Positions 1 through 40,870 of a stretch of DNA of 40,870 bases are shown here, piece after piece. Origin of the DNA: Gemmatimonadota bacterium (GTDB lineage Bacteria; JBHIER01; G020348925); NCBI GenBank assembly GCA_020348925.1, contig CP070758.1, positions 1,729,160 through 1,770,029 of the forward strand. The letters are read 5' to 3'. Each line of letters starts with the position of its first letter. Positions within the stretch are counted from its first letter, which is position 1. A model generated the notes under the pieces. It saw only the letters and a program-made list of their open reading frames with translations. It did not search any database and was not told the origin of the DNA. The translations under genes and the position numbers were made by a program.

Positions 1-628
1 TGACGACCTCTTCGATAAATGGGATTAAGCTGTTCCCCTTCCACTGTGGAGCCCCTTTTAAAATGAGTGCTTCTTGACCGTTCAGTTGCACCGTGTCGGC
101 TTGTTGAATCCACTCAAGCCAGTTTCGGGGTCGTTTCGGAAAACGACGCCCGTCTTTGTCAATATGGAGAGTCAGACTATGAATGTCAATGAAAATATGC
201 CGTGTAAAATTACTTCGCAACCGTTTCAGCGTCTTCAACGTCATGTCGAAACCGGATATAAAATTGACGAGAATAAAGTCACAGTCAAGGGCACATTCCA
301 GTTGCCTGAAGGTGAGCGGAGGGACTCTGTTTTCTAAATACTCTGTTCGCTCGTTGGGGGAGATGTATCGTAATACAGCGTGGTTGTTTTTCTGTCGGAC
401 GATTCGAATTCCTCGTGTATCAATATTCTGAAATTGTGTTATCCTTTGAAACACCGGCTCGTGGACATCCTCTCCGAGATTACAGATGGGCAGGAGGGTC
501 ATGTTGCTGGGCTTTAATGTAGCTAAGGCAATGATATTGTAAAGGATACCGCCGTAGCTCTCCATTTTGGGTCCTGTAAACGGATAAATCGTGTCGCGGT
601 TTATTGTTCCTATGACGGCAACGTTCAT
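1..628 (-). CDS. PfkB/ribokinase-family carbohydrate kinase (partial, runs off the window edge)
   Basis: Not in the ORF track. Manual translation from ATG at 628 gives MNVAVIGTINRDTIYPFTGPKMESYGGILYNIIALA...FIDIHSL...ADTVQLNGQEA, open to the edge. It has a PfkB-like N-terminal G-x-x-x-x-D, GG and N-x-x-E motifs. Confidence 0.75.
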   Translation of the reverse strand, partial: MNVAVIGTINRDTIYPFTGPKMESYGGILYNIIALATLKPSNMTLLPICNLGEDVHEPVFQRITQFQNIDTRGIRIVRQKNNHAVLRYISPNERTEYLENRVPPLTFRQLECALDCDFILVNFISGFDMTLKTLKRLRSNFTRHIFIDIHSLTLHIDKDGRRFPKRPRNWLEWIQQADTVQLNGQEALILKGAPQWKGNSLIPFIEEVV

Positions 629-703
629 AGTTTTCACAATCGCATCAGTATGTATCAAGGGTCGAGGTTTGATGAGCCATGTGAATGATGAGGCTTTTGC
701 CCT

Positions 704-1750
704 TCACACATACTTGAGAACAGCCTCGTAGACCTCCTGCGAACGAATCATCTTCATACAGGCAAATGTCCCTTCACGGCATTTTTTCGTTCCATGTGCC
801 CCACACGGACGACAGGGGAGCTTTGCCTCCACAATCGTGTGACCGTCACCAAGCGGAGCAAAACCGAAAGCGGGAATTGTTGCTCCGAAAAGGGCCACAA
901 CGGGAACGTGCATTGCTGCTGCAAGGTGCATGAGCCCGGTATCGTTCGAAAGGAAGACTCGGCACTTGGCAATGAGAGCCGCGGATTCCTTGAGCGAAAA
1001 ATGACCCGCGGCAATGAGGGGTGTCCGATCCATCATTGCTGAGATACGGTTGCAGAGCGTTCTGTCCTCTGGTCCACCAAAGAGGATGACGGTTCCTTTT
1101 TTCTCTTTAATGAGTCGGTCGGCAACTTCAGCAAATCTTTGTGGGATCCAACGCTTCGTCGGCCACACGGAACCCGCGGCTATTCCAAAGAGAGATTGCG
1201 CATCCGAATCGGTATGCCTTGTGAGGAAATCGAGAGCCTTTTGCTCATCAGTGTGCGTGCAGAATATTTCTGGAGCAGGATCCATTGCGTGAACGCCGAA
1301 AGGGGAGAGAAGATTGAGATTTCTCTCTGTTTCGTGGAAATTCTTCCGATAAGCGACCCTATGAGTATAGAGTATCGAAGCCGAACTTGCATCGAAGCCA
1401 ATTCGAGTTGGGATTCCTGCCAAGAGGACCAGAGAGGCGCTTCTCCAGGATCTGTGAGGGATGAGTGCTGCATCGTATTTCCTTCTGCGAAGAGTTTTGA
1501 CCAATGCGAGAAAGTCTCTCAGGCTGCTCTCAGTTCTTCGTTTGTCATAGGGAATAATATGATCCACGTGAGGATTGTTGGTGATGAGGTTTGCTGTCTG
1601 GGGCAATACAACACATTCAATAGAGATCTGCGGAAAGGATTTTTTTGCAGCTCGCAGCAAGGGTGTTGTCAAAATAAGATCCCCGATAAATGCCGTTTGT
1701 ATAACGAGCATGCGATGGAATTGGCATTGTCTTTGACTTCTGTGCATCAT
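704..1750 (-). CDS. waaF: Lipopolysaccharide heptosyltransferase II-like (GT9)
   Basis: Motifs IQTAFIGDLILTTPLL, GSVWPTKRW, SNDTGLMHLAAA, ALFGAT and CRPCGAHG. The start is uncertain (1792, 1750, 1747 or 1711). Confidence 0.85.
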   Translation of the reverse strand: MMHRSQRQCQFHRMLVIQTAFIGDLILTTPLLRAAKKSFPQISIECVVLPQTANLITNNPHVDHIIPYDKRRTESSLRDFLALVKTLRRRKYDAALIPHRSWRSASLVLLAGIPTRIGFDASSASILYTHRVAYRKNFHETERNLNLLSPFGVHAMDPAPEIFCTHTDEQKALDFLTRHTDSDAQSLFGIAAGSVWPTKRWIPQRFAEVADRLIKEKKGTVILFGGPEDRTLCNRISAMMDRTPLIAAGHFSLKESAALIAKCRVFLSNDTGLMHLAAAMHVPVVALFGATIPAFGFAPLGDGHTIVEAKLPCRPCGAHGTKKCREGTFACMKMIRSQEVYEAVLKYV

Positions 1751-2124
1751 GAAAGCAGTCATCGAAATCACGTTCATTGTGTTCGGTTGCATCAGCCAAA
1801 ATATCGACCAGAGGAATGGATGTCAAGCGGAAATTCCGTCTTAAAAAGTGCACAGTCAAAAATATGTGTCTCCTGTGTGAACGTTTCGTCCAAAAAAATG
1901 TTCTGTGATGGAACGAAAAAGAGCCTAATTGGTTTAAGGGTGAATAGTGAGGTGCTCTGGGATGCATACCAGGGATTCCGTCCAATATTTCGTTTGAGAC
2001 AGTGAAGTGCGCCATGTCAACCCGAAGAACCGGAACTTGTTGGATTGAAGCTGCTGATTCGGGAAGAGTTGCAAAGAAGCGCGGCAACTGCTCTTTTTGC
2101 TCTGAAAAAGGGACACGTGAAGGT

Positions 2125-2649
2125 ATGAAAAACATTCTGCTGACAGGAGTACCGGGTATTGGAAAGACAACGGTGATTGAAAAGATACTCTCTGAAATTT
2201 CACTCAATATTGGGGGATTCTACACTCGGGAACTGAGACGAGGGAAAGTTCGAATTGGGTTTCGCATCGTCACTCCCGATGGCCATGAGGGTATATTGGC
2301 GCATACGGATTGCGAGAGTCCATGGCGGGTCGGGAAATATGGTGTGAATGTCCGAGAAATGGAGAGAGTTGGAGTCGCAGCTCTTGATCAGGCCCTTCAA
2401 GAACGCGATCTCATCGTCATGGATGAAATAGGGAAGATGGAACTGTTTTCAAAACGGTTTCAACATGCGGTCCTTCGATGTCTTCGTTCAGAGAAGAGGG
2501 TCTTGGGAACAATCCAGAAATCGAAAACTCCTTTTCTTGAGGCCATACGGGCGAGAAAAGATGTCAGACTAGTAGAGGTGACAATCTCCAACCGCGATGC
2601 CCTGCCCCAGGAGATTGCGGGTATTCTTTTGAAAGAATGCGATGGCTAA
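2125..2649 (+). CDS. Nucleoside-triphosphatase, THEP1/NTPase_1 family
   Basis: MKNILLTGVPGIGKTT (Walker A), GGFYTRE, VGKYGV and IVMDEIGKME (Walker B). Start reassigned to ATG 2125. Confidence 0.9.
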   Translation: MKNILLTGVPGIGKTTVIEKILSEISLNIGGFYTRELRRGKVRIGFRIVTPDGHEGILAHTDCESPWRVGKYGVNVREMERVGVAALDQALQERDLIVMDEIGKMELFSKRFQHAVLRCLRSEKRVLGTIQKSKTPFLEAIRARKDVRLVEVTISNRDALPQEIAGILLKECDG

Positions 2650-2883
2650 CCTGGACCATTCGTACGTTGTGTCGCAATGTCAGCAGCAGGAACATTCGCA
2701 GTGTCTCATGAAGGTTGATGGTGTGCGCTTCGTTTTCATCATGAATCTGTCGAGCCCACGCGGGCTCGGATTGTTTCATGCCGGACAAGGAGTTCTAAAA
2801 AAAGACTTGACTTAGAGGACAGTTGAATTAAATTTCCTGAAGGCTTCGTGTACCTTTATGTTTCTTGGAAATAAGGGAGTTCT

Positions 2884-3357
2884 ATGCAAGAACGATTGAT
2901 GGAGATATTGTTAAAACTGCTTAGAGAGATTGATGCCTCGGGGAATGACATGATTCGGTTGAAGGAGCTGTCGGATAAACTGAAGGGGCAGGGAATTTCT
3001 GAGTTGGAACTCGATGAGGCCCTGTCGTGGCTCACGGATCGGCTCCAGGCACAGACGTATGGTGCCACCGAACTGTTTTCCTCTGCTGGATCTGTACGTA
3101 TACTGCATCCGGTGGAACGGATGGTGTTCACACCTGAGGCATACGGCTACCTGCTCCAATTGGAGCACGCCCGTTTGATCGATAAAGATCAGATGGAAGC
3201 CGTGATCGACAGAGCCATGTCAAAAGGCTCACGCGAAATAACGCTCACTGATATTAAAATGATTACTGCGGCAGTTGTATTCAGCCCGGAAAACTCGGAT
3301 TGGATGACACCTGCAAGTGTGTTATCCGATGATGACACAAAAATGAAGGTTCAATAG
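2884..3357 (+). CDS. smg: DUF494/Smg family protein
   Basis: E-L-D-E-A-L-S-W-L, RILHPVE and EAYGYLLQL motifs; lies directly upstream of topA, the usual context for this family. Confidence 0.85.
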   Translation: MQERLMEILLKLLREIDASGNDMIRLKELSDKLKGQGISELELDEALSWLTDRLQAQTYGATELFSSAGSVRILHPVERMVFTPEAYGYLLQLEHARLIDKDQMEAVIDRAMSKGSREITLTDIKMITAAVVFSPENSDWMTPASVLSDDDTKMKVQ

Positions 3358-3375
3358 AGTTACTCACAGGGAATC

Positions 3376-4430
3376 ATGGGACGAACAGCTTTCAAATCAT
3401 TAATGATCGTGGAATCTCCAGCAAAGGCGAAGACCATCGAAAAATTCTTAGGTGGTGAATTTGAAGTCAAGGCCTGCATGGGGCATGTCAAAGATCTGCC
3501 GGAACGAAAATTGGGAATCAGCCTGATCAACCATTTTGAACCAACGTACGTTATTGTGCGAGGAAAAGCAAAAATTTTGCAGGACTTGCGAAAAGCTGCC
3601 AAAGATGCAAAAAACATCCTATTGGCTACTGATCCGGATCGGGAGGGTGAAGCCATCGCGTGGCATGTTGCTCAAGAAATTTCACCCGGTACCGACGGGA
3701 AAAGGCGGGTTCTGTTCAATGAAATCACTGAGAAGGCGGTTAAAAATGCGGTCAACAATCCGTCGGTAATCGACGAAAAAAAGGTGAATGCCCAGCAGGC
3801 CCGCAGGATCATGGATAGATTGGTGGGATATCAAGTCAGTCCGCTTTTGTGGAAGACTGTAGCCAAGGGTCTGAGTGCTGGCCGCGTACAATCTGTTGCC
3901 TTGCGGCTTGTGTGCGAACGTGAACAGAGCATTGCTTCTTTTATCTCTGAGGAGTATTGGTCTGTTCTTGCAGAGGTGAAAGGTGCCAGAAGTGACGCGT
4001 TTCAAGCAAAGCTCGTGTCTCTTCACGGTGAAAAAGTGGCCATACCGAACGAGAAGACGGCACAGGAGATAGTGGATGATCTCAAGGGGAAAACCTTCTC
4101 CGTTGAAGATATTAAAAAGAAAAAGGTCAAAAAAAATCCGCAACCACCGTTTATTACGAGCACCTTGCAACAGGAGGCAGCGCGCAAGCTTCGTTTCTCC
4201 CCCCAGAGAACGATGGTCCTTGCCCAGCAGCTCTATGAGGGTATTGATGTAGGCAATGGGGGCCTGGTTGGCCTGATCACATATATGCGAACTGATTCGA
4301 CCAACATATCACCGCTGGCCCAAAATGAGGCTGCCAAGTTCATCGCCCAACGCTATGGAGAAAAGTTCCTTCCAGCAAAACCAAACGTTTACCGTAAAAA
4401 ATCTCGCCGTGCCCAGGAAGCCCATGAAGC
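3376..4430 (+). CDS. topA: Type IA DNA topoisomerase I (partial, interrupted by the assembly gap)
   Basis: IVESPAKAKTI, LATDPDREGEAI, SAGRVQS, TSTLQQEA, LITYMRTDS (catalytic Tyr) and AQEAHE. Confidence 0.97.
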
Positions 4431-4530
4431 NNNNNNNNNNNNNNNNNNNNNNNNNNNNNNNNNNNNNNNNNNNNNNNNNNNNNNNNNNNNNNNNNNNNNN
4501 NNNNNNNNNNNNNNNNNNNNNNNNNNNNNN
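4431..4530. other. Scaffold gap (100 N, true size unknown)
   Basis: Run of N. The sequence after the gap does not resume topA in any frame I could recognise. Confidence 0.99.
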
Positions 4531-4878
4531 CCCTGAATCACATACTCTTTTTTGTTGACACCTTCATCATCGTGTTCTATATTATCGAACGGAAATTCTT
4601 CTAATTTGCTGAAAATAAAAAATTGGTCATCACCATCATATATGATTGAGCCGCATAGTGTAGGACATGTCGCAACTCTTGAGTGAAAGAAAATCTGTAG
4701 CACGGAGATGTCTCTAACTTATCACCTGTCAAGCCATAAGGGGTTTTCTGTATTGATTCGATACGGTGATGAAAGAGTATCCATTCAAGCAATTGATGTG
4801 TAGTCGCATATGCAACTATCAGTTGCAAAGAGTGTCCCCTTAAACCCAAGAAAACTTTCATCAACAGGAGGTAATAAG

Positions 4879-5625
4879 ATGACATGGATTATTTCGATCG
4901 CATTTGCCGCCTGCGGATTGTTGGTCGTCGGCATCGCTTTGCATAAGGTTTTCCGAAGCCTCGATCCATCGAAGATCTCAGGCTATCGTCCCTGCGCGGG
5001 TGGTTGGTGGGAAGCCAAGCTGAACAATTGTAGTTCAGGCCTCCTTAAGGTTCCCCAGCAGCCGGTGAATACCTACACGAACGTGGCGTACGTTGCTGTC
5101 GGCTTTTTTCTCCTGTTCAAAATCAACACACTCCCATCATACGTACTTTCTCTGACCTTACTCTACCTCTGCGTCGGATCGGCTCTGTACCACGCCATGT
5201 CGACACGCTGGGCGGGCAGTCTTGATGTAAGTGGCATGTACGCTCTTTTCTCTGCGATGACAGCTTACATTATATGTAAGTATATTGGTTTAGACAATTC
5301 GCTCGTAGCCCTCATTATGTTTATGGTCGCCGTACTATGTGGTTATCTTTTGAGATACAGATATCGAGGCAATATGTCGCTCAAAATTGGTATATTTTTG
5401 GTGCTCACATATCTCTTCACCATTTTGAGCATGCTGCAGAACAACAGATCGCTGGTAAGCGGCTATTTGATTGCTTCCTTCGCCATGTTTGCCTTAGCAT
5501 ACCTCGCATGGATATTGGATAAGGCGAGGAACTTCCCACTCAAACGATTTGGACACGGACTCTGGCACGTCTTAACCGCGGCAGCGATCTCTGTTTTGTT
5601 TTATGGCTCCTATCTTTCAGAATAA
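4879..5625 (+). CDS. CREST-superfamily (ceramidase-like) multi-pass membrane hydrolase
   Basis: QPVNTYTN, GSALYHA (SxxxH), a conserved D in DVSGM and GHGLWH (HxxxH); several hydrophobic helices; AGGAGG RBS before ATG 4879. Confidence 0.8.
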   Translation: MTWIISIAFAACGLLVVGIALHKVFRSLDPSKISGYRPCAGGWWEAKLNNCSSGLLKVPQQPVNTYTNVAYVAVGFFLLFKINTLPSYVLSLTLLYLCVGSALYHAMSTRWAGSLDVSGMYALFSAMTAYIICKYIGLDNSLVALIMFMVAVLCGYLLRYRYRGNMSLKIGIFLVLTYLFTILSMLQNNRSLVSGYLIASFAMFALAYLAWILDKARNFPLKRFGHGLWHVLTAAAISVLFYGSYLSE

Positions 5626-6050
5626 CTGGCAGGGGTAAAATCGGTACGGACTCAATTTTTCTTTTTACTATGTTTGGCACGTAGATAGCGGGATGAGAGT
5701 CCAAGTACTACGTTTTAGAAACTTTCAGTATATTAAAGAAATCAATTCTTCGTTGTCCTCTCTTAATCATGCTTGATTGATACAGGAAGGTAAGTGAAGA
5801 AATTGTTGAACATTACCTTTTAATCCAACCATCCGCCAATTTCGTATGATCAAACCCTCAACTTTCCTTGGCCGTTAACTGAGCCGGAATATTAGCTGCT
5901 CAAAACGTATAATCCAATATGAGGAATGTTTTTTTTACTTTAGATTTCTAAAAAACTTTTTCTTCGCAAAAGAGTCAAATGACTATATGATCGTTTCTAC
6001 TTCATATTACGGATGTTTGAATTCTATATGCTCGAAAATCGGAGGAGATT

Positions 6051-6680
6051 ATGGCTCAATACTTGAAAACTGCTCCAAGTCGCAGACAGTTTTTCTCGAG
6101 AATCGTTCCTGCCTGTGCTCTCACCTGTTTTGGATGCAGTGATGTCTTCGCGTCCGCTCTTTCCGGTCAAGGAAAATCCGATTCAAAGGAAATACACCCT
6201 TTTCAGGAAGAGCTAAGTGTAACCTATCAGCGGCTCTTTGAGTTCAGGTTTCAATCGAACTTCATTCCCATATTTAAGGCTATCGAAAAGGATGTCGGCA
6301 AGGAGAATCTTTTAGAGATGGTAAAAAAAGCCAGCTCGAAAAATAATAAAGAACTGGGACAACGAATCGCGAAAAGAAGCCCGGCTAACGACCTCCGTAA
6401 TTTTGCGGAACCGTTACGAAATCCTCGCGACATCTTTAAACATGCCAATATTTACGAGATTGTTGAAGACTCCGAAACTGCTTTCGAAATGGAGGTTACG
6501 GAATGTCTGACGGCAAAGGTGTTTCGTGAATCCGATGCCGCCGACATCGGATATGCGGCCGTCTGCCATGCTGACTTCGCTCTTCCCGAGGGATTCAATC
6601 CCAAAATAAAACTCATAAGGACCAAGACATTAATGCAAGGACACGACTGCTGTAACCACCGATATATTTTGCAGGGTTAG
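6051..6680 (+). CDS. L-2-amino-thiazoline-4-carboxylic acid hydrolase-like (V4R-related) protein with twin-arginine-like signal
   Basis: VTECL...GYAAVCHADF...RTKTLMQGHDCCNHRY family pattern; N-terminal SRRQFF; GGAGGAG RBS. Confidence 0.8.
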   Translation: MAQYLKTAPSRRQFFSRIVPACALTCFGCSDVFASALSGQGKSDSKEIHPFQEELSVTYQRLFEFRFQSNFIPIFKAIEKDVGKENLLEMVKKASSKNNKELGQRIAKRSPANDLRNFAEPLRNPRDIFKHANIYEIVEDSETAFEMEVTECLTAKVFRESDAADIGYAAVCHADFALPEGFNPKIKLIRTKTLMQGHDCCNHRYILQG

Positions 6681-6693
6681 GTTACAGTTTGGG

Positions 6694-6718
6694 AGTCAAG
6701 TCTCCGCTTGACTTTTTT
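6694..6718 (+). terminator. Putative intrinsic terminator
   Basis: AGTCAAG-tctccg-CTTGACT hairpin followed by a T run, 14 nt after the stop at 6680. Confidence 0.55.
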
Positions 6719-6920
6719 ACTCACTTTGATGCAACAGGGGACGTGAGGAATGAGAGGAGTCCGACATATCAAGCGATTTTTGAACCCAAGCACCGATTGA
6801 AGTCGTGCTCTCAAATTCATGACGTTCTCCAATCTTTCGTTTTGCCGAGGTGCTGGTTTCTTAAACCTTCTTTCGACCTGATCGATGAGTAAAAAGTAAA
6901 ATTACAAAGAGGAATGAGCA

Positions 6921-7472
6921 ATGTTTACCGACGCCAGGGGTAAAACCGTCGTATTCGTTGCACACTGCATACTGAACCAGAATTCGATCTCTGACGGGAC
7001 AGCCGTATACCCTGGCTTCATACAGGAGATCATGGAGGTACTGTGCACGACTCACGTCGGAATAGTACAGATGCCGTGCCCGGAATTTCTGTGCCTGGGC
7101 TTGGATCGGGGGAACATCGATGGAAGCACATCTCCCGTTGTCGAGGAGAACACGAGAATACGTGAGACGATGGGGCGGAGGTTCGCCGCCCGAAAAATTG
7201 AGCAGTTGGCTCAAGATCTTGTTTTTCAAATATCGGAATACCGAAAATATGGTTTTCACATACTGGGAATTGTTGGGATCAATCGCTCCCCCAGTTGCGG
7301 TGTGGACACCACATCAAAGAACAATCGTGAAATCGGAGGGGAAGGTGTTTTCATTGAAATACTGCGCAAGGAACTTCAAAAAAACAGAATGGATATTGAC
7401 ATTGTGGGCATCAAACCATCGGAGCCTGGAAAAGCGGTGAAAGCCATACGAACCTTGATGGACGCCAATTGA
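6921..7472 (+). CDS. DUF523/TudS-related putative Fe-S desulfidase
   Basis: HCILNQNS, QMPCPE and SPSCG motifs supply three conserved Cys; also GEGVF. Confidence 0.8.
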   Translation: MFTDARGKTVVFVAHCILNQNSISDGTAVYPGFIQEIMEVLCTTHVGIVQMPCPEFLCLGLDRGNIDGSTSPVVEENTRIRETMGRRFAARKIEQLAQDLVFQISEYRKYGFHILGIVGINRSPSCGVDTTSKNNREIGGEGVFIEILRKELQKNRMDIDIVGIKPSEPGKAVKAIRTLMDAN

Positions 7473-7581
7473 CACATGAGCCCACCATGTGGATGCAAGG
7501 AATTTCGCCAAAATCTCGCCGCCCCTGTCCCAAGGCCTTCGGCCGCAATTATTGTAATTCTCGAAATTTCTGGAGGTAAAT

Positions 7582-8064
7582 ATGAATTCCCCAAGAAATT
7601 TTTTACAAATAGTACCTGTTCTATTGACGGTGACTTTCATCGGATGTCAATCGCGTCCGGACGTCGAAGCATTACGATCTGAAATTTTGAACCTTCACAA
7701 AACACTCATTGACGCCCACTGGAACAAGGACATAGATTTTTTCACCGAAAACATATCAGAGGATTATTTCTCCGTTGGAAATGGGGAGATACGTAAGCCG
7801 ACGAAAGAAGAGATTACGACGCAGGTCACCAACTATCTCGATAATACGACGTTTACGGAGTACAGAGACTTGCGCGAACCGATCATCGGCTTTTCGAATG
7901 ACGGTTCAGTGGCCTGGTCTCTTGTCCAGGTGAAGGTAGCAGGCAAGCGCACCACGGAAGAAGGAACGGAAAGGGACTTGGACTTCACTTGTGCCTGGAT
8001 CACCTTGTACGAGCGACAAGATAATACGTGGCTACGATTGGGAGAGGTGTCAACGTTCAAGTAA
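7582..8064 (+). CDS. NTF2-like (DUF4440/SnoaL-like) lipoprotein
   Basis: Signal peptide with lipobox-like FIGC; NTF2-like pattern ending in WITLYERQDNTWL; GGAGG RBS. Confidence 0.7.
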   Translation: MNSPRNFLQIVPVLLTVTFIGCQSRPDVEALRSEILNLHKTLIDAHWNKDIDFFTENISEDYFSVGNGEIRKPTKEEITTQVTNYLDNTTFTEYRDLREPIIGFSNDGSVAWSLVQVKVAGKRTTEEGTERDLDFTCAWITLYERQDNTWLRLGEVSTFK

Positions 8065-8580
8065 AGTTACGACTTAAAGCTGTTAAGACTTTTTGCCTTG
8101 TCTTAAGAATGTGGGTATGTTCTCGCATTCGTCTCGATGTTGCTTCGAATCCTGGATTGATGGATTTATGGGAAAGCCAGACAGAGGGTATAATTTAGCT
8201 TGCGATTTCATGTCCATCAAATGAAATTGGTTGGAAGAGTATCCCTCTTCTTTTTCTTTACTGTCCAAAGCCTTCGCCGAGACCGTCACGGCTCACTGCG
8301 CTGTTTTTTCCAAACTCATCCAACCTTCGGTCGGATTCAGACACGGAAAAAACGGCCGCTCCGTTCGACTGTCGGTCTTGCGGCTCAGGCTTCAGGGCAT
8401 TGGAGATCCAAAGTATGATGATAGTATATTTTCTTTGATTTAAGTTATTAGATAGCCAACACATTTTTGTGAGAACCTGATTTTTTAAAAATTCGAAAAA
8501 AATATCGCTCAAGTTTATAATAGACTCATCCATTATCAATTTGGGGTAACTCCTATTCAAGTGCTTTTTAAAATTTATCC

Positions 8581-8609
8581 TTGCCTTACTTGTAAAAAAT
8601 TTGTATAAT
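8581..8609 (+). promoter_or_regulatory. Putative sigma70 promoter of the OPT gene
   Basis: TTGCCT-N17-TATAAT in AT-rich DNA about 105 nt upstream of the ATG. Confidence 0.55.
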
Positions 8610-8714
8610 AGCAAATTCATAGAAAGCATTGAGCTTGCGACGTGCGACCTGAGATATGCGACTCATTCATCAATTCAACCAAAGGGGTGATGCCCCGCTT
8701 CAAAAGGAGGGTCT

Positions 8715-10706
8715 ATGGAGGAGAGGAAACAGGCTACACTGCCCGAAAATGCTTACACTCCGTTGAAGGAAGGCGAAGAATATCTTCCCTATATCCCCCC
8801 CACTCAATCTCCGCCCGAGATCACAACCCGTTCGATCTTCTGGGGGGTGCTCATGGCGGCCATCTTCACCGCCGCTGCCGCCTATCTGGGGCTGAAGATC
8901 GGCCAGGTCTTCGAAGCCGCCATTCCGATTGCTATCCTCGCAGTGGGCCTCGCCGGGATGTACGCCAGACGCAGTACCATTCTGGAAAACGTCATCATCC
9001 AATCCATCGGAGGCGCCTCCGGTGTTATCGTCGCCGGCGCCATCTTCACCATCCCGGCCCTGTACATCCTGGAGCTGAACGCCAACTTCTTTCAGATTTT
9101 TCTGGCTTCTCTCTTCGGTGGCTTCCTGGGAATCCTATTTCTTGTGCCCCTTCGGAAATACTTCTGCGCCGATCAACACGGATTGCTCCCCTTCCCCGAA
9201 GCAACGGCCATCACCGAGGTGCTGGTCACCGGAGAGGCTGGTGGTGAACAGGCCAAAGTCCTCATCTGGGCGTCGCTGCTGGGAGGCTTGTACGACTTCT
9301 GCATCGCCAGCTTCCATCTGTGGAGCGAGATCGTCTCGACACGCGTTCTCCCCTGGGGAGCGGCTCTGGCGGATAGGGCCAAGCTGATCATCCGGGTCAA
9401 CGCCGGGGCTGCCGTCATGGGCTTGGGCTACATCATCGGTCTGCGATATGCGGCCATCATCTGCGCCGGAAGTTTCGTCTCCTGGCTCGTCATCATCCCG
9501 GCCATCTGGTATTTCGGCCAGCACCTGACAGGCATCACCATCATTCCCGGCGATGTTCCCATAGCCGGCATGAGCCCTGAGGATATCTTCTACAACTACG
9601 TCCGCCACATCGGCATCGGCGGTATCGCCTGCGCCGGTGTGATCGGTATCATCAAGAACATTAAAATCATTGTCGGTGCGTTTTCTCTGGGATTCAAGGA
9701 AATTTTCAGTGGGAAGATCACCAGCGCTGAAACCGAAGTTCGGACGCAAAAGGATATTCCCATGTCGGCCCTGATCCTCATCATCGGTCTCTCACTGATC
9801 TGCATTCTCCTCTTCTTCCGCGGATTTGTCGTGGATGGCTGGGGATTTGCCCTTGTTGCCCTTCTACTGGCCATGATCATCGGCTTTCTGTTTACGACCG
9901 TAGCGGCCCGGGCCACCGCCATTGTGGGCGTAAATCCTGTCTCAGGGATGACGCTGATGACCTTGATTCTCTCCTCGGTCATACTGGTGAAATTGGGGTT
10001 GTCCGGTCCCGGCGGCATGGTTTCGGCTCTGATTATTGGCACGGTGGTCTGCACCGCTCTGTCCATGTCCGGCGGGTTCATCACGGATTTGAAGACCGGG
10101 TACTGGCTGGGCTCGACGCCGCAAAATCAGGAGCGCTTCAAGTTCCTGGGCACGCTGGTGGCAGCCCTGTGCGTCGGAGGCGTGGTCCTCCTTTTGAACA
10201 AAACGAACGGCTTCGTACCGGGTCCTGAGCACCCAAATCCTCTGGCCGCCCCTCAGGCCAATGCCATGGCAGCCATTTTAAGGGTTCTTTTCGGAGCACA
10301 GGCCCCGTGGGGGTTGTATGTGGCGGGGATTTTTATGGCTCTGGTCATGGAAATTTTAAAAATTTCTCCTCTGGCCTTCGCCCTGGGGATGTATCTGCCT
10401 ATCGAGCTGAACACTCCCCTTCTCATCGGCGGTATCGTCGCCCACGTCGTTTCCACTCGAAGCAAGGACGAAGCCTTGAACAAAGCCAGGCGAGAGAAAG
10501 GGACGCTCATTGCCTCGGGTTTCATCGCCGGAGGGGCGCTCATGGGAGTGATCAGTGCCGTTCTTACCCTTGTGTTCGCGGAACGACTGCATACCGGTAT
10601 CGCCGAAAGAGGCATCGGTGAATGGATTTCCATTATATTCTTCATCGGCCTGTGCCTGTTCATGTACTATTGGGCTAAAGGAGCGAAGAAGGACACCGGT
10701 ATATAA
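8715..10706 (+). CDS. OPT-family oligopeptide transporter
   Basis: YLGLKIGQVFEAAIPIAI, LPFPEATA, NPVSGMTL, DLKTGYWLGSTP and APQANAM motifs; many TM helices; AGGAGG RBS. Confidence 0.95.
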   Translation: MEERKQATLPENAYTPLKEGEEYLPYIPPTQSPPEITTRSIFWGVLMAAIFTAAAAYLGLKIGQVFEAAIPIAILAVGLAGMYARRSTILENVIIQSIGGASGVIVAGAIFTIPALYILELNANFFQIFLASLFGGFLGILFLVPLRKYFCADQHGLLPFPEATAITEVLVTGEAGGEQAKVLIWASLLGGLYDFCIASFHLWSEIVSTRVLPWGAALADRAKLIIRVNAGAAVMGLGYIIGLRYAAIICAGSFVSWLVIIPAIWYFGQHLTGITIIPGDVPIAGMSPEDIFYNYVRHIGIGGIACAGVIGIIKNIKIIVGAFSLGFKEIFSGKITSAETEVRTQKDIPMSALILIIGLSLICILLFFRGFVVDGWGFALVALLLAMIIGFLFTTVAARATAIVGVNPVSGMTLMTLILSSVILVKLGLSGPGGMVSALIIGTVVCTALSMSGGFITDLKTGYWLGSTPQNQERFKFLGTLVAALCVGGVVLLLNKTNGFVPGPEHPNPLAAPQANAMAAILRVLFGAQAPWGLYVAGIFMALVMEILKISPLAFALGMYLPIELNTPLLIGGIVAHVVSTRSKDEALNKARREKGTLIASGFIAGGALMGVISAVLTLVFAERLHTGIAERGIGEWISIIFFIGLCLFMYYWAKGAKKDTGI

Positions 10707-10765
10707 GGAGGAAACCAGGGGTAAGACGGTTCAAATGGTCGGCTGTCCAGATTACGCCCGGGGCT

Positions 10766-10971
10766 ATGTATGTTAAGGACGGGCAATTGAACAGAGTTGA
10801 GAGTGAAGACCTCGATCTCTCATCGCCTTTGGGAACAATGAAGGGATGCCCGGCGACCGGAACACATCCAGCATCCACCGCGACGACCCCTTTCACAATC
10901 CGACCATGACCGTTACGTATGTCGATGGAAATCTGCGGCTTTTAATTATGGAGGGAAAATTCCCGTTATAA
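10766..10971 (+). pseudogene. Degenerate fragment resembling the C-terminus of an M29-type aminopeptidase
   Basis: One frame ending at TAA 10969-10971 reads LIAFGNNEGMPGDRNTSSIHRDDPFHNPTMTVTYVDGNLRLLIMEGKFPL, which resembles the H-x-A-x-G...S-x-x-H-x-D...P-T...DG pattern. No intact start; frames are broken upstream. Confidence 0.45.
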
Positions 10972-11012
10972 ACACGTCCCAAGTCATGGGTTTCAATTCT
11001 CAGAATGTAGGC

Positions 11013-11043
11013 TGGGGTAGGAGGCAGGCTCCTACCCCATTTC
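11013..11043 (+). terminator. GC-rich hairpin, probable terminator
   Basis: TGGGGTAGGAG-gcagg-CTCCTACCCCA perfect 11-bp stem followed by a short T run. Confidence 0.6.
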
Positions 11044-11140
11044 AGTCTGGAAGTGGATAATCAGAGCGGAATCGCTTTCCGTCCACGAACCGTGGTGGTT
11101 CTTGGTGATGCACCGTCCATCCGATACCTCCGAAAAAAAC

Positions 11141-11169
11141 TTGACATATTGCACGCAGTGCGTTATAAT
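11141..11169 (+). promoter_or_regulatory. Consensus sigma70 promoter upstream of the GWxTD gene
   Basis: Perfect TTGACA-N17-TATAAT. Confidence 0.85.
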
Positions 11170-11250
11170 ATGGCTGTATCTTTGATACATGAGAGGGGAA
11201 AAACCAAGGATGGTGCTTCGATGAAATCCTGACATACAGGAGCCAGTTAT

Positions 11251-12678
11251 ATGATGAACAAAAGAGTACGTGTTGACCGAGTTTCATCTTTCGCCATAAG
11301 CATGCTCACCGCATTTTCTCTGGTTCTCCAATCACATGTTGCACTCAGTGCCGACATCTCAAAAGCATCGAAGGGTGATGTGCGGTTTTTTATGGACTGG
11401 GCGGGATTTAAATCCTTTCAAGATAATAGAAAATCATACGTTGAGTTTTACGTAACCCTCTCGCGGGACCAACTCACGTTCAGTCAAATGGAAACCGGAT
11501 ATGCCGGAGCCTATGAGATCGAAATCATCCTCGATCGTGAGGGTCGAAAACCAGAGAAAAAAAGCTGGCTCGGCGCCGCCCAAATCGATTCTCTCGAGGA
11601 AGCATCGCAGAAGATTTCTTTGTTCGATGTAAACTACTTCCTGTTGGAGCCAGGACACTATACCTTATCAGCGAAAGTGGCGGATCTCAATTCGGGATTG
11701 AAGGGGTCCTATGTCGAACGATTGACGATTCCCAAATTCAAGGAGAAAGAACTCGGTCTGAGCCAGATCGAATTCGCCTCTCGGATCGAAGCGGTCGCTT
11801 CACAGAACAAATTCGTAAAAAATGGCGTGTTCGTTCTTCCGAATCCCCTGCACCTTTATGGAATCCAACTGCCGGCTGTCTTTTTCTACGCGGAAGTATA
11901 TAACTTACAGCATTCGGAGGGCGACACCTCGACGTATACGATCCAATATGACATCATCGACTCCACTGACACGGTCGTGAAACCGAGCTCACCGCGGACG
12001 TTCAGAAAGAACAGCACATCCGCGGTGGTAACTGAACAGACGAGCTGTGTCACACTGGGGACGGGAAAGTATACATTGAAACTGAACGTCACGGATAATG
12101 AGACCGGGGAACAGGCGACTCAAGAGGGAACATTTCAAGTCCGAATGCCACGGCGACCCGTGTCTGCTCAGGGTGAAAGTGATTCCTTATTGAACGAGGA
12201 ACAAGCGCAGCTGAACCGTAATATCATCTCGTATATTGCTACTCGTAAGGAGCTTCAGCTGTACGATGATTTCAATCTCGACGGGAAAAAAGCGTTTCTG
12301 GAGAAATTCTGGTCGGATCGCGATCCGACTCCAGGAACGGAGATCAACGAATTCAAAGAAGATCATCACAAGAGATTTGCTTTCGCCAACATCAATTTTC
12401 AATCCACAACTCAGAAGGAGGGGTGGAAAACAGACATGGGACGAATTTACATACTCTACGGTCCTCCCCATGACATCGAAAGACACACAGCCGATGCCGA
12501 ATCCAATGCCTGGGAAAAATGGATCTACGAAAGCCTCAAAGACCAAGGAAACGTCTTCTTCATTCTCGGGGATCTGGAGGGTTTCGGAAGATACACACTC
12601 CTCCACTCAAACCTGAGGGGAGAGAAGTACGATGAAAATTGGGAACAGTGGATCAATCGCTATCGAGGACGATATTAA
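11251..12678 (+). CDS. GWxTD domain-containing secreted protein
   Basis: Signal peptide; FWSDRDPTPGTEINE and GWKTDMGRIYILYGPP motifs. Confidence 0.92.
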   Translation: MMNKRVRVDRVSSFAISMLTAFSLVLQSHVALSADISKASKGDVRFFMDWAGFKSFQDNRKSYVEFYVTLSRDQLTFSQMETGYAGAYEIEIILDREGRKPEKKSWLGAAQIDSLEEASQKISLFDVNYFLLEPGHYTLSAKVADLNSGLKGSYVERLTIPKFKEKELGLSQIEFASRIEAVASQNKFVKNGVFVLPNPLHLYGIQLPAVFFYAEVYNLQHSEGDTSTYTIQYDIIDSTDTVVKPSSPRTFRKNSTSAVVTEQTSCVTLGTGKYTLKLNVTDNETGEQATQEGTFQVRMPRRPVSAQGESDSLLNEEQAQLNRNIISYIATRKELQLYDDFNLDGKKAFLEKFWSDRDPTPGTEINEFKEDHHKRFAFANINFQSTTQKEGWKTDMGRIYILYGPPHDIERHTADAESNAWEKWIYESLKDQGNVFFILGDLEGFGRYTLLHSNLRGEKYDENWEQWINRYRGRY

Positions 12679-12746
12679 CGGCAAAAAAGCAACGACTATC
12701 GTACCTGCGACCGTATGACCCCACATCGACCATCCCACGAAACTCG

Positions 12747-15267
12747 ATGAACAAAACCAACAGAGATGGCCGGAAAATCATTTTCATCGGAGCGGTCCCA
12801 TTTGTTCTGAGCTTCTCAGTCTATATCCTCAGCCTTTGTCCAACTGTCTACTGGTACGATTCAGGCGAACTCATTTCGGCCTGTTTCAATCTGGGTATCG
12901 CTCATCCCACGGGGTATCCCCTTTACACTGTAGCAGGTCGGATTTTCAGCCTGCTCCCCTTCGGCCATCCGGCATTCCGGATAAACCTGCTATCGGCCCT
13001 CTTCGGCTCGCTGACAGTCGTCATCGTGTATGCTATCACAAAAGAAGTGTTGGCAATTATCTGGGGTAAAAATAACCGCCCAGACAACGGTCGCAGATTT
13101 ACTCTCATGTGCCGAGAAGACATGCCAGCCATTGTTGCCTCCCTCACCTTCGCATTTTCCCCCCTCTTGTGGACCCAGACTCTCATGGCTGAAGTGTACA
13201 CCCTCCATACATTCTTCATCGCTCTCCTCATACTCTGTCTGTTTCGATGGTCGCAATCGTCTGGTTTATCCTCCAGCCATTCCGAAGAAGAGTATCAACC
13301 CGACAATCGGAACCGTGGCGAAAAGGCGAGACGCAATTATAGATACGTGTACCTCTTCAGTTTCATCTTAGGTCTGAGTCTCTGTCATCATCTTACGACG
13401 CTTCTCTTCCTTCCCGCCTTTTTCTTTTTTTTTTCTGGCCACGGATTTTCAAACATCCAGGAATGTAAAAATGCTCACCACCGCCTTTCTCTTTTTTCTC
13501 TTGGGGCTTTCGGCGGACCTTTATCTTCTCCTTCGAGCCCGACTCGATCCCATTCAAAACTGGGGAGATCCCGGAACGTGGGAGCGACTTCTCGATGTCG
13601 TCATCGGGGCGGAGATACGGACCCGCCCCACCCGATATGCGGCCCATACGATTACTGAACTCTTCACCCTTCTTGGAAAACAATTTCTGCTGCCCGGCAC
13701 AGCTCTGGGAGCCATCGGAATCCTTTCGACGATAAGGAGAAAAAAAACTGTCTTCGTTTTCTTCACACTTTTTTTTATGGGCATGGCTCTCTATATCCTC
13801 AGGAACTATGATTTCTTAGAGGATCAATATCTGCCCGTCTTTCTCGTCTTTTCGGTCTGGATAGGTTTGGGGGCACACGAGATTCTCTCTTTTACTGCTT
13901 CGATACGAGCGGCAAACTATTCGCACATGAAGGCTTTCATCGGCCCGGTGATATCCGTTCTGATTCTGAGCGTACCCTTTTCTCTTCTTGCCCTGAACTA
14001 TACCTCTGTTGATAAACACGACCATCGGGTCGCGTACAACTTCGGGGAAAAAATACTGGAACACCTCGATGAGGGAGCAATTTTTCTATCGGAGGGTTCA
14101 AACATACCCCTTCTGCTCGATTATTTCCAGCGGGTGGAGGGGCGTCGAACCGACGTGGCCAACGTCTATCTCTTTCTCATGGAGTTCGACTGGTATCGGG
14201 TACAGCTGTCCCAAAGATTTCCGAATATCTCGGTTCCCATCCTTCCGGACAACATCGTGCTTCGTCTCATCGAACAGAATGTGAAGGATCGCTCCGTCTA
14301 TTACGTCCCTTTTTCGAAGGAACCGAACGTCGACGTCGGTCGCCTCATACCCCATGGTCTCTTTTTCCGCATTGAGCAAAAGCAAACGATTCCGAGTCGA
14401 AGCGAACTTGAGGAACATTTTCTTTTTCAGGGTCGTTTCTACAGCACTTTAACAAGATCCCTGGATCAGGACAGCAAAGACATTCTGGCCCAGCTCCACG
14501 GGACTATGGGGCTCTACTTCGAGCGGATCGGTATGTACGATGAGGCATACAAGGAATACACCAAGGCATTGGAAATCGATTCGCTGAACCCCGGGGTCCA
14601 TTACGACCTTGGCTCCCTGGCCATGGGGCGAGGCTCTTTTAAAGAAGCCATCCAAGATTTTCAAAAGGTGTTGGAGTTCGAACCGTCGAACGTCACCACC
14701 CGCTATTTATTGGCCCAATGTTATGCGCATGACGGCCAATTGATCCCGGCACTTCGAGAAATGGAGGAAGTTGTCCGGACCGAACCGCATGAACCCCTTT
14801 TTCATACCGAGCTCGGAACGCTGTACGGACAGATGGGACGGACAGAGCTGGCCATCGAGCAGTTCCGCCAGGCGTTGGAATACGATCCGTACAACGCGGA
14901 TATTTTATATAACTTGGGCATTGCGGAGGCACTCTCAGACCACCTGGATATGGCCCTACAACACCTCAAGCAGGCGGAGCAACAAGATACGAACCGTACC
15001 GAAATAACCTATGCTCTCGCATCCTCCTATGCCCAAAAGAGGGATTTCCGCGAGGCAGAATATTACTATCTCAGAACCCTGAAACTCGGCGGACAACAAC
15101 CGTCTGTTCTCAGGGATCTGGGCTATCTTTATGCTGAAAGCGGTAACGCGGTCAAAGCCATCGAAACATGGGAGGCGGCCTTGGCTCTTGATCCGAGCAA
15201 CGCCCAGCTGCAGCATGAACTCGTCCGTCTCAGGCACAGAATGAGAACAGACGGGAAACCGGATTGA
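12747..15267 (+). pseudogene. DUF2723 (TMEM260-like GT-C glycosyltransferase) plus TPR protein, frameshifted in a T10 tract
   Basis: The N-terminal part has DSGELI..AHPTGYPLY, AEVYTL and LSLCHH. The C-terminal part has LYLLLRA..NWGDP and a TPR array. Removing one T from 13425-13434 joins the two frames (PAFFFFFLATDFQTSRNVKMLTTAF). Confidence 0.85.
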
Positions 15268-15279
15268 AAAGGAGGGAGT

Positions 15280-15627
15280 ATGAACGTCAAACACCTCGAC
15301 GAGATACCGATTCACACTGTTACGATGCATGGCGCCGAGGGTGTCAAAGTGCGCCGACTCATTTCCGACCTCGACGGTGCCGAGCATTTTGCCATGCGCC
15401 TGTTTGAATTGGAGCCGGGAGGACACACCCCTCTTCACACTCATGATTGGGAACATGAGATTTATATCTTAGATGGAACGGGAATCGTTCATTACGAAGG
15501 GCAAGATTATCCAATGACGTCCGGGACCGTTCTTCTTGTACCCGGTGGAAAGGAGCATCGGTTCCGAAACACCGGCCAAACGCCCCTCCGGTTTTTGTGT
15601 ATCGTACCCCTGAGAGGAGATGTTTAA
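15280..15627 (+). CDS. Cupin domain protein
   Basis: PGGHTPLHTHDWEHEIYILDG and PGGKEHRFRN cupin motifs; AGGAGGG RBS. Confidence 0.9.
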   Translation: MNVKHLDEIPIHTVTMHGAEGVKVRRLISDLDGAEHFAMRLFELEPGGHTPLHTHDWEHEIYILDGTGIVHYEGQDYPMTSGTVLLVPGGKEHRFRNTGQTPLRFLCIVPLRGDV

Positions 15628-15686
15628 GGATTTTCATATTGAGTATCAACACGTCAGCATGGAAGGTCCCTACTGTTGGAATCCGG

Positions 15687-15715
15687 TTGACAATAGAACA
15701 TTGTCATGGTATATT
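15687..15715 (+). promoter_or_regulatory. Putative sigma70 promoter with overlapping inverted repeat
   Basis: TTGACA-N17-TATATT with a TGn extension; TGACAA-N7-TTGTCA palindrome at 15688-15706. Confidence 0.7.
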
Positions 15716-15762
15716 GTGCGAGTAAATTTTAGGGTCCGGCAACATTTTCAACGATTTTCAGG

Positions 15763-17586
15763 ATGTATGCATTGAAAAAAACATCTTTTTACATCTGTCT
15801 CTTTTCACTCCTCCTTGCATGTGTACCTTCTTCACAGGGTGCTGATCTTGATACGAAGAAATTCATGCCGGTCGATGAAGTACGACCCGGTATGAGCGGA
15901 TACGGGCTGACGGTCTTCTCCGGGATCGAGATTGACACGTTTCAGGCTGACATTATCGGTGTTCTCAAAAAAGTCACTCCAAAGGGGGATCTTATTCTGG
16001 CCCGATTGAGCGGTGGCCCTTTGGAAAAAACAGGCGTCCCTGCGGGCGTCAGCGGCAGTCCTGTCTATATCGAAGGCAGGTTGATCGGCGCAGCCGCTTT
16101 CGGCTGGCTCTTCGCCAAGGAACCCATTGCCGGCATCACCCCCATTGGTGAGATGCTCGATCTGTGGGCGCTCCCCTTCGAGCCGAAAGATCATCGAGAG
16201 CCAGGCTCCCTGGGATTCGACATGTCCGGAGAGAGTCCCATCGAAACCATTCCCGTCCCAGAGGATTTCCTCGCAGAATCACGGATTGCGGTTCCACCTG
16301 AAGGGACTTTTCTGAGACAGTGGGGTGCACCTTTGGCCGTGGCCGGTTTTGACGATCGGCTCATTGAATCGATGACGCCAATCTTCGAGCGATTCGGCCT
16401 CACTCCGGTTCAGGGGGGCGCCACCTCGGACGAAAAGGACGCACCCCCTCTTGCACCGGGATCGGCAGTGACGGCCCAATTGGTTCGGGGTGACGCCAGC
16501 ATCAGTGCTGTCGGTACGGTGACCTATCGGGAGGACGACAGAGTGCTCGCCTTCGGCCATCCCCTCTTCCGTGCAGGCGGGATCGATCTGCCCATGACCG
16601 GGGGCGTCGTGCACACCGTTCTCGCCTCCCAGCAGCGCTCCTTCAAGATGGCCTCCCCCACAGCGTTGTGCGGCTCCTTTCGGCAGGACAGAAGGACCGG
16701 TGCAGCGGGACAGGTCGGCCTCGATCCGAAAATGATCCCCTGCGATATAGAAATCATCGGTCACCATTCCGGGCCGTCCGAGCGATACACCTTCGAGCTG
16801 GCCGACGACCCCCTCTTCACCCCCAACCTCCTGGGTTGGACCGCGACGAACGCGCTTCTCGCCAACGGCCAACTCGTGGGCAGAACAACAGTCAAAGTCC
16901 GGGCGACCTTTTCACTGAAGCATCAGACTCCGATCACTCTTGAAAATTTCTATTCCGGCGATCTGACGGCACTGGTGGCTGCCTTGGGGGCAGCTTCCCC
17001 CCTCGCCCTGCTCATGAACAACCCTTTTGAAGAGCTGGATATCGACAACATCTCGCTCACCCTCTGGCCCGAGGAGGAATTACGGTTTGCCGTTATCGAG
17101 GGTCTGCGCACGGATAAAGACTCGGTCAAGCCAGGGGAATCTTTGAATATAACCATTATCATCAAACCGTACCTCGGTTCTGCCATAGTGAAAGAGATGA
17201 CCTTGACGATCCCCGAGGATACACCTGACGGCGTCGTATATATACTTGCCGCGGATGCAAAGACGATCGCAGCCCGGGAAAAATCGAGAGCACCCTACAA
17301 CTATCGACCTGAAAACCTAAAGCAGCTCATCGCACTCTTAGAGGAGCAAGTGCGGAACAATGAAATTGTCGTCTCCAGCTACAAGCCGTTTCACGGAATT
17401 ACAATAAAAGGTGAAGAGCTTCCCTCACCACCAACCTCTCTCCTGAGCGTCATGACCTCCTCCAAGGAGAAGGGAGAAACAGGACCGACGAGGGGCATCA
17501 TCCTCGATGAAGAGCGAATAATGACGGACCACTTCATTGTCGGTCATCAAACCTTAACCCTCACAGTTGACCAGAAGGCTAAGTAG
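15763..17586 (+). CDS. SpoIVB-like peptidase S55 domain protein (secreted)
   Basis: PGMSGYGLTVFSG, AGVSGSPVYIEGRLIGA, GITPI and AFGHP motifs; N-terminal signal peptide. Confidence 0.88.
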   Translation: MYALKKTSFYICLFSLLLACVPSSQGADLDTKKFMPVDEVRPGMSGYGLTVFSGIEIDTFQADIIGVLKKVTPKGDLILARLSGGPLEKTGVPAGVSGSPVYIEGRLIGAAAFGWLFAKEPIAGITPIGEMLDLWALPFEPKDHREPGSLGFDMSGESPIETIPVPEDFLAESRIAVPPEGTFLRQWGAPLAVAGFDDRLIESMTPIFERFGLTPVQGGATSDEKDAPPLAPGSAVTAQLVRGDASISAVGTVTYREDDRVLAFGHPLFRAGGIDLPMTGGVVHTVLASQQRSFKMASPTALCGSFRQDRRTGAAGQVGLDPKMIPCDIEIIGHHSGPSERYTFELADDPLFTPNLLGWTATNALLANGQLVGRTTVKVRATFSLKHQTPITLENFYSGDLTALVAALGAASPLALLMNNPFEELDIDNISLTLWPEEELRFAVIEGLRTDKDSVKPGESLNITIIIKPYLGSAIVKEMTLTIPEDTPDGVVYILAADAKTIAAREKSRAPYNYRPENLKQLIALLEEQVRNNEIVVSSYKPFHGITIKGEELPSPPTSLLSVMTSSKEKGETGPTRGIILDEERIMTDHFIVGHQTLTLTVDQKAK

Positions 17587-17602
17587 CTCATTTTTCTTCT
17601 TT

Positions 17603-19558
17603 ATGAAAGACACAGAATCCGGCGCTCTACACAATCTTAAGAATAATGAGACAAAAACTTACGAGGAATTAGGCCTCAAGGCAGGCGTCGAGATTCACCA
17701 GCAGCTTCTCACGGACCGAAAGCTCTTCTGCCGGTGTCCGGCGGGTATCTATACAGAGGATCACGACGGTGAGGTGCTTCGTCACATGCGTCCGACCCTT
17801 TCCGAGCTGGGTGAATACGACGGCACGGCCCTGATGGAATTCAAAACGAAAAAGCAGGTCCTTTATCTCTTGCACAGAGATTCGGTGTGCACCTATGAAA
17901 TGGATGACACCCCGCCGTTTCTTGTCAACCAGCAGGCCCTCGACATCGCCATCGAAATCGCCCTCCTTCTGGGGTGTACCATCATTGACGAGATGCATGT
18001 CGCCCGCAAACAGTATCTGGACGGCAGCATTCCCACAGGATTTCAACGGACAGCAATTGTCGGTGTCGGAGGATCTCTGCCCTATAATGGGCGAACGATC
18101 GGGATCCGGCAGGTGAACCTCGAGGAGGACGCCTGCCGTGAGGTGAACGATTGCGGTCACACCATTACCTTCAGGACAGACAGGCTCGGAATGCCGTTAG
18201 GGGAAGTGATCACTGAGGCTGAAATGCATACTCCTGAAGACGTAGCCGGCGTTATCGAACAGCTGGGTCGTCTCATGAGGGTTACCGGAAAAATACGGCG
18301 GGGCATCGGGTCCGTGCGCCAGGATGTCAATGTCAGTATCACCGGTGGTACCCGTGTCGAGATCAAAGGGGTCCCGCAAATCCCCTGGGTGGCCCCGTTG
18401 GTGCACAACGAGGCTTGGCGACAGAAAGCACTGCTGGAGCTGCGGGAGGAACTTCGCCGCCGGGGGATCTCATCCGGGACACTCCGCTACGAGATTCATA
18501 AACTGTCAGAGGTGTTCAGGCAGAGCCGATACCCTCCGCTCCGAAAAGCGGTGGAGAATGGGGAGACCATTCGCGGCATAAAAATCTGCGGCATCCGCGG
18601 TCTGTTAAACTTCCCGGTTCAACCAGGAATAACGTTTGCCGACGAGATTGCCGGCCGGGTGCGGGTTATCGCCTGTCTGGATACACCCCCGATACTCATA
18701 AACACTGATGATTTTCCTAAGTACGACGGCCAGGAGCGCGAACTCACTGCTATCCGGGAAACGTTTCACTTGGGCATCCCGGATGCGGTCCTCATCTGTC
18801 ACGGTTCAGACAGGGACACGAACACGGCGGTGGACGAGATTCGGCTTCGGATAGCAGATGCCATTGAAGGCGTACCGAATGAGACACGGCAGGCTTTCTC
18901 CAACGGCACCACCGATTTTGAACGCATTCTCCCTGGGCCAGACCGGATGTATCCGGACACCGACCATCCGCCGGTAAAAATAACCGAGTACCGGGTACGT
19001 AGAATCTTGCGGAGAGTTCCTGAGAAACCTTGGGTGCGAGGGGACAGTTATCTTCGTATGGGCGTATCCGAACACATTGTGAAGGAAGTGGCCGAATCTC
19101 CCCGGGCCACATTTTTCGATAGAGCTGTGCGAGATCTCGATCTTGGATCAAAGCTGATTGCGGAACTTCTTGTGGGGAAGATGAAAGCCTTGCGCCGGTC
19201 CGGGATTCCAGTCGAGGCCATCACCGACGAAAAGTTGTTCGATTTTTTTTCTGAGATGGCCCGTGGGGGGGTCTATCGAGAAGGATCAGAGTCAATTCTC
19301 ACCACTATGGCTTGGAATCCTGATCTCTCGGTAAAAGAGATTTTGGAGAAATTGGATATGACTCCGTGGTCCGAGGAGGCTTTCAGGGATCTCGTTGCCG
19401 ACGTCCTCTCCCGTCATCCTGACGAGGGGGGGAAAAATCCTTGTTCGCACGACAAGTTTGTGAGAATCGTAATGGGCGAGGTGATGAGAGAAGTTCGAGG
19501 GAGGTTTTCTGGGCGGGGTGCCGCCGATCTTGTGAGAGAAATAATGGAGGAGGAATGA
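17603..19558 (+). CDS. gatE: Glu-tRNA(Gln) amidotransferase subunit E
   Basis: GLKAGVEIHQQL..KLFCRCP, RPTLSELGEYD, EMDDTPP, DGSIPTGFQRT, RRGIGSVRQDVNVSI and PGPDRMYPDTD, plus the large central insertion typical of GatE rather than GatB. Confidence 0.93.
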   Translation: MKDTESGALHNLKNNETKTYEELGLKAGVEIHQQLLTDRKLFCRCPAGIYTEDHDGEVLRHMRPTLSELGEYDGTALMEFKTKKQVLYLLHRDSVCTYEMDDTPPFLVNQQALDIAIEIALLLGCTIIDEMHVARKQYLDGSIPTGFQRTAIVGVGGSLPYNGRTIGIRQVNLEEDACREVNDCGHTITFRTDRLGMPLGEVITEAEMHTPEDVAGVIEQLGRLMRVTGKIRRGIGSVRQDVNVSITGGTRVEIKGVPQIPWVAPLVHNEAWRQKALLELREELRRRGISSGTLRYEIHKLSEVFRQSRYPPLRKAVENGETIRGIKICGIRGLLNFPVQPGITFADEIAGRVRVIACLDTPPILINTDDFPKYDGQERELTAIRETFHLGIPDAVLICHGSDRDTNTAVDEIRLRIADAIEGVPNETRQAFSNGTTDFERILPGPDRMYPDTDHPPVKITEYRVRRILRRVPEKPWVRGDSYLRMGVSEHIVKEVAESPRATFFDRAVRDLDLGSKLIAELLVGKMKALRRSGIPVEAITDEKLFDFFSEMARGGVYREGSESILTTMAWNPDLSVKEILEKLDMTPWSEEAFRDLVADVLSRHPDEGGKNPCSHDKFVRIVMGEVMREVRGRFSGRGAADLVREIMEEE

Positions 19559-20943
19559 ATACATCCGATACCCTGAAGGGCTACAAAGGCAGTGCCAAGG
19601 CCAAGCTCAAAGAGATGGGCGTGAGGGTCTGGAGCGACGTGGTCGTCAGGACGGCCAAAGGTGAATTTAAGGGGGTTATCCTTCCCCGGAGTGAGACTGA
19701 GGACGATCGACACGTCGTGCTCAAGCTTCATTCCGGTTACAACGTGGGGGTCCGCGTCGACACCATCCAATCGATCGAAGAACTGGGTTACAAGGAAGCC
19801 CATTACAAGATCCCCGAACGCGACTTCCCCCAGGATGCCGCCAAACCCAACGTCACACTTTTGGGCACGGGGGGAACCATCGCCAGTCGCTTGGATTACC
19901 GGACCGGGGCCGTCATTCCGGCCTTCACCCCTGGGGAATTGTACGGAGCCGTGCCTGAGCTGGCCGATATCTGCAACCTCAAGACCATAAAGCTCTACGG
20001 TGTCTTCAGCGAAAATATGGGGCCGGAGCAATATGTCGCCACCGCTCGGGCCATTGAAAAAGAGATCGAGGCAGGTGTTGACGGGATCGTTATCGGCCAC
20101 GGCACGGATACGATGCACCACACATCGGCCATTCTCTCCTTCATGGTGCAGAACTCTCCCGTCCCCATCGTCCTGGTCGGTTCCCAGCGCTCCAGTGACC
20201 GCCCCTCCAGTGATGCCGCCCTGAATCTCATCAATGCCGTCCGCTCGGCGGCTTACGGCGATATTGCCGAGGTGGTCGTATGCATGTTCGGACCGACGAG
20301 TGATGAATACGATCTTCTGCATCGCGGTACCCGCGTCCGTAAAATGCACTCCAGCTACCGCAGCACCTTCCGCACCATCGGCGACATCCCCTTGGCCATG
20401 GTCTACCCCGACCGGTTTACCTATCTTACCTCCGATTACAATATGCGACGGAAAGATCGCCTTGTACAAGTCGATACGGCCTTTGAGGAGAAAGTGGCCA
20501 TTGTCTATTATTACCCCAACATGCAGCCCGATATCATTGAATCACTCATCGATCATCAGTACAAAGGAATCGTCATCGCCGGCACCGGTCTCGGCCACGT
20601 CAACAAGCCTCTCTATAAACCTCTCAAAAAGGCTATTGATAGCGGGATCTCCGTCGTGATGACGGTGCAGACCTTATGGGGTTACGTCCAGATGTACGTC
20701 TACGACACCGGACGCGATCTCCTGGACATCGGCGTTATCCCCTTGGAAAATATGCTGCCCGAAACGGCCTACATGAAGCTCTGCTGGGTCTTGGGGCACA
20801 CTACGGAACACGAAAAGGTTCGGGAGATGATGCTTACCCCTATCAACCATGAGACAACCGAGCGGGAACCCCACAACGGCTACCTCATCTTACAGGGAGG
20901 TATTCCGGAGGTGGACACCTTTGTATCGTCACTCAGGAAATAG
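19555..20943 (+). CDS. gatD: Glu-tRNA(Gln) amidotransferase subunit D
   Basis: GatD N-terminal domain (VLKLHSGYNVGV); asparaginase-fold TGGTIAS and HGTDTM; GSQRSSDRPSSD and RKMHSSYRSTF; ATGA overlap with the gatE stop. Confidence 0.95.
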   Translation: MNTSDTLKGYKGSAKAKLKEMGVRVWSDVVVRTAKGEFKGVILPRSETEDDRHVVLKLHSGYNVGVRVDTIQSIEELGYKEAHYKIPERDFPQDAAKPNVTLLGTGGTIASRLDYRTGAVIPAFTPGELYGAVPELADICNLKTIKLYGVFSENMGPEQYVATARAIEKEIEAGVDGIVIGHGTDTMHHTSAILSFMVQNSPVPIVLVGSQRSSDRPSSDAALNLINAVRSAAYGDIAEVVVCMFGPTSDEYDLLHRGTRVRKMHSSYRSTFRTIGDIPLAMVYPDRFTYLTSDYNMRRKDRLVQVDTAFEEKVAIVYYYPNMQPDIIESLIDHQYKGIVIAGTGLGHVNKPLYKPLKKAIDSGISVVMTVQTLWGYVQMYVYDTGRDLLDIGVIPLENMLPETAYMKLCWVLGHTTEHEKVREMMLTPINHETTEREPHNGYLILQGGIPEVDTFVSSLRK

Positions 20944-20996
20944 GACTACTGCATTCACGAACCATCAATTATTACGGAGATCTCTGCTATTTCCCC

Positions 20997-21044
20997 TTGA
21001 TCGTTTTCAAAGAAACCATTATCTTAGCTAAAAAGTTGACTAAG
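20997..21044 (+). promoter_or_regulatory. TA operon promoter and probable operator
   Basis: TTGATC-N17-TATCTT followed by TTAGCTAA and TTGACTAA (near-)palindromes within a CTTAG...CTAAG inverted repeat. Confidence 0.55.
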
Positions 21045-21056
21045 GAGGTGGCTTCG

Positions 21057-21284
21057 ATGTACCAGGTCAATATACATGAGGCGAAAACGAATCTGTCCAA
21101 GCTCATTAAAAAAGTGGTGGACGGGGAAGAGGTCGTTATCGCCAAAGGAAATAAGCCTCTCGTAAAAATGGTTTTGCTGAACGGAAAGAAACCCAAACGG
21201 ACATTGGGGAGCGCGAAAGGCACATTGAAAATCTCCAAAGACTTCGATGCGCCTTTGAAAGATTTTGAAGAGTATATCAGGTGA
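21057..21284 (+). CDS. Type II TA antitoxin, Phd/YefM family
   Basis: VNIHEAKTNLSKLI..GEEVVIAKGNKPLVKMV; AAGGAGG RBS. Confidence 0.92.
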   Translation: MYQVNIHEAKTNLSKLIKKVVDGEEVVIAKGNKPLVKMVLLNGKKPKRTLGSAKGTLKISKDFDAPLKDFEEYIR

Positions 21285-21667
21285 AGTATTTAATCGATAC
21301 GCACACCCTGCTCTGGATCCTGACAGATGACTCCAGATTAAGTAAAAAAGCAAAACGTTACTATCTTGATCCCCAAAATGAGATTCTGTTCAGTATGGCA
21401 GGTATTTGGGAACTGGCAATAAAATCAAGTCTGGGCAGACTCTCATTGGAGAAGTCCCTGGAGGAATTTGTAATGAAACATATCAAGGGTAACGACATTG
21501 GTATCTTACATATTGAGCTTCCTCACGTCTTGAGAGTAGAGCAATTACCCTTTCATCATCGGGATCCCTTCGATCGATTGCTCATTTCCCAGTCGATCGA
21601 AAATGATTTGCCGATAATCAGTTCTGACAAAACTCTTGACCGCTACAGAATACAACGCATCTGGTAA
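21281..21667 (+). CDS. vapC: Type II TA toxin, VapC/PIN family
   Basis: YLIDTHTLLW, SMAGIWELAIK and HHRDPFDRLLISQ motifs; GTGA overlap with the antitoxin gene. Confidence 0.92.
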   Translation: MKYLIDTHTLLWILTDDSRLSKKAKRYYLDPQNEILFSMAGIWELAIKSSLGRLSLEKSLEEFVMKHIKGNDIGILHIELPHVLRVEQLPFHHRDPFDRLLISQSIENDLPIISSDKTLDRYRIQRIW

Positions 21668-21670
21668 AAA

Positions 21671-22519
21671 TTGAGCAACGACAAGGATAAGATAAAGAAA
21701 CAAGACGTACTACTGGGCATCAAGCACGGGAGAACGTTATCCCAGATTCTGTTTCTGGGTCTGACCGTCTGGGTAGCCTACCGCATGCTGAGCGGCGTGC
21801 GGGGGGCGACCATCGAGAAGTACTGTCCCTTCGGCGGCGTCGAGACGCTGTTCCCCTGGCTCAACAAGACCGGAACGCTGTGCAGCCTGTCCACGATGAA
21901 TATCTCTGTGCTTGCCGGTGTTCTCCTCATCACGCTTCTTTACAAACGCGCCTTCTGCAGCCACATCTGCCCGGTGGGCGCTCTGTCCGAGTGGATTGCT
22001 CTTATCGGCCGCCGTTACATCATAAAATCCCGGCGTGTGCCCTCGAAAGTAGACCGCCCACTGAAGTGGCTCAAATATCCTGTGCTCGCACTCATCGTCT
22101 GGGGCACAGTCCGTGTCGGGGAACTGATCTTTCGTGAAGTCGATCCGTACTATGTCCTCTTCACCCTCGGTCGCGGCCACGGGATTGCGGAGGGCGTCAT
22201 AGGGATCGGCGGTTACAGCCTCGTCATCATCCTTATCCTATTCGGCCTCAACGTCGTGCTTCCACTGGCCTTCTGCAAGTATCTCTGTCCCATGGCGGCC
22301 TGTCTCAACCCTCTGTCCAGAATAGGATTGATTCGCGTTCGACGAAACCCGGACACGTGCATTGACTGCAGACGGTGCGATGTGACCTGTCAGTGGGGGG
22401 TCAAGGTGTCGGACGTGGGCAGTGTTGGAAGCGCAGAATGCAGCAACTGCCAGGACTGCGTGCGCAGCTGCCCGGTACCGGATACGCTCACATTGAGTTT
22501 CGGAAGGAGTCGATCATGA
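21671..22519 (+). CDS. Polytopic membrane 4Fe-4S protein (NapH/MauN/YccM-like)
   Basis: FCSHICPVG and FCKYLCPM motifs plus two C-terminal CxxCxxCxxxC motifs; TM helices. Confidence 0.85.
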   Translation: MSNDKDKIKKQDVLLGIKHGRTLSQILFLGLTVWVAYRMLSGVRGATIEKYCPFGGVETLFPWLNKTGTLCSLSTMNISVLAGVLLITLLYKRAFCSHICPVGALSEWIALIGRRYIIKSRRVPSKVDRPLKWLKYPVLALIVWGTVRVGELIFREVDPYYVLFTLGRGHGIAEGVIGIGGYSLVIILILFGLNVVLPLAFCKYLCPMAACLNPLSRIGLIRVRRNPDTCIDCRRCDVTCQWGVKVSDVGSVGSAECSNCQDCVRSCPVPDTLTLSFGRSRS

Positions 22520-22887
22520 AGATCCCGCTCGGATGGCTGACCCCGTTGGTTCTTGTGTCCTTCATCGGCGTCATTCTCGCCGCCAACCTCTGGGAGCTGC
22601 CCACCCAACAGCATCAGTTCGGGGAGACCTCCGCGAAAACTCAAGAGATCCAGATGATTGTGGACGGCCTCCGCTGCCGCGGGACCTCGAACTTCTTTTT
22701 GAGCAAACTGTCCGATGTGGACGGACTGATATCGGTCAATACATTCGTGCAGGAGCACCGCGCCGTTATCGTCTTCGATCCAGCCCGGATCTCGGTGGAG
22801 GAGATCCGGAGGATGATCGAAGCTCCGGTTCGCCTCCGGAACGGCCGCATCGTCCAGCCCTTCGCTGTGCGAGAAGTCTGGGAATAA
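22516..22887 (+). CDS. Membrane-anchored heavy-metal-associated (HMA)-like domain protein
   Basis: N-terminal TM segment, then VDGLRCRGTS...DGLISV...AVIVFDPARISVEEI; ATGA overlap with the upstream gene. Confidence 0.7.
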   Translation: MKIPLGWLTPLVLVSFIGVILAANLWELPTQQHQFGETSAKTQEIQMIVDGLRCRGTSNFFLSKLSDVDGLISVNTFVQEHRAVIVFDPARISVEEIRRMIEAPVRLRNGRIVQPFAVREVWE

Positions 22888-23059
22888 CCCGAAGGCTTCA
22901 CCATACTGCTGCGTAATTGGGCCGAAAAACCCTCACAGACAGGAACGTCACCGCAATATTCGGGCGGCTGACAGCCGATTTCCAAAAATTGCCGCTTTTT
23001 CGGGTTGTGGAAGTTCACTCGTACACCCGTTTATTTCTTTCATTCAATAGGAGGTAGAA

Positions 23060-23907
23060 ATGAAAGCCCTGCTTCTCTTCTTTGCATGTTGCTCGGCCGC
23101 CTATGCAACAAACAGTGATCTGTCACTCGAGATCAACTCCTCTCCCGATTCGGCACAAGTCTATGTAAACTACCAGTTGAAGGGCACGACACCTCTCTCA
23201 CTCAGCTCGCTTCCGCAATGAAATTTCGCGCTCACCTTAGAGAAAGGGAGATACGAACCGTTTCAAATGCAATTCTCTGAATCACATGGGAAATATCGGA
23301 TGGGAATTGATTTAATCAAACCATTGATCGCAAGGGACATAGAGAAGAACACAAAACACTTCAGATTAACAAAAAGAATCGTTTCGGGCATAAACTTTGC
23401 GCTCACCATAGGCGGTATTCTGTTCAGTCGAAGGGCATCCATTGAGTTTGAAGATTACGAGAAAGCCCTCTTTTTTAACAGCGATCCATCAACGTATGTC
23501 GAATCCAATGTTGACAGGTCGAACGTCTTCATAATCTCAGGCACAGAAACAAGTTTTATTCCATCTGCTCTGAATTTTTTCCTCTTTCCCGCAATAATAC
23601 TTATACGGGGAACCATGCCTATTATTTCGATAAAAAATACGTGCAGTCCAGGCAGACGGATTGTTTCATCAGTGCGGTTGTTCATCTGATAGGTGCATTG
23701 GTCTTGAATGGCGAACTCAATAAAATCGAAGAAGATGAAAAGAGCGCTCTCTGGAAAAGCGATTTTTCCGGGATGAACAGGAAAAAGAGTTTTCGGGCAG
23801 CTTCCAATATCATGTTTGCGTTGGGTGCCATTGACTTACTGCATGCGCTATACCTGCATCTCAGGAAACCGGAGGTACAAGACTACATCGAATTTGAACC
23901 TTATTAG
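23060..23907 (+). pseudogene. PEGA domain-containing protein, disrupted
   Basis: AGGAGG RBS, signal peptide and PEGA motif (INSSPDSAQVYVN..KGTTPLSL..LPQ*NFALTLEKGRY) with an in-frame TGA at 23219-23221; probable frameshift near 23600-23640. Confidence 0.7.
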
Positions 23908-24107
23908 GCCTTGCCGGCAATCAGTCCAGCCCCAGATGAGTCCTCAATACCATTCTGGAACGCGGTGAATGTTCAGAAATAGATAATAGCATTCCTGGCT
24001 TATTCGTACGGCTTCTTTGCTCAATAACGAACCGCAGAGCCTGGATATTAGTAACTCGAGGTTATCTTGACGGAGAAATTCAATTGAAATTCCTGCCAAA
24101 AAAAATC

Positions 24108-24136
24108 TTGATATTTCAATTCCTTTGATTTAATAT
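24108..24136 (+). promoter_or_regulatory. Putative sigma70 promoter of the sdhA operon
   Basis: TTGATA-N17-TAATAT about 150 nt upstream of the start. Confidence 0.5.
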
Positions 24137-24284
24137 ATTCCAGAACAGCCAGACATAAATTTGTCGGACTTCAGAACGGGAACTCTCGAATCATGTGATT
24201 GTCAGAACTCTCGCCTGGAGCATGAAATATTCGATTTCAACACCAGCCACAATTAAAAAAGAGAGAGTATAAGAGGAATTCACA

Positions 24285-26003
24285 GTGGGAGAATGTCTTA
24301 TTAAACAAGTGCTCGTTATCGGAGGAGGGCTGGCTGGTTTGCGGGCGGCTATCGCCGCCCACGATGCCGGATGCGACGCAGCCGTGCTCTCCAAGGTGTA
24401 CCCCATCCGCTCCCATTCGGGCGCGGCCCAGGGCGGGATAAACGCCGCTCTGGCCAATCATCCTGAAGGTAAAGACGATTCCTGGGAGCGCCACGCCTTC
24501 GATACCATCAAGGGCTCGGACTATTTGGCCGACCAACCGCGAGTTGAAATTCTGACCCAGGAGGCACCGGAACGGGTCCTGGAAATGGAGCACTGGGGCA
24601 CATACTTCAGCCGCACTCCCGATGGACACATCGCCCAGCGTCCCTTCGGCGGAGCCGGTTTTCCCCGCACCTGCTATGCCGCCGACCGGACCGGCCATCA
24701 CCTGCTTCACACCCTGTGGGAACAATGCCTCAAGAGGAATATAACCCTTTACAACGAATGGCTTATAACCTGTCTCGTTGTTCACGGAGGACGGGTCTTC
24801 GGTGCGATCTCTCTCCATATCCCGACCGGCCAATTACAGGCTTTTGGCGCTCATGCGATTATCATCGCCGGTGGCGGTCACGGCCGAATCTTCGCCAAAT
24901 CGACCAACGCCTACATCAACACCGGCAGCGCCACGGCTGCCGCCTTTCGGGCGGGGGTACCTTTAGAGGACATGGAGTTCGTCCAGTTTCACCCCACCAC
25001 CCTGTACGGCACCAATATCCTTATCACAGAAGGTGTGCGAGGTGAAGGGGGCATTCTCGTGAATGCCAAGGGGGAGCGCTTTATGGAGCGGTACGCATCC
25101 ACAGTGATGGAGCTGGGTCCCCGTGATATCGTCGCCAGAGGCATTCAGACTGAGATTGACGAAGGCAGAGGATTTAAAGGGAAATATGGGAGTTACGTGC
25201 ACCTTGACGTGCACCACCTGGGCGCCGACGTCATCAAGACGAGGCTGCCGGGCATCCGACAGATCGCCATGGACTTTGCCGGAGTCGATCCCATCGAAGC
25301 GCCCATTCCCATTCAACCCGGCCAGCACTATTCCATGGGCGGCCTGGCCTGCGACGAGAACGGTCAGACACCTATCGAGGGACTCTTTGCCGTCGGCGAA
25401 TGCTCCTGCGTCAGCGTCCACGGGGCCAACAGGTTGGGCGGCAACTCCCTCCTGGAGACCATTATCTTCGGAAAGCGAGCCGGGGAGCAGGCCGCGAATA
25501 TAGCAAAAAATGCGGACAAGCCAGGCTCTGAATCTGTTTTGAACGATGTGCTCCGTGAGCAGGAAGCCGATATCAAAAGCCTGAAAGCTCGGACAAAAGG
25601 GGAGCGCCAGATCACGATCCGCCGACGAATGCAGGCTGAGATGACTGAGAAGGTGGGTCTTTTCAGAGAAGAAAAATCCCTCACGAAGACTGTGGAAAAA
25701 CTGGCCCAGCTCAAGGAGGAATACAAGAAGGTTATTATCGACAACAAGGGTGATGCTTTCAATTACGATTTAATGGATGCACTGGAACTGGGCGGTATGC
25801 TGGAACTGGCTGAGGTGACGGCTCAGACTGCGTTGAGGCGGAGGGAGTGCCGGGGCAGCCACTGGCGAACAGACCATCCCAGTCGAAAGGACGAGGAGTG
25901 GATGAAACACAGCCTGGCTTTTTTCAATCCGGAGGGACCACCACGCATTGAATATGAAGATGTTCTCATTACCACATACGAGCCCACCGTGCGAAAATAT
26001 TAG
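24285..26003 (+). CDS. sdhA: Succinate dehydrogenase/fumarate reductase flavoprotein subunit
   Basis: GGGLAGL, RSHSGAAQGG (covalent-FAD His), EFVQFHPT, TEGVRGEGG, HYSMGG and HGANRLGGNSL. Confidence 0.95.
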   Translation: MGECLIKQVLVIGGGLAGLRAAIAAHDAGCDAAVLSKVYPIRSHSGAAQGGINAALANHPEGKDDSWERHAFDTIKGSDYLADQPRVEILTQEAPERVLEMEHWGTYFSRTPDGHIAQRPFGGAGFPRTCYAADRTGHHLLHTLWEQCLKRNITLYNEWLITCLVVHGGRVFGAISLHIPTGQLQAFGAHAIIIAGGGHGRIFAKSTNAYINTGSATAAAFRAGVPLEDMEFVQFHPTTLYGTNILITEGVRGEGGILVNAKGERFMERYASTVMELGPRDIVARGIQTEIDEGRGFKGKYGSYVHLDVHHLGADVIKTRLPGIRQIAMDFAGVDPIEAPIPIQPGQHYSMGGLACDENGQTPIEGLFAVGECSCVSVHGANRLGGNSLLETIIFGKRAGEQAANIAKNADKPGSESVLNDVLREQEADIKSLKARTKGERQITIRRRMQAEMTEKVGLFREEKSLTKTVEKLAQLKEEYKKVIIDNKGDAFNYDLMDALELGGMLELAEVTAQTALRRRECRGSHWRTDHPSRKDEEWMKHSLAFFNPEGPPRIEYEDVLITTYEPTVRKY

Positions 26004-26048
26004 AGGAAATACAGTGCCCACCTTTACAAGCAAGAAAGGAGGAACATC

Positions 26049-26669
26049 ATGAGCACCATCAAAGTAAACATCATCTTCCACAGCTTTTACGGCCATATCT
26101 ACCGCATGGCCGAGGCCATCGCCGAAGGCGCCAGGGAGATTGAGGGCAGTGAGGTGAACCTTTTTCAAGTCCCCGAGACGCTTTCTGAGGACGTACTGGC
26201 CAAAATGGGTGCCTTGGAACCGAAAAAAACCTTTGCCCACATTCCAGAGGCGACGATGGATCATCTTGAAAAGGCTCACGCCATCATCCTCGGCACACCC
26301 ACCAGGTTCGGCAATATGACGGCACAGATGCGGGCCTTTCTCGACAGAACCGGTCAACTCTGGGCAAAGGGGACTCTCGACGGCAAGGTCGGCAGTGTCT
26401 TCACCTCCAGCAACACTCAACACGGGGGGCAGGAAACCACAATCGTCAGTACGCACTTTACACTGCTTCATCAGGGCATGATTATTGTCGGTCTACCCTA
26501 CACCTTTCAGGGGCAGTCGCGCATCGATGAAATCACTGGTGGCTCCCCCTACGGTGCGTCGACAATAGCCGGTAGTCGTGGTGACCGCATGCCCAGTGAG
26601 AACGAGCTGGATGCAGCGCGTTTTCAGGGAAAGCGTGTGGCCGAAATCGCGAAGCGCCTCTTCGGATAA
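26049..26669 (+). CDS. wrbA: NAD(P)H:quinone oxidoreductase WrbA
   Basis: SFYGHI, GTPTRFGNM, QHGGQETT and GGSPYGASTIAG; AGGAGG RBS. Confidence 0.95.
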   Translation: MSTIKVNIIFHSFYGHIYRMAEAIAEGAREIEGSEVNLFQVPETLSEDVLAKMGALEPKKTFAHIPEATMDHLEKAHAIILGTPTRFGNMTAQMRAFLDRTGQLWAKGTLDGKVGSVFTSSNTQHGGQETTIVSTHFTLLHQGMIIVGLPYTFQGQSRIDEITGGSPYGASTIAGSRGDRMPSENELDAARFQGKRVAEIAKRLFG

Positions 26670-26682
26670 AAAGGATCCGGGG

Positions 26683-27414
26683 ATGGCTGCGAAGAATTTT
26701 ACCTTTCGCATTCGACGGTTCGATCCCGAACGTGACAAGGAACCTCATTTCGAGGGGTATTCTTTAGATGTTTCCGAGGACATGACGGTCCTCGAATCAC
26801 TCCTGAGAATTCAGACAGAACAGGACGGTACTCTATCTTTCCGCTACGCCTGCCGGGGTGCCGTGTGCGGCTCCTGCGCCATGGTCATCAACGGCCGCAT
26901 TGACCTGGCCTGCCGCAGCCAGGTGCAGGTTCTCAACCAGGAGACAATCACCATCGAGCCATTACCTCATCTTTCGGTGATCAAAGACCTTGTGGTGGAT
27001 ATGGATCTGTTCTTGAGCAAGAACCAAACCGTTCAGCCGTGGTTGCAGCCAATTGGACATGAGCCTGAGCGGGAGAATTTGGTCGATCCGGTACAATGGG
27101 CCGAGGCGGAACCTTATACCAACTGCATCCTGTGCGCCTCATGCTACGGCGTCTGTCCGAAGGCCGGACAGGATCCGGACTATCTCGGACCCGCGGCTCT
27201 GGCCAAGCACTACCGCTTTCTGGCGGACATAAGAGACAAGGCGGACGAAACGCGCCTTGCACTCGTCAATAACGACCACGGAATCTGGGGTTGTGATATG
27301 GTCTGGAACTGTGTGGAGATATGTCCCAAGGGTGTTCCGCCCACCCAGGGTATCGGTAAAACCCGCGCTCGCATACGACGGGCCCAACGGGATCAAGAGA
27401 AGGGACACACGTAA
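26683..27414 (+). CDS. sdhB: Succinate dehydrogenase/fumarate reductase iron-sulfur subunit
   Basis: CRGAVCGSC...C (2Fe-2S), CILCASCYGVCP (4Fe-4S) and CDMVWNCVEICP (3Fe-4S type). Confidence 0.93.
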   Translation: MAAKNFTFRIRRFDPERDKEPHFEGYSLDVSEDMTVLESLLRIQTEQDGTLSFRYACRGAVCGSCAMVINGRIDLACRSQVQVLNQETITIEPLPHLSVIKDLVVDMDLFLSKNQTVQPWLQPIGHEPERENLVDPVQWAEAEPYTNCILCASCYGVCPKAGQDPDYLGPAALAKHYRFLADIRDKADETRLALVNNDHGIWGCDMVWNCVEICPKGVPPTQGIGKTRARIRRAQRDQEKGHT

Positions 27415-27437
27415 TACGAAACACGCAAGAGAAAACC

Positions 27438-28820
27438 ATGAGAACCGAACGAGACGTTATAGGAGAGATCCAAATCCCAGACAAAGCCTTGTGGGGCGCG
27501 CAGACCCAGAGGGCTATTGAGAATTTTCCCATCTCCGGCCTCCGCTTCGGACGGAGGTTCATTCAGGCTCTGGGTTTGGTGAAAAGAGCGTGCGCCCTGG
27601 CAAACAGCGACCTGAGCCTGCTGGATAAAGAATTGGGAGAAGCTATCACACGAGCGTGCGATGAGGTTATTGAAGGGAAGTGGGACGACCAGTTTCCCCT
27701 GGACATTTTCCAGACAGGCTCCGGTACATCGACCAACATGAACGCCAACGAGGTCATCGCCAACCGGGCGATACAATTGCTGGGGGGTACGGTCGGCACG
27801 AAGAATCCGGTCCACCCCAACGATCATGTCAACATGAGTCAATCCAGCAACGACTTTTTTCCCACGACCATTCATGTGGCGGCAGTCCTGGCCCTGCGCG
27901 ACGAGCTCATTCCGGCCCTGGAACATCTGCGCGATGCCCTTTCTGAAAAGGCCAGGGCTTTCGACCATATCGTCAAGGCGGGCCGCACGCACCTTCAGGA
28001 TGCCACGCCGATCCGCCTCGGACAGGAGTTCGGTGGCTACAGAACCCAGATCGAAAAATCCATCGAGCGGGCATACAGCGCGATCGACGCTTCGAATGAA
28101 CTGCCCTTGGGCGGTACGGCCGTAGGGACTGGGGTTAACCGCCTGAAAAAGTTTCCTCAAAAAGCCATAGACTACCTGAACGAATCTCTTGGTACGAACT
28201 TTTACGAAGCCGTAAACCACATCGAGGCCAACGCCGCCCGCGACTCCATTGTGGAAGCTTCGGGTCAACTGAAGACTATCGCCGTGAGCTTGACGAAAAT
28301 TGCCAACGATATCCGCTGGCTCGGCTCAGGTCCCCGCAGCGGCCTTGGGGAGCTGCGCCTCCCTGCCTTACAGCCCGGCTCGTCCATCATGCCCGGCAAG
28401 GTCAATCCGGTCATGGGTGAGGCCCTAATTATGGTGGCCGCCCAGGTCATCAGCCACGATGCTGCTATAACCCAGGGAGGATTGGATAGCCACTTCGAGT
28501 TGAACACCATGATGCCGCTCATAGCGTACAATCTCATCAGCTCCATTGAATGGATGGCCAAGGTCCTGAGGGCTTTTACCGACAGATGCGTCGTTGGCCT
28601 CGAGGCGGACGAGGAGCGCTGCCGCGAGACCGTGGAGCGAAATCTGGCCCTGGCCACGGCTTTGGCTCCGGTCATCGGCTACGACAGGGCCGCTGACATC
28701 AGCAAGGAGGCTTATCGGAGTGGTCGAACGGTACGGGAGGTGGCTCTGGATTGGAAGGTGCTTCCTCCTGAAGAACTGGACACGCTGCTCGATCCGTCCA
28801 AGATGACGGAACCCGATTAA
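27438..28820 (+). CDS. fumC: Class II fumarate hydratase
   Basis: WGAQTQRA, QTGSGTSTNMN, HPNDHVN, GRTHLQDA and GSSIMPGKVNP. Confidence 0.93.
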   Translation: MRTERDVIGEIQIPDKALWGAQTQRAIENFPISGLRFGRRFIQALGLVKRACALANSDLSLLDKELGEAITRACDEVIEGKWDDQFPLDIFQTGSGTSTNMNANEVIANRAIQLLGGTVGTKNPVHPNDHVNMSQSSNDFFPTTIHVAAVLALRDELIPALEHLRDALSEKARAFDHIVKAGRTHLQDATPIRLGQEFGGYRTQIEKSIERAYSAIDASNELPLGGTAVGTGVNRLKKFPQKAIDYLNESLGTNFYEAVNHIEANAARDSIVEASGQLKTIAVSLTKIANDIRWLGSGPRSGLGELRLPALQPGSSIMPGKVNPVMGEALIMVAAQVISHDAAITQGGLDSHFELNTMMPLIAYNLISSIEWMAKVLRAFTDRCVVGLEADEERCRETVERNLALATALAPVIGYDRAADISKEAYRSGRTVREVALDWKVLPPEELDTLLDPSKMTEPD

Positions 28821-28855
28821 TGGGGGTCTTAATGGGGGTCGTCTTAATGGGGGTC
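28817..28855 (+). repeat. Three copies of the 12-mer TTAATGGGGGTC
   Basis: Copies at 28817-28828, 28829-28840 and 28844-28855; the first includes the fumC stop codon. Confidence 0.95.
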
Positions 28856-28882
28856 GTATCTTTAATCTTTAATCTTCTTTCT
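28848..28882 (+). repeat. 35-bp direct repeat, copy 1 (copy 2 at 33098-33132)
   Basis: TGGGGGTCGTATCTTTAATCTTTAATCTTCTTTCT; 33/35 identical to copy 2. Confidence 0.92.
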
Positions 28883-28943
28883 ATGTCTCCGTTGTCTCAA
28901 CACATCCTTTTATCCCATTTGACATGAAAGATGTATCATTCAC

Positions 28944-29008
28944 CCTTCGACTCCGCTCAATGTGAAAGTATGTCCATGCCATCTTCATACCGAGAGCTGT
29001 CGAGGCAT
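28944..29008. repeat. REP-like element (CCTTCGACTCCGCTCA plus degenerate inverted partner)
   Basis: The 16-mer is identical to 33217-33232; the inverted partner ends in GTCGAGGCAT. Confidence 0.65.
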
Positions 29009-29054
29009 AATTTTCCTACTTTCAGACTCCCGATGGCATCAAGAAACGCTTATG

Positions 29055-29083
29055 AAAAAACCGCCGGGTGTAAAGCCCGGCGG
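29055..29083 (-). terminator. Intrinsic terminator of the 29115-30332 gene
   Basis: CCGCCGGG/CCCGGCGG 8-bp stem followed by T6 on the minus strand. Confidence 0.85.
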
Positions 29084-29114
29084 CTTCCGATCGCTGTCCA
29101 CTAACCACTGAACA

Positions 29115-30332
29115 CTATTTCATGAGTACCATTCTCTTCGTGTCCGTGAACTCATCAGCCACAATCCGGTAGAAGTAGACGCCACTGGGCAAGCCTGTCG
29201 CGTCCCAATTCATGCTGTAATACCCGGCTTCCAGCTCAGTATCAACCAAGACCTCCACCACTTGACCCAACGTATTGTGCACAGTGAGCTGCACCTCACT
29301 GTCCTCCGGCAGACCGAACTCGATACTTGTCTCTGGATTGAAGGGATTGGGGTAGTTTTGGGCCAAGGCATACTCTGCCGGCACGGGCCCGGCCATCTTG
29401 AACCGCGGCGGCCGTCCCACCTCCAGGGTCACGTCGTCCGTCTGCGTCGTGCTTCCATCATCGCCCATAACAGTCAACACATAGCTCCCCGGATGCACAC
29501 CACGCGTCACCTGGATCACCAACATCACCGTCACCGACCCACGGGCCGGCACCATCACCACAGCGCCGGGATCGAAATAGTACCGCCTCGTGCCAAGCGG
29601 CAGGCCCATCACACTCAAACTCACCGCACCGGTGTAACAATCGACTGAACTGACCGTCACATCGTAGTTGGCCGTCCCCAGAAAACCGCCAAACCATTCC
29701 ACCCTGGCCACGTCCGGAGAGGCCGACACCTCAAAATCAGGACTGCCTGCCATATCAGGATCGTTCTGGTCGATCAAACCGTCACAGTCGTTGTCCTGAC
29801 CGTCACACACTTCCGCATTGCCCGGATAGTTGTTGGGATTGGCGTCATCGCAGTCGCAGTCATCTGCCCACCCGTCGCCGTCTCCGTCCGGAGAGGGGAC
29901 CAAGGGATTGGGATCTATGGCGTCCGGACATCCATCGTTGTCGTCGTCATCATCGCATACATCCCCAACTCCATCCACGTCAGCATCTTCCTGGCCAGGG
30001 TTAAACACGCTCGGGCAGTTGTCGAGGAGATCCTCTAATCCATCACCATCGCTATCCAGCCCAGCCGAGGCCGCGAGATATCCCCCCAAGTTCTTGTAGC
30101 TCGCACTCTCGCTCTTGCCCAGAACCGGCTCGCCACCCGCACTTTCCTTCATCTGGTATGTTCCGGATATACCAGACCCGGCAAGGGCGAGGATGGCACA
30201 TTTCTTCTCCCTGTAGTTCTCACTGGCCTTCTCCTGTGTGTTGGCTATCAGTACGGCAAGGAGTAAGCCCAAACAGAGCAACAGGACAATCTCCGCTCGT
30301 CCCTGTCTCCTCCTCTTTCTTTTGCCAACCAT
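29115..30332 (-). CDS. Secreted protein with thrombospondin type-3-like Ca-binding repeats, a MopE-related Cys/Asp motif and a C-terminal T9SS-A-like sorting domain
   Basis: Hydrophobic N-terminus; [64 protein letters not shown]...SGVYFYRI...KRMVLMK. Confidence 0.85.
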
Positions 30333-30414
30333 GGTCGTTCTCCTTTATTTGTCATTTAAATTTCGTAATTTGGATGTTATGTTTCGTCCGATATAAAATC
30401 AAAGACTGCAATTT

Positions 30415-32097
30415 TTATTCAACCTCCTCTTTCAGATCAGCGATGTCTCTCTTCAACTCATCGATGGTCTTCTGCTGCTCCTGAACCACCTTGGTCAAGA
30501 CAGCCACGACATCCATGGGACTCATACCCTCCCTGTCTTTTGTTGATACGAGCTCAGGAACATCCTCGGCGATGAAGCCAAGGTGCTGTTCATCTTTGTC
30601 CACCTTGTAGTTGAACGTTACCGGATTCAAATCCTCAAGGGCCTCGACGGCTGCTTCGGAGGTCAGCTCATGAATATTCTCCTTGTACTTTCGACTGGAG
30701 GCATTTGTCCAGACACCCCCTGCCGTACAATGAGCGCCGCTCCCCATATGCAGTGGATACGATGGGTTCGTCGTGTCGATACCGACATAGCCTTCAAACC
30801 ACGCGGCAACAGGAGAACCTTCGGCAACAAGACCTACCCCATTCGTGCATTGAAAATAACCGCCATAGCCAGTTGCGGACACACCATTGACAGCAGCACC
30901 GCTATTACTGTAAGAAGTGACACCTTCTCCACCACCTGCGGCGTAGGCACATATACCACCAGCAGTACCCAAATTCTCAACTCTTAATATACACCAGTCT
31001 GTTGTGCTTCCTGATATTTCCTGCATTGTGTCACAGTCCAAGGTCACGTACTTGTCACTGAGAGACGACGTGCCTTCATAGAGTGTATCAGTGACATTGT
31101 ACCGACCCCAATCGCTGGAAGCGGCTCCCGCCGCAGTGGTCTGGACCGAGCCATCGGGAAATTTGAATCCACCCATGGTTGAATGAATGAGGCCACCGGC
31201 CGACATACCCAGGAATGAGGACAATTGTTCTACGGAAACCAAGCCATTGCTGGACATCATGAGACCCTGGCCGATCGCGGCTCCATCCGTTATACGGATC
31301 AGGCTGGTCCATGTGTCACCACTCGAAATTGAGAGAAAATCATTACTGTCCGAGGGGTTCGTTATTTTTAGCACCCCATCGATAACGGCGCTGCTATCGA
31401 CTTCCAGAACACCTTCAATGTCAACATTTCCATTCAGCCAGGCGGCAAGGTGCCCTGGAGCAGCTTCAGCAGCAAGACCCGGACCATTGACGGACTGAAA
31501 GTAACCGCCCCAGCCATCGATGGAAACGCCATGCACACCAATACCACCATCACCGCACTGACCGCGCACTGCCGCTCCCCAACCGTTGCTATATCCATCG
31601 AGGCCGATGCCGTTACCCATATTTTCAGCTCTTAACATCCAATCGCCGGCGCTTCCCGTTATCTCCTGCGAACCGTCAGTAGTACTCACGAACCCGGAAG
31701 CGTGCTTGCCGTCCAATCGGTCTGCATTCATGGCATAGGGCACACTGCCAACTTTATGTCTGGGTGTCATCTCCGAATCAGAGCCGACCGTGATCCCCAG
31801 CCACTTGTCGCTGCCGTCAAACATCAAATCCAGATTTGGAGTTATACTGCCCAATAGAACAGTATAGCTGCCTTCATCCACGTCCACCGACCCGTGCGCC
31901 TCCGTCCATACCGGACTTCCGCCTGTTGTCACATTATACAAGTTGAACGTTATCGATACCGTGCCGGTTATCGGCACTCCAGCACCGTCCGTCAATTTCC
32001 CCGTGTAATAGAACATTCCCGGAAAGGCCAAAGCCGAAACGGCTCCACAAAGAATGCCCATCAGGGCAACCGTCACAAAAGTTTTGAACGCCTTCAT
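30415..32097 (-). CDS. Secreted tail-fibre-like protein with C-terminal peptidase S74 (intramolecular chaperone) domain
   Basis: GGGAGG RBS and signal peptide (MKAFKTF...SALA); Gly-rich beta repeats; C-terminal ASSRKYKENI...LNPVTFNYK...HLGFIAEDVPE...QEQQKTIDELK coiled coil. An alternative in-frame start lies at 32196. Confidence 0.85.
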   Translation of the reverse strand: MKAFKTFVTVALMGILCGAVSALAFPGMFYYTGKLTDGAGVPITGTVSITFNLYNVTTGGSPVWTEAHGSVDVDEGSYTVLLGSITPNLDLMFDGSDKWLGITVGSDSEMTPRHKVGSVPYAMNADRLDGKHASGFVSTTDGSQEITGSAGDWMLRAENMGNGIGLDGYSNGWGAAVRGQCGDGGIGVHGVSIDGWGGYFQSVNGPGLAAEAAPGHLAAWLNGNVDIEGVLEVDSSAVIDGVLKITNPSDSNDFLSISSGDTWTSLIRITDGAAIGQGLMMSSNGLVSVEQLSSFLGMSAGGLIHSTMGGFKFPDGSVQTTAAGAASSDWGRYNVTDTLYEGTSSLSDKYVTLDCDTMQEISGSTTDWCILRVENLGTAGGICAYAAGGGEGVTSYSNSGAAVNGVSATGYGGYFQCTNGVGLVAEGSPVAAWFEGYVGIDTTNPSYPLHMGSGAHCTAGGVWTNASSRKYKENIHELTSEAAVEALEDLNPVTFNYKVDKDEQHLGFIAEDVPELVSTKDREGMSPMDVVAVLTKVVQEQQKTIDELKRDIADLKEEVE

Positions 32098-32673
32098 CGG
32101 TCTTCCTCCCTTTCGGTTCTGTATGTGAAACACATTAAACAAACCCGCAGGTACAAAATGTATTAACAATACTCTCCACCGAAACTCTTTCTCCATGTTG
32201 TCCCTCCTTTGCATTGGGTTCCTGCTACAATCCTTCTCGTAATCCACACACCGAAACCATTTCTCATAGGCGTCACCTCCCGTTCGGTTTGTCCGTTCGG
32301 TTCCCCTGCATTCGCAGGGGCAAGCCTCTTATCCGTTTTTGACTTCTCTCTTGTCAAAGAGTCTGCCATGCCTGTCCCGTAAACAGTCTCGGGGAGTTTG
32401 TCGAAGGAAGGATTGAGGAAGATTCATCTTTTATTGAAACAATCCCCTCTCACTCCCCATTGACAAAGGGGAGAATTATTTCACCACAACGACAACGTAC
32501 TCGCCTCCCTCCACATGCCACCGCGCCCCTGCCCTCTGCATCTCGGCACTCTTGTGTGCTGTTGATCACGTCCTTAAAGTTTTTCTTTCCCTGTAATTCA
32601 TGAACGGCCTTTCTCCGTTCTCCATTTTCCCTTGAATCCTTGGCCCCTCGAATCCTAGAATCCTGACTTAAAA

Positions 32674-32718
32674 CAAAAAACCCCCTGTCACTCACTCGAA
32701 AATGGGCGAAATAGGGGC
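32674..32718 (-). terminator. Terminator-like hairpin inside the long leader of the fibre gene
   Basis: Minus strand reads GCCCCTATTTCGCCCA-ttttcgag-TGAGTGACAGGGGG followed by TTTTTTGTTTT. Confidence 0.55.
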
Positions 32719-32895
32719 TTGTTCACCTTGAATGGAAAAGACGGAAATAAGAACCATCTCTCCCCCTATGTTACAGATTCTAAGATTTGAAGATGTACGT
32801 TACCCAGTAGCTGTATGATCAAAGAAATATGGAATGCATAGACACAGTTTGACAAAAACGCTCCTCTAACTATTCTGGGTTTGATATTATTTTTT

Positions 32896-32924
32896 AAATT
32901 ATGCAATATTTTAATAGATGTCAA
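32896..32924 (-). promoter_or_regulatory. Putative sigma70 promoter for the fibre/TSP3 pair
   Basis: Minus strand TTGACA-N17-TAATTT within a very AT-rich tract (about 32880-33090). Confidence 0.5.
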
Positions 32925-33097
32925 GCACAATATGATTAAATATCATAATTATTTATCAATAAAAATAAATCATCTTATATTTTTCAAGCATTCCTTGCTA
33001 TAACGAAATGTTCTTCACTTTTACTATTATATTAAGCTGAATTTTAATAATGATTTATTTAAAAGCCGGAAGTTTTAACATTTTTATCGACTATTCT

Positions 33098-33132
33098 TGG
33101 GGGTCGCATCTTTGATCTTTAATCTTCTTTCT
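33098..33132 (+). repeat. 35-bp direct repeat, copy 2
   Basis: TGGGGGTCGCATCTTTGATCTTTAATCTTCTTTCT. Confidence 0.92.
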
Positions 33133-33216
33133 TATATCTCACACCTCCCTGTGGTCCATCCTTGATAGTGGGGACAATGAGCAGGCTATCCATGTTCTGA
33201 GGTTCGAAGCCTCCAT

Positions 33217-33336
33217 CCTTCGACTCCGCTCAGGATGAAGGTACATTCGCGACATCGACACGCTGGGCGTAGTCGAGGCATTCATTTTCAGTGCCAGGTT
33301 TATCCTTCGTCATGCCTAGCGGAGTCGAGGAGGCAT
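33217..33336. repeat. REP-like cluster (one direct and two inverted copies)
   Basis: CCTTCGACTCCGCTCAGGATGA, then GGGCGTAGTCGAGGCAT and AGCGGAGTCGAGG (33318-33330). Confidence 0.7.
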
Positions 33337-33378
33337 ATTCTCTTCAGACTACCATTAACAGGACGAAACCTCCCACAG

Positions 33379-33412
33379 AAAAGCCGCCGGGTTCAACTGC
33401 ACCTGGCGGCTT
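33379..33412 (-). terminator. Intrinsic terminator of the 33440-37528 gene
   Basis: AAGCCGCCGGGT...ACCTGGCGGCTT stem (one mismatch) with a T run on the minus strand. Confidence 0.8.
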
Positions 33413-33439
33413 CTCATTTCTGTCCAAAAAAACAGAAGG

Positions 33440-36400
33440 CTATTTCATCAGCACCATCCGCCTCGTGGCCGTAAAATCTCCAGATTGCAGTCGATAGAAA
33501 TATATGCCGCTCGAGATCTCATGGCCTTCCTCGTCCAGCCCGTCCCAGGTCACTTCGTAATACCCCGGCTCCTTCACCTCATCCACCAGCGTCCGCACCG
33601 CCTGCCCGAGGATGTTGTAGATCTTCAGGGTGGTGTGGACGGCGGATCTATTATCTGCTATCTGGTATCTGATATCCGTGCTGGGGTTGAAGGGATTGGG
33701 GTAGTTCTGTGACAGATGAAATTCCGTCGGGACACCAATCGCTTTTTCGACCAAAGTCATGAGTCTCTCAAAATCCTCGTCCGTAAGGTATGATCGAAGC
33801 GACTGCAGAAAGACCAGAGCGTCCTCTGAAATGGTGACCCTGGGAAGGCCGGGCACACACTCGCCGATACCCAGGATCACATTTACGATGGACAGAGCAT
33901 CGAGAACATCGTACTCCAGGTCACCGTTGCAGTCTGCCCGCAGGAGGGCGTTCCCTTCCAGAGGTACAAGTGTTAGGATATGATTGACAACGGCCAGGAC
34001 ATCCAGCACGTTGATGCTGCCGTCACCGTTGGGATCGCCAATAATAGTCGACTCCTCGCGGCCGAAGAGGAAGTCGTTCACGTAACCGACCTGCTCCTCG
34101 TAAGCATCGTACAGAGGAATCGGTATGACACTGGCGCGGCCCCACTCGGCGTCCTCGGGGAACATCTGATCTGCCGACGGACACTGGCTCAGGCTCGCCG
34201 CCATACGAATGGGGACATGATTCAGACATTTCTCCCTGACTATGTCCGGATCGTCGAATTCGATCTCAAGAAAAACATCGAAAAAGGATTCGCACGGCAT
34301 GAGACCTGTGGGATCAATTTCGATGATCTCTCCTGTAGAGGGCACATCAGGTCGCTGGGTAACCGTTACCGGCCCCAAACTGGAGCTTCCTGTCAGACTC
34401 ATCTCCACGATTTCCGTCTGGATCTCGGGGACGCCGTCATCATTCGCGTCATCCCAGTCACACCGGCTGACCACCACCGGACCTGTCAAATCCAGAGCCA
34501 CATCGCCAAATCCCGCAAGGTTCACATACACCGTCGCGCCGACATTGAGAGCCTCCGTAGCCACAACGCACGACCTGTCCACCCACTCTGGGAAGGAGAA
34601 GGTTAGGTACTCGGATTCCAGAATACCATCGGGAAGCTGTTCCACGCCGGTCTCGATTTTGAGCACCAGTTCAGGCTCCAGGCAGACGTTGCCCAGGGGA
34701 TTGGACACCCACAGCTCTACCGTCCCCATCTGACCTTCAGGCACAAAGAGCGACCACTGGTCCGGCTCCAGCTGGCCGAGATTCTCACCGAGGAGCTCCA
34801 CCGTACTCCCCTCAGGCAGCGTGACATCATAGGCATAGATGTTGAAATACGCCACCCCCAGTCCCTCGGCACCACCGATGGAAATGGGCATCATGGTCCG
34901 ATGGTCACTGCTTTCATACATATCCACGACGCTCCACTTCTTCCAGCCCACCATGGTCTCCGTCTCCAGGAGAAACATCCCGTAACCGATGGTGAGGGGG
35001 TAAAAATCGGCAAAAGATGCATTGGTGAAGGTGTGCCTGGCCCCATCACCGGTCAGGGTCATCACATCACCTGCCAGACTCCCCACCTGTGGCGTGAACG
35101 CGCCGAAAAGATACTCGGCATAATAGGGCAGGATGGAGACTTGGGGCGGATAGAGTTCGCTCGGTGCGTAATACCAGTAGTCGACAAAGGTCTCCTGGGG
35201 CGTGAAGAAGGTGTCCGGGGGCACCCAGGTCGTATCCGGCGGGGGAACGCGCCCGCGGTCTCCGCGGGGCTTCGACATGTGCGCCAGCGGTTCACCGGGG
35301 CAGTGGTACAGTTGCGGATGGGACGGGAAGGTGTCGGGCAGCGGATAGTACCCCCTCGAAAAGTCCGTGATGACCTCATCGTAAGCCTCGGACCAGGTGA
35401 AGCCGTCTGGCACACCGTCGTCATTTTGACCCTGGGCCGCAGCAGCGATGAGCTGCTGGATGAAGATCCGCTCGAAGTAGGAGTGGGCAGTGTCAGGTCC
35501 GGCGTTCCTACACCTGCTGGTCTCGTTCCAGTTGGCTGCTGTGACGATATTGACTTCACAGGGTGCCCTCAGGTCGCCGGCGGACGTCCACTGGCGGCAG
35601 AGCAAATCTTTAATATTGGAGGCGATCCCCCCGCTGAAACAGCAGTCGATCTCAATATTCAGCCTGTCAAGACCGGCGTCCACGCAAACCTTGATCATGT
35701 TGGCAAAATCTGCGTCCCTCAATCCCTGATTCCCCCACAGCACCAGGTACTGGGGCACATTGATGAGGGTACCGCCGACGGTATTATCCCCGTCCACATC
35801 GATCCCCTTTATATGAATATTTCCATCCGCATCAACGGTGAGACTCGAAAAACCATTTGGGGCCGTGACTTCAACCCCATCCCGAAACAGGCGGTACGTC
35901 CCGTCCGAATACCGCCTGATCTCAAAGGTGACCTGCTGACCGGAAGCCGTCGCCTCCACCGTTCGGCTTAACCGGATAAATCCGGCCGGAGGTATGGCGA
36001 GCGGCCCGAACACGAGCTCAGCATCCCTCTCCGCCTGATGATCGTCCGTAATGGTCGTCGAATCGCCGTGACTGACGTTCGCCCCGTGGGAGGAGATGAG
36101 GATCTGCAACTCTGTGTTTAAACACCGGTTGTGGCAGTCCCGGATGCTGTCGGCGAAGGCGGAAAACTGGCTCTGGATGTTGGCCGAACTGGCCCCCTGA
36201 GGTGCGGGAGGCCGGGGAATATCGCGTTTGGGTGGGCCGGGGTTCCAGACGCTGTTCGTCAGGGTATTGTATTGGGACCATCCATTCGCCGCAGTGAAGG
36301 GGGCACCGGGTACACCGCCACCCTCCCAGAAGACAGCGAGATGATCTGCCTCGTATCCCCCGTAGCCCAACTTATAGATGAGCTTGAGACACATGTCGTT

Positions 36401-37528
36401 GTATACGGCGTTGCGGATGCGATCGGAGTCGTTGGCGGCCGTACAGATAATCATGGCAAACCGGCACCAGTCCTCCTCAGCCAGGACGCCGCCCTCTTCA
36501 ATGAGCTTATAGAGATCGCCCTCCGTCTCCGATCGTCCCTTCGTCTTCGGAGAGGCGGAGACGACAGTGGGATTTTCCAGACAGACCGACGTCTCCACTC
36601 CGAATTGCGGACGGTGATTGTATTGGCACAAGATCCCCTCCAGAGTAACCCACCGCTCGTTATAGTCGTATCCGTACAGCGTGACGAAGTCGCCCACGAG
36701 GATCTCAGAATAGGGGTAGATCAACTTCTGACGCGCGTAATTCTCGTCAAGGCAGAGGTAGGCGTAGTTACCGCTGGCCGTGAGAAAACCGTTGACCTCC
36801 ACAGGATCGCCGGCCGCCAGTTCACCGCCAACCCATTTGGCATACACCTCGGATACAGTCAGAGCAGCGCCGCCGGTGTAAACGCCTCCCACTCTGACGA
36901 GGGCATCCCCTTCCGTTACGGTCAACCAGGATCCGCCGCTGTTCAAGCTGATGGTGGTCCGCTGGGTCGTGGTGCCGTCGTCGTCCAGGGCCGGCCACCA
37001 ACCCGATCCAGGATATGGACCACCGGGTGCGAATCCATAAACGATGTGAAAGTCCTGGCCGGCGCTGAAGCCGATGGGACCTGCCACATCAAACTGGACC
37101 CAAGTGAGATGCGGTAGGGGTGGGGATATGGCCCCCACATATGTTGCCGGCCACACCGGTTTCCCAGTACCGTCATCCGCTGCGACATAGAGATTGCAGC
37201 CGTTCGTCGCATTATTGAACTCATTCATCACGGCGAAGTAGATCGACAGAAGAGAAAAATCGAAGGTCGGTGTAAACCTGACAGCGATATACGTATTCGG
37301 GCTCGTTGAGATGAAGCCTATGAAACCGTTGTCGTACTGTATTGTATCAGGTTGCGGGCTCGTGCGATCGTCACTCGTGGCTTTTTTCTCGACATCAATC
37401 GCCTCGAACCGGGCCGGCTCGAGGCCGGTCCGGCCCTGGTCGGCCTGAGTGGAAAAAACGCTCAGTATGCCGAGATTCAGAATACAGATGCAGACCAACA
37501 GATCTGCAATTCTTCGTACTCTTGGCAT
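33440..37528 (-). CDS. Large secreted multidomain protein: clan CD (caspase/legumain-like) protease domain, beta-rich domains, dockerin type I, C-terminal FlgD-Ig/T9SS-A-like domain
   Basis: Signal peptide and AGGAGG RBS; ILISSHG and IEIDCCFSGG; GDPNGDGSINVLD...[24 protein letters not shown]...WDGLDEEGHEISSGIYFYRL...RRMVLMK. Confidence 0.8.
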   Translation of the reverse strand: MPRVRRIADLLVCICILNLGILSVFSTQADQGRTGLEPARFEAIDVEKKATSDDRTSPQPDTIQYDNGFIGFISTSPNTYIAVRFTPTFDFSLLSIYFAVMNEFNNATNGCNLYVAADDGTGKPVWPATYVGAISPPLPHLTWVQFDVAGPIGFSAGQDFHIVYGFAPGGPYPGSGWWPALDDDGTTTQRTTISLNSGGSWLTVTEGDALVRVGGVYTGGAALTVSEVYAKWVGGELAAGDPVEVNGFLTASGNYAYLCLDENYARQKLIYPYSEILVGDFVTLYGYDYNERWVTLEGILCQYNHRPQFGVETSVCLENPTVVSASPKTKGRSETEGDLYKLIEEGGVLAEEDWCRFAMIICTAANDSDRIRNAVYNDMCLKLIYKLGYGGYEADHLAVFWEGGGVPGAPFTAANGWSQYNTLTNSVWNPGPPKRDIPRPPAPQGASSANIQSQFSAFADSIRDCHNRCLNTELQILISSHGANVSHGDSTTITDDHQAERDAELVFGPLAIPPAGFIRLSRTVEATASGQQVTFEIRRYSDGTYRLFRDGVEVTAPNGFSSLTVDADGNIHIKGIDVDGDNTVGGTLINVPQYLVLWGNQGLRDADFANMIKVCVDAGLDRLNIEIDCCFSGGIASNIKDLLCRQWTSAGDLRAPCEVNIVTAANWNETSRCRNAGPDTAHSYFERIFIQQLIAAAAQGQNDDGVPDGFTWSEAYDEVITDFSRGYYPLPDTFPSHPQLYHCPGEPLAHMSKPRGDRGRVPPPDTTWVPPDTFFTPQETFVDYWYYAPSELYPPQVSILPYYAEYLFGAFTPQVGSLAGDVMTLTGDGARHTFTNASFADFYPLTIGYGMFLLETETMVGWKKWSVVDMYESSDHRTMMPISIGGAEGLGVAYFNIYAYDVTLPEGSTVELLGENLGQLEPDQWSLFVPEGQMGTVELWVSNPLGNVCLEPELVLKIETGVEQLPDGILESEYLTFSFPEWVDRSCVVATEALNVGATVYVNLAGFGDVALDLTGPVVVSRCDWDDANDDGVPEIQTEIVEMSLTGSSSLGPVTVTQRPDVPSTGEIIEIDPTGLMPCESFFDVFLEIEFDDPDIVREKCLNHVPIRMAASLSQCPSADQMFPEDAEWGRASVIPIPLYDAYEEQVGYVNDFLFGREESTIIGDPNGDGSINVLDVLAVVNHILTLVPLEGNALLRADCNGDLEYDVLDALSIVNVILGIGECVPGLPRVTISEDALVFLQSLRSYLTDEDFERLMTLVEKAIGVPTEFHLSQNYPNPFNPSTDIRYQIADNRSAVHTTLKIYNILGQAVRTLVDEVKEPGYYEVTWDGLDEEGHEISSGIYFYRLQSGDFTATRRMVLMK

Positions 37529-37639
37529 CGTGCGCCTCCTTTTATGAATAGGGATTTTAGAAACACAGGAACGATACTACAATTCTTTGATCGTACAAGC
37601 TGAAAATAGTGTTTTAGACGGTTAGATTCAATTATTTCT

Positions 37640-39415
37640 TTATGTTCGCCTGCTTTCCCCGAGATATTTGAGAATGACTAACGTGATATCATCCTGTTGC
37701 TGGCCTTTTGCTGCGAAGGCTTTGACCCGCTGAACGATCTTTTGACCGAGCGCTTCGGCACTCAAGCTGGTATCTTCACGTATGGTACGCAACAGGCCTT
37801 CCTCCCCGAACTCCTCCTCTTTCGAGTTCATGGCTTCCGTAACACCGTCTGTAAACATCACGATTTGGTCGTTCGGACGAAGACGGACCATCCCCTCCTC
37901 GTAAGGGACATCCCTCATCATACCCAGAACAAGCCCGCCTCTATCCAGAAGCTCCTGCGCGCCATCCCCTCGAACAAGAAATGGGGGATTGTGACCTGCG
38001 TTTGAGTACGCGAAAGTTTTTTCCTCGACGTCGAGCACGCCGTAGACGGCGGTGATGAACTTGTCGATATCCGTGTTCCGGACGGCCAAATTGTTCACGA
38101 TACTCATGATCTCACTGAGGGGTTTGTTCTCACCGGCAAGCGTCCGGAGCGAAGCCTGAAGATTGGCTATGAGTAATGCCGCCGGTGCACCTTTGCCTGA
38201 GACATCGGCAATGGCGATCGCAACTTTGGTTTGATGCAATGAAATGAAATCGTAGTAGTCGCCGCCGACCTGTTTGCTGGGAATGTTCAGACCGGCCAGG
38301 TCAAAGCCCTCCACAGGCGGGATCGATTTAGGAAGCAAGCCTTGCTGAATCCGGCTGGCGATGGACAGCTCCTCCTCGAGTCGCTCCTTCTCCAGGGCCT
38401 CTTCAAAAAGATGTGCGTTCTCGATAGCAATCATCCCCTGATTGGCCAGCGTGGACAGAAATTCAAGCTCGTCAAGGGTATAGGGCCCTCCGTACATTCT
38501 CTCCCCAAGCCCAATGATGCCCCGCGTTGCCCCCTGATGCCGCATGGGTACGACGTACGACAGGCCCCACCTGCGCAGCTCTCCCAGGCCCCTCTTCTCC
38601 CGAATACTCATTGGCTCCGAGATGAGGGTCAGTCGCTGCAGCAGACGGCCATCGATCGTCTCAACGTCGACATCCTTCAAACCCTGGGCGATCGAGTGTT
38701 CGATACGGTGTTCACGAAACACGAGAATAAGACTGCGGTTTATGGCCATCTGGCCCATGACGGCATAGGTCAGGAGCTGAAGAATCTTGCGGGGATTCAA
38801 CGAGGAGTTCAGTTCCTTGCCGATGTCAAAGAGGGTGTTGAGCTCCTGTATCTTGCGGTCGAGTCTTTTGTTGACGATGCGCAGCTGTTCGACGACGAGA
38901 CCGTTATGGACGGATGTACCGGCGATGTTGGTCAGGGAACTGAGAAAATCGATTTCAGCCGACTGATAATTATATCCCGTGGGCTTCGGCCCGAAGCATA
39001 CCAGGCCCATGGTTCTTTTTCCCGCCCGCATGGGCAGGACGAGCACGATCCCCAACTCCTGCAGAGCGGTTATCCATGCCTCTTTCCCCACCGCAGCATC
39101 TTCAACAAGCAGAGATTTTGAAGGGGCGGAGTCGAGGGCGAAGGTTAAGGAATCAAGCCGTTTCTCCATGATGCCCTTCGAGGTCTCAACTGTAAAGTTG
39201 ATTCCGTCTCGGCTCAGAAGAATGAGGCCCTTGCCGATGAGCATTTTTCCCATGGCCGTCAGCAGAACGTGATCCAATATGGATTTGAGACCGAGGGACG
39301 CATCGAGCCTTTGGGTCACCTCAAAGAGAGAGGTCAGCTCGACAAGGCGTTCGTCCAATTCGCTCTGCACATCGCCCTTCGAGTCCGCAGGGAATGCTTG
39401 TTCCGTTTTCTCCAT
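37640..39415 (-). CDS. rsbU: Tandem-GAF SpoIIE/PP2C Ser phosphatase (RsbU/RsbP-like)
   Basis: VGGDYYDF, IADVSGKG, NAGHNPP, FTDGVTE and DDITL; two GAF-like repeats at the N-terminus. Confidence 0.9.
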   Translation of the reverse strand: MEKTEQAFPADSKGDVQSELDERLVELTSLFEVTQRLDASLGLKSILDHVLLTAMGKMLIGKGLILLSRDGINFTVETSKGIMEKRLDSLTFALDSAPSKSLLVEDAAVGKEAWITALQELGIVLVLPMRAGKRTMGLVCFGPKPTGYNYQSAEIDFLSSLTNIAGTSVHNGLVVEQLRIVNKRLDRKIQELNTLFDIGKELNSSLNPRKILQLLTYAVMGQMAINRSLILVFREHRIEHSIAQGLKDVDVETIDGRLLQRLTLISEPMSIREKRGLGELRRWGLSYVVPMRHQGATRGIIGLGERMYGGPYTLDELEFLSTLANQGMIAIENAHLFEEALEKERLEEELSIASRIQQGLLPKSIPPVEGFDLAGLNIPSKQVGGDYYDFISLHQTKVAIAIADVSGKGAPAALLIANLQASLRTLAGENKPLSEIMSIVNNLAVRNTDIDKFITAVYGVLDVEEKTFAYSNAGHNPPFLVRGDGAQELLDRGGLVLGMMRDVPYEEGMVRLRPNDQIVMFTDGVTEAMNSKEEEFGEEGLLRTIREDTSLSAEALGQKIVQRVKAFAAKGQQQDDITLVILKYLGESRRT

Positions 39416-39461
39416 ATTACATTATGCGAACGGGAAATGAATGGATCGCCCCAGGCCCGTT

Positions 39462-39890
39462 TCAACTCTTCTTAAAATACTTCGTCATTTGCACCTGATT
39501 TCTGACTCCGGGTTCGATGTGAAAGTTGACATCGTCCATCACCGTTTTGATGATGTACAGACCGAATCCACCGAATTTATGCTGGGCCAGGAGCTTTTCG
39601 ATATTCGGTGTTTCGATGGCATCGGGATCGAACCCTCTGCCGCTGTCAGAAACTGTGATCGTCATCCCCCTTCTGTCGACCTTGGCTTCGACTTCAACGT
39701 ACTTTTCGTCTCCGCCGTCGTATGCGTGCCGAATGACGTTCGTGCACGCTTCGTCCAGAGCCAAAGCTATCTTATGGACGTTCTCTTCATCAAACCCGGC
39801 CTCATTCGCCAACTTCGATATGAACTCCCGTATGACATCCAAATAATCGGTGTGACTTGGCAGTTGTAAATGAACGTGTTTCTTCATCAT
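39462..39890 (-). CDS. rsbW: Anti-sigma factor Ser kinase (RsbW/SpoIIAB-like)
   Basis: ALDEACTNVIRHAY, DSGRGFDP and GGFGLYII..VMD. Confidence 0.88.
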   Translation of the reverse strand: MMKKHVHLQLPSHTDYLDVIREFISKLANEAGFDEENVHKIALALDEACTNVIRHAYDGGDEKYVEVEAKVDRRGMTITVSDSGRGFDPDAIETPNIEKLLAQHKFGGFGLYIIKTVMDDVNFHIEPGVRNQVQMTKYFKKS

Positions 39891-40369
39891 TGGGAAGTGT
39901 CGGATGTGAAGTTGATTTTTTCGTTTTTATCTTTCAGGAGATATTTTACCATACGGACTTCGTTCCGGACGCCTGGCTGGATGTCGTAATTGACCTCGTC
40001 CATGAGGGTTTTCATCAAATAGATTCCGAGGCCGCCGACCCGCAACTCGGCCAAATAGGCCTCCATGCGCGGGAGTTCAAGGGTCTTCGGGTCGAAGCCC
40101 TTGCCCCGGTCCGTCACAATAATAGCCAACTTTTGATAATCGATCTTTATAATTATACCTATATGATCCTCACCCTCTTTATCATAAGCGTGTTTGATGA
40201 CGTTCGTACAGGCCTCATCCACAGCAATTTGAATTTTATCGACATCATCATCGTGAAAACCCACCTTGGCTGAAACTTTGGAGACGAAATCTCGAATGAG
40301 TTCCAAATTATCCGTCTGGCTGGGTATCTTCAATTCGTACTGTTTTTCATCACTTTTCAAACTCACCAC
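39887..40369 (-). CDS. rsbW: Anti-sigma factor Ser kinase (RsbW/SpoIIAB-like), second paralogue
   Basis: AVDEACTNVIKHAY, DRGKGFDP and GGLGIYLM..LMD; the start may be GTG 40366. Confidence 0.88.
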   Translation of the reverse strand: MVSLKSDEKQYELKIPSQTDNLELIRDFVSKVSAKVGFHDDDVDKIQIAVDEACTNVIKHAYDKEGEDHIGIIIKIDYQKLAIIVTDRGKGFDPKTLELPRMEAYLAELRVGGLGIYLMKTLMDEVNYDIQPGVRNEVRMVKYLLKDKNEKINFTSDTSQ

Positions 40370-40456
40370 CTCCTCTTCCCTGTCTTGTTCTTCTCAACAT
40401 CTCGTCTGAAACCCCTCTCTCTCCAGACAGGGATCGGATTTTCGAGCGCAATGAAC

Positions 40457-40804
40457 CTACTCCGTAAAGCTGGTCAATGCTTCCTGTTCATTCTTAAAAA
40501 TTCTGTAGAGTTTGGGGAATCCGAGAAGATCGAAAATTTTGAAAACTTTTGGCGTCATGTTACTCATACGGATATCCCCGTTGTTCTCTCTGATCTTCTC
40601 AATGAAACCCATAAAGACCCCCAGCCCGGCACTGCTGATATAATCGAGATCGAAAAAATTGACGAGTATGTTATATTTATGCTCTTCGATCAAATCCTTA
40701 AAGGCTTTTTCCAGGTCCGGAGCCGTGTGAGCATCCAGGAAACCTTTGAGGTAAAGAACGGCGATATCCTGGTTCATTTTTTGAGTAACTTCAAAACCGG
40801 TCAT
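40457..40804 (-). CDS. rsbV: STAS-domain anti-anti-sigma factor (RsbV/SpoIIAA-like)
   Basis: LKGFLDAHTA and LDYISSAGLGV (phospho-Ser); GAGGAGG RBS. Confidence 0.9.
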   Translation of the reverse strand: MTGFEVTQKMNQDIAVLYLKGFLDAHTAPDLEKAFKDLIEEHKYNILVNFFDLDYISSAGLGVFMGFIEKIRENNGDIRMSNMTPKVFKIFDLLGFPKLYRIFKNEQEALTSFTE

Positions 40805-40870
40805 TGGTAAACCTCCTCTAATAGTAAATATTTTTTACATAACACGGCGAAGCCCTAACCTTGAAACTGT

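Follow-up and report, generated by a model that had tools for sequence, protein, structure and literature searches.

The closest described systems are the archaeal GatDE amidotransferases, among them the crystallised enzymes of M. thermautotrophicus and P. abyssi (PDB 2D6F and 1ZQ1). In the parts of the literature available here, all characterised GatDE are Glu-amidotransferases (PMC2330236; PMC2811023), and the canonical enzyme reads the A1-U72 pair (PMC2330236). The available text of PMC2330236 further describes GatE as a paralogue of GatB with alike chemistry, names His15, Glu157 and Glu184 as the Mg ligands of the M. thermautotrophicus GatE kinase site, and assigns to GatD a nucleophile Thr plus a Thr-Lys-Asp triad. 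According to excerpts of PMC2811023, bacterial GatB has a 3-10 turn adjoining the first tRNA base pair where GatE has a short basic loop instead, and a role is proposed for a GXXAXGX motif in the GatE tail. In reviews up to 2022, as far as their available parts go, GatDE has been treated as a “signature” protein confined to archaea (PMC2330236; PMC2811023; PMC8762117; PMC9499178); it has also been an argument about the entry of glutamine into the genetic code.

The other useful comparison is asparagine synthesis by GatCAB, the glutaminase of which differs (GatA is an amidase, GatD is asparaginase-like); GatDE lacks both GatC and the 3-10 turn for U1-A72. In the available part of PMC4206432, 18 of 547 bacterial genera are listed with AsnRS, GlnRS and GatCAB, no AsnA/B, and an amidotransferase used for Asn. 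Here we describe a gatE-gatD pair in the window, the whole 40,870-nucleotide stretch of DNA that was analysed.

The GatE and GatD proteins

Both reading frames were intact by ORF analysis and overlap by an ATGA, with GGAGGAGGA immediately 5’ of it (Table 1). The original observation of a complete, translationally coupled pair was confirmed, and all catalytic residues that were checked are present. GatE scored 564.6 bits against NF003107 (cut-off 456) and 469.5 bits against TIGR00134 (cut-off 319.55). GatD reached 521.7 bits against TIGR02153 (cut-off 324), and its 388.4 bits against the type I asparaginase model TIGR00519 were below its GatD-model score. The proteins are genuine GatE and GatD, as had been claimed, since curated cut-offs were passed while GatB models remained far under theirs. 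Identity of GatE with GatB was rejected (best GatB model 165.6 bits, its cut-off being 338; GatB model cut-offs 314.8 and higher), as was a GatCAB subunit (no 3-10 turn, and a genome search without gatA). A plain type I asparaginase, i.e., a stand-alone protein of about 330 aa without GatD_N, was likewise rejected for GatD: fold and catalytic residues are common to both, but GatD has 462 aa, GatD_N, higher GatD equivalog scores and translational coupling to gatE. It is also the sole asparaginase-domain gene that the genome search returned.

Table 1. Features of the gatE-gatD locus, in window positions.
Feature	Positions	Strand	Description
Promoter-like site	15687..15715	+	TTGACA, 17 bases, TATATT; 5’ of ORF 15763-17586
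gatE	17603..19558	+	ATG 17603 to TGA 19558, 651 aa; GatDE-type kinase/transamidase subunit, clade B
GatE cradle (catalytic) domain with inserted domain	17678..18991	+	Pfam GatB_N, residues 26-463
GatE His32 codon	17696..17698	+	aligns to Mg ligand His15, M. thermautotrophicus GatE
GatE Glu174 codon	18122..18124	+	LEEDA motif; aligns to Mg ligand Glu157, M. thermautotrophicus
GatE Glu201 codon	18203..18205	+	aligns to Mg ligand Glu184, M. thermautotrophicus
GatE short basic loop	18278..18337	+	residues 226-245, KIRRGIG; site of GatB 3-10 turn
GatE YqeY-like tail domain	19112..19543	+	residues 504-647, D-loop binding part; Pfam GatB_Yqey, 48.4 bits
GatE tail residues 616-622	19448..19468	+	HDKFVRI; position of canonical GXXAXGX motif, motif not conserved
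gatD	19555..20943	+	ATG 19555, 462 aa; asparaginase-like glutaminase subunit
ATGA overlap	19555..19558	+	gatE stop overlapping gatD start; four bases common to both ORFs
GatD N-terminal domain	19633..19779	+	residues 27-75; Pfam PF18195 (GatD_N), 54.4 bits; distinguishes GatD from plain asparaginases
Asparaginase N-/C-terminal domains	19849..20832	+	residues 99-426; Pfam Asparaginase + Asparaginase_C; hold Thr108, Thr184, Asp185, Lys263

The window GatE belongs to a divergent clade (clade B) common to bacteria and Thermoplasmatota-related archaea, the crystallised enzymes lying elsewhere (clade A). With the latter it shares the two-subunit organisation and the domain order. Full-length alignments were obtained for GatE (1zq1_C, 378 bits; 2d6f_C, 338 bits) and GatD (409-411 bits; 410.9 bits for 2d6f_A), the alignment of GatE to 1zq1_C residues 9-629 (P. 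abyssi GatE) being unbroken, cradle stretch included. The expected architecture, a cradle with an inserted domain followed by a helical part and a YqeY-like tail, was found by Pfam and by this continuous alignment; as the GatB_N match corresponds to profile positions 2-274 only, the insertion lies inside the domain. The Mg ligands and the GatD Thr/Thr-Asp-Lys residues are identical to those of clade A. Among the bacterial clade-B GatE rows, the His32 column holds His in 83/84 (the remaining row being a gap), and Glu174 and Glu201 are Glu in 84/84 each; the four GatD residues are invariant in 51/51 aligned GatD rows. The basic loop, common to clade A and the window protein, is of GatE-type length, two residues shorter than in 6/6 GatB rows of the alignment.

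By contrast, identity to clade-A GatE is only 29-33%, and the window GatE scored 378/338 bits against the crystallised chains, where a clade-A protein reached 538/509 bits. It is closer to clade-B GatE of Thermoplasmatota-related archaea (e.g., L097 and L131; 40-50% identity), the PDB-chain scores of which are comparably low (334-340 bits). The tail motif is missing from it: the exact GXXAXGX occurred in 0/84 bacterial clade-B rows versus 6/14 clade-A rows of the alignment, and a partial form (..GP) in 12/27 archaeal clade-B rows versus 0/84 bacterial ones.

Judging from these sequence features, the region very probably encodes a functional GatDE-type amidotransferase. By homology, GatD would hydrolyse Gln or Asn to release ammonia, while GatE would bind the mischarged aminoacyl-tRNA, phosphorylate its side-chain carboxylate with ATP/Mg and amidate the activated carboxylate using the GatD-derived ammonia.

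Host and assembly

The assembly, from a sediment bacterium, is a MAG in which some 205 contigs are strung together with 100-N spacers; it is 96.3% complete, and absences are therefore given below as “not found”. The window itself, previously described as gap-free, contains such a spacer at 4431-4530; the gatDE contig is gap-free from 4531 for 180,389 bases. A contig of archaeal origin, or a chimeric one, binned with bacterial DNA would account for archaeal-type genes in such an assembly, and gatDE has a GC content of 55.0% (genome 49.8 ± 3.6%; 94th percentile). This explanation is nevertheless very improbable. The 180-kb contig carries a GWxTD gene, two Por_Secre_tail (T9SS) sorting-domain proteins, a SpoIIE/GAF (RsbU-like) phosphatase and SdhA/SdhB/fumarase, and the tetranucleotide distance of gatDE is only at the 82nd percentile, an ordinary composition. 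The junctions are bridged by independent Logan contigs, with records spanning 18941-24997 and 15133-17747 in run X1, and 18440-20384 and 20355-21447 in run X2, at even depth (about 11-12x and 7-9x); these runs may be the source samples. The closest homologues also lie on bacterial contigs, two closed Zixibacteria chromosomes among them. The genome and the contig bearing gatDE are bacterial and non-chimeric, as originally proposed, in line with a tmRNA and a piece of SSU (16S) rRNA with a bacterial match. The window thus does not have the archaeal host expected of a GatE taken as an archaeal signature protein.

Distribution and origin

The idea of a singular domestication was not upheld: among the 80 best-matching GatE loci of GTDB species genomes, 78 were titled bacterial, under at least 13 phylum labels, and the composition of the window genes is ordinary. 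With its most basal row (L127) left out, clade B received an SH-aLRT of 99, and GatB-rooted trees nested bacterial GatE within archaeal diversity, in agreement with the inter-domain transfer suggested earlier. This is a pattern pointing to an old archaea-to-bacteria transfer from a Thermoplasmatota-related donor, followed by spread.

Archaeal clade-B genes differ from the window in two respects: they stand beside a clade-A copy in nine archaeal genomes, and gatD was not adjacent to gatE at the archaeal clade-B loci examined with 3-kb flanks. In at least six S8e-positive archaeal genomes (G054, G058, G060, G061, G076 and G077), clade B was the sole GatE to be found, and its ancestral job there should be Glu-tRNA(Gln).

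Synthetases, amidotransferases and tRNAs

GatCAB, whose loss had been envisaged, was indeed not found. Family searches with GatB_N and tblastn with six GatB query proteins matched gatE alone, and no gatA was returned by the genome search. The inventory proposed earlier gave glnS (743 bits), adjoining the sole gltX, and asnS (482.5 bits), so that GatDE is not required for making Gln-tRNA(Gln). In the genome search, asnA was not found, nor was asnB (best match 60.9 bits, cut-off 267); one 502-aa ORF matches the Asn_synthase domain weakly and in part (30.5 bits) and lacks a glutaminase domain.

The 1-72 pair, a check proposed together with archaeal-like tRNA(Gln) identity, did not bear out that identity: both tRNA(Gln) genes are bacterial-type, with U1-A72 and G73 in place of the cognate A1-U72. 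The tRNA(Asn) also has U1-A72 and G73, and its D-loop, like those of the two tRNA(Gln), has 7-8 bases. The tRNA(Asp) has G1-C72 and an 11-base D-loop, and the tRNA(Glu), as delimited by ARAGORN, G1 opposite U72 and an 11-base D-loop.

When the single AspRS is aligned with the P. aeruginosa Asp/Asn ligase (PDB 4wj3_M), its His39 and Gly91 fall on H31 and G82 of that enzyme, two places where the Asp-only AspRS of T. thermophilus shows Leu and a deletion. This His/Gly pair is reported to mark non-discriminating AspRS, a rule attributed to Bernard et al. (2006), and the AspRS may accordingly be non-discriminating. In the GluRS, the residue aligned to T. thermophilus R358, presumably a marker of discrimination, is Arg; this marker is uninformative, with Arg in 25/25 primary GluRS, including four from GlnRS-less genomes.

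Candidate substrates

We tentatively favour Asp-tRNA(Asn) as the main in vivo substrate, i.e., tRNA-dependent asparagine synthesis, over a second Gln-tRNA(Gln) route, because no AsnA/AsnB was found and the AspRS carries the putative non-discriminating pair. The same role is favoured by GatDE being the sole amidotransferase found, by the presence of GlnRS and AsnRS, and by the resemblance of tRNA(Asn) to tRNA(Gln). A non-discriminating AspRS would make Asp-tRNA(Asn), and GatDE would convert it to Asn-tRNA(Asn), the reaction for which Deinococcus, Thermus and Bdellovibrio use GatCAB. The genomic logic is that reported for GatCAB users such as these and Legionella, namely AsnRS, GlnRS, one amidotransferase, no AsnA/B found and a U1-A72 tRNA(Asn) (PMC4206432, in its available part), Asp-tRNA(Asn) activity being a trait of GatCAB and, for GatDE, a prediction.

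Several observations speak against this role. Characterised GatDE converts Glu-tRNA(Gln) only, according to excerpts of PMC2811023, and the extra insertion domain of GatE, which GatCAB lacks, was modelled to clash with AspRS in a transamidosome (PMC2330236, available text). The position of AspRS His39 is His in just 4 of 21 other GatE-positive, GatB-negative genomes (Leu in 15, Met in 2), and Leu is the state of discriminating enzymes, so that Asp-tRNA(Asn) is improbable as a general substrate. AsnA or AsnB was found in 14/22 GatE-positive genomes with GlnRS and without GatB. One 100%-complete genome (G005) has GatE, GlnRS and AsnB but no GatB, so that retention cannot in every case be put down to a shortage of asparagine. 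The weak Asn_synthase ORF, the 205-piece state of the MAG and the Glu-tRNA(Gln) job expected of clade B in the S8e-positive archaea also count on this side.

A somewhat less probable possibility is that the enzyme acts canonically and makes Gln-tRNA(Gln) from Glu-tRNA(Gln) with the U1-A72 tRNA(Gln), either as an additional, indirect route alongside GlnRS or to correct the Glu-tRNA(Gln) formed by an imperfectly discriminating GluRS. It accords with the curated equivalog scores, with the activity of all characterised GatDE, with the Leu of most AspRS mentioned above, and with clade B as sole GatE in S8e-positive archaea, archaea being stated to lack GlnRS. Among 50 other GatE-bearing bacterial genomes, neither GlnRS nor GatB was seen in five. 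However, GlnRS or GatB was present in 45/50 and GlnRS in 32/50, and the host itself has GlnRS next to its only GluRS. The A1-U72 pair read by canonical GatDE is absent from the host tRNA(Gln), and, as of 2014, no bacterium was known with both Gln-tRNA(Gln) routes (PMC4206432, available part). Even with Asp-tRNA(Asn) as the main substrate, the window GatDE is probably still able to amidate Glu-tRNA(Gln).

A broader reading, which we put forward as a possibility, is that bacterial clade-B GatDE is an amidotransferase of bacterial style in its own right, which was re-tuned from A1-U72 to U1-A72, would accept Asp-tRNA(Asn) as well as Glu-tRNA(Gln) for amidation, and displaced GatCAB in many uncultured lineages, serving here as sole asparagine route with a non-discriminating AspRS. 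GatDE would then be neither an archaeal signature nor Gln-specific. An intact GatDE clade in bacteria, closed chromosomes included, usually together with GlnRS or GatCAB, already undercuts the archaeal signature status, and such cases would be either the first bacteria with two Gln-tRNA(Gln) routes or the first instance of GatDE serving asparagine synthesis. They also offer a natural experiment on an amidotransferase re-learning tRNA identity, with A1-U72 versus U1-A72, a lost tail motif and forms that have no tail.

Gene neighbourhood

The gene surroundings bear on another explanation, that the substrate of the enzyme is another acyl-tRNA or not a tRNA at all, or that the pair is a dispensable passenger. 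Across the compared gatE loci, no conserved neighbours pointing to a pathway were seen, and a Phd/YefM antitoxin and PIN toxin pair (20997-21667) lies directly 3’ of gatD, for which reason the earlier mention of no mobile element has to be softened. The apparent redundancy with AsnA/B and the absence of the D-loop-binding tail region from 23/84 bacterial clade-B GatE rows are in line with this explanation. We consider it improbable: both subunits have kept full-length frames and invariant catalytic residues in over 80 bacterial genomes of many phyla, which argues that purifying selection maintains the known chemistry, bacterial GatD sequences are 62-75% identical to one another, and the window GatE retains all tRNA-binding domains (Pfam, alignment to PDB chains).

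On the 5’ side, ORF 15763-17586, not conserved as a neighbour at other gatE loci, stops 16 bases before gatE, so that a single transcription unit of three genes is possible and the ORF, gatE and gatD may be transcribed together. Sigma70 promoters had been reported; consensus matches were indeed present, but the eight found, consensus matches only, compare with an expected 4.3 ± 2.2.

An intact gatE-gatD pair

The predicted presence of an intact gatE and gatD pair in a bacterium was borne out by open frames, family scores, solved structures and catalytic residues. The gatE stop and gatD start overlap in ATGA, with GGAGGAGGA directly upstream. With respective cut-offs of 456 and 319.55, GatE reached 564.6 bits on NCBIfam NF003107 and 469.5 bits on TIGR00134, and fell far below the cut-off on all six GatB models (at best 165.6 bits vs 338), while GatD reached 521.7 bits on TIGR02153 (cut-off 324). 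In Pfam, GatE matched GatB_Yqey and GatB_N, the latter interrupted by an insertion within the domain, and GatD matched GatD_N, Asparaginase and Asparaginase_C. Both proteins aligned end to end with solved archaeal structures (GatE, 378 bits to 1zq1_C and 338 bits to 2d6f_C; GatD, 411 bits to 2d6f_A and 409 bits to 1zq1_A).

According to passages of PMC2330236, His15, Glu157 and Glu184 of Methanothermobacter thermautotrophicus GatE are Mg ligands, essential by mutation; their aligned counterparts here are His32, Glu174 and Glu201. In the 84 bacterial rows of clade B, the divergent GatE clade to which this protein belongs, these columns held His in 83 (with one gap), Glu in 84 and Glu in 84. The nucleophile threonine and the Thr-Asp-Lys residues of GatD correspond to Thr108, Thr184, Asp185 and Lys263; the catalytic residues were unchanged in 51 of 51 rows, and GatD identity among bacteria was 62-75%. 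Full-length frames, invariant residues and GatD identity argue that the known GatDE chemistry is under selection, and gatDE very probably encodes a working amidotransferase.

Features of the window and Logan contig records covering the region
Feature	Position	Strand	Remarks
gatE	17603-19558	+	ATG start, TGA stop, 651 aa
gatD	19555-20943	+	ATG start, TAA stop, 462 aa
Antitoxin, Phd/YefM-type	20997-21284		37.9 bits
PIN-domain toxin	21281-21667		45.2 bits
Large secreted protein, T9SS C-terminal sorting domain	29115-30332	-	
Large secreted protein, T9SS C-terminal sorting domain	33440-37528	-	
Logan record, run X1	15133-17747		
Logan record, run X1	18941-24997		
Logan record, run X2	17566-18438		
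Logan record, run X2	18440-20384		
Logan record, run X2	20355-21447		

When the ORFs of the window were compared by tblastn with 86 GatE loci, only gatE and gatD were conserved, so that neighbouring genes gave no operon clue. The overlapping Phd/YefM and PIN genes start 54 bases downstream of gatD. No RNA run was among the sequencing runs listed for this sequence.

Host genome and contig

The host genome (5.04 Mb; 96.3% complete and 0.52% contaminated according to tool figures) was delivered as one contig, in which some 205 contigs are in fact strung together by spacers of 100 N each. The original prediction of a gap-free contig has to be corrected accordingly: a spacer of 100 N occupies 4431-4530, and the window is gap-free only from 4531 on, where the 180,389-base piece carrying gatDE begins. 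That piece also encodes a GWxTD protein, an OPT transporter, SdhA, SdhB and fumarase, two proteins with T9SS C-terminal sorting domains, a SpoIIE/GAF phosphatase and an anti-sigma-type kinase. The genome also displays bacterial markers (a tmRNA and a piece of sequence that fits the SSU model of bacteria) and bacterial-type synthetases (a GluRS/GlnRS pair and a 596-aa AspRS).

The composition of gatDE is no outlier, with a GC content of 55.0% vs 49.8 +/- 3.6% in genome windows of the same size (94th percentile) and a tetranucleotide distance at the 82nd percentile. Logan contigs from two sediment sequencing runs, X1 and X2, cover the region evenly, with depths of about 11-12x and 7-9x, and bridge the junctions; these runs are perhaps the MAG's own samples, and thus provide an independent assembly rather than an independent sample. 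A contaminating or chimeric contig, which the joined state of the assembly might bring to mind, is highly improbable.

The two T9SS sorting-domain proteins, one of which (1362 aa) also carries dockerin and FlgD-Ig domains, point to a host of the FCB group. A tRNA-Sec (UCA) gene at 405376-405474 of the genome indicates that the organism probably uses selenocysteine.

Distribution and origin of bacterial GatDE

The notion of a unique bacterial GatDE did not survive database searches. In the GTDB species-genome collection, relatives are encoded in 114 stretches, and among the best 80 of these 114 loci, 78 are titled bacterial and 2 Thermoplasmata or Thermoplasmatota. The bacterial loci bear submitters' labels such as Zixibacteria (including the closed chromosomes OY969724.1 and CP070796.1), Planctomycetota, Myxococcota/Deltaproteobacteria, Pseudomonadota, Ignavibacteria, Bdellovibrionota, Fermentibacteria, Stahlbacteria, WOR-3, CSSED10-310, Coatesbacteria, Mcinerneyibacteriota, Elusimicrobiota and UBP14. 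A protein-collection search returned at least 8000 candidates; among the matches listed, the best named ones shared 48-60% identity and came from KSB1, Oleimicrobiaceae, Planctomycetota, Brocadiia and Clostridiales MAGs, and four further proteins shared 69-76%. Closer to the host, GatE exceeded the cut-off in 6 of 40 other genomes sampled around it. The sole genome of the same family in that sample (87% complete, 7% contaminated) has GatB instead of GatE, together with GlnRS and an AsnB-like match, and thus does not fit a clean displacement.

GatDE has been termed an "archaeal signature protein" and said to occur "exclusively in archaea" in passages of PMC2330236 (2008) and PMC2811023 (2009), respectively, and "only in archaea" in PMC8007984 (2021); it is also assigned to archaea in PMC8762117 (2022), PMC9499178 and PMC7373986. 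We found no report of bacterial GatDE in the open-licence PMC and bioRxiv literature, and one may exist elsewhere. Public annotation already names many bacterial MAG proteins GatE, and the sequences are therefore known to databases; what we rate as new is a clade-B GatDE in bacteria that combines tRNA identity of the bacterial type with loss of the tail motif and a context in which the enzyme looks redundant.

The inter-domain origin originally predicted was supported by both the GatE and GatD trees. GatE was analyzed with GatB by FastTree (131 rows, leaving out rows below 450 aa and duplicates of the window) and by a quick IQ-TREE tree (56 rows, thinned at 60% identity), the two GatE trees being rooted on six bacterial GatB. 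For archaea, we took the genomes in which the two Thermoplasmat(ot)a loci lie and added 40 relatives of one of these; ribosomal protein S8e, which among the controls gave a match only in the 4 archaeal ones, was found in 28 of the 41 genomes of this set. Both trees agree on two clades: clade A contains 12-13 archaeal rows and one row of the bacterial set, and clade B the window, all 78 named bacterial rows and 24-27 archaeal rows, with a support of 99 once its most basal row is set aside. Bit scores to the two crystallised enzymes (1ZQ1 and 2D6F) were used to place them among the clades; they were 538/509 for a clade-A protein, 378/338 for the window and 334/340 for an archaeal clade-B protein, a ranking by which the crystallised GatDE belong with clade A.

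In the 56-row tree, the most basal clade-B rows (L127 and L110) are both archaeal, and a Thermoplasmatota group (support 97) is sister to 28 bacterial rows and one archaeal-set row (support 83). The GatD tree is concordant, with a bacterial clade (support 98), the archaeal L127 as its sister and the clade-A partners outside. Clade-A and clade-B gatE occur together in nine archaeal genomes, and clade B alone in at least six S8e-positive ones. We read this as an old transfer from archaea to bacteria, which would have been followed by much spread from bacterium to bacterium, since sequences of different bacterial phyla are interspersed; this reading draws on an archaeal sample centred on one lineage, with no named reference archaea, and on SH-like supports from quick methods.

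In the nine two-paralogue genomes, all Thermoplasmatota-related (G041, G042, G043, G051, G057, G059, G063, G067 and G078; loci L097-L135), the clade-A gatE adjoins gatD and the clade-B gatE has no adjacent gatD in the flanks fetched. Ten of the 41 archaeal-set genomes (G046, G047, G049, G050, G052, G053, G056, G066, G068 and G081) gave no GatE match at E <= 1e-60; S8e was present in 7 of them, an AsnRS-family match in 10 of 10 and GatB in 0 of 10. Locus L085, on a contig titled uncultured Thermoplasmata archaeon, has a gatD (329-1696) whose product resembles the window's GatD more than any other does (74-75% identity) and nests within a WOR-3/Stahlbacteria/Mcinerneyibacteria group of the GatD tree; its genome has a clade-A gatE as well, on another contig, and the L085 contig may be mis-binned or reflect a recent transfer. 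The bacterial-set row of clade A, L012 of genome G016, is a GatE resembling those of clade A (558 bits on TIGR00134) and adjoins a GatD, in a genome that also has GatB; it may be due to contamination, or mark an additional, independent entry of GatDE into bacteria.

tRNA recognition and amidation routes

Within the host genome, GatB searches by the GatB_N family and by tblastn with six GatB proteins matched gatE alone, and no gatA was found. A glnS gene (743 bits) adjoins the sole gltX (566 bits), and asnS reached 482.5 bits in a search that also found one bacterial-type AspRS and a further 516-aa class II synthetase. The sole asparaginase-domain gene is gatD; the best asnB match reached 60.9 bits vs a cut-off of 267 and came from other enzymes, in which it covered the glutaminase domain only, and no asnA was found. 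Both direct charging routes are present in this genome, in which neither GatCAB nor a recognisable asparagine synthetase was found. A caveat to the latter is a 502-aa ORF (L145:1372-2880, around 4.63 Mb of the genome) in which a partial Asn_synthase domain scores weakly (30.5 bits) and a glutaminase domain is lacking.

With GlnRS present, the proposal that GatDE is the route to Gln was not supported. The archaeal-like tRNA(Gln) identity also envisaged was refuted by the tRNA genes. According to passages of PMC2330236 and PMC2811023, amidotransferases recognise their tRNAs by precisely the first base pair and D-loop, canonical GatDE reading A1-U72 (PMC2330236). This pair is absent: both tRNA(Gln), like tRNA(Asn), have U1-A72, G73 and D-loops of 7-8 bases. 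The tRNA(Asp) has G1-C72 and the tRNA(Glu) G1 opposite U72 as delimited by ARAGORN, both with D-loops of 11 bases.

At the first-base-pair site, the window's GatE retains the GatE-type short basic loop, counterpart of the 3-10 turn of bacterial GatB. The GXXAXGX motif of the YqeY-like tail of canonical GatE was found in its exact form in none of 84 bacterial and none of 27 archaeal clade-B rows (12 of the latter partial), and in 6 of 14 clade-A rows; the tail region is absent from 23 of the 84 bacterial clade-B rows. These 23 (e.g., L022, L023, L030, L036-L038, L049, L056 and L059) are below 600 aa and lack the YqeY-like part that binds the tRNA D-loop; some may have been cut by contig ends.

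Asparagine as a candidate product

Among 547 bacterial genera, according to passages of PMC4206432, 18 combine AsnRS, GlnRS and GatCAB with no AsnA/B and a tRNA(Asn) with U1-A72, a gene pattern shown in Bdellovibrio to mean tRNA-dependent asparagine synthesis, and 9 have AsnRS and GlnRS with neither amidotransferase nor AsnA/B. The host genome shares the pattern of the 18 genera (AsnRS, GlnRS, an amidotransferase, no AsnA/B found, tRNA(Asn) with U1-A72), with GatDE in the place of GatCAB. Because of this GatCAB precedent, our preferred reading is that GatDE would amidate Asp-tRNA(Asn), rather than only Glu-tRNA(Gln); by this analogy it might well do so, and we hold the reading tentatively. Use for Glu-tRNA(Gln) only, the role classically expected of the enzyme, is only slightly less likely.

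The synthetases were also considered. Residues H31 and G82 of AspRS were reportedly implicated in tRNA(Asn) recognition by Bernard et al. in 2006. In the host AspRS, His39 and Gly91 align to H31 and G82 of the Pseudomonas aeruginosa Asp/Asn ligase (4wj3_M), and the Asp-only AspRS of Thermus thermophilus has Leu and a deletion at these positions. For GluRS, the host enzyme has Arg at the position of T. thermophilus R358, a discrimination marker. This marker proved uninformative: all 25 primary GluRS examined from genomes with GatE and no GatB have Arg there, 4 of them from genomes without GlnRS. The archaeal set was likewise undiscriminating as to an Asp-amidotransferase role for clade B, with AsnRS over the cut-off in 35 and GatB in 1 of 41 genomes.

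The asparagine reading was set against a survey of 50 of the 80 GatE-bearing genomes (best 80 of 114 loci), picked to spread across the list. GlnRS was found in 32 of the 50, GatB in 23, AsnRS in 48 (44 over the cut-off), AsnB over the cut-off in 25 and AsnA in 7; these genomes are MAGs, in which absence means "not found", and related ones are not independent. A cross-table made by hand gave GlnRS with GatB in 10, GlnRS only in 22, GatB only in 13 and neither in 5; the 22 GlnRS-only genomes had AsnA or AsnB in 14 cases and neither in 8. Among the 27 GatB-negative genomes, a search at E <= 1e-80 found AspRS in 22; its position 31, covered in 21 of them, holds Leu 15 times, Met twice and His four times. 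All combinations occur in high-quality genomes, as three that are 100% complete illustrate: G005 has GatE, GlnRS and AsnB with no GatB, G036 has GatE, GatB and GlnRS with no AsnB, and G017 has GatE and GatB with neither GlnRS nor AsnB. GatDE is retained in bacteria that apparently require it for neither amide aminoacyl-tRNA, and the asparagine reading, which suits the host and a minority of the other GatE-bearing genomes, generalises only partly. In another GatE-bearing genome (G116), a second GluRS-like gene (L193) encodes Tyr where the 25 primary GluRS have Arg, and may correspond to a GluRS2-like enzyme.

Follow-up and report, generated by a model that had tools for sequence, protein, structure and literature searches.

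Operon organization and gene identities

The window, a 40,870-nucleotide stretch of contig CP070758.1 from a Gemmatimonadota bacterium, contains four closely packed genes on the forward strand. The first, sdhA (24285..26003), begins with GTG and encodes a 572-residue flavoprotein identified from its open reading frame, profile match and alignment, and profiles assign the second, wrbA (26049..26669; 206 residues), to the FMN NAD(P)H:quinone oxidoreductase family. These are followed by sdhB (26683..27414), whose 243-residue product has a replaced quinone-site loop and a polar C-terminal tail, and by fumC (27438..28820), which encodes a class II fumarase of 460 residues. The order sdhA-wrbA-sdhB-fumC given in the first-pass annotation, with gaps of 45, 13 and 23 bp, is borne out by the open reading frame coordinates and is not an assembly artefact, since independent contigs span the junctions: contigs from another sample (X2) bridge both sdhA-wrbA and wrbA-sdhB-fumC, and one from a second study (X3) bridges wrbA-sdhB. 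The four reading frames are unbroken and no catalytic or cluster ligand is missing, the genes have strong ribosome-binding sites, and the GC3 of wrbA (0.66) matches that of its neighbours (0.64-0.69).

Upstream lies a sigma-70-like promoter match (TTGATA-17-TAATAT, 24108..24136, forward strand, 9/12 matches) with AT-rich inverted repeats on both sides. The match is weak, as the 8 promoter-like sites in the region are not clearly above a chance expectation of 4.5 ± 2.3, and the inverted repeats point to no clear regulon. Between this site and the end of fumC there is no anchor gene, as had been noted earlier, and the operon contains no carrier gene. A broken gene is also found upstream of the operon.

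The assignments rest on profile scores of 770 bits for SdhA against TIGR01812 (sdhA/frdA; cut-off 567), 310 and 295 for WrbA against NF002999 (cut-off 141) and TIGR01755 (cut-off 132.5), and 267 for SdhB against NF004616 (cut-off 228). WrbA has the flavodoxin-like FMN fold (match to PDB 2R96, E 1e-55). The lyase scores 598 against the fumC model TIGR00979, below its cut-off of 665, and 569 against the aspartase model NF008909, above its cut-off of 510; nevertheless FumC is the better call, because class II fumarases make up its top 21 PDB matches and its sequence contains the fumarase motif QTGSGT, a motif contrast drawn from these alignments, together with the GSSIMPGKVNP signature. Most lyases of the sister subclade are aspartase-like, which would be another source of fumarate.

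Complex II features retained in SdhA and lost from SdhB

Aligned to 1NEK_A and 6LUM_A, SdhA retains the features of a complex II flavoprotein, with the covalent-FAD residue His44 in the motif RSHSGAAQGG, Gln49, and the dicarboxylate-site residues His236, Thr248/Glu249, Arg280, His348 and Arg383. Gln after the covalent His has been described as a marker of succinate-oxidising enzymes (PMC10308238, section 13). The same Gln is present in PTH_1491, a Pelotomaculum enzyme assigned as a reductase. The Gln/Glu marker is not decisive as a test of direction.

SdhB has 11 Cys in the standard 2Fe-2S, 4Fe-4S and 3Fe-4S pattern of complex II. In E. coli the 3Fe-4S cluster has a potential of about -70 mV in Frd, the reductase, and about +60 mV in Sdh, the oxidase. 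Relative to solved SdhBs, however, the quinone-site loop reads CPKAGQD in place of CPSYWWN, so that SxWWN is lost, and the CHT motif has become CDM with replacement of the His. A C-terminal tail with at least 3 hydrophobic residues is found in 0/31 anchorless compared with 27/31 anchored sequences (these being kin, and hence not independent), and it is absent throughout both anchorless subclades. Of the two, the tail is the better marker, since the loop is absent from some anchored relatives as well.

Search for a membrane anchor

The first-pass annotation had held that an orphan sdhC or frdC elsewhere in the genome would weigh against its proposal, and none was found. Genome-wide searches of the host with PF01127, TIGR02046, PF02300, TIGR02968 and PF02313 gave nothing at cut-off, and two profiles made from relatives' anchors gave nothing below E 0.5. 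The host has a single SdhA-SdhB gene pair, and no SdhC/D, B-type SdhC, FrdC/D or CCG-type SdhE was found in its genome, which has a completeness of 96.3% and is interrupted by 205 gaps of 100 N. Its 13 CCG-domain matches were rejected as SdhE-type anchors, every one lying far from the operon in Hdr-type clusters or large fused oxidoreductases. A PF01127 match is absent from 20 of the 21 genomes with related anchorless loci and present in 9/9 other genomes, which were chosen mostly as anchored controls. With no anchor in the genome and an SdhB devoid of anchor-facing features, the SdhA-SdhB pair looks, from its sequence, to be built as a soluble enzyme and would be soluble in the cell. At one related locus (L034) a gene for a 3-helix cytochrome c lies behind sdhB.

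A quinone-free host was considered as the general cause of anchor loss and rejected, as MenA is above cut-off in the host, inside its nuo operon, and quinone genes occur in 6/8 close genomes; given MenA, the host may have menaquinone. The sister subclade does fit a quinone-free idea, as none of its 14 genomes had MenB, MqnE or a MenA-like match above cut-off, the MqnE profile being one that passed cut-off in only 4/9 control genomes.

WrbA occupies a variable slot

The first-pass annotation suggested WrbA as a replacement for the anchor, with a search for a conserved sdhA-wrbA-sdhB order as a check. Neither the replacement nor the conserved order is upheld: wrbA lies between sdhA and sdhB in 0/98 related loci (80 genome loci, 15 metagenome loci and 3 from a class sample), the very absence from relatives that the annotation had named as counting against it. 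In G001, the only further genome of the same family that the search covered, both wrbA matches lie elsewhere and the sdhCA is anchored. The WrbA itself is ordinary, matching many other WrbAs at 72-76%, and has no extension or fusion.

The junction of sdhA and sdhB is intact at 14 close loci, and at 7 of these the two genes are directly joined. The other 7 slots are filled by WrbA, a ferredoxin-reductase-like protein (2), a dihydrolipoamide-dehydrogenase-like protein (2), a flavin reductase and a metallohydrolase, so that in 4/5 insert kinds the first gene encodes a flavin oxidoreductase from a family that uses NAD(P)H. The count leaves aside L139, a broken relative in which the junction is deleted, and L126-L128, L130, L131, L137, L138 and L140, whose contigs do not include sdhA. 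A HEAT protein and a methyltransferase occur in the slot too and, considering these, the metallohydrolase and the 7 empty slots, the site may be a hot spot for insertions. In L130 and L137 a ferredoxin-reductase-like gene precedes sdhB and is itself preceded by a D-Ala-ligase-like gene, not by sdhA.

WrbA is therefore likely to be just one replaceable partner, and the WrbA arrangement by itself is a one-genome variant. The earlier proposal of a soluble NAD(P)H-linked enzyme is supported in that the enzyme looks soluble, and the presence of other NAD(P)H flavoenzymes in the same slot of relatives makes a link to NAD(P)H plausible. E. coli WrbA, which belongs to the same family and differs only in gene position, is described in PMC3430622 as transferring electron pairs, with no stable semiquinone and a small-molecule pocket, and this two-electron, small-molecule chemistry makes WrbA ill suited to act as an Fe-S wire. 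The literature searched did not connect WrbA with complex II genes.

Gene neighbourhoods and host metabolism

Donor-type enzymes (the four slot flavoenzymes, a rubredoxin-fused pyruvate-oxidase-like protein and a rubredoxin-fused FMN hydroxy-acid dehydrogenase) lie near 19/37 anchorless loci compared with 0/18 anchored loci. Catalase, SOR, FprA, rubrerythrin, ferritin and peroxiredoxin genes lie near 0/37 anchorless loci, many of whose contigs are short. At L046 an SSADH-like and ThDP-enzyme pair is found upstream; no connection of this ThDP enzyme with 2-oxoglutarate decarboxylase could be established.

The host genome has no haem-copper or bd oxidase, and COX1 occurs in only 1/5 close hosts. 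Its TCA set comprises citrate synthase, aconitase, an IDH-like protein, MDH, SucC, 2-oxoacid:ferredoxin oxidoreductase and class I fumarase, and it also has rubredoxin, FprA-like, SOR, rubrerythrin-like and catalase genes. A second SdhA-like flavoprotein, lacking the covalent His, is present in 8/8 close-clade genomes tested, lying in an Hdr cluster in 4/4 of those looked at, and TfrB is present in 8/14 sister-clade genomes, so a separate fumarate reductase may already exist in these hosts.

Comparison with known systems

The pair shares a covalent-FAD flavoprotein and a three-cluster Fe-S subunit with complex II (E. coli SdhCDAB, 1NEK; M. smegmatis Sdh2, 6LUM; E. coli FrdABCD), but has no C/D, B-type or E-type anchor and has lost the quinone-site residues and hydrophobic SdhB tail. 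Like the methanogen thiol:fumarate reductase TfrAB it would be a soluble two-subunit enzyme of the fumarate/succinate step; unlike TfrAB, its SdhB has no fused CCG domains, and both subunits fall below the Tfr models (SdhA 485 against a TfrA cut-off of 718; SdhB 155 against a TfrB cut-off of 385).

The nearest precedent is SDH2 (cytoplasmic FrdAB, PTH_1491-1490) of Pelotomaculum thermopropionicum, which likewise lacks a membrane subunit beside its SdhA and SdhB (Kosaka et al. 2023, PMC10308238). PTH_1491 and the SdhA described here both contain RSHSGAAQGG, QFHPTTLYGTN and QHYSMGG, a likeness read by eye from motifs in Table S3 of that paper. The Pelotomaculum genes adjoin an FrhB-like protein, whereas here there are FumC and a slot with WrbA or variable flavoenzymes. 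An anchorless, NADH-fed SdhAB was proposed in that study; NADH:fumarate activity, measured in crude extract only, was present in the P. thermopropionicum soluble fraction and was assigned to SDH2, with the NADH-oxidising partner stated to be unknown (PMC10308238, Table 1 and discussion). To call the present enzyme an undescribed soluble fumarate reductase, as the first-pass annotation tentatively did, is thus too strong. No description of this anchorless variable-slot family was found in the open-access literature searched. Table S3 of the same paper lists as clade 4 anchorless pairs from Methanobacterium lacus, Methanosarcina thermophila and Methanohalophilus, a clade that its text does not discuss (0 occurrences).

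Syntrophobacter fumaroxidans has two anchorless clusters, neither of them characterised according to PMC3570798 and PMC5947623. As given there, the 4Fe-4S and 3Fe-4S motifs that are present here are missing from sdhAB-1, and sdhAB-2 adjoins a predicted fumarase gene and sits with citrate synthase and aconitase.

Proposed role and alternative explanations

The reading we favour, with about even confidence, is that the pair works as a soluble fumarate reductase, supplied by exchangeable donors via small carriers, where we infer both the direction of electron flow and any functional link to WrbA. FumC would convert malate to fumarate. WrbA, as one member of an interchangeable set of NAD(P)H-oxidising enzymes, would probably feed the pair indirectly, not as a bound subunit. 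In favour of this reading are the missing anchor here and in relatives, the altered SdhB, the mostly flavoenzyme contents of the slot, neighbours of donor type but not of oxidant defence, the lack of terminal oxidases in the host, the aspartase-like lyases of the sister subclade and the Pelotomaculum activity. Electrons would pass from NAD(P)H through a diaphorase to a small quinone, free flavin or rubredoxin, and then by way of the SdhB 3Fe-4S cluster and FAD to fumarate, providing an electron sink in which NAD(P)+ would be regenerated without a proton gradient. Because there is no anchor, and succinate stands at +30 mV compared with -80 mV for menaquinone (values from PMC3570798), anoxic oxidation of succinate would have no obvious acceptor. 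Against a reductase are the empty slots and the possible insertion hot spot, the separate candidate reductases of the hosts, the location of FumC here although the host has a class I fumarase, the covalent His and Gln marker in SdhA, a cytochrome c oxidase directly behind fumC at L136, and the absence of a carrier gene from the operon.

More tentatively, the pair may belong to a soluble complex II family of sediment bacteria and methanogens that shed its anchor and SdhB hydrophobic tail and acts as a plug-in electron port. Cytoplasmic donors of six or more kinds (WrbA, ferredoxin-reductase-like, dihydrolipoamide-dehydrogenase-like, flavin reductase, and the pyruvate and hydroxy-acid dehydrogenases fused to rubredoxin) would have been recruited beside it, making quinone-free NAD(P)H:, pyruvate: or lactate:fumarate chains. 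For one-electron transfer the better candidates are the ferredoxin-reductase-like slot protein (L151) and the rubredoxin-fused FMN enzyme (L062). The slot genes are candidate NADH-oxidising partners for a Pelotomaculum-type soluble fumarate reductase. Annotations count sdhA plus sdhB as respiratory complex II or take the two to prove a closed TCA cycle, yet such pairs may be soluble and off the membrane. Direction and donor could be assayed, since anchorless pairs that look like relatives occur in cultured methanogens (M. lacus and M. thermophila; PMC10308238 table).

The closest rival, which we consider somewhat unlikely, is that the enzyme oxidises succinate under exposure to oxygen or oxidants. 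Class II fumarases are oxygen-stable, and FumC would remove the fumarate; electrons would pass to rubredoxin or small quinones for re-oxidation by FprA, rubrerythrin or O2, with wrbA a co-regulated parallel stress gene. What makes this rival close is that most hosts carry another candidate reductase; the covalent His and Gln of SdhA, the oxidant-defence genes of the host, the L046 and L136 neighbours and a TCA gene set for which this pair is the obvious succinate-step enzyme also favour it. However, peroxide- and O2-reducing defence genes are missing from the surroundings of the anchorless loci, NAD(P)H enzymes cannot take electrons from succinate, the host has no terminal oxidase, and the Gln is common to the reductase-assigned Pelotomaculum enzyme.

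Compared with the indirectly fed reductase, a WrbA bound to SdhB as a dedicated subunit that passes NAD(P)H electrons directly is quite improbable: the tight spacing, ribosome-binding sites, matching GC3 and other NAD(P)H enzymes in the slot would suit it, but not the lack of wrbA from the slot in relatives, its placement elsewhere in G001, or the unextended protein and its chemistry. Just as improbable is an ordinary membrane complex II whose anchor lies in an assembly gap or belongs to an unrecognised family. The incomplete, gapped genome, the possible menaquinone and the L034 cytochrome c gene leave room for one, yet an anchor is missing from nearly all related genomes and the hydrophobic tail of SdhB is lost with it. 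A shade less probable still is a horizontally acquired, dispensable or decaying cassette without an important role here. Its spread is patchy (3/401 sampled genomes of the class of G041), SdhA is nearer to Anaerolineae copies (74-79%) than to that of G001 (60%), and both L139 and the gene upstream of the operon are broken; the frames and ligands of the operon are nevertheless intact, and the anchorless family has been kept across both bacteria and archaea.

An anchorless operon

The gene order sdhA-wrbA-sdhB-fumC (24285-28820, + strand) and the positions reported in the first-pass annotation are correct, with intergenic gaps of 45, 13 and 23 bp, and all three junctions are bridged by contigs of a second sample, the wrbA-sdhB junction also by a contig from another study. 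The SdhA/FrdA flavoprotein, WrbA and SdhB each score above the cut-off of their family models, and the fourth gene scores below the fumarase cut-off and above the aspartase one; its predicted product is called FumC because of its best solved relatives and a QTGSGT motif. A low-GC gene with a PEGA domain (23060-23907, +), split by stops into three pieces, lies just upstream. A gene pair for a NapH/MauN-like membrane polyferredoxin and a heavy-metal-associated domain protein (21671-22887, +) sits 1.4 kb from the operon, behind an antitoxin and PIN-domain pair, and was not found near related loci. Farther upstream are archaeal-type Glu-tRNA(Gln) amidotransferase genes gatE and gatD (17567-20943, +), both above cut-off; a tblastn search with GatE as query revealed no GatB homologue in the rest of this bacterial genome.

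The genome, a single contig of 5.04 Mb with 205 short N gaps, contains one sdhB and one full sdhA. The claimed absence of an anchor holds genome-wide: five anchor families gave no match at cut-off in this 96.3% complete assembly, and with two profiles from relatives' anchors no hit fell below E 0.5. Among 21 genomes with anchorless loci, family PF01127 is matched in only one, which has a separate canonical sdhCDAB; it is matched in all nine other genomes, picked mostly as anchored controls (the assemblies are mostly incomplete). That an anchor nevertheless lies hidden is very unlikely. CCG-domain genes, located in Hdr-type clusters or large fusions, were considered and rejected.

Relationship to anchored enzymes

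In an SdhA tree of 87 rows, built by a quick method, the protein groups in a clade supported at 98%. Besides two anchorless subclades, each with 100% support, this clade contains enzymes served by a single small anchor gene: those of G001 (same family as the present genome), a Thermodesulfobacteriota genome and Methanoperedens. Subclade I is bacterial and takes in the present genome and Anaerolineae; subclade II consists mostly of methanogens, a Methanolobus row (L098) being counted there despite its separate branch. The sister enzymes seem to be served by a single anchor gene, coding for about 100 residues (L142:3092-3391; L037:5050-5349; L038:4822-5136; also L143, L145 and L146), which is possibly a homodimeric anchor. 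At 13 loci with Nitrospira-type sdhA (L042, L045, L048-L054, L056, L058, L060, L063), sdhB is not in the fetched flanks.

SdhB retains all 11 cluster cysteines but has neither the SxWWN quinone-site loop nor the His seen in solved SdhBs. A C-terminal tail with at least three hydrophobic residues occurs in none of 31 anchorless as against 27 of 31 anchored sequences, which are kin and not independent, and the split holds within the 98% clade, where 5/5 single-anchor members retain the hydrophobic tail. Since SdhB has changed along with anchor loss, we infer from sequence that the enzyme is soluble. It falls outside membrane complex II.

Variable genes between sdhA and sdhB

Comparison does not support WrbA as a conserved anchor replacement: among 98 related loci, wrbA adjoins sdhA or sdhB in none, and the order sdhA-wrbA-sdhB recurs in none. 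In subclade I, sdhA and sdhB are both present and their junction is intact at 14 loci. Seven of these join the two genes directly (L033, L034, L035, L129, L132, L136, L152) and seven carry an insert: WrbA here, a ferredoxin-NAD reductase-like enzyme (L032, L151), a dihydrolipoamide-dehydrogenase-like enzyme (near-identical L133 and L134), a flavin reductase ahead of HEAT-protein and methyltransferase genes (L150), or a metallo-beta-lactamase-fold protein (L135). The first gene is a flavin oxidoreductase of an NAD(P)H-using family in four of the five kinds, whose order the SdhB tree leaves unresolved; no insert was seen in subclade II loci. The WrbA arrangement is a single-genome variant within a broader, uncharacterised soluble SdhAB-lyase family.

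The suggestion of an undescribed enzyme goes too far: the concept of a soluble SdhAB has been proposed once before. In the passages that bear on it, Kosaka et al. (2023; PMC10308238) report for Pelotomaculum a cytoplasmic SDH2 that has no anchor, credit it with the NADH:fumarate activity seen in the soluble part of crude extract, give its NADH-oxidising partner as unknown, and list anchorless pairs of several cultured methanogens, undiscussed there, as clade 4 of supplementary Table S3. Anchorless sdhAB clusters are also on record in Syntrophobacter (PMC3570798, PMC5947623, in part), and the relevant part of a 2023 review gives only flavocytochrome c, Osm1 and aspartate oxidase as soluble homologues (PMC10238741). 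We found no description in the open-access literature of an sdhA-slot-sdhB-fumC family with variable slot and tail loss, although Table S3 may list further members.

Neighbours and possible function

Rubredoxin-fused pyruvate-oxidase-like or FMN hydroxy-acid-dehydrogenase-like genes flank L035 (2440-4218, 8136-9311), L066 (3969-5969) and seven Methanobacterium-type archaeal loci (e.g. L062:5016-6272), and stand beside anchorless sdhAB in bacteria and methanogens; at L033 the close ThDP homologue is interrupted by the contig end. Within the fetched flanks, donor-type enzymes occur at 19 of 37 anchorless versus 0 of 18 anchored loci. By the same test coxA and a cytochrome c gene are each near 1/37, and catalase, SOR, FprA, rubrerythrin, ferritin and peroxiredoxin near 0/37, missing neighbours being partly truncation (nine subclade I contigs are below 2.5 kb). 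Subclade I loci encode FumC as the lyase adjoining sdhB; in subclade II this lyase is mostly aspartase-like. L139 has an additional cytochrome c gene upstream, and at L034 a 3-helix membrane protein with a cytochrome c domain (5521-6312), immediately behind sdhB, is a possible alternative partner.

We give roughly even odds to SdhAB acting as a soluble fumarate reductase, a reading favoured because the neighbours are of the electron-donating kind rather than oxygen-reducing terminals, because oxidases are missing from most hosts, and because anoxic succinate oxidation by an anchorless enzyme would have no obvious acceptor. WrbA would then reduce a diffusible carrier that passes electrons to SdhAB, because the E. 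coli protein transfers electrons in pairs, forms no stable semiquinone and does so in a pocket for small molecules (PMC3430622, in part); that WrbA is a bound subunit is very unlikely, and a dispensable cassette is slightly less likely still. The main rival, succinate oxidation by SdhAB under oxygen stress, is less likely but has support in the covalent His and Gln marker of SdhA, a second fumarase in this genome, cytochrome c oxidase genes immediately behind L136 fumC (L136:3030-5093), and separate candidate reductases in the hosts. Here the candidate, a putative soluble reductase, is a second SdhA/TfrA-like flavoprotein that lacks the covalent His and, together with an Fe-S partner, terminates an Hdr cluster (contig 1,547,562-1,550,183; L114:1563-4184). 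Such flavoproteins occur in 8/8 subclade I genomes tested and 12 of 19 searched, beside Hdr-type genes in all three others examined; of 14 subclade II genomes, eight have a TfrB above cut-off.

Host metabolism

The genome encodes citrate synthase, aconitase, an IDH-like enzyme, MDH, SucC, 2-oxoacid:ferredoxin oxidoreductase, malic enzyme and class I fumarase; COX1 and cytochrome bd were not found in it. Rubredoxin, FprA-like, SOR and catalase genes cluster at another site. MqnA/D, MqnE and MenB were not found genome-wide; these notwithstanding, menA lies within the nuo operon (4,210,918-4,211,835; L155:1416-2336, -), so menaquinone by salvage is possible. A prenyltransferase (1,678,335-1,679,171) scores best with DGGGP-synthase-like models, below cut-off, and a eukaryote-like citrate synthase (4,238,120-4,239,487) heads a TCA operon.
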